Below, in pieces: positions 1 through 61,527 of a DNA stretch of 61,527 nucleotides. The notes beneath the pieces were generated by a model. The model did not search any database. It was not told the origin of the DNA and saw nothing but the letters and a program-made list of their open reading frames with translations. The DNA comes from a virus. The stretch spans positions 1 through 61,527 of IMG/VR virus record IMGVR_UViG_3300033069_001718; one strand, written 5' to 3'. The translations under genes and the position numbers were made by a program. Positions within the stretch are counted from its first letter, which is position 1. Each line of letters begins with the position of its first letter.

Positions 1-66
1 GGCACAGATATTCCGCGAGGTAACTCCCGCCGCTTCCTGTTACTCCGGTTATTAACACTTTTTGCG

Positions 67-492
67 TCATATCTTTGCTTTTAGTAAATCACTGGAAGAA
101 TACCTTTTTGGTTGGTTAAGGACAACTTCTTTTATTCCCAATTCTTCACAGATTTTTGTTTCTGCGCTTTCAAGATTCGTCGTTGTTCGGTCCCCGCTGT
201 TAAAAAAATACAACTCATCTTCCGGAAATATTTTTTTTATTAATTTCAAGGTCTGACACACGGTTTTATCAACGTCGAGGGATGGATATACCCAATTTAC
301 GGATTTTAGAGCTGACATTATTTTACATCGGTGGTCACAATCCATAAATTTTTGAGAGCCCTTCAATTCCACCTGCGTATCATTATTGACGATCACCACA
401 AGCTGATCACACAAGGATTTAGCTTCTGTAATGTATTCTATATGACCAAAATGAACCGGATTGAAGTAACCGGATACGATTCCTAGTTTCAT
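67..492 (-). CDS. small cytidylyltransferase-superfamily nucleotidyltransferase (TagD / RfaE-domain-II-like)
   Basis: N-terminal GYFNPVHFGH (HxGH nucleotidyltransferase signature). About 140 aa, like glycerol-3-phosphate cytidylyltransferase. First gene of the coupled minus-strand chain. Confidence 0.6.
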   Translation of the reverse strand: MKLGIVSGYFNPVHFGHIEYITEAKSLCDQLVVIVNNDTQVELKGSQKFMDCDHRCKIMSALKSVNWVYPSLDVDKTVCQTLKLIKKIFPEDELYFFNSGDRTTTNLESAETKICEELGIKEVVLNQPKRYSSSDLLKAKI

Positions 493-1199
493 TTGAATAA
501 CTCAATGTATTTTTTAAGTTTATCCGCTTCTTCTTTTCGTTTATAGGCTAAACGATCATAAATTGGGCGCTCGTCACTCACCGGTCTTTTCAAATGATCA
601 GTATATGTAGCATCCCACGCAGCTTTATTAGCGGCAGGGTGAATGTGTTCAATGACAATTTCTTCCAAATAGACCCGCCGGCCGATCATTTCCGCCACTT
701 CCGTCACCCAGGTATCTCCGTAGGCAATGTGAAAGTGTGGGGGATTAATATACCCAATCAAATCGATCCAATTGCGGTGGAAGAATCCGTGTGTACAAAT
801 GGGAACGGAGCCGTTCTGAAAACCATCCGGCGCATAAACCAATGCGATTTTATCTTCGAATTGGTCAAAGGCTTTTTTTACCGCAGTATCCCAACCTTTA
901 GTGCGATACACGATGTCGTCCGCGCCTTGATGAATAATCGGTCCAACCACTTCTTTCAACATCGCATTGTGCATGAAGGATTTTGAAGTCGGAATCGTCC
1001 CCATCGGTTCACCTTGAACCGCATTAATTTGAATTTTGGAAGCGTAGGTTTCCAGAACCGGGACGGTTAAAATATCGTCTTCGTCTACGAAAAAACAAAA
1101 TTCAACATCGGCAATATTATCCGCCGTAGTCAATACACTATCAATTAAACGTCGGACATTGTCCGGCCGATTGCGAGTAGGAACAATAATGCTTATCAT
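489..1199 (-). CDS. glycosyltransferase family 2-like (GT-A fold)
   Basis: N-terminal IIVPTRNRPDNV typical of GT2. DED acidic motif FFVDEDD. ATGA overlap with the upstream gene. Confidence 0.6.
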   Translation of the reverse strand: MISIIVPTRNRPDNVRRLIDSVLTTADNIADVEFCFFVDEDDILTVPVLETYASKIQINAVQGEPMGTIPTSKSFMHNAMLKEVVGPIIHQGADDIVYRTKGWDTAVKKAFDQFEDKIALVYAPDGFQNGSVPICTHGFFHRNWIDLIGYINPPHFHIAYGDTWVTEVAEMIGRRVYLEEIVIEHIHPAANKAAWDATYTDHLKRPVSDERPIYDRLAYKRKEEADKLKKYIELFK

Positions 1200-2146
1200 A
1201 GGGTGAGATCGAATTTAATGTTGTCGTAATTGTATTGTTCAGGGGTCATATACATGGTTTTTTTCAAATATGCGGCCAACCGCGCCGGATCGATGGCAAA
1301 CCCCTCCGGAGTATATTTACTGGGATCATGCATTTTGTAAAGCATATTCAATTTTGGCCCTGCTTCATTATAACCTAACCCAACCGCATCTGCTTCCGGA
1401 GTAAAGATGATATCGTGGATATCCAACCCGGCGTTCAAATTGTTCGCCGCGCCTTTAGGCCCAATATGATCTTTAATGGCCACTCCGGCGCCATCCATGG
1501 CCTTCACATGTTCAACGACTAAATCTTTTACCACTGCCCATTGCTTACTTATACTCGCGTTGAAAAAAGAATAAACACTTTCAATACAATAGGCCGCAAA
1601 AATATCAGGAATTAAACGGCCGTAATACTCTCTCAACTTTCGGTCATAGTATTGGAAATGGAGGTTGACACATTTTCCAACTGGAATAATCAAATCCTGT
1701 CCCCGGAAGATGGTATTTTTTGGAACATCGAACCACCAATCATAACCCATGTCATCATCGGTCTGTAAACTTATCATACCATATTTTTCTGTCATCGCTC
1801 GTTGGTTTATTTCCGATAGACAATTGTAATGTTCTTTAGTATTGATCCCGGAATCGATGTAAATATAACCATCAAATTCTCCCGCTTGTTTTACCACCTC
1901 CGTCACCGTTTTATTGAAAGTGAAGGGGAGGTTTAAACTTTCATCCATGTAATTATACCAGATCTTATTACCATAACGCTTTTTTAGGCCCTGTTTGGTT
2001 GCGCCGGTGACGCCACAACCACTAATAACAATACGAAACGGTTCGTGGTGCTGAGCTAAAAGTTTATCCAGAGAATCGATATACTGAAACAGATTGTTGT
2101 ATTTTAATTCGCAGATATTGAATATAACCAATAGATTCTTGTTCAT
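1196..2146 (-). CDS. hypothetical protein in glycan cluster (possible glycosyltransferase)
   Basis: Long ORF, translationally coupled on both sides. No clear motif. Confidence 0.45.
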   Translation of the reverse strand: MNKNLLVIFNICELKYNNLFQYIDSLDKLLAQHHEPFRIVISGCGVTGATKQGLKKRYGNKIWYNYMDESLNLPFTFNKTVTEVVKQAGEFDGYIYIDSGINTKEHYNCLSEINQRAMTEKYGMISLQTDDDMGYDWWFDVPKNTIFRGQDLIIPVGKCVNLHFQYYDRKLREYYGRLIPDIFAAYCIESVYSFFNASISKQWAVVKDLVVEHVKAMDGAGVAIKDHIGPKGAANNLNAGLDIHDIIFTPEADAVGLGYNEAGPKLNMLYKMHDPSKYTPEGFAIDPARLAAYLKKTMYMTPEQYNYDNIKFDLTL

Positions 2147-3723
2147 TAGTCTCCTAGTAGTTTTCTTTTTAAATTGATGGTAGTCAGAGCTTCCATATTT
2201 GTTCTGGCCTCTTTTCCAAACTTCTTTTCAAGCGATTCAAGATACCTTGGCGCGGAACAACACTTATGCCAGAATTCATCCCGAAATTTAAGAATCTGTT
2301 GGGGGGTAAGATGCTTGGTTGGTAACGGTTTACATTCATAGGAAAGAAATGCGAATTCATTGGGGTGTTCCGGTAACGCCCAACCATTTTTCTTCGCTTG
2401 AATATAAAGCGGACTTCCCGGCAAAGCTTGGCAGGGGTAAACATTTACCATCGCGGAATTTAGTTCCAACGCAAGGTTTAAAGTTTCATTCATCGTTTCC
2501 ATATTATCATCCGGAAAGCCAAGAATGTAATTGGCAATAATGTTGATATCCGCCCCTTCAATGGTTTTAACTACGTCCCTAATATTGGTGTTTTGAAATT
2601 TCCCCTTGGTTATTTCCAACCGAATATTTTGATTAGCGGCTTCGATTCCAAGCGCCAACCAGTTCACCCCGGCTTTTTTAAATAGTTCCAAGTATTTTTC
2701 CTGGACGGTATCAATCCGTGAATAAGCCCACATGCGGAGGGGCAATTTTCGGTCAACCAGATTGGTGAGGAGAGGTTCGAAATGAGACCGCTTGAGAAAA
2801 AACATCTCATCCGATAAACGCACGGTTTCCACCCCGTAAGCAGCCAATTTCTCAAATTCTTTTGTAATCAAATCGATACCCCAATAACGAATACCCTTCG
2901 AATCCTCCGAACTAACATACTCCCCATTATCCGTTCGATTGAGGATGTTAATCATACAAAAACTACATCCGAAGGGGCAGCCCAGTGAGGTATAAATCGC
3001 CGCGGCAGGCGTTCGTTTGGCGTGATCAAAATCAGCGTGCCAAAAGTGAGATTTGTATAAATCGAAGGGTTGGTTTTTATAGGGGAGCAAGTCCCACGCA
3101 TAGCCAGGCAAGTCTATGTCCATGCGTTCTTGGGGCACAACCATCTCAGGAGGATTCAGAATATGATATTGCTTTTCTCCACCGTGTATCACGGTTCCTA
3201 TCTGACACTCATAAGATACAATCTCAGTTTTATAGCCAATGCCTTTTACTTTATTTAACTGATCATTAGAACGCAAATTCGTTTTTAACAGATTTCTTAA
3301 AGCGTAAACGCCTTCATTCAAAAGAACAAAATCTACGAATGGTTTGGCTAAAACTTCTTTGGGCAGAGCGCTGACGTGGGAGCCGACCATACAGATGGGA
3401 AGACTTGGTAAAGCTAATTTTAATTTCTCCGCCGTGCGATACGCCCCAATCATCGAAGTAGTTCCAGAATTTGGATTGGGACCATACATTACAAATACCA
3501 CCAAACGCGGACTCAATTCTTCTATTCTTTTGATGGTCTGTCCATCAGTTAAACGTTCGGCATTAGCGTCACAGATAGCAACTTGGTAGCCCGCTGCCCG
3601 GCAACTTTGCGCCAAAAGTAAACTCCAGGTGGGAGTCTCAATGGCTGCGAAATTGTCCGAAAGCATTTGATATGCTTCCTTGGCACAATTGGGTTCAACG
3701 AATAAGACATCTAAATTTTTCAT
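2146..3723 (-). CDS. B12-binding radical SAM enzyme (class B radical SAM, probable C-methyltransferase-type)
   Basis: GCPFGCSFC CxxxCxxC motif after an N-terminal Rossmann-like domain of about 230 aa (LVVFVMYGPNP). 525 aa. Confidence 0.75.
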   Translation of the reverse strand: MKNLDVLFVEPNCAKEAYQMLSDNFAAIETPTWSLLLAQSCRAAGYQVAICDANAERLTDGQTIKRIEELSPRLVVFVMYGPNPNSGTTSMIGAYRTAEKLKLALPSLPICMVGSHVSALPKEVLAKPFVDFVLLNEGVYALRNLLKTNLRSNDQLNKVKGIGYKTEIVSYECQIGTVIHGGEKQYHILNPPEMVVPQERMDIDLPGYAWDLLPYKNQPFDLYKSHFWHADFDHAKRTPAAAIYTSLGCPFGCSFCMINILNRTDNGEYVSSEDSKGIRYWGIDLITKEFEKLAAYGVETVRLSDEMFFLKRSHFEPLLTNLVDRKLPLRMWAYSRIDTVQEKYLELFKKAGVNWLALGIEAANQNIRLEITKGKFQNTNIRDVVKTIEGADINIIANYILGFPDDNMETMNETLNLALELNSAMVNVYPCQALPGSPLYIQAKKNGWALPEHPNEFAFLSYECKPLPTKHLTPQQILKFRDEFWHKCCSAPRYLESLEKKFGKEARTNMEALTTINLKRKLLGD

Positions 3724-3726
3724 AAA

Positions 3727-4686
3727 TTAACCAATGGGATAAATAGTCGATACGCCATTGCGCTCGAATTGAAAATCAAAAACAGCCGGACCAAACTTTT
3801 CAGCGATACGCTTTTTAATCGGTGGGTCGCAGATAACCAATACGAAACCACAACCACCGGCGCCCAGTAACTTAACACCATGTGCGCCCATCGCCATAAC
3901 TTCATCTACTATGGTATTGATTTGGGAAGTAGAAATCAAGTTGGATATTTTGATTTTTTCTTGCCAGGTCGAATATAACATATTGCCGATACCTTTAATA
4001 TCTTCCCGAATAAAATAACCATAAGCTTCTTTGGCTAGTTTCATAATTTCCAGCTTGTCTTTGTTTTCATGAGACTGAGCGATGGTATCTTGATTCCGTT
4101 GGGAATTGGTATAGATCATAACCATCGAATCCTGAAATTCTTTAAGAAAATCGTGGGTGACTGGTAAAGGTTTTACGAGAAATTTTCCATTTTTTTCTAT
4201 CTCAATGGTGTTCAAACCGCCGTAGGCTGGCCAGATTTGGTCTTGGATTCCTCCGGGTTCGTTTAAAATACGTCGTTCGATGGCGATGGCCTCTTTAGCC
4301 AACTCTTTGGGATCGTGTTTCTTCCCAAAAATTTGATTTAAGAGATATAACATCCCTACGCAAAAAGAGGATGATCCACCCAAACCTGTGCGTGAGGGGA
4401 TATCAGAGAACGAATTAAACTCAATTGGAATGTTGATCGCACGATATTTTAATACTTCCCGAATGAGTGGGTTTTGAATTTCATCCCACGACTTTACCAA
4501 TTGTAGTTTAGAATAGGTTATAACACTCTCACTGGATAGTATACTTGGTCTTGGGCGCATTGAGAGGTAAACATATTTGTCAATTGTAGTCCCGATAATA
4601 AAAGACCCATACGCTTCGTAAAACGATTCGTAGTCAGTTGAACCGCCGAAGAAAGAAATTCGAAATGGGGATCTTACTATAATCAT
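3727..4686 (-). CDS. GHMP-family sugar kinase
   Basis: PSRTGLGGSSSFCVGML matches the GHMP kinase ATP-binding motif (PxGSGLGSSAA). 319 aa, similar in size to heptose or galacto-kinases. Confidence 0.7.
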   Translation of the reverse strand: MIIVRSPFRISFFGGSTDYESFYEAYGSFIIGTTIDKYVYLSMRPRPSILSSESVITYSKLQLVKSWDEIQNPLIREVLKYRAINIPIEFNSFSDIPSRTGLGGSSSFCVGMLYLLNQIFGKKHDPKELAKEAIAIERRILNEPGGIQDQIWPAYGGLNTIEIEKNGKFLVKPLPVTHDFLKEFQDSMVMIYTNSQRNQDTIAQSHENKDKLEIMKLAKEAYGYFIREDIKGIGNMLYSTWQEKIKISNLISTSQINTIVDEVMAMGAHGVKLLGAGGCGFVLVICDPPIKKRIAEKFGPAVFDFQFERNGVSTIYPIG

Positions 4687-5678
4687 TACACTATGGTTTT
4701 GCGAATATAATCAATTACTTCGTCAAGACTCTCGTCGATCTTGTATTGAGCTTCAAATCCCAAGACCTCTTTAGCCTTGCCAATGTTCGGTTGACGATGC
4801 TGTATATCATACTGGAAAGGAGGATCGTGGACAACACTAAAAGGTTTATTTCCATTAATTTTAACCCAAATCTTTTTAGCGAGATCGATTATTTTTATGT
4901 TTTCATCGGTGGAGATGTTAAAATCATCGTTTTCCGCTTTTGAACTTTCCATTGCCATTATAATACCCCGAGCAATATCCTGACCATTGGTAAAGTTGCG
5001 GGTTTGTTCACCGCTTCCAAGGATATGTAATGGGTCCTGACCTTTTAAGGTTTTAAAAATCAAGTCCGGCACGACATGGGATAACGTCAATTTTATGTTT
5101 CCAGACAACACTTCGGATTTTGCTACTGCGGAATCTTCGCCCACGCCTATACAATTGAAAGGTCTAACAATAGTATATTTCAATCCATATTGCTCGTATG
5201 CGGCTCTGGCAAAATATTCCGTCGCCAGTTTTTGAAAACCATAACTACTATCCGGCGGCGGAGATTTTTTAAGATCGGCTTCCGCCGATGGGAAAGTTTT
5301 AGTATTTTCAAATACCATTGAACTGGAAATTACTACTATACGTTTTAACCCTTTCATTTTAATGGCCGCGTCGAAGGTATTACAACCGATCCGCTCGTTA
5401 GCGGAAAGCAAATCGTAAGCAAAAGCATGAAAATAAGAGATGCCTCCGATCATTGCTGCGCCGGCAATAATATAATCCACTCCTGGAAGTCGTGGAAATG
5501 ACTGAGTCAAGTCGTGTTCAATTAATTGAAAACTTGGATTGTGATCGTGTGGTCTTCTAACCTTACCATACTTGGAAAAGTTATCAATGCCATATACGAA
5601 ATAACCCCGTTTTAATAACTGTTGGACGATATAACCACCAATGAAACCTTGTGAGCCTGTAACAATTACTTTTTTCAT
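4686..5678 (-). CDS. NAD-dependent epimerase/dehydratase (SDR)
   Basis: VIVTGSQGFIGGYIV GxxGxxG Rossmann motif. Start set at the ATG (MKKVIVTG) that overlaps the stop of the upstream gene. The track start at 5717 is an alternative-codon extension. Confidence 0.65.
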   Translation of the reverse strand: MKKVIVTGSQGFIGGYIVQQLLKRGYFVYGIDNFSKYGKVRRPHDHNPSFQLIEHDLTQSFPRLPGVDYIIAGAAMIGGISYFHAFAYDLLSANERIGCNTFDAAIKMKGLKRIVVISSSMVFENTKTFPSAEADLKKSPPPDSSYGFQKLATEYFARAAYEQYGLKYTIVRPFNCIGVGEDSAVAKSEVLSGNIKLTLSHVVPDLIFKTLKGQDPLHILGSGEQTRNFTNGQDIARGIIMAMESSKAENDDFNISTDENIKIIDLAKKIWVKINGNKPFSVVHDPPFQYDIQHRQPNIGKAKEVLGFEAQYKIDESLDEVIDYIRKTIV

Positions 5679-6613
5679 TAAATTCCTCTTATATTTGGAT
5701 AATTTTGAAGAAACCACTCTACTGAATTTTTGATAGCTATATCCAAATCAGTAAACTTAAAATCGGGAAACAACGAACGAAAGCGTGCCGTGTCCGACGG
5801 CCGGCGCAATTGCCCATTTGGTTTTTCGCTCAGATATTCGACATTCGGATATTCAAAATATTGGGTAATTCTTTCTACCAACTCTCTGATAGAAAATTCC
5901 TTGTTGTCAGATACGATAAGTAAATCTGGGGTATCATCTTCCATTTTTAAAAGTTCAACGCAGATTTTGGCTAGATCTTTGGAATAACAAAATTCGCGTT
6001 TAGCGATGCCGGTGCCCCAGACTTGAAATGGTTTATTGCTGCTTTTTGCGTCGTAACATTTTCGAATTAGACTGGGCACAACATGCCCATTTTCCAGGTC
6101 GTAATTGTCATGTTCGCCGAAGATATTTACAGGTAAAACCGATGAGTAATGTTTTATCCCATATTGCTTACGGTAAGATTTGATTTGAATATCAACCATC
6201 CGTTTAGAGTAAGCATACGACCCATGCGCATAATAAGGTGGCCCGTCATGAAGGATTTCCTCCTTGATGACCGTTGCGTTGTCAGGAAAAGCGCACACCG
6301 ACGAAAAGGCCAAAAGTTTCTCCACTCCTTGTTGATAGGCCTCATCAATCACCAAGGTATTCATAATAATGTTATGAAAGAATTGTTCCGCTGGTGAGGC
6401 GAGGTTTTTCCCAATTCCGCCGACCCTGGCCGCCGTATGAATAACATAATCCGGTTTCTCAGTTTTAAACACCGACTTGACATGGGCTTGATTGGTAAGG
6501 TCTGCTGATTTGTGATCGACGAATACAAAATTATATTCAGGGTAGACGGAAGATACACTTTTTAGAGCATTTCCTACTAAACCATTACCTCCCGTTACTA
6601 ATATTTTTTTCAT
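5678..6613 (-). CDS. GDP-L-fucose synthase-like 3,5-epimerase/4-reductase (Fcl / ColC-like SDR)
   Basis: ILVTGGNGLVGNAL N-terminus. HTAARVGGIGKN resembles the Fcl HLAAKVGGI region. 311 aa. Confidence 0.6.
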   Translation of the reverse strand: MKKILVTGGNGLVGNALKSVSSVYPEYNFVFVDHKSADLTNQAHVKSVFKTEKPDYVIHTAARVGGIGKNLASPAEQFFHNIIMNTLVIDEAYQQGVEKLLAFSSVCAFPDNATVIKEEILHDGPPYYAHGSYAYSKRMVDIQIKSYRKQYGIKHYSSVLPVNIFGEHDNYDLENGHVVPSLIRKCYDAKSSNKPFQVWGTGIAKREFCYSKDLAKICVELLKMEDDTPDLLIVSDNKEFSIRELVERITQYFEYPNVEYLSEKPNGQLRRPSDTARFRSLFPDFKFTDLDIAIKNSVEWFLQNYPNIRGI

Positions 6614-6618
6614 AACAT

Positions 6619-7410
6619 TTAATCCATTCTCATTCCCGCTTGTATAGTCTTTTTGTATTTTCCGTTTTCTTTTAACAAAGCGTCAAAAAAATCCACATCT
6701 AATTTCCGCGCGACTGAAGCAATTTCCTTTGTGTCTTTCGGCAGACAAACTCCCGCAAACCCTCTAAAATTATCATTACATTCCAGATACATATCCACAA
6801 TATGATTTCGGTTGACCATCGTGTTTTTAATGTGGGTGTAATCAACTTCATAATGTTTACAAACTTCATAAAAGCTATTGGCGAAAGTAATTAAAGTAGC
6901 ATTGTAAGTATTATTGAAATACTTGACCAGCTCCGCTTCGGTTGGAGTCATCTGAACAATTTTCTTTGGAAAATTCCCATGCGCATTTTTAAGCAATTCA
7001 AAGACAGATTGATCATCAGTCCCGACAACGCAGAGATCGTGGTTCTCCGTGAAGTCGGCTAAGGCATATCTTTCTCTGAGAAATTCTGGAGTCATAGCTA
7101 ATTTTAATCCTGTGTAAAAATCTGCCAATTTTTGAGTTGTGCCAGGCGCCACCGTTGATTTTATACATACCACCCCGGTATATTCCTTTTCATCCAACAA
7201 ACAAACCACCGATTCGACAACGGATGTGTCGCATGAACCATCTGGTTTTGACGGAGTAGGTACGCATAAGAATACTAATTCGGTATTCAACACTTCATCA
7301 ATGGTGGTACCTAGTTTAAGGTCATGGACTTTTACAACATGTCCTAATTTTTCAAACCCACCTTTACACGCATTACCCACTACTCCCAAGCCAATAATCC
7401 CGATATTCAT
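6619..7410 (-). CDS. nucleotide-sugar dehydrogenase-like NAD-binding protein (short UDP-glucose/GDP-mannose dehydrogenase-like)
   Basis: IGIIGLGVVGNACKGGFEKLGH plus a FLCVPTP motif typical of the UDP-glucose dehydrogenase N-domain. Only 263 aa. Confidence 0.5.
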   Translation of the reverse strand: MNIGIIGLGVVGNACKGGFEKLGHVVKVHDLKLGTTIDEVLNTELVFLCVPTPSKPDGSCDTSVVESVVCLLDEKEYTGVVCIKSTVAPGTTQKLADFYTGLKLAMTPEFLRERYALADFTENHDLCVVGTDDQSVFELLKNAHGNFPKKIVQMTPTEAELVKYFNNTYNATLITFANSFYEVCKHYEVDYTHIKNTMVNRNHIVDMYLECNDNFRGFAGVCLPKDTKEIASVARKLDVDFFDALLKENGKYKKTIQAGMRMD

Positions 7411-7979
7411 TTAGTTGCCTCCAGATTTAGACTGACTAGTTTACCTTCGATATCACTATCTTTCCGCCGCGTCGTATAGGCCATTTTTGGTAAATAACAT
7501 TGACTATAATCGTCAATATAAAAGTGTTCAGTGTCCCTCCAGTCGTATTTTTTTACCGACTGAAATCCAGCAACCTTCAAGTCCCGGCTGAGTGATTTCT
7601 CATCCCACCCCATATAATGAAAATCATAAGCGTGTCTCTGAGAACCGTAAAGCAGGGCTTGTAAAATATCCAGGTCTTTGTTGGCTATATAATATTCCAT
7701 TGCTGCGCCCAAATCGGGAACTGCGACTCGCAATACACCTCCTGGCTTCAAAACTTCAAACCAACGGCGCATAGCTTGCTTCGACCCCGCCCGTGTGGCG
7801 TGCTCCAAGACATGACAGACGTAGATTAAATCGACGGAGTCATTTTTGAATTTGTCTAGCTTAAACACATCATCTATTACATCTGGCTGGACATCTTCCC
7901 GGATGTCGATGTTGATGAACCCGTGGATTTTCTTTTGAAAACAACCGAGATGTAGTTTGACTTGTTTGTCATTGTTCAT
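7407..7979 (-). CDS. class I SAM-dependent methyltransferase
   Basis: VLKPGGVLRVAVPD motif-II-like. About 190 aa. Confidence 0.55.
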   Translation of the reverse strand: MNNDKQVKLHLGCFQKKIHGFINIDIREDVQPDVIDDVFKLDKFKNDSVDLIYVCHVLEHATRAGSKQAMRRWFEVLKPGGVLRVAVPDLGAAMEYYIANKDLDILQALLYGSQRHAYDFHYMGWDEKSLSRDLKVAGFQSVKKYDWRDTEHFYIDDYSQCYLPKMAYTTRRKDSDIEGKLVSLNLEATK

Positions 7980-9921
7980 AGGTCTTGTGTATTTCTTTCA
8001 CTTTTGTTTTATACCGATACGAGCGCCTGCCATACCAAATAGTTTCATATCCCCACTTGACAATGTCGTGTTCTGTAACCTTTGTCTTTTTTGAGAATGT
8101 AATCGGACCTTTAATCAGATCACTATCGCCGTTAAAATAACCTACCCAATCGAAGGCAAATTTTCCTTTAACTTCTTCTAAAAGCCGGTTTTCAGGCAAA
8201 CTTAACACCAATAATTGATAGTTTATTAGATCTTCAACCAGTTCGGCGGTTATACTTACACCCGTCTCCACATTTAAATAGTTCAGAAAAGACGACAACT
8301 CTTCTTTTATTCTGGAAGAATCGCGGGTGAGATGTAACCAACTTGCTTCTTCCATTGGCCAAGATATATCCCCCAAGTCATGATCGTAATAATCCCACCC
8401 TTGACCAGAATAACCATTTTTACAATGGTTTCTGGCTAGTTCGTATTCCTTACCGATGAAGGTTTTATTTTTCTTCATATACTCAGCAAGGTGATTATAA
8501 AATTGTTTGTAACTAAGGTTGTGTGATTTATTGTAATATCTGGATATCATTTCCGTGATGCCAAAGACGTGGAATATCATCATCATCCAGTTTGTCATAT
8601 ACACTTCTTCAATTTTACCATTTGGCAATGCGTCTGTGGCACATACCATTTTTTCAAATTCCTGAATCTCTCCGACCTTTTCCTTTTTGGCAATATGCTG
8701 CATGAACTGAGGCGATTTGAAAGCTTTAATCCCATAACGTTTCATATAGTCTGGATTATTCATTGGCGCATTAACAAAAATACTACAATTCCATACCATA
8801 ATTGCTGGTTGGGGGTCTAGTGAAGCGAGAATTTCCCAATTGTTTTTGAAGCTGTCAACCGTCTCTTCGGGCAACCCCATTATCATCTCCGTATAACTCT
8901 GAATCCCCTCATCATTGAACTTTTTAATCAGTCCTGAGAAGCTATCAAATTTTAAATTCTTACGTTTAATAGCTTCCAGTGTTTTGGGATCAAGGGATTG
9001 GACTGAAAGGGAAACAGCTCGCAATAAATCAACATCATTTAACACTTTTGCGATTGGAATGACCCGGTCTGATGAAGTCTTGACCCAAGTAAGGCCAATT
9101 CGCTCTGGAAAGCCGGTGGATTTTTTAAGGTCGGCTAGTTTTATCGCGATGTCGTGATCTCGCTTTTGAAAAATTCCAAAGTTCCCATCGCAACAATCGA
9201 TGTATGTGATGTTGTTTTTTCCAAACCATTCAATTTCTTTGAAAATTCTTTTTTCATCAAACGGTCTCAACTTGGACATAGTCGAACTTCCCCAGTCGCA
9301 GAAGGTACATGAAAACGGACATCCACGATTGGTTTCCCACGAAACGATATACTTTATGTTTGGATCACGCCGAGAAAGTTTCCAGATTAGATCGGTGGAG
9401 TAGGGGGATGGCCACTGACTGATGTCCGGCGTACGTATGCGTGGCTGACTTCGGTAGAATTTTGTTTCGGTTCCGTCGATATTTAAATTTTCCAAATTCA
9501 ACCCTGAAGCAAATTGTTTCAGAATTTCGTAAGAAGTGATTTCTCCTTCTCCGTGAACAAGAATATCCACGAATGGATTTTCATCAAAAAATTTGCCATC
9601 GTGGCTGTATGGAACTTCCGGACCTCCAAATACTATAATACATTGAGGATTTATAGCCTTTACACTTTTGGCTAAAAATTTGGTTATTTCCCAATTCCAC
9701 GAATAACACGAACAGAGAATGATCTTTGCTTCGCTTGCTTTAAGAATGTGATCTTGAATTTCAGAACGGAAGAGGAACGTCTCTTCAAAATCAAAAACAT
9801 CGGTGATTTCTTTAAATTGGAAACAATACGAAACTAAACACGCAATACTATAAGGAAAGTGAATTTGATTGTTTCCGAAGAAATTACTATATTGGCTGGA
9901 ATATACTTTTATTTTATCCAT
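7969..9921 (-). CDS. B12-binding radical SAM enzyme
   Basis: WETNRGCPFSCTFCDWGS CxxxCxxC. N-terminal IIVFGGPEV B12-domain-like. Start moved to the ATG preceded by AGGAGAT (MDKIKV). Confidence 0.75.
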   Translation of the reverse strand: MDKIKVYSSQYSNFFGNNQIHFPYSIACLVSYCFQFKEITDVFDFEETFLFRSEIQDHILKASEAKIILCSCYSWNWEITKFLAKSVKAINPQCIIVFGGPEVPYSHDGKFFDENPFVDILVHGEGEITSYEILKQFASGLNLENLNIDGTETKFYRSQPRIRTPDISQWPSPYSTDLIWKLSRRDPNIKYIVSWETNRGCPFSCTFCDWGSSTMSKLRPFDEKRIFKEIEWFGKNNITYIDCCDGNFGIFQKRDHDIAIKLADLKKSTGFPERIGLTWVKTSSDRVIPIAKVLNDVDLLRAVSLSVQSLDPKTLEAIKRKNLKFDSFSGLIKKFNDEGIQSYTEMIMGLPEETVDSFKNNWEILASLDPQPAIMVWNCSIFVNAPMNNPDYMKRYGIKAFKSPQFMQHIAKKEKVGEIQEFEKMVCATDALPNGKIEEVYMTNWMMMIFHVFGITEMISRYYNKSHNLSYKQFYNHLAEYMKKNKTFIGKEYELARNHCKNGYSGQGWDYYDHDLGDISWPMEEASWLHLTRDSSRIKEELSSFLNYLNVETGVSITAELVEDLINYQLLVLSLPENRLLEEVKGKFAFDWVGYFNGDSDLIKGPITFSKKTKVTEHDIVKWGYETIWYGRRSYRYKTKVKEIHKTYEQ

Positions 9922-10684
9922 ATCTCCTGGGCCACACGCTAGGAGCATTAACCCAATTCGCGTAATCTATTTTGATCCGGTCGGGATCATACGCGGCATA
10001 CATTTTTGCAAATAGAGGTTGGTCATTTTCAACATAGGCTCGGAAAAGAATTGATTGTACATAATTAGGGTTCCAATCACAAGCCATTACTTTTGATGGT
10101 GAGAGTAACATTTTGCCACCGGTTTTTTGGAGGCGGAAGGCAAAGTCGTGGGTGTTCATATTAACGTGTTCAAAACGACAATCAAGACCGCCTAGCTCTC
10201 TAAAGTAAGCGGTGTTATACATAAACGACGGCGCAATTTTCCATTCCGGCAAAACTCCAGGAATTTGTTGGTCGCCGTGAAAGCGCGCAGTCCAATACTC
10301 CGGAATTTGATCATTGTCACCGCCCTGATAACCAACGCCTTCGGAATAGCGTAGGACAATGCCATCTTTTGGAGTGTTGTCGTAGGCTAACTGAAGACAT
10401 TCAGACAAAGAATTTTTCATTAACCGACAATCATCCGGAATCAACGCAATATAATCTCCGTCCGCAAAAAACGTGCCCATTTGGTAGCACCGCGCAGGAG
10501 AACCCTTATCAATAAAGAATTTGAAATTTTTCTTGGAACGCAATTCTTCCGGCGGCAGTTCGGGCCCAACACAAATGAGTTCGAAAGTGTGTGGGCTACC
10601 AACGGATGCTATTAACTGATCGTAGATATCAACTAATTTACTGGGAGTTATGGTTGGGATGATGACGCTGAGATTGTATTTCAT
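9914..10684 (-). CDS. glycosyltransferase family 2-like
   Basis: LSVIIPTITP N-terminus. Confidence 0.55.
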   Translation of the reverse strand: MKYNLSVIIPTITPSKLVDIYDQLIASVGSPHTFELICVGPELPPEELRSKKNFKFFIDKGSPARCYQMGTFFADGDYIALIPDDCRLMKNSLSECLQLAYDNTPKDGIVLRYSEGVGYQGGDNDQIPEYWTARFHGDQQIPGVLPEWKIAPSFMYNTAYFRELGGLDCRFEHVNMNTHDFAFRLQKTGGKMLLSPSKVMACDWNPNYVQSILFRAYVENDQPLFAKMYAAYDPDRIKIDYANWVNAPSVWPRRYG

Positions 10685-10687
10685 AAA

Positions 10688-11518
10688 TTAAAATCGTTTT
10701 TTCCACACTGCGGGACTCTTTTTCCAATTCGAAACATCCAACAATAACTGATCGGCTTGTAGGGGTTTGGAATATTTTTCAATATAGATCGGGTAGTCGT
10801 CCTGAAACTGAGCGGCGACGATTGGGCCATGATCCCCAACATTAGGGTTGGGTTGGCAGTCGCAGTTCAACATTGGATAATCACTCATAACTACTTTTGC
10901 GCCCAAGGCTTGCGCTCGGACGGCCATATCCGCATGACCCGTTGGACACGCTTGATACTTACAATCCCAGGCTCCCAACTTATCAAAAAATTCACGATAT
11001 AAAATCGCCACGTTAAAAATCCACCAGTCAGGATGAATATACGGCGACGGAGGATAGGCTCGGACAAGTTTATAATAGCTATCATCGGCACCTCCATGCC
11101 GCGGGTCAGTCCCAGATCGGTTTTCGCCTTCAAGGTATCTAGCCACGACAACGTTTTGTACATCATATGGCATGGCATATAGTGTATCAATGTTTTTGTC
11201 CAACGCATCTTTAATAAACCAACCGTCGTCGGAAGTCCACATAACCAATTTCCCCTCACACAACTCTGCTCCAATATTTGAAGCGCGCATGGGAGAACCA
11301 AAATCCTTCACATACTTTACATTTTTTTGTTCTTGGAGAAATTTGGTTAAGGGGTAAGGGCCAACTACGATAAGTTCAAAGGAACGTTGGGTAGAATCCA
11401 ATATGGTTTTGTACACATCATCCCATTTATCCTGACGGATCGCCGGCATTATAATAGATACTTCCGGTTTTTCAACGGTGTTTAAAGAACTGACTAGAGT
11501 ATATTTGTATTCGCTCAT
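10688..11518 (-). CDS. glycosyltransferase family 2-like
   Basis: VSIIMPAIRQ N-terminus. Paralogous to the neighbouring GT2-like genes. Confidence 0.55.
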   Translation of the reverse strand: MSEYKYTLVSSLNTVEKPEVSIIMPAIRQDKWDDVYKTILDSTQRSFELIVVGPYPLTKFLQEQKNVKYVKDFGSPMRASNIGAELCEGKLVMWTSDDGWFIKDALDKNIDTLYAMPYDVQNVVVARYLEGENRSGTDPRHGGADDSYYKLVRAYPPSPYIHPDWWIFNVAILYREFFDKLGAWDCKYQACPTGHADMAVRAQALGAKVVMSDYPMLNCDCQPNPNVGDHGPIVAAQFQDDYPIYIEKYSKPLQADQLLLDVSNWKKSPAVWKKRF

Positions 11519-11521
11519 AAA

Positions 11522-12478
11522 TTAGGTGTTAAGATTACCGACCGCTATTTCAAGATTTTTATACCACCGCAGATATTCAGGAGTTCCAGGCATAGGAGCC
11601 ATGTCTGGAGTTAGTTCCGTTCGTATCTTATAGGTTTCATATTCTTTTCCTGTAATAGGAATTGGATATTTAAAGAACCGACGATCCCACACATCTGGTT
11701 GATTTTTCCAATTAGAATAGTTTAAAGTCTTTCGTTTGGTAGCCGCCGCTGGGTCTTGGTAAATTTGATTGAATAGTATCGTATCCACGCCCAATGTGGC
11801 GTCATGAACAGGTCCGTGATCTACTAGATGGCCGGAGTAATGCGTAAACACGGCGGCGACCTTTTCAAAATCGGTGACCTTGCCACCATCGGCTTGAACT
11901 CTAAAAATCATATCATGAATGGCATGATTGGAATACTCCCAACGACAATCAAATCCGCCTAGTTCCAGAAAATAATCCAATTTCATAAAAAAATGAAGTG
12001 AGATTCTCCACTCAGGTTTTATTCCGGGTTGTTGTAAGTCGGGCCAAAAACCGGCACGCCACAACTCAGAGTTATACGGTACGGGATTTACTTCAATGGG
12101 GTTTAAAGTATTCATATCCAACACATGTTTCCCTTCCACGTAAACCATGTTAATGACATCTTTTGGCCCCATAGTTTTGCGATGTAATTCAATCGCTTCG
12201 TCAATGACATCTTCCAACAGAAACCCGTCGTCGGTGATGTTGTAAAGAAACTCACCGTTACATAACTGGATGGCTAATTGTTTAGCCACGGTGGGCGCCG
12301 CGTGGGTTTTTATGACTTTGATATTAGGCATTCGTTTTACATCTTCAGGAACATCAAAGGGTGTGGGGATAACAATTTCCCAGGAATGTTTCTTACAGGC
12401 GGATTGAACCGATGCGCAGAAAGTTTCTAAAAAATGGGGCCGAATACTTGGGAGAATTATAGATACGTCTTTTTTCAT
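11522..12478 (-). CDS. glycosyltransferase family 2-like
   Basis: VSIILPSIRP N-terminus. Shares a conserved C-terminal region (GGxDCRWE, AxHD) with the 9914 and 10688 paralogs. Confidence 0.55.
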   Translation of the reverse strand: MKKDVSIILPSIRPHFLETFCASVQSACKKHSWEIVIPTPFDVPEDVKRMPNIKVIKTHAAPTVAKQLAIQLCNGEFLYNITDDGFLLEDVIDEAIELHRKTMGPKDVINMVYVEGKHVLDMNTLNPIEVNPVPYNSELWRAGFWPDLQQPGIKPEWRISLHFFMKLDYFLELGGFDCRWEYSNHAIHDMIFRVQADGGKVTDFEKVAAVFTHYSGHLVDHGPVHDATLGVDTILFNQIYQDPAAATKRKTLNYSNWKNQPDVWDRRFFKYPIPITGKEYETYKIRTELTPDMAPMPGTPEYLRWYKNLEIAVGNLNT

Positions 12479-13644
12479 ATTTGGTTTAGCAACGTGGTTA
12501 GCTCATTAATCTTTTCCTTTTCCAGTTCTGGATAGTTTCCGATATACCAGCCAAAATGATGGACGTGATCCGCATTGGGGAATTTTTTATAGGCTTCGTT
12601 GTAAATCCCCCGAAGATAAGGTTGACGGAGCTGATTGCCGCCTCCGGACATACCCCGGCGGAATTCTATACTATTTTGGTTCAAACAGATTTCAACCTTG
12701 TCGCGTGTGGCGAAATCCTTGTCCCGCAACATAAGGGTGAAGGCATAATTACTATTTCCAATCCGGTTAAAATCGGTGTAGAATTTTTTCGCATCCAAAC
12801 CATCCAAGAATACATCAAGATTTTCTTTCCTACGGAGATTGTTTTCGTCAAGGCGGTCTAGTTGGTTCAAAGCCATTACCGCATTAATCTCCGTTGACCG
12901 CATATTATAGGCAGGCGCCACGAAAATAAAATCCTTGTTTAAATCTGGAAAGTCTTTAAAAATAGTCTCCTTTAATTGATCATCGGTACTCTCACGCAAC
13001 ATGCCATGCGAACGAAACATCCGCACGGTCTGATAGATCAAATCGTCATCGGTACAAATCATCCCACCTTCAATGCTGGTCATATGATGCGCATAATAAA
13101 ATGAAAAATTGGAAATCAAACCGAAGCTGCCTGCTTTTTTCCCATTAAAAGTTGCGCCGTGGGATTCACAAACATCCTCAACCAACATTAACTTGTTCTG
13201 TTCGCATAGATCAAGAATACCTTGCGTCAAACCGTTATAACCCAGCACATGGGTCAGGAACACGGCTCGAGCATCCTTAGAACACTTCTCCAGTTCTTTT
13301 TCATCTAAAGCAAGAGTTTTAAGGTTGATGTCACAGAACACAGGTTTTAATTCCGATTGAAGCACCGATGCGATATCTGATACCCACGTCAACGGTGGCA
13401 CAATAACTTTGCTGTTTTGTGGCAGGGATAAAAACCGTAAGACGCTCATCGTCAAAAGATTGGCGGCCGAACCAGAGTTTAAAAATACGGAATGTTTTTT
13501 ACCCACCCACGCCGACCAACGTTTTTCAAATTCTACCACTTTTTTACTGTTGGTAAGAATGGGCATCGGTTCTTGGTTCAAGAATTCTACGATCTTATTC
13601 AAATCGTTCCGGGTAATATTATTGTTCATCAAAGGCCATTTCAT
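12475..13644 (-). CDS. DegT/DnrJ/EryC1-family PLP enzyme, probable NDP-4-keto-6-deoxyhexose 3-dehydratase (ColD / E1-like)
   Basis: DegT-like fold (SGSAANLL, HVLGYNG, EDVCESHGA). The PLP-lysine position reads FYYAHHMTSIEGG, with His in place of Lys, as in ColD/E1 dehydratases. Start placed at the ATGA-coupled ATG. The track start is TTG. Confidence 0.55.
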   Translation of the reverse strand: MKWPLMNNNITRNDLNKIVEFLNQEPMPILTNSKKVVEFEKRWSAWVGKKHSVFLNSGSAANLLTMSVLRFLSLPQNSKVIVPPLTWVSDIASVLQSELKPVFCDINLKTLALDEKELEKCSKDARAVFLTHVLGYNGLTQGILDLCEQNKLMLVEDVCESHGATFNGKKAGSFGLISNFSFYYAHHMTSIEGGMICTDDDLIYQTVRMFRSHGMLRESTDDQLKETIFKDFPDLNKDFIFVAPAYNMRSTEINAVMALNQLDRLDENNLRRKENLDVFLDGLDAKKFYTDFNRIGNSNYAFTLMLRDKDFATRDKVEICLNQNSIEFRRGMSGGGNQLRQPYLRGIYNEAYKKFPNADHVHHFGWYIGNYPELEKEKINELTTLLNQI

Positions 13645-14600
13645 AGTAATTCTGCTTTCATCCAATCGTATGTTTTTTGGATTCCGGTAATAAGGTTTAC
13701 TTTGGGTTCCCAACTAAGGACATTTTTAGCCTTCGATACATCAACCCGCCTCACTGGAATCATTTGCGGCCCAGTGGGGATTAGTTTATATGGGGTTATG
13801 ACTCCAGATACAGATTGAATCATCTGTAAGAGTTCCAGGACGGTAAACGACGAACCATAACCAATATTGAATTGGTTGAACCCATCTATTTTCTCTGCGG
13901 CCAGGAGCATCGCATCAACCATATCATCCACATATAACACGTCTCTAACATCTTGTCCGGTCCCCCACACCTCCACGGGATTCTGACCTTCAATAACTTT
14001 GCGAATTAGGGAGGCGAGAACGTGGGAACGCTTAGGGTCAATCTTATCATTCGGACCGTAGATATTAGACGGTCGGAGGGTAATACATGTCATTGGGTCT
14101 TTGACTTTGGTGGAATATAACTCACACAACTTTTCGGTGTATCGCTTCATCCAACCAACGGCGAAGTATTTATCAAAAGGGTCACCAACGAACATTTCTT
14201 CTTCGGTCATTGGTTGGGCACCTTCCGGATATCCGGTCGTGCTCGCCAACCATATGAATTTTTTAACTTTATTACGATAACAGGCATCAAGAAGATTTAT
14301 GTTCATGATGGTGTTATCCTTTGACATTGCCGTTGGTGATTCTAAATGGGTTGCTGCGCCGGAGCTATTCGCCGCGCAATGGAAAACAACGTCGGTATCC
14401 TTTGTTATTTCATCGCAGAATTTCTGGTCTAGCAAATCTCCCGCCTTGGATCTTAAACACACATTCAAATTTTTTATTGGATTCTTATGATGCGTGGTCA
14501 GTAAACTACATTGATAATTTTTTATTATCGTTCGGCTTAGATTAGAACCGATCAATCCAGAGGCTCCGGTGATCAATATGTTTTTTCCGTTTAAAGTCAT
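13641..14600 (-). CDS. NAD-dependent epimerase/dehydratase (SDR)
   Basis: ILITGASGLIGSNL Rossmann motif. 319 aa. Confidence 0.7.
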   Translation of the reverse strand: MTLNGKNILITGASGLIGSNLSRTIIKNYQCSLLTTHHKNPIKNLNVCLRSKAGDLLDQKFCDEITKDTDVVFHCAANSSGAATHLESPTAMSKDNTIMNINLLDACYRNKVKKFIWLASTTGYPEGAQPMTEEEMFVGDPFDKYFAVGWMKRYTEKLCELYSTKVKDPMTCITLRPSNIYGPNDKIDPKRSHVLASLIRKVIEGQNPVEVWGTGQDVRDVLYVDDMVDAMLLAAEKIDGFNQFNIGYGSSFTVLELLQMIQSVSGVITPYKLIPTGPQMIPVRRVDVSKAKNVLSWEPKVNLITGIQKTYDWMKAELL

Positions 14601-15508
14601 AACTTTTCTTCCGTATAAATATCCAGTAAACGTTTTTGTTCAGAATCTGTCAAAAGGGGGAGATTTTGAGCTTCAATATTCTCACTAACTTCAGTTCTTA
14701 GTTTCATTCCAGGAATTATAGTACAAACGGATGGATTAGACAAACAAAATCTTAAACAATTTTGCGCATCGGAATATTTATTAGGATCCAATGAACCTAG
14801 CATTTTTTTATAGATCTGAGTCATTTTAGAGACGCGTTCCTGAGACCAATTATTTCTGCGGTCGGCTGTATCGTCATTAAATTTAAAACAACCGGTGAGA
14901 ATTCCCTGACCAAGCGGCGTGCGGATAACTGTTTTAACTCCCTTCTTGACACACAAATCAAAAAGGCCCGACGTTTCCGCCCGGCGGTCCAGTAAATTGT
15001 AATTTACTTCAATGACTTCAAACCCATATTCATTTATGGCAATAAATCCATCCTCTGGATTTTTTAGAGAAATACCTTTTCTTTTTATCAGTCCACTATC
15101 TTTCATTGTGTCCAGATACCAAAGGAGATGACAATCTTTTAAAACTTCTATGTCCGGACTATGTAACATATACACGTCAACGAAATCGGTTTTCAATCGT
15201 GCCAAGCTTTGGGTAAGAGATTTGGCCAAATGGGTAATGGAAAAGTCCTGTTTACCGTCGTTGGAAATCATACCCCCCTTGGTAATGAGGACGATATCAT
15301 TTCGCACTTTATGAAACAAGTCCCCTAACAACGATTCGGTATAACCGTAACCATAAAAATCTGCCGTATCAAAGACATTTATACCCTGGGCAAACGCATA
15401 CATTAAAGCTTTAATCGAATCCGTCTCATTTACTTTTCCGTAAGAGATTGAACCATTGACATCACCGACTAATGGCCATGTCCCATAACCTATTTTATTC
15501 CATATCAT
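14597..15508 (-). CDS. aldo/keto reductase family oxidoreductase
   Basis: N-terminal GYGTW...GINVFDTADFYG is AKR-like. Confidence 0.6.
   Translation of the reverse strand: MIWNKIGYGTWPLVGDVNGSISYGKVNETDSIKALMYAFAQGINVFDTADFYGYGYTESLLGDLFHKVRNDIVLITKGGMISNDGKQDFSITHLAKSLTQSLARLKTDFVDVYMLHSPDIEVLKDCHLLWYLDTMKDSGLIKRKGISLKNPEDGFIAINEYGFEVIEVNYNLLDRRAETSGLFDLCVKKGVKTVIRTPLGQGILTGCFKFNDDTADRRNNWSQERVSKMTQIYKKMLGSLDPNKYSDAQNCLRFCLSNPSVCTIIPGMKLRTEVSENIEAQNLPLLTDSEQKRLLDIYTEEKL
14601..14624 (-). promoter_or_regulatory. same motif on the minus strand upstream of the SDR gene 13641..14600
   Basis: Minus-strand reading: ggATATTTATAcggaagaaaagttATGACT. The motif lies inside the 3-prime end of the upstream AKR gene. 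Confidence 0.35.
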
Positions 15509-15510
15509 AA

Positions 15511-17493
15511 TTAAAAATGTCCCTGTAAGATATATTCTGATTCCCAGTTGCCATACAGATATGCGCCTTTTTTATTGCCGTACCAAACCACTTCCTTGAA
15601 CCACTGCGGCCAGTTGGTATATGTGGTTTTAGACCGTTCGATTTTGTACTTGGTGGAAACCTTCTCCAGCTCCTTCGAATCTGACTCTAACGCAGCGCGG
15701 TAAAACTTCATAATATCATAATTAAGAGTAATGTCAATATCATCATTGACGAATGGGAGTTTTAATAATTGCCGATTTAACTTAAAAGCATCGTCAAGCG
15801 CGGCTAAGTCTGCGTTTTGACCGGTATTTTTCAATAGGGCTAAAAGTAAGTTCTGGGCTTCCTTATAAAACTGATCAACTTTGTTTTCGACCACCAATTT
15901 TATATAGGAGTATTCGTCTGCGGGCCACCAGATATTCAACCATTCTTTAGCTTCACAATATTCCGCGCCTCCGGTTTGAATATCCAACGCTTTGGCGACA
16001 AAAAATTCCCTAATCTCATTGATTACCGGATAGTTTTTCGTATAATTTTCATCCATAAACGCAGAGAAAATGTCCTTGTAACTAATTCCTGATTGTTTGT
16101 GAAACAGGATGATGGGTATTTGCATGATCTTATCGAAGTGAAGCAACGCGGTCATCCAACAATAAGCTCTAGTTTTTAACCAATCATTCTTTGGCATAGA
16201 ATCCGTCCCCACGACAAGAACCTGTTTTTCACGAATGGAAAGGTCATCTTTTTCTTCATCCAATGAACCGTGGAAATTGATAATATCAGTTGTCACCATC
16301 TTCATACCAAATTTCTTTTGATATTCCGGATTACCCATTTCTGCGTTAGGTAGGATGGAGAGATTATTAAACTGAATGCGATTGTGTTGTCCGTTACGCA
16401 TGATCTGATCAATTCCACTTATGAATGAATCGTAAGTTTCTCCGGGCATGGCTAGAATCATATCGGAATAAGTTTCCACTTTATCCCGCATAAACCGGCG
16501 TTGTAGTTCTTGATAGGAGGCGAGTGAAATATTGTCCCGCCGGATATTGGTAAGGGTTGTTTTATCCATCGACTGAACCGAAAGCGTCACGCCTTTATTC
16601 AACCCCGCATCGGACAGCATTTTTTGAATTTCGTAGGATCGATCCGTCGCATTCTTGGTATTTTGAACAGAGAGGGCTTTAGGGTAGCCGGTTTTCGTTT
16701 TGACATCGACGATGTATTTGGTGATATCGATGTCCCGAACAAGAATGCCGTAATTCGCATCACAACAGAAGACAAATTCCACTTTATGCCCCGCGAACCA
16801 ATCTACTTCCCTGAACAATCGTTGCTCTTCAAATTTGCTGATTTTGACCTGAATCGCCGAACCCCAGTCACAATAAGCGCATTGGAATGGACACCCACGA
16901 TTGGTTTCCCATAACCCCAACCATTGTTCTCCTGGGTTTTTTAGGATGATGGAATCAAACGCGCCGTTTAGATAGGGCGATGGCAATTCATCTAAAGTCT
17001 TGAATCGGCCAACTTTCGGGTTGTTAACAAACTTTCCTTCATGGATATATGATATTCCCGGAACATCCTTCCACGTCTGTTTCAAATCTCCAGTGTAGTT
17101 TTGGAGGATGAGAGTAAAAACATGTTCCCCCTCTCCGTGGACAGCTAGGTCAATGAACGGGTGTTTAGGCAACCACGCCTCCGCCTTATCCGGAACTTGG
17201 GGGCCTCCAAAAATAATAAGACATTTTGGATTTAACTTTTTTAGTTCGGCCGCAATTTTAAGCGAAATTCTTTCATTCCAGACATAGGTGCTAAAACCAA
17301 CGATATCACAATATTTGAGGTGTTCAACCGCAACGTGAACTGGAACACGTTTATAGATCGGGTCAATGAATTCATACTCTGATACTTTGGGGCAGTGCGC
17401 ATGCGCATATACCTGAATTAATCCCGCAGCGTAGGGAAAATAACTCTGGCCGGAAAAACTTGTATTAATTTGGACGAGTCCAACTTTTTTCAT
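15511..17493 (-). CDS. B12-binding radical SAM enzyme
   Basis: WETNRGCPFQCAYCDWGS. N-terminal LIIFGGPQV. Paralog of 7969..9921. Confidence 0.75.
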   Translation of the reverse strand: MKKVGLVQINTSFSGQSYFPYAAGLIQVYAHAHCPKVSEYEFIDPIYKRVPVHVAVEHLKYCDIVGFSTYVWNERISLKIAAELKKLNPKCLIIFGGPQVPDKAEAWLPKHPFIDLAVHGEGEHVFTLILQNYTGDLKQTWKDVPGISYIHEGKFVNNPKVGRFKTLDELPSPYLNGAFDSIILKNPGEQWLGLWETNRGCPFQCAYCDWGSAIQVKISKFEEQRLFREVDWFAGHKVEFVFCCDANYGILVRDIDITKYIVDVKTKTGYPKALSVQNTKNATDRSYEIQKMLSDAGLNKGVTLSVQSMDKTTLTNIRRDNISLASYQELQRRFMRDKVETYSDMILAMPGETYDSFISGIDQIMRNGQHNRIQFNNLSILPNAEMGNPEYQKKFGMKMVTTDIINFHGSLDEEKDDLSIREKQVLVVGTDSMPKNDWLKTRAYCWMTALLHFDKIMQIPIILFHKQSGISYKDIFSAFMDENYTKNYPVINEIREFFVAKALDIQTGGAEYCEAKEWLNIWWPADEYSYIKLVVENKVDQFYKEAQNLLLALLKNTGQNADLAALDDAFKLNRQLLKLPFVNDDIDITLNYDIMKFYRAALESDSKELEKVSTKYKIERSKTTYTNWPQWFKEVVWYGNKKGAYLYGNWESEYILQGHF

Positions 17494-18488
17494 ATTTCAA
17501 TTACACTCTCAATGTGATTCAACCATTTTTTTGTATCGCAGTGATAACTGGCCCGACACAAATTCATTGCTTGTTTTGAAATGCTATCACACACCGTTGG
17601 ATTTGTATAGATAATTTCAGCCAAATTTCTCGCATCGTATATATTATTTACATCTACTGACAAATCTGGAAAAAAGGTTAACTGCGTATCGACATCCCGG
17701 TTTCCAATACACGGAATTCCAAAGTATGCGCAATTTAAACTAAAAGTACCTGCGGCAACCGTGGGCATTAAATGGACGGCGTATTTGAATGTGGCTAACG
17801 TCGTCATCCAATCTTTCCATATGAGCCGTGGTAGATGTTTCAGATCAGGAATCTGTTCTTCTCCAGGTTGTTGACAATGTGAGTTCTGCGTCCACTTCTC
17901 ACAATTCTGAAAAACATCAGCGATGATGTAGCTTTGGAAGCCACCATACCAACGACAAAAATTTCCCCCAATCATTATTTTACTTTCTTTTGTTGGGGAG
18001 ACGTGTCTAACAAGAGAATCGACCATCAAAGTTGGGATATTTGACACTTTAACACTGGGAAACATCCCCTGATAAAACAACCTATCCGATTTATTGTGTG
18101 CGAAAATAACATCACATTGAGCTAATTGGTTATAAAAATGAAATTGATTATTGAGGGTGTAATCATTGAAAAACCAGTTGGGGCCTTCTTGAATATAACA
18201 AACCTTTTTATTGTTCTTTTTAAGCGTCTCTATAATGGGCAGGGCGTAGATGGCCATGTCCTTGTCTGGAAGGTTTAATTGTAATTCCAAACCGACTGAA
18301 TTAAGCCGGGTTAAGCCCTTGGGTAGGATAACGAACACCGCATCATAACCTTTTACTTGTTCGAATTGGAATATATTGTAATGGTAAGAATTCAAGGTTA
18401 ACTGCCAAGCAATTTCGGTACGCGCATTGGGGTGATCAGGAGGCAAAAAGCCCGAATAATTGGTTTCTGTGAGGAAAGCTGATTTCAT
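17490..18488 (-). CDS. hypothetical protein (possible glycosyltransferase)
   Basis: Start moved to the ATG (MKSAFL) that forms an ATGA overlap with the next gene. The track N-terminal extension looks non-coding. Confidence 0.4.
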   Translation of the reverse strand: MKSAFLTETNYSGFLPPDHPNARTEIAWQLTLNSYHYNIFQFEQVKGYDAVFVILPKGLTRLNSVGLELQLNLPDKDMAIYALPIIETLKKNNKKVCYIQEGPNWFFNDYTLNNQFHFYNQLAQCDVIFAHNKSDRLFYQGMFPSVKVSNIPTLMVDSLVRHVSPTKESKIMIGGNFCRWYGGFQSYIIADVFQNCEKWTQNSHCQQPGEEQIPDLKHLPRLIWKDWMTTLATFKYAVHLMPTVAAGTFSLNCAYFGIPCIGNRDVDTQLTFFPDLSVDVNNIYDARNLAEIIYTNPTVCDSISKQAMNLCRASYHCDTKKWLNHIESVIEI

Positions 18489-18934
18489 GATTTTTTCCGT
18501 CTCCACCACCAGGTACCAATGGCCGCTACGAAACCTATGATTATCAGAGAAGTATTGGGATACCAACACGCCAGCCGGAAAATGCCGGAGGGACAAAGGA
18601 GGGGGTAAACGACTTCGGATTTCCCCAACCAATTTAAATCCTGCCATATTCCAAAGAACGCACCAGGAAGCTGAACTGAATCAGCTGCGAGATTGCCTAC
18701 CGGAGTATCATTGTTGAACTGAACCAGATCCCAGTTTGTAACCATAGGAAACCACATGATAATGAACAACACGGATAGGATTAAAGCAGTCCACCCAAAC
18801 TCTTTTACCGATTCTCTCTCCGTTCGCATGGTGGTCCCCGCCATGTGTTGATTCCGTAAACAATATTGTTTTTGTTTTTTGTCGTATTCTTCACACTCCG
18901 TTAACCATTTATGATATCTAGCTTTTATGTTCAT
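18485..18934 (-). CDS. small integral membrane protein
   Basis: Two hydrophobic segments (ALILSVLFIIMWF, LIIIGFVAAIGTWWW). ATGA-coupled at both ends. Confidence 0.4.
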   Translation of the reverse strand: MNIKARYHKWLTECEEYDKKQKQYCLRNQHMAGTTMRTERESVKEFGWTALILSVLFIIMWFPMVTNWDLVQFNNDTPVGNLAADSVQLPGAFFGIWQDLNWLGKSEVVYPLLCPSGIFRLACWYPNTSLIIIGFVAAIGTWWWRRKKS

Positions 18935-19617
18935 TGTGTCTTTTTCCCAAATACATTGTGGCCTCTGTTTTCTTCTTGAGTAAACCACTCATTATATCGT
19001 TGATTGGTTTTAAGTTGGGTTTCAATAGTTTTATCATGGTATAACGCAAATTCTTCTTCCGCTGGCAACATAGAAAAGTTGGTAAACCCTTCAATTTTTT
19101 CGTGTAACCTTCTATCCCAACGAATCCGTCCGGGAGCATTGACAAAGATTCTAGGTTGATAATCAGGAAAATTTACGATGGGTCTTTTAAGAGAGGGCGA
19201 TTCAGTAAGCCGCCAACCCCATTGTTTAGCATGGGCTTCAGTAACGCCTTTAAAATCATTAATGCGTGGTACATAAATCAAATCCACCCCGGCATTTGAC
19301 TCTAATAAAGCGTGTAAATTTTCACCTAAAAGATAATCCGTTGGCAGCTCATCGCCATCAATTTGGAACACTACTTCGCCCCGACATTGTTCAGCGCCCC
19401 AGTTCTTGTGGGCTCCATAATTGCGTGAAAGTGAATGATATAGTATTCTGAATTTGCCAATATGTGGTTGTAATACTTTCTCAGTGTTTTCATTTTTGGT
19501 ATCATTGTCGACCACAATGACAACCTCATCAGCCCCATCAACAAACGACAATTTTTTTAATAGATTGTCAAGCGTAATAGTCTCTGTGCTGCAGGTCACA
19601 AGATAACTAATTTTCAT
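18931..19617 (-). CDS. glycosyltransferase family 2-like
   Basis: VVIVVDNDTKNE and QIDGDELP (DxD-like) motifs. Confidence 0.55.
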   Translation of the reverse strand: MKISYLVTCSTETITLDNLLKKLSFVDGADEVVIVVDNDTKNENTEKVLQPHIGKFRILYHSLSRNYGAHKNWGAEQCRGEVVFQIDGDELPTDYLLGENLHALLESNAGVDLIYVPRINDFKGVTEAHAKQWGWRLTESPSLKRPIVNFPDYQPRIFVNAPGRIRWDRRLHEKIEGFTNFSMLPAEEEFALYHDKTIETQLKTNQRYNEWFTQEENRGHNVFGKKTQ

Positions 19618-19628
19618 AACACACGAAG

Positions 19629-20969
19629 TTAGGCTAAACTTGGTGGATCAGTTTCCACCGGCTTTGAAAAACTTAGCTTTTTAAGTTTTGGTAATACGAT
19701 TGGTTGCGCAACTGAGAACTTGGGAACATATTTTTCCAATAAGCCATGGAACACTTTATCCATTGCTTGTTCCGAATACTCCTGGATATTTTCTACTCTT
19801 AGCTTTTCGGCTTTATCCAGATAGGAGTCATAGTTATATAATACATCCCACATTTTTTCTCCTGCTTTCTTGTAATCCACATAAAACCAGGCCGACTCCG
19901 CGATGATCCATTCATTGACGGAAGCTGGGGCCACCGGCTTCACCTCTCCGTCCAAGAGCACGGCGTATTTCGAATTTAAGAAATCCAATTGCCCGCTCCA
20001 GCGAGGCGCGAGCACAGGTTTTCCTGATAAAGTGGCTTGAAGGATCGGGTCGCCCTGCCCTTCGCCGTGGGTGAATGTCACAAAAGCTTTTACTTTTGGA
20101 TGATTATACAATGAATTCATTTCCTTGGTGGTCAACTCTCCATGAAGCAAATATACATTGGGGCAGTCTCCGCCAATGCCACTCCGGATCGCATGAATCT
20201 TAGCTATTAGATCATCCCGATCCATATTACAAATGGCTGCGCCGCTGGTTTTTAGAATCAAACAGGGTTTTTCCTTTATACCCACGAAGGTTTCAGAGAA
20301 AGTTTTAATTAGGTTGCCAATGTCCTTACGGTCATCAAACAAACCACCGTGTGTCCACTGACCAACAAAGAGAAAAGCAAATTTTTCAGGAATAGTACCC
20401 AATTCCTTCTCCACTTCCGGTTCAATGACATCAGTCTTGTAAAATCTATTCGTGTCAATACCCCAAAAAGAAACATCCAATGGTTTTTCCGCTTTGAGCA
20501 CAATGGATGGCGCGCCCGGCGGAGCATTTTGAACAGTCCGATTGTATTTAGCTGCCGCCAGGACATTTTTTACATGGTTGGAGAGGCAGAAATTAGCATT
20601 CATCCGGTTGACGCCTTCCAACCAATCCGCCCGGGGCGCGGTCGTTTCAATCCCCGCCGTCATGCCGATATTATATCGCGCCGGCGCTTGAAATTCGTTG
20701 GGAATCGTCATTTGAATGAATATGTCGGGTTGTGCGGTGAGGGGCTGACGCAAAATGCGTTTAATAGCTTCCCGTTCCAAATCATCTTCGGCACACGCTT
20801 CAAGATCGGCTAAGAGATGTTTTTTACTACAATGTCCCCACGGCGTTGGAACAATCGCTAATTCAAATTTATCATAACGGATTAGGCTTTTAGCGGTGGC
20901 GAGCGCCCAACCACCATAACCTGAACGGGTCCAGATGGGGGCTTGAAAAATACATATTGGTTTACTCAT
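19629..20969 (-). CDS. GT-B fold glycosyltransferase (GT4-like)
   Basis: C-terminal HGEGQGDPILQATLSGKPVLA resembles the GT4 EGFGLxxlEAmacGxPVIA region. Confidence 0.5.
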   Translation of the reverse strand: MSKPICIFQAPIWTRSGYGGWALATAKSLIRYDKFELAIVPTPWGHCSKKHLLADLEACAEDDLEREAIKRILRQPLTAQPDIFIQMTIPNEFQAPARYNIGMTAGIETTAPRADWLEGVNRMNANFCLSNHVKNVLAAAKYNRTVQNAPPGAPSIVLKAEKPLDVSFWGIDTNRFYKTDVIEPEVEKELGTIPEKFAFLFVGQWTHGGLFDDRKDIGNLIKTFSETFVGIKEKPCLILKTSGAAICNMDRDDLIAKIHAIRSGIGGDCPNVYLLHGELTTKEMNSLYNHPKVKAFVTFTHGEGQGDPILQATLSGKPVLAPRWSGQLDFLNSKYAVLLDGEVKPVAPASVNEWIIAESAWFYVDYKKAGEKMWDVLYNYDSYLDKAEKLRVENIQEYSEQAMDKVFHGLLEKYVPKFSVAQPIVLPKLKKLSFSKPVETDPPSLA

Positions 20970-20972
20970 AGT

Positions 20973-21218
20973 TTAATTACTCTTTTGGTTGATCTTTTCA
21001 AATTCGTCGGCGATTTTAAAACATAATCGGACGGCAACGTCGGAGGCTTTTTCGGCTGAAAATACTTGTTGTCCCGGACGGGGTTCCCAACACATGGAGG
21101 CTTCCCCAATCGCTTCAAATACAGCTGTATATAATTCGGAAGAAATACGATAACATAGAGGTCGTTGAGCAACGGGGAGTGCCATTGCTTCTTCTTTAGT
21201 TAATATTGTCGCGGTCAT
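20973..21218 (-). CDS. hypothetical protein
   Basis: Small ORF, ATGA-coupled. Confidence 0.3.
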   Translation of the reverse strand: MTATILTKEEAMALPVAQRPLCYRISSELYTAVFEAIGEASMCWEPRPGQQVFSAEKASDVAVRLCFKIADEFEKINQKSN

Positions 21219-21442
21219 AGTTTAGAATCGGTTAAATTTATTTGGTTGCTGAATTCGGTTTTTAGATAGTTTAATAATTTCGTGGCACACTCATCACACA
21301 AATCCATGGATAGTTCTTGATTGTCATACTGACTTGGCCAGCCAAAAGTAAGCCATAAATTACCATTACACTTACGTTTTTTATGTTTATCACAGAGCCG
21401 GACATACTCTTCCTTACGATAAGGAACGGTGACTTTTTTCAT
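21215..21442 (-). CDS. hypothetical small Cys-containing protein
   Basis: CDKHKKRKC...CDEC. Start moved to an internal ATG. Confidence 0.3.
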   Translation of the reverse strand: MKKVTVPYRKEEYVRLCDKHKKRKCNGNLWLTFGWPSQYDNQELSMDLCDECATKLLNYLKTEFSNQINLTDSKL

Positions 21443-21444
21443 AA

Positions 21445-21726
21445 TCAATTGGTTGAACAACAACCGCTATTACTATCACACCCACACTCTGGAGCTGAAC
21501 ATTCCTCTTTTGGTAATCCCGCTTCCGTACCAATGGTGAGCGGCCGGCCCTTGTTCCATGAGGTCTGACCATACCATAATTGCCGCCGTCTTACCGCGCG
21601 GTCATAAGCTTCCAACGCGTCCATCAAATAATCTCCAAGAATGAAGTCCGGTGTATCACTACCACTCTCCATGGAGTGGCGGTTGATTAGGTTTTCTAAA
21701 TCTTTTCTAAATGTTTCAGTATTCAT
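21445..21726 (-). CDS. hypothetical protein, Cys-rich C-terminus
   Basis: C-terminal CSAPECGCDSNSGCCSTN. Start at the ATG immediately after the dUTPase stop. Confidence 0.35.
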   Translation of the reverse strand: MNTETFRKDLENLINRHSMESGSDTPDFILGDYLMDALEAYDRAVRRRQLWYGQTSWNKGRPLTIGTEAGLPKEECSAPECGCDSNSGCCSTN

Positions 21727-21727
21727 A

Positions 21728-22357
21728 TTATCCTTTAAAATCCGCCTGGGTTTCCCGAACGGTTTGCTCATAAGTTTTCTTCGGCGTTTCAACATAATTG
21801 AGCTTACGGTAAAGATCTGCCATGCGTGAGGGAGTTTCTTCAAACTTCGCCGGGCCAGCATAAATTTTATCCGTGCTGCCGAAGCCACCTGCACCCCGCT
21901 GGGTTTTTTCCAGATCATCCACTAGTTCAAAATCAACTTGAGTCGTCGGTTCAAAAACCAACTGCGCAATCTTGTCGCCCTTCTTATAGATTTTTTCCAT
22001 ATTCGGTTGAAAACCAGATCCGACAATCATATCTTGAGGTTGCCATATATACTTGAAGCGGCATAGGATCATACCCCGATAGTCATTGTCAACTAATCCA
22101 ACACTATTGGCCAGTACAAGGTTTTGCTTGCTGATGGATGATCGTGGGTGAATAAGCGTGTGAAAATTAAGCAATGCGGGAGCGATAAATAAACCGGTTT
22201 CATATTCGATATAATCGATTCTACCCCAACTTCCATTTTCTATTTTTTCTCCGACTATCTTAGGATCGCTAGTCGCCACAATATCATAACCGGCGGCTAG
22301 TACACTGCCTTTTTCAGGGAGAGTTACACCGTCCGTTTTTTTAACATAGATTTTCAT
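21728..22357 (-). CDS. dUTPase / dCTP deaminase-family protein
   Basis: LAAGYDI (dUTPase motif 2-like) and GDKIAQLVF (motif 3-like). Confidence 0.65.
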   Translation of the reverse strand: MKIYVKKTDGVTLPEKGSVLAAGYDIVATSDPKIVGEKIENGSWGRIDYIEYETGLFIAPALLNFHTLIHPRSSISKQNLVLANSVGLVDNDYRGMILCRFKYIWQPQDMIVGSGFQPNMEKIYKKGDKIAQLVFEPTTQVDFELVDDLEKTQRGAGGFGSTDKIYAGPAKFEETPSRMADLYRKLNYVETPKKTYEQTVRETQADFKG

Positions 22358-22369
22358 AATCAGACAATA

Positions 22370-23866
22370 TTACAAGCCCTTGGTATTCTCTTCAATATCT
22401 TTTAAGACTTTGGCCTTATCAATTTCAGGAATAGGGAAACCCAAGTGTTTATCTTGAGGCATGTGGTTACCAACATAATCAGTCGGTGAATACAAACCGA
22501 ACCGCTTAACTGGCTTGAAGTTAGCCATAGTATAATCCATTGCTTTACTAAATTGCTCACACATATTTCGTGCGTTAAGTCCACCTTCATTCATAGCCCA
22601 GCGCCGGCCTTCCAAACCGCACTTTTCACGTTTAGCCTTACCCATTAGATACCAATACATCATACCTTCCGCCGCATCTTCCCACTTGGCCAGATCATCG
22701 AAGATATAAGGCGTCGGGATGGAACCTTGGACCAAACGGGTCACCGGCCAGATTGGATACGCCCACGGACCGTGTTTCTTATACTTACCCCAGTTATTGG
22801 AACCAAAATCCGCATCAAATTCGACCGGCTTACCTGTATCATCCACCTGACCGATTTGGTCTTGGAGTCCGCCCGTGGCGGTTACGATAACGGGAGTGCC
22901 GCACATAATACTCTCTGCGCAACTCAGACCAAAACCTTCACTGGAAGATAGATTGATCGTAATGTCACACAAATTGTAAATTAGGTTCATCGCATCCGGC
23001 GGGATTTTAGCTTGTGAAAAGTAAATGTCGTAGTCCGGACAAAAAGCCTCCTTGACGGCGAGCAAATCAGTCCCCGCATCCGATTTAATTTCCGTGTGCA
23101 TCAGCATTGCGCATTGTTTGCGTTCGGCTTCGGGCAAGTTTTCACAGAACTGACGAAACGCCAACATAATATTGCTGGTGCGTTTTCGTTGAATGTTACG
23201 GCTATTATACAAAATTACATACTTATAATCTTTTCCGCCAAGGTATTGGTCACGAATAGTTTTCAATCGCGGGTCATTATCTGGAACCGGCCGGAAAACA
23301 TCAGAATTGATTCCATGCGGCACATAATGGAGAATGTGTTTCCCTTCCGGGGTTGGATCGCCTACATCGCAACATTTATCCGGCCCAAGTACATGTCGGT
23401 TTATGTTAACCGTCTGTTTAGAAATACCCATTAACAAGTCACAACTCTGATAAAACGGCCGGTTATACATTGGATATGGTAAATTATCCCAAATATTTAG
23501 GTAGGTTATGGGAGTGGTTCTTCGGATTTCTCGCTCCAACATATACAACCAACCCCAGAAACGTGGGTCGGTGAAATGCATGATGACATCCGGTTTTTCA
23601 ATACCCATTATTTGATACAGAACATTTTCGTCACCATAGCCATTGACCGCATAGAGTTTGACATATGATCCCTTATTGCCTGTCATTTGATCCGTCGCTT
23701 GACTTAGATCCGCTACCTTACCGGCTTCCGGATGCTGCATCGCACCGGCGATTTGAACCCAGTCGTATTTCCCAACGGTGCCCAAGACAAGGTCGCGGGA
23801 TACCGTTGCGACTCCAGAGTTCATACGGAGATCGTCGGAGAGTAATAGAATTTTTGGTTTGGCCAT
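22370..23866 (-). CDS. glycosyltransferase family 4-like (GT-B)
   Basis: SSEGFGLSCAESIMCGTPVIV is an E-x7-E type motif. Confidence 0.6.
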   Translation of the reverse strand: MAKPKILLLSDDLRMNSGVATVSRDLVLGTVGKYDWVQIAGAMQHPEAGKVADLSQATDQMTGNKGSYVKLYAVNGYGDENVLYQIMGIEKPDVIMHFTDPRFWGWLYMLEREIRRTTPITYLNIWDNLPYPMYNRPFYQSCDLLMGISKQTVNINRHVLGPDKCCDVGDPTPEGKHILHYVPHGINSDVFRPVPDNDPRLKTIRDQYLGGKDYKYVILYNSRNIQRKRTSNIMLAFRQFCENLPEAERKQCAMLMHTEIKSDAGTDLLAVKEAFCPDYDIYFSQAKIPPDAMNLIYNLCDITINLSSSEGFGLSCAESIMCGTPVIVTATGGLQDQIGQVDDTGKPVEFDADFGSNNWGKYKKHGPWAYPIWPVTRLVQGSIPTPYIFDDLAKWEDAAEGMMYWYLMGKAKREKCGLEGRRWAMNEGGLNARNMCEQFSKAMDYTMANFKPVKRFGLYSPTDYVGNHMPQDKHLGFPIPEIDKAKVLKDIEENTKGL

Positions 23867-23886
23867 AGAATATAGTGTGTGGTTGG

Positions 23887-24090
23887 TTAAGCAACAGAAA
23901 AGGATCCCGAATTGGATAGGGCGGGCAAAGAAAACGCATCCATATCAATACGAAATGGAGTTTCACGGACATAACGAAAAACACAACGCTCTACCAAACT
24001 TTGGAGGGTGAGGTGACTTTTTACGCCGAGGATTTTAAATTCGTCATACAATTCATTTTCAAGTTTAACGGTGGTGGCTATTTTCTTCAT
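23887..24090 (-). CDS. hypothetical protein
   Basis: Small ORF only. Confidence 0.25.
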   Translation of the reverse strand: MKKIATTVKLENELYDEFKILGVKSHLTLQSLVERCVFRYVRETPFRIDMDAFSLPALSNSGSFSVA

Positions 24091-24153
24091 AACATATGTG
24101 TAAGGGTTTGAATACTAACTTACATATATAACAGAATAAGTTTTCCGTTAATT

Positions 24154-24417
24154 TTATTTTCCGATGATGTAATCTGTGTAAGGAACGGTTTTACCCCACG
24201 CTTTATAAACTTCATCGGCTGCTTTGGTTCCACATCGCCAAGAACCAAACATCGCAAGGTCTTTAATTGGACGCCCCTCATAGTGTTGAAGTCGTTTTGC
24301 GTTCCCGTTATACCACTCAAAAACAAATTCCGGGCGGTTATCCTTACCTTTACAATTGTAAGCCAAATAGGTTGCGCTTGACCACTCTACTCCAAACCAT
24401 TTGTGTTTCATAATCAA
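24154..24417 (-). CDS. hypothetical protein
   Basis: ATGA-coupled to the upstream nuclease gene. Confidence 0.3.
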   Translation of the reverse strand: MIMKHKWFGVEWSSATYLAYNCKGKDNRPEFVFEWYNGNAKRLQHYEGRPIKDLAMFGSWRCGTKAADEVYKAWGKTVPYTDYIIGK

Positions 24418-25331
24418 TCATCCTCAATTACATCTGATTTTGTATCGCAATTTACCTTTTTATGGATACAATATTTACAATTTTTCTTACCCTTGCCCGG
24501 AACTTTAGGATAGGCTTCCCGGCTTGTATTATAAACTCCCTCTGTGGTAAAACACTCATCGACGAAGGAGGTGAATTTACGAATGGATTTGTTGATCGCT
24601 CCAGAGGTATTGAGTGGGCTAAAAACCTGAATGCGGCTCTGAGGGAAGGCGCATTTTTCCATTAGTTTGCGCTTGAGAATAAAAAACTCCACATCAATCT
24701 GACTCAAGGGTACATTGTACCGTTTGCTATAAATTGCTTTATAGAGCAATACCTGGCTATATTTACTTTCATCGTCTTTCTGCCACTTGTTCCAGCCCAA
24801 AGAAGAGGTTTTGAAATCGACGATCTTTATTCTTCCGGTTTTCTTGTCTTTTAAAACCAGATCGATCAACGCAAGGAATTCCAAGTTGTTTCGGATGGGT
24901 TGGTTAATCCGCAGTTCCACGCCTAAAAATTCATATTTCCCACTGGGGAAATGCCGGCCCCGATTAGAATAATTACAAAACTCAGTGATGATGTCCTGCG
25001 CATCAAAAATAAAACCGGTGTATTCATCATCGGTCTTTGCTACCTTATTCTTTTCAATTTCCCGGTCAAACGCTTCACGGAAAATCTGATTGAGGTTCAA
25101 CGCATCCGCGCTGGGCGCATCTACCGTGTAAAGGGTTTCCACATATTTTTGAATCGCTTCATGTACCGCGGTTCCGAAGCAGAGGTTGAGATTGGCATCC
25201 TTTACTTTTAACTTGAGGATATTATCCAGATACCAATGATGGGGGCAGTTAAACCAAGTCGCGTATTGCGAATAACTGACCAATTTCTTTTTTGTAACCG
25301 GTGGATTATTATTCTTGTCGGGTTCTTCCAT
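24414..25331 (-). CDS. PD-(D/E)XK nuclease with Fe-S cysteines (Cas4 / RecB-exonuclease-like)
   Basis: N-terminal FNCPHHWY Cys. D...IVDFKTS (D/ExK core). C-terminal CKYCIHKKVNC three-Cys cluster. Confidence 0.5.
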   Translation of the reverse strand: MEEPDKNNNPPVTKKKLVSYSQYATWFNCPHHWYLDNILKLKVKDANLNLCFGTAVHEAIQKYVETLYTVDAPSADALNLNQIFREAFDREIEKNKVAKTDDEYTGFIFDAQDIITEFCNYSNRGRHFPSGKYEFLGVELRINQPIRNNLEFLALIDLVLKDKKTGRIKIVDFKTSSLGWNKWQKDDESKYSQVLLYKAIYSKRYNVPLSQIDVEFFILKRKLMEKCAFPQSRIQVFSPLNTSGAINKSIRKFTSFVDECFTTEGVYNTSREAYPKVPGKGKKNCKYCIHKKVNCDTKSDVIEDD

Positions 25332-25369
25332 AAGTGGTACAATACAATAATCAAAGTCAGTTTGTAAAC

Positions 25370-25387
25370 TATATTTATCCAGATATG
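25370..25387 (+). promoter_or_regulatory. conserved start-proximal motif tATATTTATc-N5-ATG
   Basis: ctatatttatccagatATGAAA. Confidence 0.4.
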
Positions 25388-26128
25388 AAATTTATAATCA
25401 CCATCGTATTTCTTTTTTTACTCCACCCAGTCAAGGCGGAGGATTTTATAAACGGAGCCTATTATATTCGGTCAGCTCCCACCAATGCCACTTTTGCTTG
25501 GGTGGGGCAAAAGCAAACTGAAAGCCAACCCCTGCGCGCCGGCCACACATATTCTTCCGATAAAAATCTATTCGATCTGGAGACCAAAGAATATGAGGTA
25601 AGTATTCAGTTATCATCTGGTCTCAGTGTGTTGATCGCCACCAACTCTGAGTTCCGTGTTGATTCTTTTAATCAGATGGTAACGGTGAATCCCGAACCTG
25701 AAACCTTAAAGGGTGGGGATTTTATCTTAAATCTGTCGCTTATGAATGGGTCGGCTTATTTTATAGCGCCCAAGTATTCATCGTCTAATACCCTGTGTGT
25801 ACTACAAACCCCACTGATGAATTTGGAATTGAATGGTGGGAAGTATTATATTAAGGTTAGTCCGAAGTTTACGATTATTTATATCGTGGAAGGCACGATT
25901 GGTCTTTTCGATAGTCAGACCAATCTTAAAACCAGTGAAAACGCAGGCGAAATGGTTTTAATTTTCCCTAGCCCACTCAAACCGACGGAAACCCTCACCA
26001 CCCGCAAAGCCATCGCATCGGATGATATGTTAAAAATATCCGCCAATTTACAAAAATTCTCCCCCAACGCATCAACTCCGGGATTCGTGGTCATCGACGG
26101 TAAAATAATCGGTTATCGCTTACAATAA
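25385..26128 (+). CDS. secreted / signal-peptide protein of unknown function
   Basis: MKFIITIVFLFLLHPVKA signal peptide. Preceded by an ATATTTAT motif. The track start (GTG at 25334) is probably an extension. Confidence 0.4.
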   Translation: MKFIITIVFLFLLHPVKAEDFINGAYYIRSAPTNATFAWVGQKQTESQPLRAGHTYSSDKNLFDLETKEYEVSIQLSSGLSVLIATNSEFRVDSFNQMVTVNPEPETLKGGDFILNLSLMNGSAYFIAPKYSSSNTLCVLQTPLMNLELNGGKYYIKVSPKFTIIYIVEGTIGLFDSQTNLKTSENAGEMVLIFPSPLKPTETLTTRKAIASDDMLKISANLQKFSPNASTPGFVVIDGKIIGYRLQ

Positions 26129-26133
26129 ATTGT

Positions 26134-26427
26134 ATGGTTTCAAAAAATGTGTTACGCTCTCTCACAGAAGATGAGTGGTGTATTTTGTTATATCTGACCA
26201 ATGTCATTCATCCTCCAGGTTTTGGTATGGAAGTAAATGAGGCCATATTAAGCGCTTACAAAAAAGACGCATTATTACAAATATGTTCCCATTATCGTGA
26301 TCGGATTAAACCTGAATATGAACCGATCTACGATACATTGGTTGGAAAATTGAACGGACAAATAGGAGTTACAATTAATGACGCCGCCGAAAGCAGAAAA
26401 TCTGACGAGCACGACTATATCATCTAA
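26134..26427 (+). CDS. hypothetical protein
   Basis: ORF only. Confidence 0.3.
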   Translation: MVSKNVLRSLTEDEWCILLYLTNVIHPPGFGMEVNEAILSAYKKDALLQICSHYRDRIKPEYEPIYDTLVGKLNGQIGVTINDAAESRKSDEHDYII

Positions 26428-26734
26428 GCGCCGAAGCTATCATTGGGGATTTGGTAAACGGGAGCTGGATTTGACAATTTCTGCGGCATCTATTGTCGTT
26501 ATTATAACCGGTGATTCTAAGTATCATTTCCGCTTTGATGACCATTGGTGTAAATGTAATGCGGATTTTCGTTGCCAGACGCCCGTTGAATATATTGAAA
26601 AGGCATGGCTGGTTAAGAACGAACATTCCTTAGAAATACTTTCGTGGTTCGGGGACACTTCAGAATTTATGGAATTTATCAAGGTTGAATATCAGGAAAT
26701 AGTTAATCCCGAACAACGTCTTCTAGATTTATGA
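26378..26734 (+). CDS. hypothetical protein
   Basis: ORF only. Overlaps neighbours. Confidence 0.3.
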   Translation: MTPPKAENLTSTTISSKRRSYHWGFGKRELDLTISAASIVVIITGDSKYHFRFDDHWCKCNADFRCQTPVEYIEKAWLVKNEHSLEILSWFGDTSEFMEFIKVEYQEIVNPEQRLLDL

Positions 26735-27195
26735 CGGATAAAGAAATTAAAACCATCGCTTTAACGATGGAACACAAGGAATCATTCGCGCGGCACATGT
26801 CCAAATTTTTTTCCGAAATGGCATATCGCACGGCGGTCCACGACAACTCCAAATTCAAAATGGATGAGCTAAATGGCTATTCTGAATGTGCGAATGAATT
26901 CAATACCCACCCCTTCGACTCGCCAGGAGAAAGAGCGCTTCGGGAAAAATTAGCGCCGGTAATGACATTACACAAAACAAGAAATCGTCACCACCCTGAA
27001 TATCACGCGGATGGGATTGATGGGATGGACCTTATGGATTTACTGGAGATGTTATGTGATTGGAAATCCGCGTCCGAAAGAACGCCGGGCGATTCTTTAA
27101 AAAAAGCCCTCCCCATTCTTCAAGCGAAGTATAATATAACTCCCCAATTATTAAATATACTTGAAAACACTTTGAAAAACTTTAACCTGTACTGA
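26731..27195 (+). CDS. hypothetical protein, possible HD-domain phosphohydrolase
   Basis: AVHDNSKF (HD) and RHHPEYH His-rich motifs. Weak. Confidence 0.3.
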   Translation: MTDKEIKTIALTMEHKESFARHMSKFFSEMAYRTAVHDNSKFKMDELNGYSECANEFNTHPFDSPGERALREKLAPVMTLHKTRNRHHPEYHADGIDGMDLMDLLEMLCDWKSASERTPGDSLKKALPILQAKYNITPQLLNILENTLKNFNLY

Positions 27196-27199
27196 TGTT

Positions 27200-27427
27200 A
27201 TGAAAATGGAAAATAAGTTATTGCGTTGGATTCACAATATAATCCGTTTTTTAGGCGGGTGTATTGTCGGTTTGTTAATGATCGGTACACTCCTTTTTTG
27301 TATGCCTGCTATGTTTTTTATTGTGGGTCTTGGATCCGGAGCAGGTGTGTGGATACCTATCGTCGCTTCCATTATGTGGTGGATAGTGGTATATACTATT
27401 TTTACTGGCGATGAACATTGGGATTAA
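27200..27427 (+). CDS. small membrane protein
   Basis: Two hydrophobic helices. Confidence 0.3.
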   Translation: MKMENKLLRWIHNIIRFLGGCIVGLLMIGTLLFCMPAMFFIVGLGSGAGVWIPIVASIMWWIVVYTIFTGDEHWD

Positions 27428-27436
27428 CTAAAAATT

Positions 27437-27637
27437 ATGAACTCTCAATTGCTCAGTGAAGTCATCGAAGATGCCAAGAGGGTCAGAGAAACCGCTTTGC
27501 TCAATGCTAAGAACGCATTAGACGATGCGTTTTTGTATCAATACAAAGGTTCGAATTTTATTAGTCAACTACCGGAGTATGACATCAATTACTACGAACG
27601 CAATAGAGCATGTACGCTCCATATCTTGAAAGATTGA
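27437..27637 (+). CDS. hypothetical protein
   Basis: ORF only. Confidence 0.25.
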   Translation: MNSQLLSEVIEDAKRVRETALLNAKNALDDAFLYQYKGSNFISQLPEYDINYYERNRACTLHILKD

Positions 27638-27753
27638 TTTTCTAACGCTTTTTGTTCTAACGCACTATACTTATTAGCATATGGGAAGAAAAAAACTCCA
27701 TAGGACCAGAGAAGAAATCCGGGAGCAAAACCGGATAAGAGCAAGGAGACATT

Positions 27754-28470
27754 ATGCTAAATATAGTTGGAGAATCAAGGAAGAACGAATGCGAGAATAC
27801 TACGAAAAAGTGGGCAAAAACTTGTCCAAAATGTAACTGCGAACAGATATATTCCAGCAGACGGTCTTTGTGGAATGGTATTAGTAAAAACAAACCATGT
27901 CCAAGTTGTGTTAATTCCGGAAAAAATAATCCATTTTACGGAAAGACCCACACCAAAGCTCACATAAAATCATTGTCCGAAAATCAAAAAAACTGTTCTT
28001 ATAGATACAAGAATACAACAGGGAAAAACCCTCCCAAAATTAATAAAATTTGTAAAAATGAAAAATGCAGTAAATCATTTTCTGTAACGGTGGGGCAGAA
28101 GAAGCGTTTGTATTGTTGTTATCAATGCGCATTAAATGACAAATTCGGTTTTTCTAAGATGCGAAAAACGGCGCCCGAAAAGATGTTCGAACGGATGTTA
28201 AAAAAACATAAGATAAAATATAAATATGGATTCGTGCTCGGCGGAAAAATATACGATTTCTATATTCCTAAAAAAAATCTTTTAGTGGAGGTCGATGGAA
28301 TATATTGGCATGCAAAAGGAATTTCTAAATCAAAAATGAATTTTACACAACTATCGAATCGGCGTAATGACTTAAAAAAAGATGACATAGCTAAGAAAAA
28401 CGGATACGCTTTAATAAGAATTTGGGAAGATGAATTGGAAGAAAACAAATGTATAAAAATATTTTCATAG
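27754..28470 (+). CDS. homing-endonuclease-like protein (zinc finger + NUMOD3-like + DUF559/Vsr-like nuclease domain)
   Basis: CPKCNC...CPSC zinc ribbon. NNPFYGKTHTKAH is a NUMOD3-like motif. C-terminal LLVEVDGIYWH...IRIWEDEL is DUF559/Vsr-type. Overlaps the polymerase start by 22 nt. Confidence 0.5.
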   Translation: MLNIVGESRKNECENTTKKWAKTCPKCNCEQIYSSRRSLWNGISKNKPCPSCVNSGKNNPFYGKTHTKAHIKSLSENQKNCSYRYKNTTGKNPPKINKICKNEKCSKSFSVTVGQKKRLYCCYQCALNDKFGFSKMRKTAPEKMFERMLKKHKIKYKYGFVLGGKIYDFYIPKKNLLVEVDGIYWHAKGISKSKMNFTQLSNRRNDLKKDDIAKKNGYALIRIWEDELEENKCIKIFS

Positions 28471-31163
28471 ATAAAGCAACAAACACCGTACATCTGTGGG
28501 ATGATGGTCCTGGCGGCTATACAAATTTCCCTTATCCCCGCTATGCATTCAAGAAAAAAGCCGGTGGTCGATATCGTTCCATCTATGGCGACGAACTTGC
28601 CCGGGTAACTAACTTTAATGAAAATGATCCGGAATTGTTTGAATCGGATCTGCCGCCGGAAACGCGGATTTTGATTGATGCTTACGAAGAGTCGGATGAA
28701 CCATCGACTGGACATAATGTGGTATTCATCGATATCGAGACCGACTCTGAAGGCGGCTTCCCCAACATCAAGGAGGGGGATAAAGAAATCACGGCGATTT
28801 CTATGTATGACTCCCTGACGAAAAAGTACCACGCATACTTGTTGGACAAGAACCATCTTGTTTCCGGTTTAAACCTTGGTGAGGGAATCGAACTCCACGA
28901 CTACGACGATGAAGAGACGATGTTAATGGCTTTTCTCAATATGTGGGAACAGCTTGCTCCGACCATCGTGACCGGTTGGAATGTGGATTTTTTCGACATG
29001 CCCTATCTATACAATCGCATAAAAGTGGTGTGTGGTCAGAATAATGCGAAACGACTTTCACCGATAGGCGCATGTTATATGCGCCGTGGGTTGGATAAGA
29101 TGGTCATCGGCGGAGTGTCAGTTCTGGATTATTTGCTTCTATACAAAAAGTTCAGCCGAAGAAATATGCCGAACCACCAATTGAATACCGTGGGTAAAAT
29201 CGTGGTAAAGATGGAGAAAATCCATTTTGATGGCAACCTCAACGATCTATATAACAACGATGTCAAAAAATACATTGAATACAACTTACAGGATGTGCGC
29301 ATTGTCGTGGCATTGGATGAAAAATTGAAGTTCATCGATCTGGCCAAACGGATCTGTCACACCGGTCACGTACCTTATGAGTGGTTTCATATGTCCAGTC
29401 GTTATTTGGACGGCGCGATTATTCTTTACATCCGCCGCAATGGCGGTTTGATTGCGCCCAATAAACCCGCCGGCGGACGTGAGCAGTATATGGAACAGGA
29501 GACAGGTGACGACGATGGCGAAGACGGTTTTGAAGGCGCATATGTTAAACCCCCTGTTCCTGGTCGTTACGATTGGGTGTATGACTTGGATTTAACCTCC
29601 ATGTACCCGAAAATCATTATTAGCTTGAATATTTCACCGGAAACCAAGGCAGCGAAGTGTTTTAAGGTAAAGTACACCCAAGCCGCAGCCGAAAGAAAGC
29701 GCCGTGAAATTCTTAAAGAAAATACGGAAAGTGATAAACCCCTACCCTTCGATAAAGTGGAGGAACTCATCACACGTAAACTCAAAGAATTTGATATGGA
29801 CTACCACGTACGCGGGGACATTGAGAGTTATGATCTGGGCCAAGCCGAATACACCAAGGAAGAGTTGGATGATTTGATAAAGAAAGCGTCGTATTCGTTA
29901 TCATCCAATGGAATTCTCTATGATCAGGACAAACGGGGAATTATTCCTGAAATTCTTACCAAGTGGTTTGCGGAGCGTGTGGAGATGCGTAAGTTGGCTA
30001 AGGAGTGTTTAAAAACGGGGGATAAGGTCGGTTACGAATTTTACAATGTTCGACAAGAGGTCCAGAAAATCTTACTCAATTCTATGTATGGGGTATTGGG
30101 TCTCCCCATCTTTCGTTTCTACGATGTGGATAACGCAGAAGCGGTCACAAAAACCGGCGTCACCATCATCAAGACCACCGCTCGGGCGATCAACATGTAC
30201 TATCAGAAGGTTTTGAATACCAACGGAGATTATGTCATCTATTCCGATACGGATTCCTGTTTCGTCGCCGCTGCGCCGATGATCAAACATAAATTTCCTG
30301 ACATTGATGTATTGGACGGTAAGGCTATGACGGACGGCATTATGAAGGTGACGGACGAAGTCCAAACTTACGTCAATACTTTTTATGATACGATGGCGGT
30401 TAAATTGTTTCATCTGAATAAAGCGCAATTTCAGTTAAAACGACACGGAGCATTGGTTAATACAACGCATGAATTTGAGGCGAAGCAGGAGGTCATCGCG
30501 AAGACCGGGATTTGGTTAGCCAAAAAGCGTTATGCGCTGTGGGTTATTCACAAGGAGGGGGTATTGCTGCCAACTCCAGAATTGGATGTCAAGGGCATCG
30601 ACATCGTTCGGACAAGTTTCCCCGCCAAGTTCCGTGACTTTATGAAAGAGTTCCTCATAAACATCCTGGATAAAGTGGATCGTGAAAAGATCGATGAGAA
30701 AATCCTCAATTTTGCCAATAGTGTTCGCACATTGGAGATTATGGATATTGCGAAGAACACTTCCATAAAATTTGTTAGTGGGAAGGGAGATATTCATTAC
30801 TATCCAAAGGATCGCCAACCGTTTAGTATTGTGACGGGAACGCCCGCCCAAGTCAAGGCCGGGATCAATTACAACGATCTTCTAAAGAAACTTGGGCTAC
30901 ACAAAAAGACCGAACCCATCCTTCACGGCCAGAAAATTAAGTGGGTCTACTTGCGAGAAAATGAATTCGGTTTGGATTGTATGGCCTTAAAAGCGGATGG
31001 TAACGACCCAAAGCAAATGTTGGATTTTCTAAATTCCCACGTAGATCGGCAGATGATGTATGAAAAGGAATTGAAAGGGAAGTTGGAAAACTTCTATGAA
31101 GTTATGAAATGGGAATTCCCGTCTGAAACAAAGAAAACCGCCGGCCAATTTTTTGAATTTTAA
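28449..31163 (+). CDS. family B DNA polymerase, T4 gp43-like
   Basis: Exo I VVFIDIETD. Motif A DLDLTSMYPKIIISLNISPET (T4: DLTSLYPSIIRQVNISPET). Motif C IYSDTDSCFV. KKRY motif. 904 aa, against 898 aa for T4 gp43. Confidence 0.92.
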   Translation: MYKNIFIDKATNTVHLWDDGPGGYTNFPYPRYAFKKKAGGRYRSIYGDELARVTNFNENDPELFESDLPPETRILIDAYEESDEPSTGHNVVFIDIETDSEGGFPNIKEGDKEITAISMYDSLTKKYHAYLLDKNHLVSGLNLGEGIELHDYDDEETMLMAFLNMWEQLAPTIVTGWNVDFFDMPYLYNRIKVVCGQNNAKRLSPIGACYMRRGLDKMVIGGVSVLDYLLLYKKFSRRNMPNHQLNTVGKIVVKMEKIHFDGNLNDLYNNDVKKYIEYNLQDVRIVVALDEKLKFIDLAKRICHTGHVPYEWFHMSSRYLDGAIILYIRRNGGLIAPNKPAGGREQYMEQETGDDDGEDGFEGAYVKPPVPGRYDWVYDLDLTSMYPKIIISLNISPETKAAKCFKVKYTQAAAERKRREILKENTESDKPLPFDKVEELITRKLKEFDMDYHVRGDIESYDLGQAEYTKEELDDLIKKASYSLSSNGILYDQDKRGIIPEILTKWFAERVEMRKLAKECLKTGDKVGYEFYNVRQEVQKILLNSMYGVLGLPIFRFYDVDNAEAVTKTGVTIIKTTARAINMYYQKVLNTNGDYVIYSDTDSCFVAAAPMIKHKFPDIDVLDGKAMTDGIMKVTDEVQTYVNTFYDTMAVKLFHLNKAQFQLKRHGALVNTTHEFEAKQEVIAKTGIWLAKKRYALWVIHKEGVLLPTPELDVKGIDIVRTSFPAKFRDFMKEFLINILDKVDREKIDEKILNFANSVRTLEIMDIAKNTSIKFVSGKGDIHYYPKDRQPFSIVTGTPAQVKAGINYNDLLKKLGLHKKTEPILHGQKIKWVYLRENEFGLDCMALKADGNDPKQMLDFLNSHVDRQMMYEKELKGKLENFYEVMKWEFPSETKKTAGQFFEF

Positions 31164-31353
31164 AATGAATGGAAAGCAAATTATGATGGTACCACCCTGG
31201 CCAAAGGTTCGGTTTAAAACTGATAGTGGTAACGAATGTGAGGGTTACATTTATTCCAAGTGGGGTGACAAAATTTACGTCTCCCAGAATAAAAGTTACG
31301 AGACCATTGGCTTGGCCCAGAACTGGATCATCACCAAGGAACAGATATTGTGA
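31153..31353 (+). CDS. hypothetical protein
   Basis: Small ORF coupled to the polymerase. Confidence 0.3.
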   Translation: MNFKMNGKQIMMVPPWPKVRFKTDSGNECEGYIYSKWGDKIYVSQNKSYETIGLAQNWIITKEQIL

Positions 31354-31655
31354 ATTCTACTAATAAACAGCGCAAAAAGAAAAACCGCCTGACGGTAGCT
31401 ATTACTACTGGAACATACCGTGGGGATGTTATTCGCAACGGTCAATGGAACAAGGCGAACACCTATTGTCCAGAATGTCACGCCTCTAACGGGATGGCAC
31501 ACAAACGGGGGTGTAAGGGCCGGAGAATAAGAATTTCAACTTCGGCTCGAATGCCAAAGAAAACCGCTTCGGCAAAAAGGTGGGAACGATTTTATGAAAA
31601 ATTTGTTAATTGTGAACCATATAAGGAATATGGCCGACCGGAATGGAAGTTATGA
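31350..31655 (+). CDS. basic zinc-ribbon protein
   Basis: CPECH...CKGRR. Lys/Arg-rich. Confidence 0.3.
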   Translation: MNSTNKQRKKKNRLTVAITTGTYRGDVIRNGQWNKANTYCPECHASNGMAHKRGCKGRRIRISTSARMPKKTASAKRWERFYEKFVNCEPYKEYGRPEWKL

Positions 31656-31858
31656 GTGAAGAGAAAATCATCAATGGAGTGAAATCGGTTAGGGCAGACG
31701 CATTAAATATGGGGGTTTGTTTTACGATTGCGGGCGTTTACACTAAATATTGTACAACCATTCCGACTGACCCGCGGCTTTGTTTAAGCATCTTTGTCTG
31801 CTGCGTCATTTGGTCAGTCTCCACCTCTTTTCTTTACGGTTTTAAAAAGAAATTATGA
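31643..31858 (+). CDS. small membrane protein
   Basis: Hydrophobic segments. Confidence 0.25.
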   Translation: MEVMSEEKIINGVKSVRADALNMGVCFTIAGVYTKYCTTIPTDPRLCLSIFVCCVIWSVSTSFLYGFKKKL

Positions 31859-32235
31859 ATACTGCTTATGAGGAAACGGTTCGGTTGGCCAAATTAATTT
31901 TTCAAGAAATTTATGAAAAGAGATTTTCTAATCGTAAAGAATTTGATAATTTCACTAGTCAATTGGTGAAAGATACTAAACAACCCGACACTGAATACAC
32001 TTATTCTTCATTGTATCTATCAAAACATTCTCATTTTACCTTTCATATAAAGGTGGTTTGTAACAGATGCTACTCCGTAATTACCTTTTCGTTCTGTATG
32101 ATACGGGGCGATAGTCAATTTTCCAATGGAAACATTTCGTCGGTGTCAATAAACATAGGTACTCCTGCCTATTGGTATGGAAACGAATCAATGTTTTCAG
32201 AGCCTGTCAAGGAAAAAGAGGAAATGATATTATGA
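31855..32235 (+). CDS. hypothetical protein
   Basis: ORF only. Confidence 0.3.
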   Translation: MNTAYEETVRLAKLIFQEIYEKRFSNRKEFDNFTSQLVKDTKQPDTEYTYSSLYLSKHSHFTFHIKVVCNRCYSVITFSFCMIRGDSQFSNGNISSVSINIGTPAYWYGNESMFSEPVKEKEEMIL

Positions 32236-32795
32236 AATTTCAACTTAAAACATGTTCCATCTTCGATATTAAAGATGTCGATGCTTACACCAACACCATA
32301 AACTGCGTTGGCATCATGGGCGCTGGTATCGCAGCTGAATTCAAAAAAAGATACCCCACAATGTTCAAAGAGTATCAAGAAGAATGTCTTATCCACGGTA
32401 TTAAACCAGGAGATTGTTGGGTGTATTCCGACGTGTCCGGAGTTGATTTATTAAATCTTGCCGTGAAAAGAGATTGGCGTGAGTGGGCGACCAGAGAATG
32501 GCTGGAACAAAGCCTCAAATCATTCAAATTGGAGGTTCTAGAGCGTAGAATTAAAAGCGTGGCCCTACCGCTCCTTGGCGGTAAAAACGGCCGACGCGGC
32601 CCTTGGGGCTCCGTTAAAGATTTCACCCCACCGCCACAGCCGGAAGAATTAAAAACATGGTTGGTAAAAGAGTTGACGAAATTCTCTGAAACATTTGATC
32701 TGGAAATTTATTTGTGTATTCCCGATGACAAGCCGGTTGAAACTCAGTCCGACCGCATAAAAATAGCGGCCAAACAATTCTTTAACTTAAAATAA
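32232..32795 (+). CDS. macro-domain (ADP-ribose binding/processing) protein
   Basis: INCVGIMGAGIAAEFKKRYP resembles the macro-domain glycine-rich ADP-ribose loop. Start at the ATGA-coupled ATG. Confidence 0.5.
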   Translation: MKFQLKTCSIFDIKDVDAYTNTINCVGIMGAGIAAEFKKRYPTMFKEYQEECLIHGIKPGDCWVYSDVSGVDLLNLAVKRDWREWATREWLEQSLKSFKLEVLERRIKSVALPLLGGKNGRRGPWGSVKDFTPPPQPEELKTWLVKELTKFSETFDLEIYLCIPDDKPVETQSDRIKIAAKQFFNLK

Positions 32796-32849
32796 ATAGA
32801 CACTTTCATTCCAATCCCGTATCGTATATCTCACACTTACAGACCACCT

Positions 32850-33572
32850 ATGAAAAAATCCTTAATTGAATCCTTTATTAAAAAATATAGTTTGAATGGC
32901 ACCATTGAATCCGTGAAGTGGGAAGCCACCAAAGATAAAAAATTACATGTTGATACCATCACCGAAGATAAGACGGTTTTGGTCAAGGTAGATTTGAAGC
33001 CCTTCGACGATTTCGCCGACGAAAACGTCGGCGTCAATGAAACATCGAAGTTGAAAGGTATGTTGGCCCCCTTCGGCGATGACATCCAACTAGCGGTTGT
33101 CAAAACCAAAGACAAGATTACCGGCCTAACGCTCGAACAAGGAGAAATTCAATCCCTCTTCGCTGCGGCCGACCTCGCGGTCATTCCGGCTGCGCCTAGT
33201 TTGAAGGGCTTACCTGAGGTTAACTGTGAAATTGTTCTTGATAACACTTTCATTGAGGGTTTTATCAAGGCGAAGTCAGGTTTACAAGAGGTTGACACAT
33301 TCACTCTCTTATCCAAGAAGGATAAAATATACCTAGTTCTTGGGCACAGCAAACTTAACACCAATCGAACATCAATTGGATTAGTCGCTACCGGCACCAT
33401 TGAAAAACCCATTAGCTTCTCCGCGAAATATTTTAAGGAAATTCTTTCTGCCAACTCCGACTGTACCGCAAGTAATTTGAAAGTGTCGGATAAAGGCTTG
33501 GCCATCGCGGAATTTGAAAATGATAACTTCAAGAGTAGTTATTACATGGTGATGATCAAGATGGAGGAATAA
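32850..33572 (+). CDS. sliding clamp (gp45-like) candidate
   Basis: About 240 aa, acidic, immediately upstream of the clamp loader. No strong motif. Positional inference. Confidence 0.45.
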   Translation: MKKSLIESFIKKYSLNGTIESVKWEATKDKKLHVDTITEDKTVLVKVDLKPFDDFADENVGVNETSKLKGMLAPFGDDIQLAVVKTKDKITGLTLEQGEIQSLFAAADLAVIPAAPSLKGLPEVNCEIVLDNTFIEGFIKAKSGLQEVDTFTLLSKKDKIYLVLGHSKLNTNRTSIGLVATGTIEKPISFSAKYFKEILSANSDCTASNLKVSDKGLAIAEFENDNFKSSYYMVMIKMEE

Positions 33573-33728
33573 TCATGAGCCACCGTGGATTTAACAAAGA
33601 ACCAGGCAGTCACGCTTCAATTTGGGAAGCCCTAATGGATATGGATCTCCTATTGAAAGATGGGACCCGGTGTAAATTAAAAGACAACATCAAATCAGTC
33701 ACATTTAAAGAAAAAAAGCGAGCTATCG

Positions 33729-34688
33729 ATGGAAGAATTCCTAGAATTTAAAGGTCAAACTGAAAAAACTCAGATCGACCACTATATTTGGACCGAAAAA
33801 TACCGGCCAAATGATTTAAGCGATTATGTAGGTAATGAGTCATTGAAAGAGTCAGTTGAACGTTATATCTCTGAAGGTGACATCGCGCACCTTTTGTTTT
33901 TTGGCCCAGCGGGGACAGGTAAAACGACTTTGGCTAAGATGTTGGTGAAAAAGATCGACTGCGACCATTTGTATATTAATGCGTCCAGTGAGAATGGAAT
34001 CGAAACTATTCGTCAGAAGATTACAGGATTTGCTTCCTCCGCTGGCTTTCGGGATCTTAAAATTATCATATTGGATGAGGCAGATTTTTTGACCGCTAAT
34101 GCGCAAGCGGCATTACGCAATACGATGGAGACTTATTCCTCCCACACGCGCTTTATCATGACGTGTAATTATCATGAAAAAATTATTCCCGCGATTGCGT
34201 CCCGCTGCCAAAAATACGAAGTCAAACCACTGTCCAAAAAAGAAGTTGCGATTCAAGTCGCCACCATTCTCAATAAAGAAAAGGTGGCCTTCATGAAGGA
34301 AGACTTAGCCTTCATCGTTAACAAATACCACCCCGATCTGCGGCAAATAATAAATGTGGCACAACAATCGACGCATGGTGGTAAATTGAAATTGACCAAG
34401 GAGGATTTAGTGGTTAGTGACTTGATGTCAACTTTGGTGGAGAAACTCAAAACGCCTACCCAAAAGGGATTATTCAACGAACTGCGGCAACTAATCGCAG
34501 ATTCAGATACGAATAGCTTTGACGAAATTTACAAGTACCTATTTGATAAGGTGGGGGAATATGCCAATGGCAAAGAAGCCGTAGTTTGTTTGGAACTAGC
34601 CGACGGGATCTATCAATCCGCGTTGGTATTCGAAAAACAAATAACATTTCTTGCCACTTTACAAAAAATCATAAACGCGTTACGCTAA
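33729..34688 (+). CDS. AAA+ clamp loader large subunit (gp44 / RFC-like)
   Basis: Walker A FFGPAGTGKTT. Walker B IIILDEADFL. SRC motif ASRCQKY. Exactly 319 aa, like T4 gp44. Confidence 0.85.
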   Translation: MEEFLEFKGQTEKTQIDHYIWTEKYRPNDLSDYVGNESLKESVERYISEGDIAHLLFFGPAGTGKTTLAKMLVKKIDCDHLYINASSENGIETIRQKITGFASSAGFRDLKIIILDEADFLTANAQAALRNTMETYSSHTRFIMTCNYHEKIIPAIASRCQKYEVKPLSKKEVAIQVATILNKEKVAFMKEDLAFIVNKYHPDLRQIINVAQQSTHGGKLKLTKEDLVVSDLMSTLVEKLKTPTQKGLFNELRQLIADSDTNSFDEIYKYLFDKVGEYANGKEAVVCLELADGIYQSALVFEKQITFLATLQKIINALR

Positions 34689-34702
34689 ACAAAAGAAAAA
34701 TT

Positions 34703-34942
34703 ATGGAACTACCAACTGACCCAAAAGACCGAGAAATCCTCAAGGAATTCATTTCCACCTACGCCAGCCATCAGTGGCTCCGTGGGGCTAATGTTATCGA
34801 CAACCACCCATCGACTTTCCGGAAGACACTTGAAGTCCACGTCAATTATCGCCCGATTAACGAAATGGTCCAATTGCGCTCGTTTGCGCACAAGTACGGA
34901 TTGGCCATTGAGTTGGTCCAAGTTCAGACCATTGAAGGTTAA
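34703..34942 (+). CDS. hypothetical small protein (candidate clamp-loader accessory subunit by position)
   Basis: ATG at 34703 just after the gp44-like stop. 79 aa. Confidence 0.3.
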   Translation: MELPTDPKDREILKEFISTYASHQWLRGANVIDNHPSTFRKTLEVHVNYRPINEMVQLRSFAHKYGLAIELVQVQTIEG

Positions 34943-34958
34943 TTCGAATCGTGGGGTT

Positions 34959-35177
34959 ATGAACGACCTTATCGATTTCATCGGGTATGTCTGGAAATTA
35001 CTTTTAGCCGTGTTCTCCAATGGAAAGAAATCCAAAGGAGAAATAAGCTATCAACCAGCGGCAATAATTCCCATTCAACCTATGGCCATGCCCGCGGGCC
35101 GGGTCTTTTATGCGGATTTAATCCACACATTGGACATCCGGAAACAGGTATCTGTCCATATTCAAAAAAATATATAA
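34959..35177 (+). CDS. hypothetical small protein
   Basis: The C-terminal part of track ORF 34782..35177 looks coding. The N-terminal part overlaps the preceding gene. Confidence 0.2.
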   Translation: MNDLIDFIGYVWKLLLAVFSNGKKSKGEISYQPAAIIPIQPMAMPAGRVFYADLIHTLDIRKQVSVHIQKNI

Positions 35178-35180
35178 AGT

Positions 35181-36266
35181 ATGAGTTTTTTGGCTCCAGC
35201 CATAGAGATCGCCCCCTTTCTCCCCATGCGTGGGATATATTACATTGGTCAATATGGAACCAGTGGTTATGCGAACGCGGCTCGTGGGTACCTCTATCAT
35301 TATTATTCTCTGGGGACGCCAATAACATGGGATCCCCTCTACTTCGATGGATCGGAGATGGAGGATGATGACCCTATAAATGTCGTCGTTAAATCCCTTA
35401 TTAATAAAACCATTGATTATGACTTCATTATCATCCACAGCACTCCTGATTTGTGGCCGGGCCTGTTAAAGCAGAAGAAGATGGATAACTGCGGGCGGAT
35501 TGTTGTCGGTTATTGTACGTGGGAGACCAGTCAACTCCCTGACGCCTGGGTAACCAGTATAAATAATTCAGTTCACGAGCTATGGGTGCCCTCAGAGTAT
35601 AATCGCCAAGCCTTCATCGCATCGGGAGTAACCAAGCTAATTCGGGTTGTCCCCCACATTTACCTACCCCCGCAAACGATGGATCGGAAACGAATAAACA
35701 TCAATGATGAAACGGTGTATACTTTCTATACAATTGGGGAAATGAATGCCCGTAAATCCATTGCGGAAACAATTGAGACTTTTTGCCGAACTTTTACGAA
35801 AGACGATCCCACGCGGTTATTGGTTAAGACTCACTATAAAGATTATGATACCAAAAATCGTCTGACATGTGAGAATAAGGTGATAGACATTCTGGAAAAT
35901 TTTCCTGAGCACGCTCCGGTTTTGGTTTTTGCCGACAAATGTTCATCCAAACAAATCTCCGCGATACATACCGTAGGAGATTGTTATGTCGCACTGTCCA
36001 AATCGGAGGGATTTGGTTTGCCAATTTTTGACGCGTTTCACCGTGGAAAAAAAATCATCACAACCGGCTATGGTGGGCAATTAGATTTCCTCCACGGAGA
36101 CTATCCGGGATTAGTTCGTTATACCCTGGGCCCGGCCGCCGGGATGCGTAATTATGCTGGGTTCGAAAACGAAACCCAGGATCATACATGGGCCATCCCT
36201 GATTTTAATCATGCGAGCGAACTCATGCGAAAGAATTATGAAGAATTTAAAGGCGCCTCTCTTTAA
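35181..36266 (+). CDS. glycosyltransferase family 4-like (GT-B)
   Basis: ALSKSEGFGLPIFDAFHRGKKIITT E-x7-E region. Start context aatatataaagtATGAGT. Confidence 0.6.
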   Translation: MSFLAPAIEIAPFLPMRGIYYIGQYGTSGYANAARGYLYHYYSLGTPITWDPLYFDGSEMEDDDPINVVVKSLINKTIDYDFIIIHSTPDLWPGLLKQKKMDNCGRIVVGYCTWETSQLPDAWVTSINNSVHELWVPSEYNRQAFIASGVTKLIRVVPHIYLPPQTMDRKRININDETVYTFYTIGEMNARKSIAETIETFCRTFTKDDPTRLLVKTHYKDYDTKNRLTCENKVIDILENFPEHAPVLVFADKCSSKQISAIHTVGDCYVALSKSEGFGLPIFDAFHRGKKIITTGYGGQLDFLHGDYPGLVRYTLGPAAGMRNYAGFENETQDHTWAIPDFNHASELMRKNYEEFKGASL

Positions 36267-36277
36267 AACTTAAAATT

Positions 36278-37177
36278 ATGATAGAACCCGAAATTAACAT
36301 AGTTTATGTTATTCAAGCATACAACCGGCCCCATTTATTAGCCCCAAGCTTACTAAGCCTTAGAGATCAAATCATTTCTCGGGATCGAAGAATCATCCTC
36401 TTAAACGATGGCCCCAAAGATGCGGGAGACATCGAAAAAATAAATGCGAATAAAATGATATTCGAATCCTTTTTTTCAGGATATCCCAAGGCTGAATATC
36501 GGGTCGAACCAATTAATAATGGAGCCGAACAGATGTTTGTTAAGACATTTTTTCAAATGTTTGATGTTGAGGGAGTTGATTGCTTTGCTCTATTAGAAGA
36601 TGATCTGTATTACGAACACAGTTATGTTCACAATGTAGAGCGGCTTTTATCACAGACATATGAAGACCCCGATGTTGTGAGCGTAAGTGGATTTACACGA
36701 CAGACAATATTCAAAACTAAATTTGAACTTGAAATGAATCGCCGATATGTTACTGCCCAACACAATTTAATCGGAGCGGTGTACAAAAAAATCGGCTGGC
36801 CAATTTTAAAACCAGCCTTTTTAGATTTTCTGGAACTTAAAAAGTCAGGTATTAGGCCGGAGACTATCTTTTTAACGTTAAACTCTAAATATGGTCTTAA
36901 GATGCCACATACAGCTTACGATAAGATTGTTGACCATTTATTTGCTAAACATCGGAAGTTGAGGGTCTCCACTTTTAATCGATATCTTTTTCATATGGGT
37001 TTGTTTGGAACATCGTGCGCTAAAAACAATGAAGATACTCATCATAACCGTGAGGCGCTTGCCAATTTCATTCGATTTGATTGGAATAAGCTGACAACGG
37101 ATAGCTCCACGGTGGATCATTTCATATTGAATAAAATGGATGATAGTTTTGTAGAGCAGTTTAGGAAAGAATCATGA
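36278..37177 (+). CDS. putative GT-A fold glycosyltransferase
   Basis: NIVYVIQAYNRPHLL N-terminus. ALLEDDLYY acidic motif. Confidence 0.4.
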   Translation: MIEPEINIVYVIQAYNRPHLLAPSLLSLRDQIISRDRRIILLNDGPKDAGDIEKINANKMIFESFFSGYPKAEYRVEPINNGAEQMFVKTFFQMFDVEGVDCFALLEDDLYYEHSYVHNVERLLSQTYEDPDVVSVSGFTRQTIFKTKFELEMNRRYVTAQHNLIGAVYKKIGWPILKPAFLDFLELKKSGIRPETIFLTLNSKYGLKMPHTAYDKIVDHLFAKHRKLRVSTFNRYLFHMGLFGTSCAKNNEDTHHNREALANFIRFDWNKLTTDSSTVDHFILNKMDDSFVEQFRKES

Positions 37178-38223
37178 AAAATAATCACCATGAAGAATTC
37201 ACTCAAAAGTATAGTAGTTGGGGAGATAAGCTTCTTCAACATACTGATGTGTTATCATCAATCCAGAATAAAAGAAAATTTATTCCAATAAATATTCAAC
37301 TGGCTCCATGCGAAATTTGTGACAGCGACTGCCCATTTTGCTCAGTTCAAAACCGACCTCTTAAAAGTAAACTTTCATTTGAAAAAATACAGAAAGTGTT
37401 AGGGGACTTTAGGACACTTGGGGCTAAAGCACTTGAGATTACCGGCGGAGGAAATCCTATGCTCTACCGTGACGGGAACCGTAACATTAACGATATCATT
37501 GAATGTGCTTATAGTTTAGGATATCAAATCGGAATAATAACGAACAGTCACAATCTTTCCAAGATAAATCCTGAGAACCATTCTAAAATAACGTGGTTAC
37601 GAATAAGTCTTATTCAATTGGATGAGGGTATTGAACCGGAAGAATATTTTTTTAATGGATTTCCGACAAACAAACTGGGATTTAGTTACATTATCTATGA
37701 TAAGACGACCCAAGAATCTATTTTGAAAATTTCTAAACTGGTTGCTTTACATCCCGCTGTCAAATTCGTTCGCCTGGCGGGGGATTGTTTGATTAAAGGA
37801 AATAACGTTGAAGTACGGGAGAAATTCAAGGGGGTAATTGATGAGATAGATAAACAATCAAAATTCTTTTTTAAAGAAATTGGTCATGAGGATTCGCCAT
37901 TTGATCACGGTTGTTATGTGGGGATGATACGACCATATGTAGCTCCGAATCCACAAGGAGGAGATTATAGAGTATATCCATGTACTAGTTATGTTCTAAA
38001 TAAACGGACATATGACCTGGATTATTCGCTTTGTAGCATCGATGACATCATACCAATGTGGGAAGCTATGAACCTCCGATTTAAAAACACAGGAAATCCA
38101 TATGAGATAAAGGGAAATAATGGGACGGATTGGTGTAAAACGTGTAAATATTGTTATTACAAAAATAACAATAAATTACTCCACTCCGTAGCCGCTGAGA
38201 TGCCAGATAAAAATTTCGCATGA
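37174..38223 (+). CDS. radical SAM enzyme
   Basis: CDSDCPFC CxxxCxxC motif. GGGNPML. Confidence 0.6.
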   Translation: MKNNHHEEFTQKYSSWGDKLLQHTDVLSSIQNKRKFIPINIQLAPCEICDSDCPFCSVQNRPLKSKLSFEKIQKVLGDFRTLGAKALEITGGGNPMLYRDGNRNINDIIECAYSLGYQIGIITNSHNLSKINPENHSKITWLRISLIQLDEGIEPEEYFFNGFPTNKLGFSYIIYDKTTQESILKISKLVALHPAVKFVRLAGDCLIKGNNVEVREKFKGVIDEIDKQSKFFFKEIGHEDSPFDHGCYVGMIRPYVAPNPQGGDYRVYPCTSYVLNKRTYDLDYSLCSIDDIIPMWEAMNLRFKNTGNPYEIKGNNGTDWCKTCKYCYYKNNNKLLHSVAAEMPDKNFA

Positions 38224-38792
38224 ATTTTGAAGAGTCATATTTTAAAAGTATAAATTATACCAATTATCTTGAGCGAGGTATTCGTTATAAGAAAATGGCG
38301 AAAGAATTGGTCCATTATTTAAAAGACCACACTCACATTCACCAAAACACATTGACTTTGGATTATGGTTGCGCGGTTGGATTTTTTACCCTGGGAGTGT
38401 CTGAGTTGGGAGTGTGTTGTGATGGTTATGACATTTCAACTTGGGCGGCCAACATCGCGAAGGATAATGGCGTTACTATTATTCCATTCGAATCACGGCA
38501 TTATGATATTATGTTCGCATTCGATGTGTTTGAACATATGGAAGATGGTGAAATAAACAAATCTTTGTATATGTTCTCTCCCAATTTATTGTTAATTAGA
38601 ATACCCTGTTCAATCAACGGGAAGGATTTTCATTTAGATGTTTCCCGCCGCGACCCAACCCACATCAATTGTAAAACAAAAGATGATTGGTTGGCTTTTT
38701 TCAAAAAAGCAGGCTTCACCCACGCCGAACCTATTGATTTATATACGATTTATGATGCGCCTGGAGTTATGTGTTATTTGTTCCAACGTTGA
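38220..38792 (+). CDS. class I SAM-dependent methyltransferase
   Basis: LDYGCAVGFFT motif-I-like. FDVFEH. Confidence 0.5.
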   Translation: MNFEESYFKSINYTNYLERGIRYKKMAKELVHYLKDHTHIHQNTLTLDYGCAVGFFTLGVSELGVCCDGYDISTWAANIAKDNGVTIIPFESRHYDIMFAFDVFEHMEDGEINKSLYMFSPNLLLIRIPCSINGKDFHLDVSRRDPTHINCKTKDDWLAFFKKAGFTHAEPIDLYTIYDAPGVMCYLFQR

Positions 38793-38821
38793 TCATTTTA
38801 CATCTGTTTCTAACACGGATT

Positions 38822-38838
38822 CATATTTATAGGATATG
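38822..38838 (+). promoter_or_regulatory. conserved start-proximal motif cATATTTATA-N4-ATGAG
   Basis: tcatatttataggatATGAGT. Confidence 0.45.
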
Positions 38839-39453
38839 AGTCAAAAGAAACCGATTACCAAGGAAAATTCATTTGAGGGCGGCGCCGCTGGCAGCGCCGG
38901 TACAGTCAATTATGCGACTGGCTGGGGAACCTATGCTTCTCCCGCTAACGCACAATATCCTGACCGGTTCGCCGGTAATCGTGGCAACAACACCGCTGAT
39001 CAACAACAGGGCGGTCCGGCCGGCGGCAAGAGTGTAACATCCGACATGCCCCAACAAGGTAAGCTTGCTGGCGCAGTCAATAAAATTTTCAAGAAAAAAG
39101 ACACGCCTTCGCCCGACGAAATCGCGGCCGGACTACAATATGAATTGGGGCAAATGATTCAAAAAGACAAGGGACGGGCCAAAGAAACCGTCTTAAGCAA
39201 CATTAAACGGGACCCTCACTATTACAGCAATTTACATATGTTAAACATTGATGATAAACAGATGAAGGTGGATGAGAGTCGTTTGGCTAAAAAAGCCGAA
39301 CTCAAGAATATTTTCCAGGAAATGGCCACGGAGCGCCCAAAGAAATACGAAACCAAACCTGAAATCGCTGAAGTGATGAAGGATCTGTGGCGGAAAAAGG
39401 AAGAGCGTAGTTTGTGGAAGCGGGGCAAGACTTCGCAAGCCCCAAACCATTAA
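38836..39453 (+). CDS. Gly/Ala/Gln-rich protein, possibly virion-associated
   Basis: Low-complexity N-terminal half. Preceded by a TATTTATA motif 4 nt from the ATG. Confidence 0.4.
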   Translation: MSQKKPITKENSFEGGAAGSAGTVNYATGWGTYASPANAQYPDRFAGNRGNNTADQQQGGPAGGKSVTSDMPQQGKLAGAVNKIFKKKDTPSPDEIAAGLQYELGQMIQKDKGRAKETVLSNIKRDPHYYSNLHMLNIDDKQMKVDESRLAKKAELKNIFQEMATERPKKYETKPEIAEVMKDLWRKKEERSLWKRGKTSQAPNH

Positions 39454-39473
39454 CCCCCGTTAATAAATGAGTT

Positions 39474-40529
39474 ATGAACCTACCAACGACGTTTTGTATT
39501 TCTCTTAAAGAGACACCCATAAGAACAAATGGCTTTCTTGATTTGGCTAAAAAAGCCGATCTACCGGTTTCTGTTTTTTATGGGGTATTAGGCGACTCCT
39601 TGGGTTTGATTCCTAAACTCACCAACGAATTGGAATGTCCCAAGAAAAATGTCTTTATCAACGAACGCGCGATTGGTTGTAATCTATCACATTTTCTTTT
39701 GTGGAATATGCTAAAATATCGTTCGGAGGAAGAGTTTTTGATTTTTGAAGATGACGCGATAATTCCTGATGATTTCATTTCAAGTTTTAAGAAACTATAC
39801 GATCAACTTCCTTCCAACTGGGAATTCGTATACATCGGTTGGATACCATATGGTAAGGATAGTGCGCCTTTGATTGTGAGTGACGGGATTTCTATCCGGT
39901 CTCCGAGCGCCACCCACGCCTATATGATTAAGAAATCGGCGATTGAAATTTTATGCGACAACGTCGTTCCGTTTCAATCTCCACTGGATTTGGCCATTAT
40001 CAATCGATGTCTTCCAAAACTAAAACACTATGTTTTTGACCCGCCCTTAGTCCGGCAACGGAGTTATGCGAATGTTAAAGATCCGGTTTGGATGTCTTTG
40101 ATCTATGATTGGTCCTCCGATTTATATGGTTTCAAACGAAAAATATTACGGGAAATGAATCTGGGGGATGGTTGGTATAATTTGGAAAAATCAACTGATG
40201 CTTACTGGATATGGAGTCGTGATACATTTACTATTAAATTACCTGAGTGCGCGGAGAACATTCATCTGGTTTTTAGTTCACCCATCCGAAATACTCTATC
40301 CCTATTCTGTGATGGTAAACAGACGGATTTTGAATTTCCGGTTGGTGATAATGAAATCCAACTACACACCGGCGGCGCTGTGTTATTATCAGGAAAAGTA
40401 TATGAACAATTCATTCCGATGAGATATGATCCAGCTTGTAAAGATGAAAGAGACCTTGGGATTTGTTTGAAAGCCATTAAAATTGATGTGGGTTCGATTC
40501 CTGTAACCGTTGGGGTGGAAGAACTATGA
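39474..40529 (+). CDS. glycosyltransferase family 25-like (LPS/LOS beta-glycosyltransferase family)
   Basis: GCNLSHFLLWNMLKYRSEEEFLIFEDDAIIPDDF matches the GT25 core. Confidence 0.6.
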   Translation: MNLPTTFCISLKETPIRTNGFLDLAKKADLPVSVFYGVLGDSLGLIPKLTNELECPKKNVFINERAIGCNLSHFLLWNMLKYRSEEEFLIFEDDAIIPDDFISSFKKLYDQLPSNWEFVYIGWIPYGKDSAPLIVSDGISIRSPSATHAYMIKKSAIEILCDNVVPFQSPLDLAIINRCLPKLKHYVFDPPLVRQRSYANVKDPVWMSLIYDWSSDLYGFKRKILREMNLGDGWYNLEKSTDAYWIWSRDTFTIKLPECAENIHLVFSSPIRNTLSLFCDGKQTDFEFPVGDNEIQLHTGGAVLLSGKVYEQFIPMRYDPACKDERDLGICLKAIKIDVGSIPVTVGVEEL

Positions 40530-41296
40530 TCCCTCAGAAAATTCATTATATTTACGGATTGGATCCTGAATTTTCTAAAAAACCATTCACATTGATTCAT
40601 TATTTATCCGTAATATCAGCGCATTTTTCTCAACAATTCGACATCACAATTCATATTAAATATGAACCGAAGAATAATGTTTGGTGGGAGAAAACAAAAC
40701 CGTGGGTTACTATCAAAGAATTACCTGATGTTCCCAATGAATTTTTCGGAATCCCCATTGTATTTCCTGAACATAAATGTGACTATCTCCGTTTAAAAAT
40801 TCTTGATGAAGTTGGGGGGATTTATATGGATATGGATACCATTTGTGTCGCTCCCTTATTTCCATTATTGGCTCACGATTTTGTTATGGGAGAAGAACGT
40901 TTGGATAAAAATTTAAACGGGTTATGTAATGCGATAGTAATGGCTAAGCCCCAAAACCAGTTTGGAAGAATTTGGTTAGATTCATTTCGTGATTTTAATC
41001 CCCTTGATTGGAATCTGATGGCAGTCCGCCGGCCTCTAGAAATAGCATTACAAAACCAAACTAAAATTCACATCGAACCTTCATCCTCATTTTTCAAATA
41101 TGATTGGCACCACATTCTTGATATATTCAACGGAGAGGTGGTGGACTATTCCGACATTTACACTATCCATTTGTGGGAGAGTAAATTATACCACCCAATA
41201 TTAAAACATATTACCATTGAGGATATTGTTGCCAGAGATTGTTATTTCAATAAACTTGCTAGAAAATACCTTAACCTTGCGGGGTGGAAACTATGA
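40526..41296 (+). CDS. DXD-motif glycosyltransferase (GT32 / Och1-like)
   Basis: GGIYMDMDTICV DXD motif. Confidence 0.5.
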   Translation: MIPQKIHYIYGLDPEFSKKPFTLIHYLSVISAHFSQQFDITIHIKYEPKNNVWWEKTKPWVTIKELPDVPNEFFGIPIVFPEHKCDYLRLKILDEVGGIYMDMDTICVAPLFPLLAHDFVMGEERLDKNLNGLCNAIVMAKPQNQFGRIWLDSFRDFNPLDWNLMAVRRPLEIALQNQTKIHIEPSSSFFKYDWHHILDIFNGEVVDYSDIYTIHLWESKLYHPILKHITIEDIVARDCYFNKLARKYLNLAGWKL

Positions 41297-42282
41297 GCCT
41301 AATTTTGCCGCCGATGCTAGATCAACATAGACCGCTTGGTAAATTTTCTCCAAATAGAAGCTTTGAAGTTGAGTGTTTAAAAATGTTATGTGAAATCCTA
41401 GATGATTATTGTAAATTCTATGACACTAAATATTGGATTGATTGGGGCACATTGTTGGGCGCTTACCGGGAAAAAAAAATCATCGATGGGGACCTGGACA
41501 TTGATGTCAGTTGTTGGATAACCGAAGCAGATCACTGGTGGGAACAAAAACAAGTGAATTTGATCCGAGCCGTTCAAAAAGAATTTTTCATTCGACATTT
41601 TTCATCTGACTATCATCTAGCAATATACCCCCGTGATTTTCAGAAATTTCAAATGAGTCACATCGACATCTATTTCCACCGTCTTGAAGGCAACCAATTG
41701 GTCGACGGACATAAAAACAAAATATTTCGGAGATTTTATGTAGATGAGTTGGAAACCACATCATTATATGATCAGACGTTTCCTTGCCCCCGACATACTA
41801 AAGAATTCTTAACATTAAGGTACGGGGCTGATTGGCAAACTCCCCAACCCCATTCTCCACCGGGAAATATGGGGAAAGACAAAGAAATATACACCGCTTA
41901 TACCGCTATGGTCGGAGATATGTTCCACATCGGCCACCTCAATCTGCTTCAACGGTGTAAGAACTTATTTGATAAAGTTATCGTCGGAGTTCATAATGAT
42001 GAAGCGGTGGTGTCTTATAAGAGCCGCCCGGTCATTCCCTATCCTCAACGCTTAGAAATCATTCGGTCTTGTAAATATGTGGATGAAGTTCTTGAAAACG
42101 CGCCTGCCATTACCACCGACCAATTACTGGATTCTATTTTAGCGGATTTTGTGGTCGCGGGGAGGGAAGACTCCGAAAAGATTAATCGACTATACCCAGT
42201 CCGACCAGAACGGTTACACCTCATTCGACGCACAGAGGATGTCAGCTCTTCCGCGATCAAGGAATTTGTCAAGTCTGTTTGA
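41293..42282 (+). CDS. LicD-family phosphotransferase fused to TagD-like cytidylyltransferase
   Basis: N-terminal YWIDWGTLLGAYRE...DGDLDIDV (LicD signature). C-terminal MVGDMFHIGHLNLL (HxGH cytidylyltransferase). Start at the ATGA-coupled ATG. The track start is GTG. Confidence 0.6.
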   Translation: MSLILPPMLDQHRPLGKFSPNRSFEVECLKMLCEILDDYCKFYDTKYWIDWGTLLGAYREKKIIDGDLDIDVSCWITEADHWWEQKQVNLIRAVQKEFFIRHFSSDYHLAIYPRDFQKFQMSHIDIYFHRLEGNQLVDGHKNKIFRRFYVDELETTSLYDQTFPCPRHTKEFLTLRYGADWQTPQPHSPPGNMGKDKEIYTAYTAMVGDMFHIGHLNLLQRCKNLFDKVIVGVHNDEAVVSYKSRPVIPYPQRLEIIRSCKYVDEVLENAPAITTDQLLDSILADFVVAGREDSEKINRLYPVRPERLHLIRRTEDVSSSAIKEFVKSV

Positions 42283-43732
42283 TTTTTTTCGTTTCGGGTC
42301 GCAAACCTACGCCACGGTTTAAATTAACAGCGTGGTGGCGCTTAGGATCAACCTGTTCTAAAATAGAATTTAATTGAATGTTCTTTTTATCCACCCACGC
42401 TTCAAAAGAATCTGGGCCCAGAAAACCATCGACACGAATAAGTGAGTTTCGGAAAAGGCTATTGTTTATTCCAGAATCTTTTTCCCACCAGAGATTTTCC
42501 TTTATCACTTGATGATAGATGGGGGTTCCAGGCAACGGAGTGAAGATCGATACGGAAAAACTATCCGCGCCACATCCACTCGCAACCTCAATGGTTTTTT
42601 CCATTTCAGCTCGGGTTTCTCCTGGTAGGCCGACCATCCAAAAAGTGTGAACGAACAAACCGGCCGCCTTGGCGTTTTGAATGGCTAATTTAAATTGGTC
42701 AACTTTGATATTTTTGCGGATGATCTTGTCCAATACACGTTGAACTCCACTTTCACACGCCAAGGTTATTTGATAACATCCACTCTGTTTCATTCGTCGG
42801 AACATTTCCGGTTGTTCGTGAGTGTGGTAATTGAGTTTTATCCCATTTGGGGTACACCACGGTAACTGAAATTCTTTCAGATAATCACATAGTTGGTAAA
42901 GTTTTTTGAGGTTGGCGGTCAGAGTATCATCCTGGAATTGAATTTCTTGAATATTGTAATCCGCAACCGCATGCTTTATTTCCTGATATAACCTCTGAGG
43001 GTCTTTCCAGCGTACGGAGGCGCCCCAGGTTAGGGGTGTAGTACAAAACTGACATTTTTCGGGACAACCCCTGGAGGCCATTACAGGCAATACTCTTCCG
43101 GAATACGATTGTGCGGAATGAAATAAACCGACCCTGAAATATTTTTCCATCGGAAATAAATCCCATGCGGGGGCAAGACATTCGGCCATCTCAATGAATT
43201 TTCCAGGAGGATTGGTTATTAACTCATTGCCCTTGAAATAACTAAGGCCCGGTGTGGTTTTAGAAAACCCATCAATGAATTGAGGTAATGAAAATTCCGC
43301 TTCTCCGCTGAAATAATAGTCGATGTTCGTATCAATGCGAACGGGGGCAATTTCCAATTTCCAATCGCGGATAGTATTTGTAATGTAATTTCCACCAACT
43401 ATAACAAGTACTTTCGGATTGATCTCTTTACAGAGGGCGGCAATTTCCGCCGCACTATCCATTAGATTGCTAAAAAGAACCGATATTCCAACAAGATCGG
43501 GATTAATCTTCCGGATTTTTTCTGAGATATTATTCTTCGATTCTCCAATGGATATCATCGTCCCGCCAATTGGTTTCTGAATTTCCCAACCTTCAATCGC
43601 AGTGTCATACACAACGACATCGTGTTTTAAACGGAGGTATGCCGCAAGGTAGGCTAATCCCAATGGAGGTTGGATACGATTAATTCCTCCACTGACCCCC
43701 TTGATGTTTGGGGATATTAACAAGATTTTCAT
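42269..43732 (-). CDS. B12-binding radical SAM enzyme
   Basis: MASRGCPEKCQFC CxxxCxxC. N-terminal LVIVGGNYIT B12-domain-like. Convergent with the LicD gene, with a 14-nt 3-prime overlap. Confidence 0.7.
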   Translation of the reverse strand: MKILLISPNIKGVSGGINRIQPPLGLAYLAAYLRLKHDVVVYDTAIEGWEIQKPIGGTMISIGESKNNISEKIRKINPDLVGISVLFSNLMDSAAEIAALCKEINPKVLVIVGGNYITNTIRDWKLEIAPVRIDTNIDYYFSGEAEFSLPQFIDGFSKTTPGLSYFKGNELITNPPGKFIEMAECLAPAWDLFPMEKYFRVGLFHSAQSYSGRVLPVMASRGCPEKCQFCTTPLTWGASVRWKDPQRLYQEIKHAVADYNIQEIQFQDDTLTANLKKLYQLCDYLKEFQLPWCTPNGIKLNYHTHEQPEMFRRMKQSGCYQITLACESGVQRVLDKIIRKNIKVDQFKLAIQNAKAAGLFVHTFWMVGLPGETRAEMEKTIEVASGCGADSFSVSIFTPLPGTPIYHQVIKENLWWEKDSGINNSLFRNSLIRVDGFLGPDSFEAWVDKKNIQLNSILEQVDPKRHHAVNLNRGVGLRPETKKIKQT

Positions 43733-43809
43733 TATAACGGTTTAAACAATACATATATTCAAGGATAAGTCAATTTCAAGAAGAAGTCGTATCTTTCTCA
43801 TAATTTAAC

Positions 43810-43828
43810 AATATTTATACGTTGTATG
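43810..43828 (+). promoter_or_regulatory. conserved start-proximal motif ATATTTATA-N6-ATG
   Basis: caatatttatacgttgtATGAAT. Confidence 0.4.
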
Positions 43829-45217
43829 AATTACAGAGACTTCTATAAGCAAGAACAGGCGCTAGCGGGTTCTCCCACCCTGGCGGAAAATATTGATTTA
43901 TCCAAAATTCCGCCTGAGCTCCTTAAAGGGGCAGAGGTCGAACTGGAACACACCCCCAGCAAAGGAAAGTCTTTGCGTGACGCTGCTCCAGCGGACATAA
44001 AAATCGCTTTAAAAACCTCCCTCGATCATTATAAAGAGGATAAACATTACTATGAAAAGCTGGCCGGGGCCGGCATCGATGAATGTAATGCGTCGTATGG
44101 CGGTTGGACACCTGTCCCGCCGCAATTGGGATTGGATGTACCTAGCCGCATACGCCCCGTTTCCATTGTCAATTTAGTTAATCCTGTCGCTGCCTTCGGC
44201 GGCAAAGCTATGGGCATGTCCAGCCGGCCTGATACCGCGGTTGGTTCCGTTGCTGACGATAAAGAAAAGATTACTGCGGCAGGTGAGGTTGACTCTTCCA
44301 TTGCGCAAAAATCCGTGGGCGGCACCGTCATCCCCAACAAAGGTCAAAAGCAAGAAGGGCCAAACCATAATGGTTGTATCGCAGGCACTCCGGACAATTC
44401 TGCCAAGAAGAGTCCTGCTCCCGGTGGACCTAATTCCAAGGGCTCGATTAATGGTACACCCAAGAACCCAACCTTTGGGCTTAAGGGGAGTGATCTAATT
44501 AAGGGTGGTTTTGGCGTTTCCACCGATCAAGCCAAGATTGGTCAATTTGAAGATTGTGGGAATGAAGAGGAAGAAGTAGCCATTGAAACTCCGGATGAAG
44601 ATGATTTAGACGCGGCTAATCGGCGTGAAGTCGATTCAATGGAACCAAATATGGATTCGGCTGATATGGCCAGCGCGGAAGATCAACGTCAATCCACAGA
44701 GGATTTGCCGGGCGCTGAGGAAGAAGGTGAGGACGTGACGATTAAATTGAATGAGGCCATTAAAAATGTGGTTCACGAAGTCATCCACGAAGTTATTCAG
44801 GAAGCCCGGGCTAAAAAGCGTTCCCAAGCAGTAGCTAAGCCAATCATAAAGAGTTTTAAGAAAGCAGGCGCGCTCCAACGGGAAGCCGCATTTATTTCCC
44901 GTAAAATCAATGAGGGTCGGGAACTGACCGCCGACGAACGTGCGGTAATCACTGAAATTCTTATTGCGAAGGCAGTGCGCCTCAAAGAAGAATTTGATGC
45001 TGAGGGTTGGCAGTCTGCGGCGGAAGGCCAACAAGCCATCCTTGATAGTTGGGTCGAAGACATTGTTAAATATCGTTCCCGCAATGACACGGTAGAGGAT
45101 TTAGTGGCCAGTATCACCGTCGTTGCGGAGGATAAGCTTGGTATTCGGCACATCAACGATGAGGAAATTTCCCGCCAAGTCGAAGAATTTATGGCAAAAT
45201 ATCCCGCCAAACATTAA
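43826..45217 (+). CDS. acidic low-complexity protein, possibly structural or internal
   Basis: Gly/Ala/Pro/Asp/Glu-rich. Preceded by a TATTTATA motif. Confidence 0.4.
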   Translation: MNYRDFYKQEQALAGSPTLAENIDLSKIPPELLKGAEVELEHTPSKGKSLRDAAPADIKIALKTSLDHYKEDKHYYEKLAGAGIDECNASYGGWTPVPPQLGLDVPSRIRPVSIVNLVNPVAAFGGKAMGMSSRPDTAVGSVADDKEKITAAGEVDSSIAQKSVGGTVIPNKGQKQEGPNHNGCIAGTPDNSAKKSPAPGGPNSKGSINGTPKNPTFGLKGSDLIKGGFGVSTDQAKIGQFEDCGNEEEEVAIETPDEDDLDAANRREVDSMEPNMDSADMASAEDQRQSTEDLPGAEEEGEDVTIKLNEAIKNVVHEVIHEVIQEARAKKRSQAVAKPIIKSFKKAGALQREAAFISRKINEGRELTADERAVITEILIAKAVRLKEEFDAEGWQSAAEGQQAILDSWVEDIVKYRSRNDTVEDLVASITVVAEDKLGIRHINDEEISRQVEEFMAKYPAKH

Positions 45218-45227
45218 ATTGTCGGTT

Positions 45228-46748
45228 ATGATAAACCTTCGACGATTACTTTTCGAAAATCCAGACGTTGCTTCTTATCACGGAGAACTCCATCGTTACG
45301 GAAGTAAGACCGCGTTTGGTATTTTTAGTATTTTTCACGACCAACAAACTAACCGCTGGGTGGCCGCCGTTGCGAGTCTTGGTCAGATCAAAACATCGGA
45401 TTCTGATTTGAACAAACTCATTGATTTTGAAGATCTGGCTCTGGACGATTCAAACACCGATGTAATGGATGTCCACCCTAATCTCCTTGATGTCCTAGTC
45501 ACGCTTAAGAGAATTCCAAGGGTTGGTAGTTATTTTGAATATCGGAGCGACCGCCGGGATATTCCAGTTAATGGCCGTGTATGGAAAACCAAAGACGGAA
45601 AACAATATCTTGTGTCGCTTTGGTCCCGGATCCCCTCATACTCAAAATACAAAAAAGAAATTGACTCTGCGTTACGCCTATTGAAAGCCGAACCAGAAAA
45701 GTGTTCGTATGAATTCATTGAACACCCGAACAAATGGTATTCCTATGCGGACTTGAATGCTCAAAAAGCTGATGTGGAGCGAGGGGCGCTGTCGGATGAA
45801 GAAGTCCGTAAACTTTTAAAAATTCAACATCTTAATCCCGATGTAAAAAAGATACTAGCCCGTTCCTCAGGCCCAGACCGGCTCCAAACGCAAGCGGATG
45901 AATTGGGGACCACGGTGGCTGCCATCAAAAATGCGATGAATTTATATGAGTCTGCGCCGTTAAAAGAGTCTCCGGATGACATTGAACCTATTAAGGGACA
46001 TCAAGTCAGTTATATGGATCATAGTAAAGTCATCGCCGTCGTTTGTGTTGGGTATTACCAGAACGATGGGGCCCGTAAATTTGGTTGGTTGGCAGGTAAC
46101 AGCCAAAGTGGAAAAATTTGGTTGAATGGAGAAGAATTGCCGGGAGTGGAATATGAGGGAGAAACTCACGGAGACCTGCGTCGGTCAGCAGATTACGACG
46201 ATTACTCATTTGAAGACCGTTGTAATTTTCGGCTTTATAAGATAGTTGATAAATATTACGCTTCATTTTGGAGTGGTCAGTATGTGGTAAAGAAATACAA
46301 GGAAACCATTATCGAATGTCTTGACTTTCTCACTTCCAAAAAACATCAGGAAGTAATGTATCAATTCGATACAATGGCCGATGATAAATTTGTATCTTTT
46401 GCGGATGCTTTTGGGATTAAACAAAAACGCACACGCTCAAAAGAGGAAGCGGAACTAATCAAGGCCTTACATCTTATGCCCGCAGCGCAAAAAGCTGAGC
46501 TGTTAAAGAAAATGGGAGCGATGAAGCCCACGGAATTACAAAAGGCCGCCGATAAATTCGGGATGACCACGATTGAGCTTCGGCAAGCGTTAGGGCTGGA
46601 TGTGGCAGAAAATAGTTTAGGTAATTTGAGTTTTAGTGACTATAACGATCCCAGTATTCCCTACGAAGCTAAACCCCGCCCCAGTCTTACGCCTAGCTAT
46701 GGTACTAATTTTGAACATTTCACCCGCAAGCGAAAGCGGTTTAGATAA
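45228..46748 (+). CDS. hypothetical protein
   Basis: Start moved to an in-frame ATG downstream of the preceding stop. Confidence 0.4.
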   Translation: MINLRRLLFENPDVASYHGELHRYGSKTAFGIFSIFHDQQTNRWVAAVASLGQIKTSDSDLNKLIDFEDLALDDSNTDVMDVHPNLLDVLVTLKRIPRVGSYFEYRSDRRDIPVNGRVWKTKDGKQYLVSLWSRIPSYSKYKKEIDSALRLLKAEPEKCSYEFIEHPNKWYSYADLNAQKADVERGALSDEEVRKLLKIQHLNPDVKKILARSSGPDRLQTQADELGTTVAAIKNAMNLYESAPLKESPDDIEPIKGHQVSYMDHSKVIAVVCVGYYQNDGARKFGWLAGNSQSGKIWLNGEELPGVEYEGETHGDLRRSADYDDYSFEDRCNFRLYKIVDKYYASFWSGQYVVKKYKETIIECLDFLTSKKHQEVMYQFDTMADDKFVSFADAFGIKQKRTRSKEEAELIKALHLMPAAQKAELLKKMGAMKPTELQKAADKFGMTTIELRQALGLDVAENSLGNLSFSDYNDPSIPYEAKPRPSLTPSYGTNFEHFTRKRKRFR

Positions 46749-46766
46749 TATATTTATAAGGGTATG
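46749..46766 (+). promoter_or_regulatory. conserved start-proximal motif ATATTTATA-N5-ATGAG
   Basis: atatatttataagggtATGAGG. Confidence 0.45.
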
Positions 46767-47174
46767 AGGCCGGAACAAAAAGAGGAATTTAAACGTAATG
46801 TGGGTAAGTTGTTTGGAGAACTGAAAAAACAACTGAAGCTAAAATCCACGCCCCAACTTATTCTGGTGGAAAACCCGGACAATGCGCAGAAGCCCTTCGG
46901 TCGGACCGCCCATTATGAACCGGACGGTAGAGTGATTCGGTTATTTATTACGGATCGGCACCCCAAGGATATCTTACGCTCCTTTAGCCACGAAGTCATT
47001 CACCATTGGCAGAATGAGAATGGCAAGTTAACCAATACCCAAACCGCCCAGTCCACAAGCGGCGACCCCCAATATGCGCAAAATGATCCGGTTTTGCGCC
47101 GGATGGAACAACAAGCCTATCTTTTGGGGAATATGATTTTTAGAGATTTTGAGGATCGTATAAAAAATGAGTGA
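46764..47174 (+). CDS. small HExxH-motif protein (possible Zn-metallopeptidase-like)
   Basis: SFSHEVIHHWQ. Preceded by a TATTTATA motif. Confidence 0.35.
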   Translation: MRPEQKEEFKRNVGKLFGELKKQLKLKSTPQLILVENPDNAQKPFGRTAHYEPDGRVIRLFITDRHPKDILRSFSHEVIHHWQNENGKLTNTQTAQSTSGDPQYAQNDPVLRRMEQQAYLLGNMIFRDFEDRIKNE

Positions 47175-47616
47175 TTATGACCGAGCTGGTTCTGAGTTTC
47201 AATATAGCCGGGCACCAGATTTCAATCAAATGTTAGGTGGGATGTTAGGTGGAAAAGCACCTGAGGCTAAACCTGGTCCCAACGGGTTTGACCCGCATAA
47301 ACTGATGGTCAAGAAGCACAAGGTTGAAACCGGAGAAGCGTTACCGGAAATTCCTAAAGCTCCAACTTGGCCGGAAGCGGATGTCAAGGCCTTACAAGAT
47401 TATTGTCAACGAATGGGAATTATTGGATTTTCAACACGTCACAATCCTCGATTGGCCTTGGCTCAACTCAAACAACAGGTGGGAGATATGTCGGATATAT
47501 CCCTGGAAAACCGTGTTCCACTCGGCTATGAAAAACGGGGCACTCTTAATTCACATAATAGCAATTTCCCCTATCAGAAACCAACCTCAGTAAAAAAGTC
47601 TCTTCTCAACGATTGA
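47167..47616 (+). CDS. hypothetical protein
   Basis: ORF. Start reads ATGAGTG. Confidence 0.35.
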   Translation: MSDYDRAGSEFQYSRAPDFNQMLGGMLGGKAPEAKPGPNGFDPHKLMVKKHKVETGEALPEIPKAPTWPEADVKALQDYCQRMGIIGFSTRHNPRLALAQLKQQVGDMSDISLENRVPLGYEKRGTLNSHNSNFPYQKPTSVKKSLLND

Positions 47617-47618
47617 CT

Positions 47619-47637
47619 CATATTTATATCTTATATG
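47619..47637 (+). promoter_or_regulatory. conserved start-proximal motif cATATTTATA-N6-ATGAG
   Basis: tcatatttatatcttatATGAGT. Confidence 0.45.
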
Positions 47638-47877
47638 AGTGACCCGCGTGAGACATTCTACCGGAAGGCTTCCCATTTACAGGAGCTGGCAGCCAGAGGT
47701 ATTTTAGAAATTGCCTATGAAGGTAATATAGGCTTTCACGAACTGGTCCAGTTCTACACTAAGGCCAACGAATTCCAAATCGAACAGCTGGAGTACTATT
47801 TAAAAACAAATCAAATACCCCAAGTGTTACATCTGATTGAAATTGTGACCGGAACACATCTTGTCGTCCCCGTATAA
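47635..47877 (+). CDS. hypothetical protein
   Basis: Preceded by a TATTTATA motif. Confidence 0.35.
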   Translation: MSDPRETFYRKASHLQELAARGILEIAYEGNIGFHELVQFYTKANEFQIEQLEYYLKTNQIPQVLHLIEIVTGTHLVVPV

Positions 47878-47888
47878 GGAGAAGTAAT

Positions 47889-48878
47889 ATGAAAATGAGT
47901 TTTAAATTAATTCAAATCGGCTTAGTTAGTTGCCTTGCTCTGACTCTGGCAGGCTGCGCCGCTTTAACCAGCCATAATGAAGGCGCAACCGGCAAATCCA
48001 CCAAGGCGGAGGAAAAAGCGGCCAACCGCGTAGACGCAGTAAATGAGGCTATTGTTTTAAACGACCGACAAAAATTACAAAGTATTGGGGTTTTCGCTGC
48101 TGGCACGGATTACGCTCTTTCCAAAGTCCAAGACCCGCCCAAGGAAGTTGAAGTTGCGCGGGAACTAAACTCCCGGGTTTTGAACATCGCAGGATCGCCT
48201 GCCTTGGAACAATTGAAGAGCGTCACGTTGATGGTGGATAATTTAGTAAGCACGCTTCAAGAACAAAAGAATAAAGGTCTGAGTGATCTGGCCGAACGGG
48301 ACAAGGACATCTACACGATTCAATTGGAGAAAAAAGCGCTTGAACAAACCAAGGAATTTGAAATCAAAAAGTATATGGATGTTGCTCAAGTCGCCGCGGC
48401 TAAGGCCGATCAATATGCGGCGACCTTGGGGGATATGGATAGTATGTGGGGCTTGGGAGCTATTTTTTATGGCTTCAAACGGCTGATTTCCCGCGCTTTA
48501 ATATTTATAACCATCTTCGCTTTTATTTATCTTGTCTTACGGGTGGCCTCCACAATGAACCCTGCTTTCGCTGCGGTATTCCAAATTTTTAATATGGTTG
48601 CCAGCGTTTTTATAAACCTAATTAAAGGTTTGGCCCCAGGCGCAGCTTCCCTCGCTAAACTTGTTCCCGAATCGACTTATACCCTATACAAACAAACTCT
48701 GGGTCACATCGTTGATAACATTGAATTGTTGAAGGAAGAAGATAAAAAAGCGGTTGCCGCTGGTTTACCATTAAAAAAATATACCATCCCCGAAATCCTC
48801 AATACCTTCGGCGGGTCAATGGATCAGTCCAATAAAGATATCATTGACAAAACCAAGATCGATGTGAACTGGAAATAA
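47889..48878 (+). CDS. lipoprotein with C-terminal transmembrane region
   Basis: Lipobox LTLAGC after a signal peptide. Predicted coiled-coil middle. Two C-terminal hydrophobic helices. Strong AAGGAG SD. Confidence 0.45.
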   Translation: MKMSFKLIQIGLVSCLALTLAGCAALTSHNEGATGKSTKAEEKAANRVDAVNEAIVLNDRQKLQSIGVFAAGTDYALSKVQDPPKEVEVARELNSRVLNIAGSPALEQLKSVTLMVDNLVSTLQEQKNKGLSDLAERDKDIYTIQLEKKALEQTKEFEIKKYMDVAQVAAAKADQYAATLGDMDSMWGLGAIFYGFKRLISRALIFITIFAFIYLVLRVASTMNPAFAAVFQIFNMVASVFINLIKGLAPGAASLAKLVPESTYTLYKQTLGHIVDNIELLKEEDKKAVAAGLPLKKYTIPEILNTFGGSMDQSNKDIIDKTKIDVNWK

Positions 48879-48948
48879 TAAGTTGAATAAAAAAACGAAT
48901 TAAGTTACAATACCTTAATGATGTACATAGTTATCATCAGATTCATAT

Positions 48949-49275
48949 ATGACATATTACGTTCAAGATCCAACCGTTGGCAAGTACGTGCTTTTTAACA
49001 CTGTACCTGAACTCGTAGCCTACCTTGATAATTTGGTAGTCCGAGCCCATAAACTCACCCGCAAGCAGTACATGCAAAACTTGATTGAGCTGGGTTATGG
49101 GTATGACGACCCACAAGGCATTACCTTCACACGGCAGATGAGCGATCAGTTTAACATCGGCGTCATTAAAAATGGCAACTACATGAAAACGGATGTTCAC
49201 TCATCGGACGCCCTGCGCCAAGAAGAATTCGGAGTGGGGGTAGTCAATCGATTTGAGGATAGAGGCCGAGCTTAA
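48949..49275 (+). CDS. hypothetical protein
   Basis: ORF only. Confidence 0.3.
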   Translation: MTYYVQDPTVGKYVLFNTVPELVAYLDNLVVRAHKLTRKQYMQNLIELGYGYDDPQGITFTRQMSDQFNIGVIKNGNYMKTDVHSSDALRQEEFGVGVVNRFEDRGRA

Positions 49276-49298
49276 TTCCTAAGCCCCAAAAAAGTTAC

Positions 49299-50954
49299 AT
49301 GAATTTCACCATTGTCTGGGAAGAACCTAGAAAAGTTAAAGTCGTCAATGGCACCGACCAGTGGCGCAGAGAATGGCGTATTCCTTATAATCTAAGACCA
49401 GGCTTTTTCGCTTTCTGGAACCGTGGTAAATTTAATCTCAAGAACGAAGGATTTGCGGTTTATAAAGACGGTGAAGATTGGATTTTTACAGAAACAAAGC
49501 TGAATCCGATTTTGTTTAAAAAGTTTCCAGGCCAACCAGCTCCGGTTGAGGTGGAAGAGGTTAATTTACCTGAATATAAAGTTGCTAATGTTTCCGGGTT
49601 AAGAGATTGGCAAGTTGCTTCGGTAGCAAAATTATGTTCGGCGATCAAGTACTGGGGGGCCGCCATCGACGGATCTGATACCGGTGTGGGTAAAACTTTT
49701 GTGGCTTGTGCCGTGGCCCGGGAGTTGAAAATGAAGATTGTGGTCATTTGTCCGAAATCGGTAAAGGAGTCGTGGCGCCGGGTGATATGTAACCACTTCA
49801 AAATGAATACGGAATTGGTTGGTATCACCAATTATGAACAGTTGCGAACCGGAAAAACATCTTCGATCATCGCCTCCTTCATTACCAATAAGAAAACGCA
49901 CCGGGACAAATTCACTTGGAAAATAACCAAAGATACCCTCATCATCTGGGATGAGTCTCAAAAATTAAAAAATTGGAAAACGCAAAATTCCAAAACCTGT
50001 ATTGAAGCCTTTAAACAGGGTTACAAAATGCTATTCTGCTCAGCGACCAATGCCACCAATCCACTGGAATTGAGGACCGTGGGGACGGTGTTAAAAATGT
50101 TCAAAGGCGCAAAACAGTATTATGATTGGGCCTACCAGCACGGGGTTTATAAAGGTCAGTGGGGTATGGTTTTCACCGAAGACCCCAAACAAAGAGCGAC
50201 GGTTTTAAAAAAACTTCACAAGGACATCTTCATAAATCGTGGTTCACGCCTGTCTCGGGATACTATCCCTAATTTTCCAGATTCGGAAATCATCGCGGAT
50301 TGTTATAACATGGATGACGCGGAGATTAAGCAGATCAATCAGACTTACAGTGAAATGGCAATTGAATTGAAACAATTAGCCAACCGTGTTAAACGGGATA
50401 AGACCGCGGAAATGGTGGCTATTCTCAGGGCACGGCAAAAGATTGAATTGATAAAGGTGCCTCTATTTATTGATATGGTCAATGAAGCCTTAGAGGATAA
50501 TATGAGTGCCGTTATTTTCGTCAATTTCACGGAGACCATCAATGCTCTTTCCAAACGGTTAGAAACAAATTGTATCTTCGACGGTAAAACGAAAGATGAA
50601 GTGCGGCAAAAGAACGTCGACGATTTTCAGGCCGACAAACAACGGGTGATTTTGGTTAATATCGCCTCCGGAGGCGCCGGGCTGTCGCTCCACGATTTAA
50701 ATGGCACCCACCCCCGCTTGGCCTTAATCTCACCAAGTTATTCCGCGGTATTGATGCGACAAGCGACCGGGCGGGTTTGGCGTGATGATGCTAAAACCAA
50801 AAGCATACAGAAGATTGTTTTCGTAGCCGGGACGGTGGAAGAAGATGTATGTGAAACCGTGAAACAAAAATTGAATAATCTTGATTTACTAAACGATGGG
50901 GACTTGGCGGCAATACAGCTTGAGTTTTCCAAGGACAAAAAGGATACCGAATGA
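49299..50954 (+). CDS. SF2 helicase, SNF2-like
   Basis: Walker A GSDTGVGKTF. IIWDESQKLKN (SNF2 DEAH-RIKN-like box). Motif VI-like QATGRVWR. Confidence 0.6.
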   Translation: MNFTIVWEEPRKVKVVNGTDQWRREWRIPYNLRPGFFAFWNRGKFNLKNEGFAVYKDGEDWIFTETKLNPILFKKFPGQPAPVEVEEVNLPEYKVANVSGLRDWQVASVAKLCSAIKYWGAAIDGSDTGVGKTFVACAVARELKMKIVVICPKSVKESWRRVICNHFKMNTELVGITNYEQLRTGKTSSIIASFITNKKTHRDKFTWKITKDTLIIWDESQKLKNWKTQNSKTCIEAFKQGYKMLFCSATNATNPLELRTVGTVLKMFKGAKQYYDWAYQHGVYKGQWGMVFTEDPKQRATVLKKLHKDIFINRGSRLSRDTIPNFPDSEIIADCYNMDDAEIKQINQTYSEMAIELKQLANRVKRDKTAEMVAILRARQKIELIKVPLFIDMVNEALEDNMSAVIFVNFTETINALSKRLETNCIFDGKTKDEVRQKNVDDFQADKQRVILVNIASGGAGLSLHDLNGTHPRLALISPSYSAVLMRQATGRVWRDDAKTKSIQKIVFVAGTVEEDVCETVKQKLNNLDLLNDGDLAAIQLEFSKDKKDTE

Positions 50955-51340
50955 AAAAATCTATGAAAGCAGCAAAGCTGAGAAAAATTGTCGTCAAGTG
51001 TCTTAACTGGACAGATGAAATAGAAGTGGACGCAAACCTTTTTGATGACGTATATATGGAAGCCGCCACCCGGGTCATTGAAAAGAACCGTGACACTCCC
51101 GACTTTACGGTGGCGATCATCATGGTGTGTTACGACAAAAAAGACGAAAAGAATATCAACAAACACATTTGTTATAACACTTATTTTGTATTGGTGAACG
51201 CGGCATTGTATGAGAAAGCTGAATTGTTGCGTTTAAATTTCCTCAAGGCGACCAAGATCGATATTCAAAAACAAAGTTTACATGGAGAAGGACCCGACAC
51301 AAATAATTCCGGAACAAAACCCAATCCCACCAGCAACTGA
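50951..51340 (+). CDS. hypothetical protein
   Basis: ATGA-coupled to the helicase. Confidence 0.3.
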   Translation: MKKSMKAAKLRKIVVKCLNWTDEIEVDANLFDDVYMEAATRVIEKNRDTPDFTVAIIMVCYDKKDEKNINKHICYNTYFVLVNAALYEKAELLRLNFLKATKIDIQKQSLHGEGPDTNNSGTKPNPTSN

Positions 51341-51980
51341 TGTTGAGAAGGTAATTGTTAAGCTTTCCAAGGATATAGATTACTTGAAGAATAAGGTGGT
51401 GGAACTGGAATCCGAAAAGCTGGCGAAACATTTTCAATTAACTCCGGAAGAGGTGAAGGCTCAGTTTATGGATCCGGTGCCGACGAAAGTGAGTCTTGGA
51501 CGTGGCTCACGACCAATACTGGAATCGGAAATAAAGGAAGCTCTGGAACATGTCCAATGTGCTTCGGCAGTCGCCCGTTATCTTGGTATAAGTTACAAAA
51601 CTTACCGCAAGTATGCTACACGATACGGTCTGTTTAAGGCGAACCGCCACGGTGTGGGAGCGTTAACAAAGGTTCCCGGAGTCAATAAAGGTAAATACCC
51701 CCTTGATAAATGTCTCACCGGAGAAATATATCATCCGGTCCCCTGGCGCTTTAAAAATCTTCTCCTCCGCAGTGATGTGCGGAAACCCTGTTGTGAACGC
51801 TGTGGCTGGAAAGAGACCCGGCCCGATGGCATCCTCCCCCTTGTCATCAATTTCATCGACGGTGACCAAAAAAATCAAAAATCAGAAAATGTCAGGATCT
51901 ACTGTTATAACTGTACTTTCGTGCTTCGTGGATATATTCGCCGCGGAGTGTTAGTTTTTGATGAGGTTTCAAAGATGTGA
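51282..51980 (+). CDS. HTH (NUMOD1-like) plus degenerate HNH-like endonuclease-like protein
   Basis: SAVARYLGISYKTYRKY is HTH-like. C-terminal CERCGW...INFIDGDQKN...YCYNC matches the HNH scaffold with Phe where the catalytic His usually sits. Confidence 0.4.
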   Translation: MEKDPTQIIPEQNPIPPATDVEKVIVKLSKDIDYLKNKVVELESEKLAKHFQLTPEEVKAQFMDPVPTKVSLGRGSRPILESEIKEALEHVQCASAVARYLGISYKTYRKYATRYGLFKANRHGVGALTKVPGVNKGKYPLDKCLTGEIYHPVPWRFKNLLLRSDVRKPCCERCGWKETRPDGILPLVINFIDGDQKNQKSENVRIYCYNCTFVLRGYIRRGVLVFDEVSKM

Positions 51981-51981
51981 G

Positions 51982-51998
51982 GATATTTATTGGTGATG
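51982..51998 (+). promoter_or_regulatory. conserved start-proximal motif ATATTTATT-N4-ATGAG
   Basis: ggatatttattggtgATGAGT. Confidence 0.4.
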
Positions 51999-52469
51999 AG
52001 TACGCAATCACCAAAACATCTTATTACTGAACTGGGAGTGTTAAAAACATTTTCCATTGGTAAGAGGGTATCCGCGGAAAAAGTCAAGGAATATCGTTCC
52101 CGCATCAAAAAAATAACGAGCTCCAAGACCGAAGCGGAAAATCTTCTAAATAAAGTAATCAAAAAAGATGGCCAAAAAATGATTGATACGGCAACTGTCC
52201 CTGGCATCATCATGGAAAAAGTTTCAGAAAAACGCCAAAACGCTGAGAAAAAACTTGTTAACCTTACATATTTTGCTTCGGTTATAAACAAGAAGGTAGC
52301 GGAAAAAGACATGTTAAAGTTCGACCGGTGTTACTTCATCAATGTCCTCGTAAATATGTTGGGTCTAACGGAGGAGGATTTTGACAAATTTCATCAGACA
52401 TTTAATAAATTCAAAAACGGGGAAATTGATGCCCCTGAAGATGATCCTGGTGATACATCATCCATTTGA
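51996..52469 (+). CDS. hypothetical protein
   Basis: Start set at the ATGAGT preceded by ATATTTATT. The track start is TTG. Confidence 0.35.
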   Translation: MSTQSPKHLITELGVLKTFSIGKRVSAEKVKEYRSRIKKITSSKTEAENLLNKVIKKDGQKMIDTATVPGIIMEKVSEKRQNAEKKLVNLTYFASVINKKVAEKDMLKFDRCYFINVLVNMLGLTEEDFDKFHQTFNKFKNGEIDAPEDDPGDTSSI

Positions 52470-52487
52470 AGTAATACCGATTAATTT

Positions 52488-53507
52488 ATGCTACCACGAA
52501 TATTATTTATTTGTAAACAACGCAATGACAAGTACGGGGTGTCATTTGGGTTGATCAATTCTTGTAATTTTGTAGGCAATGCGCTTGCTAAATACAATAT
52601 TGAAACCAAAACTGTCATGGCCATTGACAATAATTACATTGACAGAGAAGTTGCCGCTTTTAAACCTACACACGTCTTCATTGAGGCATTGTGGGTAATT
52701 CCAGAAAAATTTCACATTCTCATTGCGCTTCACCCCACGGTAAAGTGGCATGTCCGTTTACATAGTTGTTTGCCCTTTCTCGCGAATGAGGGTATGGCAA
52801 TTGAATGGTTGAAACGGTATTATACCGAAGTCCAATTGGCTTATCCGGATAAATTTTTCATCGCCGCGAACAATCTTGATGTGTTTAATACCTTTACCGG
52901 CGCATTTAACATTCCTACGCTTCACTATCCCAACATCTATTGTCCGCCGGATTATACCCACAAAGAGACCCATTATAATGCCAAAAAGTTTATTGATATT
53001 GGTTGCTTCGGAGCCGTCCGTCCGATGAAGAACCATCTCTATCAAGCTCTTGCCGCAATGATATTTGGCAATCAAATTGGTCAGACCATTCGTTTTCATA
53101 TTAACGCGGATCGTATTGAACAAAAAGGAGAGGCAGCTTTAAAAAATATTGAAGCGAGCTTTGAAGGCACTCCTCATCAGTTAATAAAACACAACTGGAT
53201 GAGTCATGACGCTTTTATTGGTCTGGTACGTTCAATGGACCTTGGCATGCAGGTTAGTTTCAGTGAAAGTTTCAATATCGTCGCAGCGGATTTTGTTCAT
53301 AACAACATCCCTATGATTGGTTCGCCTGAAATTTCATGGTTGAATCCAATCTATCAATCAAATCCCACCAATTTGGCTACCATAATTGAAACTTTGAAAG
53401 TGGCTTATTACGGTAAGGCGATCCACCTTCATTGGTTAAACAAATGGGGTTTGAATTGTTATAATAAACAAGCCACAAGGATTTGGGTTGACAACCTGGG
53501 TTTGTAA
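52488..53507 (+). CDS. hypothetical protein (possible GT-B-like glycosyltransferase)
   Basis: Immediately upstream of gmd. No strong motif. Confidence 0.35.
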   Translation: MLPRILFICKQRNDKYGVSFGLINSCNFVGNALAKYNIETKTVMAIDNNYIDREVAAFKPTHVFIEALWVIPEKFHILIALHPTVKWHVRLHSCLPFLANEGMAIEWLKRYYTEVQLAYPDKFFIAANNLDVFNTFTGAFNIPTLHYPNIYCPPDYTHKETHYNAKKFIDIGCFGAVRPMKNHLYQALAAMIFGNQIGQTIRFHINADRIEQKGEAALKNIEASFEGTPHQLIKHNWMSHDAFIGLVRSMDLGMQVSFSESFNIVAADFVHNNIPMIGSPEISWLNPIYQSNPTNLATIIETLKVAYYGKAIHLHWLNKWGLNCYNKQATRIWVDNLGL

Positions 53508-53527
53508 GGAGTATACTGAAATAAGTT

Positions 53528-54679
53528 ATGGAAATCAAATCAATTGAGTCCGCTAAAATTAATGATAATCGTCCGACGGTGGTAGTGACAGGAGTTACAG
53601 GTCAGGACGGCAGCCACATGGTTGATTATCTTCTTAAAAAAACAGATTATATAGTCTATGGTGCGGCTCGAAGGTTGAGTGTGGCAAACCACTCCAACAT
53701 TAAACATATAAACGATGGGCGATTTGTATTATTTAATATGGATGTCACCGACCCTCATAGCATTGGCAAAACCATATCGACGCTAAAACCTAAATATTTC
53801 ATAAATTTCGCAGCCCAAAGCTTTGTGGGATCAAGTTGGGATTTTCCGGAACAAACGTGGCAAACAAACTGTACTGCGGTTTTACATATGTTGGAGGCAA
53901 TTCGGCAATACCACCCAACTTGTCGTTTTTATAACGCGGGGTCTTCGGAGGAAATGGGGGATGTGATAGTTTCTCCGCAAGATGAGACTCACCCCGCTCG
54001 GCCACGCTCACCTTATGGCGCATCAAAAGTAGCTGCGCGGCAGTTGGTTAAGGTTTATCGGGAATCTTACCATCTCTACGCGGTCCAGGGTTGGTTGTTT
54101 AATCACGAAGGAACCCGCCGGGGGGAAGAATTTGTAACCCGCAAAATTACTAAGAGCGTAGTTAGAATTTTTAACGATTTAAAAAAGGAACGTTTCATCG
54201 TCCCGCTTTTATTGGGGAATGTAGACTCCGAACGTGATTGGGGTGACTCAGAAGACTTCGTTGACGCGGTCTGGCGCATGTTGAATCAAGAGGAATACAA
54301 TTCCAATTTCCCCACAGGAAATATTATGTTGCCTGGAGCAAGTCAGTCCCGAATAGTTAGCAATATTAAAGATTACGTCGTTGGTACGGGTGAAGTTCAT
54401 TCGATCAAGGAATTCGTAGAAGAGGCTTTTAAAAATGTGGGGATTTATGGTCAGTGGGAAATGACCGACCGGGCAGGAGGCGAACTAGCCCAATTCATCG
54501 GACGCGTTATCAGTTCTCCTATTATTCTAGCCAAAACCTCTCCCGAATTTTACCGCCCGGCGGATGTCAATAACTTAGTCGCGAACTATTCCGCGATCAA
54601 AAACGATCTGGGTTGGGCACCGACTACCACTTTCAAAGAATTGATAAAAAAAATGGTCAGCAACGACCTCAAGGCATAA
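53528..54679 (+). CDS. gmd: GDP-mannose 4,6-dehydratase
   Basis: VVVTGVTGQDGSHMVDYLL is the hallmark Gmd N-terminus (TGxTGQDGS). 383 aa. AAGGAG-like SD. Confidence 0.85.
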   Translation: MEIKSIESAKINDNRPTVVVTGVTGQDGSHMVDYLLKKTDYIVYGAARRLSVANHSNIKHINDGRFVLFNMDVTDPHSIGKTISTLKPKYFINFAAQSFVGSSWDFPEQTWQTNCTAVLHMLEAIRQYHPTCRFYNAGSSEEMGDVIVSPQDETHPARPRSPYGASKVAARQLVKVYRESYHLYAVQGWLFNHEGTRRGEEFVTRKITKSVVRIFNDLKKERFIVPLLLGNVDSERDWGDSEDFVDAVWRMLNQEEYNSNFPTGNIMLPGASQSRIVSNIKDYVVGTGEVHSIKEFVEEAFKNVGIYGQWEMTDRAGGELAQFIGRVISSPIILAKTSPEFYRPADVNNLVANYSAIKNDLGWAPTTTFKELIKKMVSNDLKA

Positions 54680-54682
54680 AAA

Positions 54683-54705
54683 ACCCACCTCCGAAGAGGT
54701 GGGGT
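54683..54705. terminator. factor-independent hairpin terminator between convergent gmd and HNH genes
   Basis: CCCACCTC-cgaa-GAGGTGGG 8-bp GC stem. Flanked by A6 on plus, which is a T-run on the minus strand, so it is better suited to terminating the minus-strand HNH transcript. Confidence 0.55.
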
Positions 54706-54722
54706 GCTGTCACGGCAGACTT

Positions 54723-55367
54723 TTATTGAAGAGTCTTAGCCAGTTTTCTCATAAACGGGATCCAATCCCGGTGCATCGGCTTCCGAATCGTTTCCCACGC
54801 TTCCACCTCCCGTGGCGGCCGGGGTGACTGAATCAAACGTAGGCCCGCTTCACTATTCAACTTATTACCCTTCGTTGAGTTAATGTCCTTGGCAGACCAA
54901 ACCACATTGTCCCAGGTGTCGGTACCACCACGGGACAGAGGAACAACGTGGTCCACACTACCTTCAGACGGCTCGATGATGCGACCGGTGTATTGGCAAC
55001 GGTTGCCATCCCGGAATTGGACAGCCTGGTTTGAAGGCGTCTTCTTCGGCGTTTTCCTTGGCATCCGGTCAAACTTACTGGTGATAACCACCGTCGGTAC
55101 ACGAATCTCCATCTTTGAGGTGCGAATTGTCGGGTCCCATTTACGTATCGGTAAAGTTATCCAGGTTTCCCACGGTACGGGATTGGCATAGATTGGGCGC
55201 TTGTTTTCCACCGGCCTGCCGTTTTCATCCAATGCCCAATCCAAATCCATAGCAAAAACTACCCCGTTGACTAGATCAACGATGGCTTTACCGACGCTGG
55301 AAGTCCCTACTTCCTGCCAGTTTTTGTTTAGTTTTAGGACAATGTTCAAATCAGCGATATTGTTCAT
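54723..55367 (-). CDS. HNH endonuclease
   Basis: CQYTG...VDHVVPLSRGGTDTWDNVVWSAKDINSTKGN is a canonical HNH motif. Confidence 0.7.
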   Translation of the reverse strand: MNNIADLNIVLKLNKNWQEVGTSSVGKAIVDLVNGVVFAMDLDWALDENGRPVENKRPIYANPVPWETWITLPIRKWDPTIRTSKMEIRVPTVVITSKFDRMPRKTPKKTPSNQAVQFRDGNRCQYTGRIIEPSEGSVDHVVPLSRGGTDTWDNVVWSAKDINSTKGNKLNSEAGLRLIQSPRPPREVEAWETIRKPMHRDWIPFMRKLAKTLQ

Positions 55368-55549
55368 TTTAGTAATGCGTTCAGAGTTTAGGATTGGAGT
55401 CGTGTCAGGTTCAGTCTATGGTTGTGTCATAATGTTATTGTTGTACGTGGTATAATAAGTTCCACATTTCAGCCTATATTCTATATCATAGGCCCGCGAA
55501 AGTCAATAAGAGATTTAAAAAAAGATGCTAATGTTCAGTTTATGAGAGA

Positions 55550-56176
55550 TTAGATAATCTCATCCACAAAACCCCATTCCAAACACACTTCAGGAGAAAT
55601 ATACAGATCGTGTTTTAATAACACATCCAATTCCTTTTTAGGAATTTTTGTTTTTTCAAGATATATCTTCTTGATTGACGCCATCATCATATCAAGGTTT
55701 TCCATCTGATCTTTAAGTTCAGTATACTTACCCCAATACTCTGCGCTTAGTTGGTGAATTAGAAAAAAGGAATTTTTAGTGATAAATCGTTTTTTTCCTG
55801 ACACCGAAATCATCGTGGCGCCACTCGCGACTTCACCTTCACAATAGGTATGAATGGGAACGGGGCAATTGCGAATTTTATCCGCGGCGCAAAATGATGA
55901 GCCGACATCGCCGCCGGGAGAATTGATATGAAGTTTAATGGGAGGAGCTTCATTCAAATCCAATGTAATCTTGAGAATTAACATCTGCCGGGCGGCTTCG
56001 TCGATTTGTTTGTTCAGTTCCAGTACCGTCTCACTAGTTATTTCACTATAAAAATAGATCCGGTTTGCTTGTGAGCTTGTTTGGGGGGATGCGTTAATCG
56101 AAATTGTCGTCGGTTCCTCACCGTCGATATTAGATGCAGCATTATGTCTTCGATGGGACCGTGTTGACCATTTCAT
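55550..56176 (-). CDS. ClpP-family serine protease (possible prohead protease)
   Basis: LHINSPGGDVGSSFCAADKI ClpP-like core. Start placed at the ATG preceded by GGAAAGGAG. The track start is TTG. Confidence 0.6.
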   Translation of the reverse strand: MKWSTRSHRRHNAASNIDGEEPTTISINASPQTSSQANRIYFYSEITSETVLELNKQIDEAARQMLILKITLDLNEAPPIKLHINSPGGDVGSSFCAADKIRNCPVPIHTYCEGEVASGATMISVSGKKRFITKNSFFLIHQLSAEYWGKYTELKDQMENLDMMMASIKKIYLEKTKIPKKELDVLLKHDLYISPEVCLEWGFVDEII

Positions 56177-56233
56177 TAGAAACTCCTTTCCCTTGTTCAA
56201 GGAATAAATATGGTTCCGTTCAACTAAAAGAGA

Positions 56234-57073
56234 TTAAGGATGGGAATTTCCGATCAGTGTTTTTTTAACCAAGGCAGAAACGGATTTTATTGTCAATTTC
56301 CTACCATTCCAGACTGCGTATTCCTGTAAACCCGTGTCCAAACATAGATTATAAGATACATCGGAAGCGACTTGAACCTTCAAATCAGGCCCTTCATGCC
56401 ATTTCTGCCGCTCGCCGGCGGCTAAACGGTATATCCAACGAACTTTTTCATCGTGGGTATGACCGACTAGTTGGTTGACTCCGATGATAGAATGGAAATC
56501 TCCCCCAAAGTCATTCCAGACCAAACCACCAGGGTGTAATGTTCCACTGCGGGCCCGACTCCAAGCCACAAACCAATGAAACTCACCACGTCCGGCCTTC
56601 AATAAAAACTGCTCCGTTTCACGTTTGAGAATCTGGCCAGTTTCACGAATATCCGACTTCAGAACTTCGCCGGGTTTAACAAATTTTACCCATTGTGGAT
56701 GAGCGCCTGCGTGACTTAACAGCCAGGTATCATCTAAATTGTGATAAAATTTAAGCATGCGCCAATCGCTTGGTTTTACAAATTCTTCTACGAGCAAAAG
56801 TTTTTGACGGGAGAATCCTGGACACCAAAGGTATTTGTTATTAGGAAACCAATAGGGGAGGTCGTGATTTCCGGTCAGGTGAATCCGGTTTGGTTGGTTG
56901 ACTGACCAGGCGAACCATTTTGCCGTTTCCCGGATCAAGTCCGGATTTAATTCGTCATTCCACGAATCGAAATAATCGCCAAGGAACACGATTTGATCCG
57001 GTTTTTCCTGACGAATAATGTGCTCCGCAATATGGCTGCGGTTATGAATATCAGGAATTATGGTAACTTTCAT
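56234..57073 (-). CDS. calcineurin-like metallophosphoesterase (Mre11/SbcD-like)
   Basis: IIPDIHN, VFLGDYFD and LTGNHD motifs. Confidence 0.65.
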   Translation of the reverse strand: MKVTIIPDIHNRSHIAEHIIRQEKPDQIVFLGDYFDSWNDELNPDLIRETAKWFAWSVNQPNRIHLTGNHDLPYWFPNNKYLWCPGFSRQKLLLVEEFVKPSDWRMLKFYHNLDDTWLLSHAGAHPQWVKFVKPGEVLKSDIRETGQILKRETEQFLLKAGRGEFHWFVAWSRARSGTLHPGGLVWNDFGGDFHSIIGVNQLVGHTHDEKVRWIYRLAAGERQKWHEGPDLKVQVASDVSYNLCLDTGLQEYAVWNGRKLTIKSVSALVKKTLIGNSHP

Positions 57074-57074
57074 C

Positions 57075-57102
57075 CTAGTATGCTACCACAGATATATAAA
57101 AA
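57075..57102 (-). promoter_or_regulatory. candidate sigma70-like promoter (TTGACT-N16-TAGCAT) abutting a start codon
   Basis: Minus-strand reading: TTGACTttttatatatctgtggTAGCATactaggATG. Confidence 0.35.
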
Positions 57103-57306
57103 GTCAATGTGTCTTTTCTTCCACAACAAACCCCTCACTTTCCAAGTATTCCCAAATTTTCATACTAATAAAGAGCTGTTCTTTTTTTGAAAAATTGGTT
57201 TTAAACCTGACCTGTATAGCATTTCCATCTAAGATAGCAACGTCATAACCATGAACTTTTAGTTTCTTCATATAACATATTATACATCAAAACAACCAAA
57301 GGTCAA

Positions 57307-58224
57307 TTAGAAATTGACTAACAATCGTTTAGCTTCTTCCGCAGAGGTCTTACCTTTCGATACACTCTGAAGTAGTTCATCTAATGCGGCATCCGATAAT
57401 TTGTACATGGAGGACTGCCAGCCGGCGTAAATCTTACCATCGTAATACAATACTTGTTTGCTATGCTGCTTGGGGTTATGGGGCGCCGGGCGGCAATTGG
57501 TTTGTAAACCGCACATTTGACGAAAATTGACAGGCATCCCATCAATAATTGCTTCCTTATGACAACCGTTAATAAATGGATCATCGTTCAGACCATACTT
57601 CCCATTGAGGACTTCGGTTAGATTTACAAAATTATTCTCATCAACTTTAAGCTCAGCAAAACGAACGGAGTCAGCACCAAGGGTTTTGGCAAACGTGATA
57701 TATTCCCGGATCGTATTTTCGGAATCGATGTAGCCCCGAATGGTATTACAATTGAAGCGGATACTACCACCAAGTTCGTGAATCGTTTTAATACCTTGCT
57801 CTAAAACCTGAGTATTGAGATACAAATGCGTAATATCGTGATTCAAACGCATATCAAAGTGGTGAATGGAAATATTAACCCCGGCGATACCTTGGAAATT
57901 TTCCTTACAATATCCGGGATTGATGCGGCAACCATTGGTAGTAACCCACACTTTAAGTTGATTCGCTACCAGTTTTTCAATTAAAGGTTTGATATCGGGA
58001 TAAAGGGTCGGTTCACCACCCAGAAGAATGATGTTTTTCTTACCTGTTGAAATTGCGGCCTGAGCAAGTTGTTCCCAGGTGGCTATGTGATCAGGATGGA
58101 AGCCCAACTTTTCAATACACCACGAGCACCGAGCGTTACATTTATTTGTAAGATTAACCTCCAACCAATCCTGGAAAGCTCCGCCGCAGAAATTTTCCGG
58201 ATGGGGCAGGGTAGATTCGGACAT
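57307..58224 (-). CDS. radical SAM enzyme of unknown specificity
   Basis: CNARCSWC CxxxCxxC. LLGGEPTL glycine-rich SAM motif. Confidence 0.6.
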   Translation of the reverse strand: MSESTLPHPENFCGGAFQDWLEVNLTNKCNARCSWCIEKLGFHPDHIATWEQLAQAAISTGKKNIILLGGEPTLYPDIKPLIEKLVANQLKVWVTTNGCRINPGYCKENFQGIAGVNISIHHFDMRLNHDITHLYLNTQVLEQGIKTIHELGGSIRFNCNTIRGYIDSENTIREYITFAKTLGADSVRFAELKVDENNFVNLTEVLNGKYGLNDDPFINGCHKEAIIDGMPVNFRQMCGLQTNCRPAPHNPKQHSKQVLYYDGKIYAGWQSSMYKLSDAALDELLQSVSKGKTSAEEAKRLLVNF

Positions 58225-58240
58225 AACTTATTATGGAAAA

Positions 58241-58480
58241 TCAGTATTGACAACCAACACCTGAAGAAGCCGCATCCGCTGAGCGTGATAGTTTTGTAAT
58301 CAACTTTTTTGCGGTTTCCGGATCGATCTTGCCCGCTGCGAGCGCATCAATGACCTGATCGGTGGTTTTAAGAGTTCGACTGATATTTGTTGTGGAAGCT
58401 GTTTTAACCGGCGGGACACCAACATTCATCATTTCTGCCAAACATTTCTTTATCAACGGTTTTAGATCGTTTTTTGTCAT
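58241..58480 (-). CDS. hypothetical protein
   Basis: SD AAAGGAA upstream. Confidence 0.35.
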   Translation of the reverse strand: MTKNDLKPLIKKCLAEMMNVGVPPVKTASTTNISRTLKTTDQVIDALAAGKIDPETAKKLITKLSRSADAASSGVGCQY

Positions 58481-58502
58481 ATAAATTCCTTTACCATAAG
58501 TA

Positions 58503-58853
58503 TTATGGTTGAATAATCAAACTCTTTTCTTTTTTCACCCAGCCCGCTGCTTCCATATCCGATTCCGTCAAAACCGATAGATTGTCATCGGGCTCCAGAA
58601 ACAGGACGGTTAGCTGTTTTTCCTTGAATAGGTCGCCTTTCGATTGAACAAATCGGATAAAGGCTTGGTGCATGCGAATTTTGTGTCCAGAGTCGCCGCC
58701 GATTTTAAGAACAATAACGGACTTAGGGGTGATGTTGTCTAAATCTAAGACGGAATCGATCTGGACTAATTTAGCGTCTGCTTCCTGGTCCAGCTTGGAT
58801 TGTTCCACTAACACTAGTTCTTTTTCTGTTGGGGTGGGAGTGTTTTCAGTCAT
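58503..58853 (-). CDS. hypothetical protein
   Basis: ORF only. Confidence 0.35.
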   Translation of the reverse strand: MTENTPTPTEKELVLVEQSKLDQEADAKLVQIDSVLDLDNITPKSVIVLKIGGDSGHKIRMHQAFIRFVQSKGDLFKEKQLTVLFLEPDDNLSVLTESDMEAAGWVKKEKSLIIQP

Positions 58854-59032
58854 ATAAGATAATCGATGAGACCTTCAGCAATAAAACCTTTGGTGAGGGA
58901 AAAGGCTTGTTCAGTTGTAAACCCTTGAGCCAGAAATGACTCATATAAATTCTTAGTTGCGACGGCTACGATGGCACACTGCTCACTCACCGTAGGCTCT
59001 GCGGGCCGATTCGATTTGGAAGATTTCTTCAT
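58850..59032 (-). CDS. hypothetical protein
   Basis: First gene after a consensus sigma70-like promoter. Confidence 0.3.
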   Translation of the reverse strand: MKKSSKSNRPAEPTVSEQCAIVAVATKNLYESFLAQGFTTEQAFSLTKGFIAEGLIDYLI

Positions 59033-59035
59033 AAT

Positions 59036-59070
59036 GCTTAATTATCTCAGAGAAAACGGAAGCTGTCAAC
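59036..59070 (-). promoter_or_regulatory. sigma70-like promoter (TTGACA-N17-GATAAT)
   Basis: Minus-strand reading: TTGACAgcttccgttttctctgaGATAATtaagcattATG. Confidence 0.5.
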
Positions 59071-59125
59071 AATTTACATTATAAGGAATATAATAAATTG
59101 AGGTATAATACCACCGTGTTATAAT

Positions 59126-59668
59126 ATGACGATGAGAGAAATAGGAGAATTCAAAAATTACCAAGTTCCGTCGTGGGATAGGTTGTTTATGCGTTTGGTG
59201 TATGAGTATGCGAGTAAAAGCAAAGACCCATCTTCCAAAATCGGAGCTGTCATTGTCCGCAATAAGAGACCTATCTTATTTGGCTATAATGGTTTTCCAG
59301 AAGGCGTGGCAGATACTCCAGAACGCCTTAATGACCGGGCTTTGAAATTGCCTTTCACCGAACACGCTGAGCGGAACGCGATTGATATGGCGGCCGCAGA
59401 GGGAACACGATCTGAGGGTGGGACGCTTTATACACAAATCTTACCGTGTTCAGGTTGTGCTAAGGCGATTATCCAAGCCCGTATAACGGAAGTGGTTATT
59501 CATCGGCCAGCGGATGAATATTTTAAAATTTGTAATACCGGCAGATCGTGGGCCGAAGAACACAAATTCACCAAAATTATGTTTGAGGAAAAAAAAATGA
59601 AAGTCCGTTATATGGATGAACTAATCAATTGTATCGGTTACTTCGGGGGTAAAATGGTTGAATTATGA
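59126..59668 (+). CDS. dCMP deaminase (deoxycytidylate deaminase)
   Basis: HAERNAI and PCSGCAKAI zinc-binding CDA motifs. About 180 aa, like T4 cd. Confidence 0.8.
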   Translation: MTMREIGEFKNYQVPSWDRLFMRLVYEYASKSKDPSSKIGAVIVRNKRPILFGYNGFPEGVADTPERLNDRALKLPFTEHAERNAIDMAAAEGTRSEGGTLYTQILPCSGCAKAIIQARITEVVIHRPADEYFKICNTGRSWAEEHKFTKIMFEEKKMKVRYMDELINCIGYFGGKMVEL

Positions 59669-59826
59669 AAACAAAAGAAGAACTGAACTTGGAATTTGAT
59701 GAGGATATGAAGCGTTTGGACCTGACTTATGATCAATCCGAAGCGGTTTACTTTTTAAAAAATTATATCGACGCTCGGTTACGAATGTTAGAAAACAAAA
59801 AACAAAATGGAACAAATGACAATTAA
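59665..59826 (+). CDS. hypothetical small protein (not in ORF track, under 60 aa)
   Basis: ATG overlapping the dCMP deaminase stop (ATGA). Fills an otherwise uncovered plus-strand gap. Confidence 0.2.
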   Translation: MKTKEELNLEFDEDMKRLDLTYDQSEAVYFLKNYIDARLRMLENKKQNGTNDN

Positions 59827-60052
59827 AATCATCGCTAACTTCCTTCATGAAGGAAAACGGACAGAACTGACGGAGGAAGTCTGCCATCTCATTAAAGACC
59901 CGCCCCAGAAAAAGGACACCACCAAACTGTCCAATATGGTTAAAAAACTATTTGAGAAGGAACTGGGCCGGATCGTCACGGTAAAATTGCGCATGCGAAA
60001 AGCGGAACTTACCGCAATTGTCAATATCCGCCAAAATCCCGTAGACGACTAA
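59807..60052 (+). CDS. hypothetical protein
   Basis: ORF only. Confidence 0.3.
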   Translation: MEQMTIKIIANFLHEGKRTELTEEVCHLIKDPPQKKDTTKLSNMVKKLFEKELGRIVTVKLRMRKAELTAIVNIRQNPVDD

Positions 60053-60056
60053 TAAT

Positions 60057-60251
60057 ATGAATAAAACCATTTCTCATACTTACTACTTTGGTAGTAAAGA
60101 TACTGACAAAACCTATTGTAATCTACGAACGATTGGCGAAGTGAAATCTGGTAAATTTAAAAATGAAAGAATGGTGTCAGGTAAAGAAAAAGTTACTTGC
60201 TCTGCGTGTTTGAGTGCTGGCCGCCTGGATTTGGCAATGGACTGCGTATAA
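60057..60251 (+). CDS. hypothetical protein
   Basis: ORF only. Confidence 0.25.
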   Translation: MNKTISHTYYFGSKDTDKTYCNLRTIGEVKSGKFKNERMVSGKEKVTCSACLSAGRLDLAMDCV

Positions 60252-60260
60252 AGAAAATTT

Positions 60261-60482
60261 ATGATTGCTTTTTTAAACATTCTGATCCCATTTATTATTT
60301 TACAATATTTGGTGGTTGGGGCACTTTTCATCGCCGAAGGTGGAATTGGAAAAAACAGACTGATTTTTAATAGAAAACGGTCTATTATATTAGCAGTAAT
60401 CCCGATGGGGTACGTCTATCCACTCATCCGTGGCATCATTGACGCATTTAAAACCTTGAAATCATTTAAGGAATTGGATTGA
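60261..60482 (+). CDS. small membrane protein
   Basis: Hydrophobic N-terminus. Confidence 0.25.
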   Translation: MIAFLNILIPFIILQYLVVGALFIAEGGIGKNRLIFNRKRSIILAVIPMGYVYPLIRGIIDAFKTLKSFKELD

Positions 60483-60488
60483 AAAATT

Positions 60489-60671
60489 ATGAACTTTAAA
60501 AAATGGCTGGAAGATTTTTACGGTAAATGCGCGAGCAATTCCGATACTTATTTCACCTCAGCAGCGGCTTGGAATGGATGTAAGAAAGAAGTGTTAAAAA
60601 TCATCGAAGATGAGATCGACAACGGTAAAATGTCCATCGTCGAAGCCGCTAAAAAGATTAGAGAATTATGA
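60489..60671 (+). CDS. hypothetical protein
   Basis: ORF only. Confidence 0.25.
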   Translation: MNFKKWLEDFYGKCASNSDTYFTSAAAWNGCKKEVLKIIEDEIDNGKMSIVEAAKKIREL

Positions 60672-60801
60672 AGACAAATCCGAATGTGGAACTGAAAAAG
60701 CTCCAGCAACAAAACATTCTCTTGGAAAAGGAGAACCGTCTACTTAAAAAGCAGTTTACGGCCGTGGAAGCACAAAACCGAATCCTGAGGAAAACGGTTT
60801 A

Positions 60802-61002
60802 TCAGTTGCGTGAAGCAGAGGAATCGCGGTCAGCTTCAGCGAGCTGACTTGTCCTGTTGATAAACAATTCTGTACCATCTAAGGCATAAAATGTACCGCA
60901 ACCAATACAATAATTGTAACGAACGATCTTTTGGTTTTCTTCGTCAAAATCCACCAATGACTCGCGGGTAAATAAGTTGACTCCGCATTTTTTACATTTC
61001 AT
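60802..61002 (-). CDS. zinc-ribbon protein
   Basis: CKKCG...CIGCG. Start at the ATG that overlaps the upstream stop. Confidence 0.3.
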   Translation of the reverse strand: MKCKKCGVNLFTRESLVDFDEENQKIVRYNYCIGCGTFYALDGTELFINRTSQLAEADRDSSASRN

Positions 61003-61259
61003 ATTTTTGAAATCAATTTTGTTTTTCTGATGTGACTTCCGTGCCATCCGTCGCCCACCCGTTTTCGGGAAACCATTCCCAGCTTTTCTAATTCTCTGAT
61101 ATCTTTAGAAATATCAATCCAGGGTCGGTGAATTTCACCATTACCACTAGGTTCATTGTAAAATCCAGAGATACACTTTTTCTTACCTTGATCCCATCGT
61201 GGTAAATTGGCCAAAGCGAACAAACGCCGTTTTACGCCTTTATGTTTGTCTTTACTCAT
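60999..61259 (-). CDS. basic hypothetical protein
   Basis: Immediately downstream of a TTGACA-N16-TATAAT promoter. Confidence 0.35.
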   Translation of the reverse strand: MSKDKHKGVKRRLFALANLPRWDQGKKKCISGFYNEPSGNGEIHRPWIDISKDIRELEKLGMVSRKRVGDGWHGSHIRKTKLISKI

Positions 61260-61261
61260 AG

Positions 61262-61296
61262 GGTTATTATATCACAATTGGAGAGATTGTCAATGC
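61262..61296 (-). promoter_or_regulatory. sigma70-like promoter (TTGACA-N16-TATAAT) abutting a start codon
   Basis: Minus-strand reading: TTGACAatctctccaattgtgaTATAATaaccctATG. Consensus -35 and -10 with 6 nt between -10 and ATG. Confidence 0.55.
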
Positions 61297-61382
61297 CCAA
61301 TAATTTATAAGGTTATTGGGGCTAGTGGTTTTGATGTTCAAAACGCAATGTCTGAACGATAGGGCTTCCCCTAGAAGATGGT

Positions 61383-61455
61383 AGCCCAAGTGAGATTCGA
61401 ACTCACGCTACACAGATTTTAAGTCTGCTGACTCTTCCGCTGGTCTACTGGGCCA
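61383..61455 (-). tRNA. tRNA, anticodon UAA (Leu-reading) in a class I (short variable arm) body. CCA not cleanly encoded
   Basis: Reverse complement folds as GGCCCAG/TTGGGCT acceptor, U8, GCAGA/TCTGT anticodon stem, loop CTTAAAA, T-arm GTGAG-TTCGAAT-CTCAC, discriminator A. Coordinates are approximate within 1-2 nt. Confidence 0.65.
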
Positions 61456-61527
61456 TTTTAAATTTGGTAGGCTACGTGGGTCCTGCCCCCACACCCGGCA
61501 CTCATCTAGTGCGACGGAGGGTATAAA

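Follow-up and report, generated by a model that had tools for sequence, protein, structure and literature searches.

In the ORF at positions 41293-42282 of the T4-like phage DNA analysed here (61,527 nucleotides, hereafter the window), a compact LicD/FKRP-type phosphotransferase is genuinely fused to an HxGH cytidylyltransferase. We hold with middling confidence that this protein is a bifunctional glycan-island enzyme working in an activate-methylate-transfer module with the B12 radical-SAM enzyme encoded next to it, possibly on a phosphonate. In that case the decoration may be a methylated phosphonate, not a phosphate of the teichoic-acid type.

Domain searches detected both of the domains that an earlier note had predicted in this ORF. 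PF01467 (CTP_transf_like) scored 67.3 bits (cut-off 21) over residues 209-324, and PF04991 (LicD) scored 25.9 bits (cut-off 22.6) over residues 40-73 only. The two domains were also matched in NCBIfam and PDB sequence searches. Both sets of catalytic motifs are invariant in 58 homologues, and the AlphaFold2 model of the fusion has a pLDDT of 92 and a pTM of 0.88. Separate cytidylyltransferase and LicD genes adjoin each other in many viral and bacterial loci, which gives the fusion Rosetta-stone support. CMP/CDP activation of a head group followed by its transfer to a glycan, as the earlier note had it, is still the natural reading; of what came with it, the TagD-like label is imprecise, the link to gene 67-492 is unsupported and the phosphocholine option is unlikely.

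All ORFs previously named in the 35181-43732 locus were found at their coordinates (Table 1). As had been proposed, a replication module (exonuclease, DNA polymerase, clamp and clamp loader) divides this locus from the first cluster, which occupies 67-23866 on the minus strand. The GT25, GT32-like, radical-SAM and methyltransferase assignments score above Pfam thresholds, whereas the GT4 and GT-A assignments are weak.

Table 1. Features of the glycan island and its boundaries (window coordinates).
Feature	Coordinates	Strand	Basis and remarks
Clamp loader	33729..34688	+	phrog_168, 250 bits; left boundary of the island
GT-B (GT4-like) glycosyltransferase	35181..36266	+	PF00534, 24.3 bits (cut-off 26.4); first gene of the island
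Probable GT-A glycosyltransferase, weak	36278..37177	+	PF00535, 22.5 bits (cut-off 23.3)
Radical SAM enzyme without B12 domain	37174..38223	+	PF04055, 30.2 bits (cut-off 29.5)
Class I SAM methyltransferase	38220..38792	+	Methyltransf_23 PF13489, 35.2 bits
Conserved 205-aa protein	38836..39453	+	low-complexity N-terminus, DUF5661-like motif
GT25-family glycosyltransferase	39474..40529	+	PF01755, 49.6 bits, aa 5-123
GT32-type DXD glycosyltransferase	40526..41296	+	Gly_transf_sug PF04488, 39.4 bits
LicD/FKRP-type phosphotransferase domain, compact	41350..41877	+	aa ~20-195 of ORF 41293-42282
HxGH cytidylyltransferase domain	41884..42282	+	aa ~198-329 of ORF 41293-42282
B12-binding radical SAM enzyme	42269..43732	-	PF02310 + PF04055; convergent with the fusion
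DUF5661 protein	43826..45217	+	PF18905, 22.2 bits, below cut-off; right boundary of the island

The synteny comparison that the earlier note had called for places the fusion, in an uncultured T4-like phage family, within a variable island that lies between the clamp loader and a DUF5661 gene. Clamp loader orthologues of 46-54% identity precede the island in loci L001, L008, L012, L014, L017 and L018, and a DUF5661 gene follows it in L001, L006, L008 and L258. Gene families were built across loci by single-linkage BLASTP and counted over the 22 other fusion-bearing loci. The family of the first gene has members in 11 of these; its matches in the loci of T4-like relatives are 36-51% identical and do contain PF00534. 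The GT25 family, in which the C-terminal half of the window protein is uncharacterised, was found in 10, and the family of the 205-residue protein in nine (window-to-locus identity 29-42%), though the latter protein had no match in Pfam or NCBIfam. No orthologue of the weak GT-A gene was found in related loci by window-to-locus comparison. The radical-SAM gene without a B12 domain is confined to the window as compared to related loci; its likeness to viperin/MoaA is limited to the core motif (NCBIfam), and PDB comparison gave no informative match. The stop codon of the GT32-type gene overlaps the start codon of the fusion as ATGA (41293-41296), and in L004 and L006 the same gene likewise lies directly 5′ of the fusion.

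The cytidylyltransferase half stands nearer to the enzymes acting on ethanolamine-P and choline-P, and to Fom1, than it does to TagD. Among solved structures, ethanolamine-P cytidylyltransferase (ECT) ranked first, followed by CCT, the Fom1 CyTase and, last, TagD. Core identity is 40% with ECT and CCT, 32-45% with Ppm-fused cytidylyltransferases and 28% with TagD. 'TagD-like' was thus the least accurate label given before, the TagD equivalog model scoring 48.5 bits against a cut-off of 165.4. The window enzyme carries MVGD in place of the GxFD that is typical of TagD and CCT and is kept in 56 of 59 LicD-adjacent bacterial cytidylyltransferases; Fom1 has MSAD. The residue four places ahead of HxGH is small in the window enzyme, in Fom1 and in 23 of 24 Ppm-linked cytidylyltransferases, as compared to 27 of 202 without Ppm nearby (Fisher p ~1e-16). 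The signature is not exclusive, since about 27 cytidylyltransferases, many of them from Actinomycetota, carry it with no Ppm within 8 kb. Among fusions, it is present in 5/6 with a B12 radical-SAM gene versus 2/22 without, counts that are not phylogenetically independent. At the position of CCT W151 (W74 in TagD, Tyr in ECT), the fusion family has L, V, A or I. No Ppm was seen near the closest relatives of this half, which are stand-alone viral enzymes of 52-56% identity.

The most informative neighbour of the fusion is the convergent B12 radical-SAM gene, which the earlier note had not connected to it. The two ORFs overlap by 14 nt at their 3′ ends. The protein scores 211 bits on NF038361 and 138 bits on HpnJ, and falls in the SD1168/HpnJ/Fom3 cluster (NCBIfam; cluster as described in a review). 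The gene adjoins the fusion in seven distinct contigs; this arrangement is seen in the window, L004/5, L006/7, L008/9, L017 and L258/9, with orthologues of 58-64% identity in L004, L006, L008, L017 and L258. A B12 radical-SAM neighbour was forecast for P0137 and then found there. About half of the fusion-bearing relatives (L001, L012, L014, L018) do not have the gene, indicating that the fusion can function without that enzyme. With this neighbour, a phosphonate-type head group becomes a serious competitor of a polyol phosphate.

A bacterial homologue of the radical-SAM protein, 49% identical over 482 residues, is encoded in the Fom1/Fom2/FomC-like cluster L254. The gene order there is CyTase-Ppm, Ppd, Fe-ADH, compact LicD, TylF methyltransferase, B12 radical SAM and GT4s, and the CyTase domain scores 206 bits on Fom1. 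Among the four bacterial contexts examined for this radical-SAM family, L254 is the sole unambiguous phosphonate cluster, with L251 rated as suggestive and L252 as uninformative; in L253, a glycan cluster, no ppm lies within 9 kb. As a precedent, one NCLDV contig encodes AEPT fused to Ppd, CyTase fused to Ppm, and LicD. Fusions of PF01467 domains to Ppm have been described, as have LicD-like genes in phosphonate-tailoring neighbourhoods. Genes for Ppm (EDKX5NS motif, Ppm HMM), Ppd or phosphonoacetaldehyde reductase were found neither in the 61.5-kb window nor within ±10 kb of related phage loci, and none of 19 Ppm-bearing IMG/VR contigs is related to the phage of the window. The LicD half is not discriminating: after removal of the loci that a Ppm query had retrieved, Ppm-linked and unlinked LicDs scored alike with an HMM of the N-domain.

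The chemistry, order of steps, head group and acceptor that we infer are as follows. The C-terminal HxGH domain would use CTP to convert a small head group, either a phosphate or a phosphonate, into a cytidylyl-activated intermediate. By analogy with Fom3, which acts on cytidylyl-2-hydroxyethylphosphonate, the B12 radical-SAM enzyme would methylate the head group while it is cytidylylated. The N-terminal LicD/FKRP-type domain would move the phospho(no)-group from the intermediate to a hydroxyl of a sugar belonging to the glycan made by the neighbouring GT4-like, GT25 and GT32-type transferases. As head group we tentatively prefer a two-carbon phosphonate-like compound (HEP/AEP type), giving for instance a 2-hydroxypropylphosphonyl decoration; glycerol phosphate and phosphoethanolamine are the main alternatives. 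Because no transmembrane protein was found among the glycan genes, the acceptor is probably soluble or cytoplasm-facing, for example a glycan on virion proteins or the core glycan of the host.

A teichoic-acid-like phosphate, as put forward in the earlier note, is possible, although we rather doubt it. The cytidylyltransferase would draw on the plentiful glycerol-3-P or phosphoethanolamine of the host to form CDP-glycerol or CDP-ethanolamine, LicD would add the phospho-alcohol to the phage glycan, and the radical-SAM enzyme would be an unrelated sugar C-methylase or dehydratase of the island. Both precursors can be obtained in any host, consistent with a window without supply genes, and ECT is the nearest solved structure. 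In bacterial capsule loci, HxGH and LicD pairs carry the annotation of a glycerol-3-P cytidylyltransferase and a LicD-domain protein; a LicD gene lies near 26 of 80 bacterial cytidylyltransferase loci, in most of which no Ppm was detected. As for the radical-SAM enzyme, AprD4, a sugar diol-dehydratase, is its best solved match, one bacterial homologue belongs to the purely glycan cluster L253, and the sugar cluster of the window holds three further B12 radical-SAM genes. However, the gene tracks the fusion across divergent islands, not the sugar genes. Of the characterised cytidylyltransferases, TagD stands farthest from the fusion, and both the GxFD motif and the aromatic shared by TagD, CCT and ECT are missing in the fusion.

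DNA modification instead of a protein or envelope glycan, with the transferases building a glycan on a hydroxymethylated phage base to which the fusion adds a phospho-group, is improbable. The island does lie directly 3′ of the clamp loader, all its enzymes are soluble, and reconstituted phage glycosyltransferase clusters with a CTP-transferase hypermodify 5hmC, often near clamp or polymerase genes. But no dCMP/dUMP hydroxymethylase, TET/5mYOX or DNA methyltransferase was present among the window ORFs scanned, GT25, GT32-type and LicD proteins are not known to modify DNA, and more than 30 sugar-modifying genes far exceed known DNA glycan pathways. Phosphocholine decoration, raised in the earlier note, is highly improbable. 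The fusion would act as LicC plus LicD, making CDP-choline and placing phosphocholine on the glycan, as the LicD family name, an NCBIfam Mf1 cholinephosphotransferase match (43.5 bits, N-terminal motif only) and the rank of CCT among the closest structures would suggest. The cation-pi tryptophan (CCT W151) is nevertheless replaced in the fusion family, neither a choline kinase nor a choline transporter is encoded in the window, and bacterial pathways employ LicC-type (PF12804) rather than HxGH enzymes.

Among known systems, LicD1/LicD2 with LicC of Streptococcus pneumoniae and Haemophilus influenzae also transfer a CDP-activated head group onto a glycan with a LicD-family enzyme, whose hG[ST]...DxD motif is kept in the fusion; LicC is however a separate protein, whereas the phage joins a PF01467 domain without the choline-binding aromatic to a compact LicD of ~190 residues. 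In the FKRP/FKTN and ISPD system (CDP-ribitol, alpha-dystroglycan), the cytidylyltransferase is IspD-type and separately encoded, and FKRP has an extra stem domain and 18% identity to the fusion. The Fom1 CyTase and Fom3 of Streptomyces fosfomycin synthesis share with the phage pair the PF01467 domain, a small residue where the GxFD motif has its phenylalanine and, as partners, B12 radical-SAM methylases that group in one sequence cluster; L254 ties both to a compact LicD. In contrast, Fom1 joins its CyTase to Ppm and its CMP conjugate is later hydrolysed, while the phage CyTase is joined to a transferase and shows little identity to Fom1 (41 bits), and no ppm, ppd or ADH gene is seen in the window. 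TagD/TarD and capsule-locus pairs such as cshA-cshB of Neisseria meningitidis likewise place an HxGH cytidylyltransferase gene beside one for a LicD-domain protein within a glycan locus, and TagD-type and LicD-domain genes have been catalogued side by side in Neisseria capsule loci; these are separate genes, unlike the fusion, which fails the TagD equivalog. The 'Flandersviridae' gut phages (Benler et al. 2021) carry licD and a cytidylyltransferase gene inserted beside replication genes, but as two genes, with an IspD-type enzyme, in Bacteroides phages, and with neither a radical-SAM partner nor a large glycan island. Human Pcyt2 (PDB 3ELB/4XSV) differs in having two tandem cytidylyltransferase domains and no LicD.

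Gene 67-492 had been taken for a TagD-like partner of the fusion. Its best score is on RfaE domain II (60 bits versus 37 for TagD), which is a heptose-1-P adenylyltransferase, and a GHMP kinase 3 kb away best matches the heptose-7-P kinase HddA (137 bits). Gene 67-492 therefore looks like part of an NDP-heptose branch of the first cluster, not like a gene that works with the fusion.

The window comes from an uncultured T4-like phage, encoding a family-B DNA polymerase (phrog_262, 597 bits) as well as a clamp loader (phrog_168), an exonuclease and a helicase. The closest cultured relative is Microcystis phage Mel-JY01, whose DNA polymerase is 42% identical. As in the window, a glycosyltransferase cluster lies downstream of the clamp loader in Mel-JY01. 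However, this cluster contains neither a LicD nor a cytidylyltransferase gene, unlike that of the window. Large glycan gene sets have already been described in T4-like cyanophages. All the ORFs named in the earlier note are present. The GT25, GT32-type DXD, radical SAM and SAM methyltransferase assignments made there exceeded the Pfam thresholds, as did the B12-binding radical SAM enzyme, whereas GT4 and GT-A fell slightly below theirs. The GT25 match (PF01755, 49.6 bits for a cut-off of 24) is confined to the N-terminal 120 residues, and PDB sequence matches to this gene are weak. From 35181 to 42282, all genes run in the same direction with 4-nt overlaps or short gaps. An ATGA overlap joins the GT32-type gene to the start of the LicD-cytidylyltransferase fusion gene, the 3′ end of which overlaps the convergent B12 radical-SAM gene by 14 nt. 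Scans for promoters and terminators gave chance-level results.

Both domains proposed for the fusion were detected. The PF04991 (LicD) score is 25.9 bits for a cut-off of 22.6 and that of PF01467 (CTP-transferase) 67.3 bits for a cut-off of 21. The PF04991 match, also found in most fusion homologues, covers amino acids 40-73 only (34 of 227 model positions). Residues 44-179 match the FKRP catalytic domain (E 0.0056), the fold of which was recognized in the LicD half. The LicD motif hG[ST]x(9-15)DxD with its downstream acidic residue is present, starting at G52-T53. All 58 homologues have G52, R59, D69 and D71, 57 have D67, and 54 have D or E at position 125. The compact LicD domain is complete despite the 34-residue Pfam match, and is predicted to pass a phospho-alcohol from a CDP or CMP donor to a glycan.

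The C-terminal half was recognized as a Rossmann-like cytidylyltransferase fold. H212, G214 and H215 of HxGH are invariant, and the RTxGISTT-type motif reads RTEDVSSS, with RT..S[ST] conserved. T314 and R253 occur in all 58 homologues, K243 in 57 and R313 in 55. It does not, however, qualify as a TagD equivalog: the fusion scores 48.5 bits on TIGR01518, for a cut-off of 165.4. Its core is 28% identical to that of TagD. Cytidylyltransferases were grouped by identities and motif classes, a neighbour-joining tree of the cores (about 90 columns) being uninformative. Because the active sites of both halves are intact, a predicted bifunctional enzyme is the straightforward reading of the fusion. A single 329-aa protein with a conserved radical-SAM partner should then activate and transfer a non-sugar substituent.

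About 67 near-full-length homologues of the fusion were collected (33-54% identical, 200-344 aa), all metagenomic and without informative names. A library of 1.84 billion cluster representatives gave 298 proteins at ≤1e-30; among the best 150 of these, about 40 span both halves, a few with the reverse order or extra domains. In homologues P0369, P0390, P0260 and P0302, the cytidylyltransferase precedes LicD or the fusion is embedded in a protein of 865-1392 aa. The locus had no megablast match among 50,697 phage records, tblastn of the fusion against cultured phages returned its cytidylyltransferase half only, with no record covering the fusion, and BFVD (viral UniProt structures) holds no protein spanning both domains. 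In GTDB species representatives, 80 bacterial cytidylyltransferase loci comprise 2 fusions, 26 cases with a separate LicD nearby and 52 without LicD, and split pairs are common on viral contigs. Adjacent TagD-type and LicD-domain genes have been catalogued in Neisseria capsule loci, and gut phages are reported to carry a licD and ispD pair. In view of these split pairs, the pairing of a cytidylyltransferase with LicD is already known, and LicD, PF01467 cytidylyltransferases and B12 radical SAM enzymes are known families. What is new is LicD fused to an HxGH enzyme in phages, the fact that a phage lineage keeps this fusion paired with an SD1168/Fom3-type enzyme, and the resulting hypothesis that the head group is handled by a three-step module.

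Synteny, which the earlier note suggested examining, was indeed found: related T4-like contigs, which share 45-54% identity with the window in clamp and clamp loader, always place the fusion in a variable glycan island extending from the clamp loader to a DUF5661 gene. Recurrent island genes encode GT4-like and GT25 enzymes, a 205-aa DUF5661-like protein and the B12 radical-SAM enzyme. In related loci L004/5, L006/7, L008/9 and L017, orthologues of the latter share 58-64% identity and are either tail-to-tail with the fusion or at most two genes away. For P0137, a fusion homologue from the same phage clade, a radical-SAM gene beside the fusion was predicted beforehand and its 84-kb contig showed exactly that. 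L001, L012, L014 and L018 contain the fusion and lack the B12 radical-SAM gene. A further neighbour family apparently shared with distant fusions, component 2, was rejected as a single-linkage artefact; it lumps heptosyltransferase-like proteins together with FkbM-type methyltransferases, and nothing in the window matches it.

The radical-SAM partner scores 49.3 bits on PF02310 and 69.3 bits on PF04055, and C223, C227 and C230 of its CxxxCxxC motif are invariant in 23 homologues. Its best curated family is Sden_1168 (NF038361), followed by HpnJ. The NF038361 score of 211 bits lies below the equivalog cut-off of 575; another B12 radical-SAM gene of the window scores 56 bits, far under 211. SD1168, Fom3 and HpnJ share a sequence cluster according to a review, which gives the substrate of SD1168 as unknown. 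Using tblastn, no cultured phage was found to carry the partner, the only hit being a 31%-identical plasmid match, and bacterial homologues show about 50% identity along their entire length. The density of radical SAM genes in the window (6 genes in 61.5 kb) is unusually high for phage DNA.

Coordinates of the features discussed, in the window unless another locus is named
Feature	Coordinates	Strand	Remark
Gene 67-492	67-492	-	
B12-binding radical SAM	2146-3723	-	
GHMP kinase	3727-4686	-	near gene 67-492
UDP-glucose/GDP-mannose dehydrogenase homologue	6619-7410	-	263 aa; model positions 57-297 of 413
B12-binding radical SAM	7969-9948	-	
B12-binding radical SAM	15511-17493	-	
Homing-endonuclease-like gene (NUMOD3/Vsr-like)	27754-28470	+	just upstream of DNA polymerase
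Macro-domain protein	32172-32795	+	
Radical SAM	37174-38223	+	
DUF5661-like protein	38836-39453	+	
LicD-cytidylyltransferase fusion	41293-42282	+	
B12-binding radical SAM, partner of the fusion	42269-43732	-	
DUF5661-like protein	43826-45217	+	
HNH endonuclease	54723-55367	-	
ClpP protease	55550-56200	-	
Radical SAM	57307-58224	-	MoaA/viperin-like; adjoins metallophosphoesterase
tRNA-Leu(TAA)	61379-61454	-	
L254 cellular cluster	3897-10521		ENA ERZ21829562, 688-kb contig
L036 (= L260) gene row	7408-12800		IMG/VR 3300032286_000782
L273, Ppm-encoding contig	8731-15720		
L006, fusion paralogue	7511-8569		
L006, fusion paralogue	9989-11035		

One bacterial context of the radical-SAM family is the cellular cluster L254, whose homologue is 49% identical to the window partner over 482 aa. 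Its gene order is cytidylyltransferase-Ppm, a phosphonopyruvate decarboxylase-like TPP enzyme, Fe-ADH, a compact LicD, a TylF methyltransferase, the B12 radical SAM enzyme and GT4s. The cytidylyltransferase domain scores 206 bits on Fom1 and the compact LicD 66 bits on the N-domain HMM of the fusion. These are the genes of the early fosfomycin pathway (Fom1/Fom2/FomC/Fom3), with LicD and glycosyltransferases in place of FomD and Fom4. L254 apparently diverts this early pathway to a glycan, for which a 2-hydroxypropylphosphonate decoration is predicted. In Ca. Nitrohelix, the radical-SAM gene is accompanied by a class-V aminotransferase, a CDP-alcohol phosphatidyltransferase and a Ppd-like TPP enzyme. 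A third bacterial context is a glycan cluster without ppm, and a fourth is uninformative.

Phosphonate genes also occur next to LicD in viruses. A giant-virus contig (L036, with an intein-containing Rpb2) encodes in a row an aminotransferase-Ppd fusion (AEPT-Ppd), a cytidylyltransferase-Ppm fusion and LicD, which together make up a complete viral AEP-type tailoring set. In total, 19 IMG/VR contigs (L260-L278, e.g. L273, L276 and L270) encode Ppm, most with a compact LicD beside it and some with phage hallmarks (tail-fibre-like, virion structural and transglycosylase genes); none belongs to the lineage of the window phage. By comparison, RefSeq viral genomes were devoid of Ppm in a 2022 survey, whose scan of NCLDV MAGs and 364 huge-phage genomes yielded a single contig encoding it, from an NCLDV MAG. 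Phosphonate tailoring has been tied in published work to PF01467 domains and LicD-like transferases.

The sequence preceding HxGH separates cytidylyltransferases according to Ppm linkage. The signature, empirical and derived in this analysis, is a small residue in place of the Phe of GxFD, four positions before HxGH. In the window fusion, where the motif and HxGH span aa 206-215, it reads MVGD; in Fom1 it is MSAD. Of 24 enzymes fused or adjacent to Ppm, 23 have a small residue, versus 27 of 202 without Ppm nearby (Fisher p ~1e-16). Gx[FY]D is found in TagD, CCT, ECT domain 2 and 175 of these 202 enzymes. Among LicD-cytidylyltransferase fusions, which are not phylogenetically independent, the small-residue motif occurs in 5/6 beside a radical-SAM gene versus 2/22 without one (p ~0.001). 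The motif class, [MF]x[GAT]D versus Gx[FY]D, may be usable as a marker of PF01467 substrate class. In L006, which holds two paralogous fusions with two sulfotransferase genes nearby, the motif is LVGD in the copy beside the B12 radical-SAM gene and GVFD in the other, which suggests that each copy handles a head group of its own within the island.

The radical-SAM family, the L254 cluster, the MVGD signature and the giant-virus set all point to a phosphonate-type head group, which we consider possible, if somewhat short of probable. Against it, no ppm, ppd or reductase gene and no Ppm motif or HMM hit was detected in related loci or in the window (61.5 kb of a 125-kb genome), and no linkage of the cytidylyltransferase to ppm/ppd was seen there. 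The nearest relatives of the cytidylyltransferase are stand-alone viral enzymes without Ppm nearby. The signature is not exclusive to Ppm-linked enzymes, since many actinobacterial MVGD enzymes have no Ppm in their vicinity; for one of these, L095, the gene context is uninformative. The Ppm contigs lie outside the phage lineage, and the LicD half does not discriminate. Ppm-adjacent LicDs have a median of 62 bits on the N-domain HMM versus 47 for other LicDs, but this difference disappeared once loci fetched with the Ppm query were excluded, and the LicD half was therefore dropped as evidence.

The earlier note had favoured polyol phosphate or phosphocholine. Glycerol phosphate and phosphoethanolamine, taken together, are about as likely as the phosphonate or slightly less so. 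Phosphocholine is most improbable: the aromatic residue at the position of CCT W151 (W74 in TagD, Tyr in ECT) is replaced by L/V/A/I in the fusion family, which argues against choline, and by T/L in Ppm-fused enzymes. Returning to the phosphonate reading, the cytidylyltransferase domain would form a CMP-phosphonate of HEP or AEP type from a host- or phage-derived phosphonate, the SD1168/Fom3-type enzyme would C-methylate it, and the LicD domain would attach the methylated product to a glycan of the virion or the host. That the fusion and its partner constitute such a phage-borne phosphonate-tailoring module is rather doubtful.

Large glycan islands of T4-like phages are known, and the fusion locus offers a compact, testable entry point to their products. 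Should the head group be a methylated phosphonate, the range of phosphonate tailoring would be widened to phages, with a first phosphonoglycan pathway among them. The SD1168-type B12 radical-SAM family would gain a function and physiological role, and viruses would turn out to be a hitherto unrecognised route by which C-P compounds reach aquatic organic matter and the aquatic phosphonate pool. With glycerol phosphate or phosphoethanolamine, a new domain fusion would perform teichoic-acid-like chemistry on a phage glycan. The [MF]x[GA]D signature may also aid substrate-class sorting of PF01467 cytidylyltransferases.

The other CYTIDYLYLTRANSFERASE, in gene 67-492, had been proposed as a partner of the fusion. 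This link was not supported: its best score is with RfaE domain II (heptose-1-P adenylyltransferase, 60 bits), and the nearby GHMP kinase best matches the heptose-7-P kinase HddA (137 bits). Gene 67-492 is therefore more likely to act in an NDP-heptose branch of cluster 1, the minus-strand glycan cluster, than in the chemistry of the fusion, and cluster 1 probably yields an NDP-heptose. The dehydrogenase homologue of this region lacks its N-terminal start and the whole C-terminal domain and may be truncated or split.

No transmembrane segment was predicted in about 35 glycan-related ORFs, and no Wzx, Wzy, ABC exporter or priming phosphoglycosyltransferase was detected in the window. For these reasons, assembly on a soluble or cytoplasm-facing acceptor appears more likely than Und-P export. 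Virion proteins and host core glycans are possible acceptors. DNA, for which there is precedent, is less likely; no base-hydroxymethylating enzyme was seen in the window, half of the genome. Two DUF5661-like proteins with long Gly/Ser/Thr/Asn/Pro-rich low-complexity stretches, kept in relatives both within the glycan island and at its boundary, are candidates for virion proteins or acceptors of the glycan; some of these relatives have a lysozyme-domain protein next in order.
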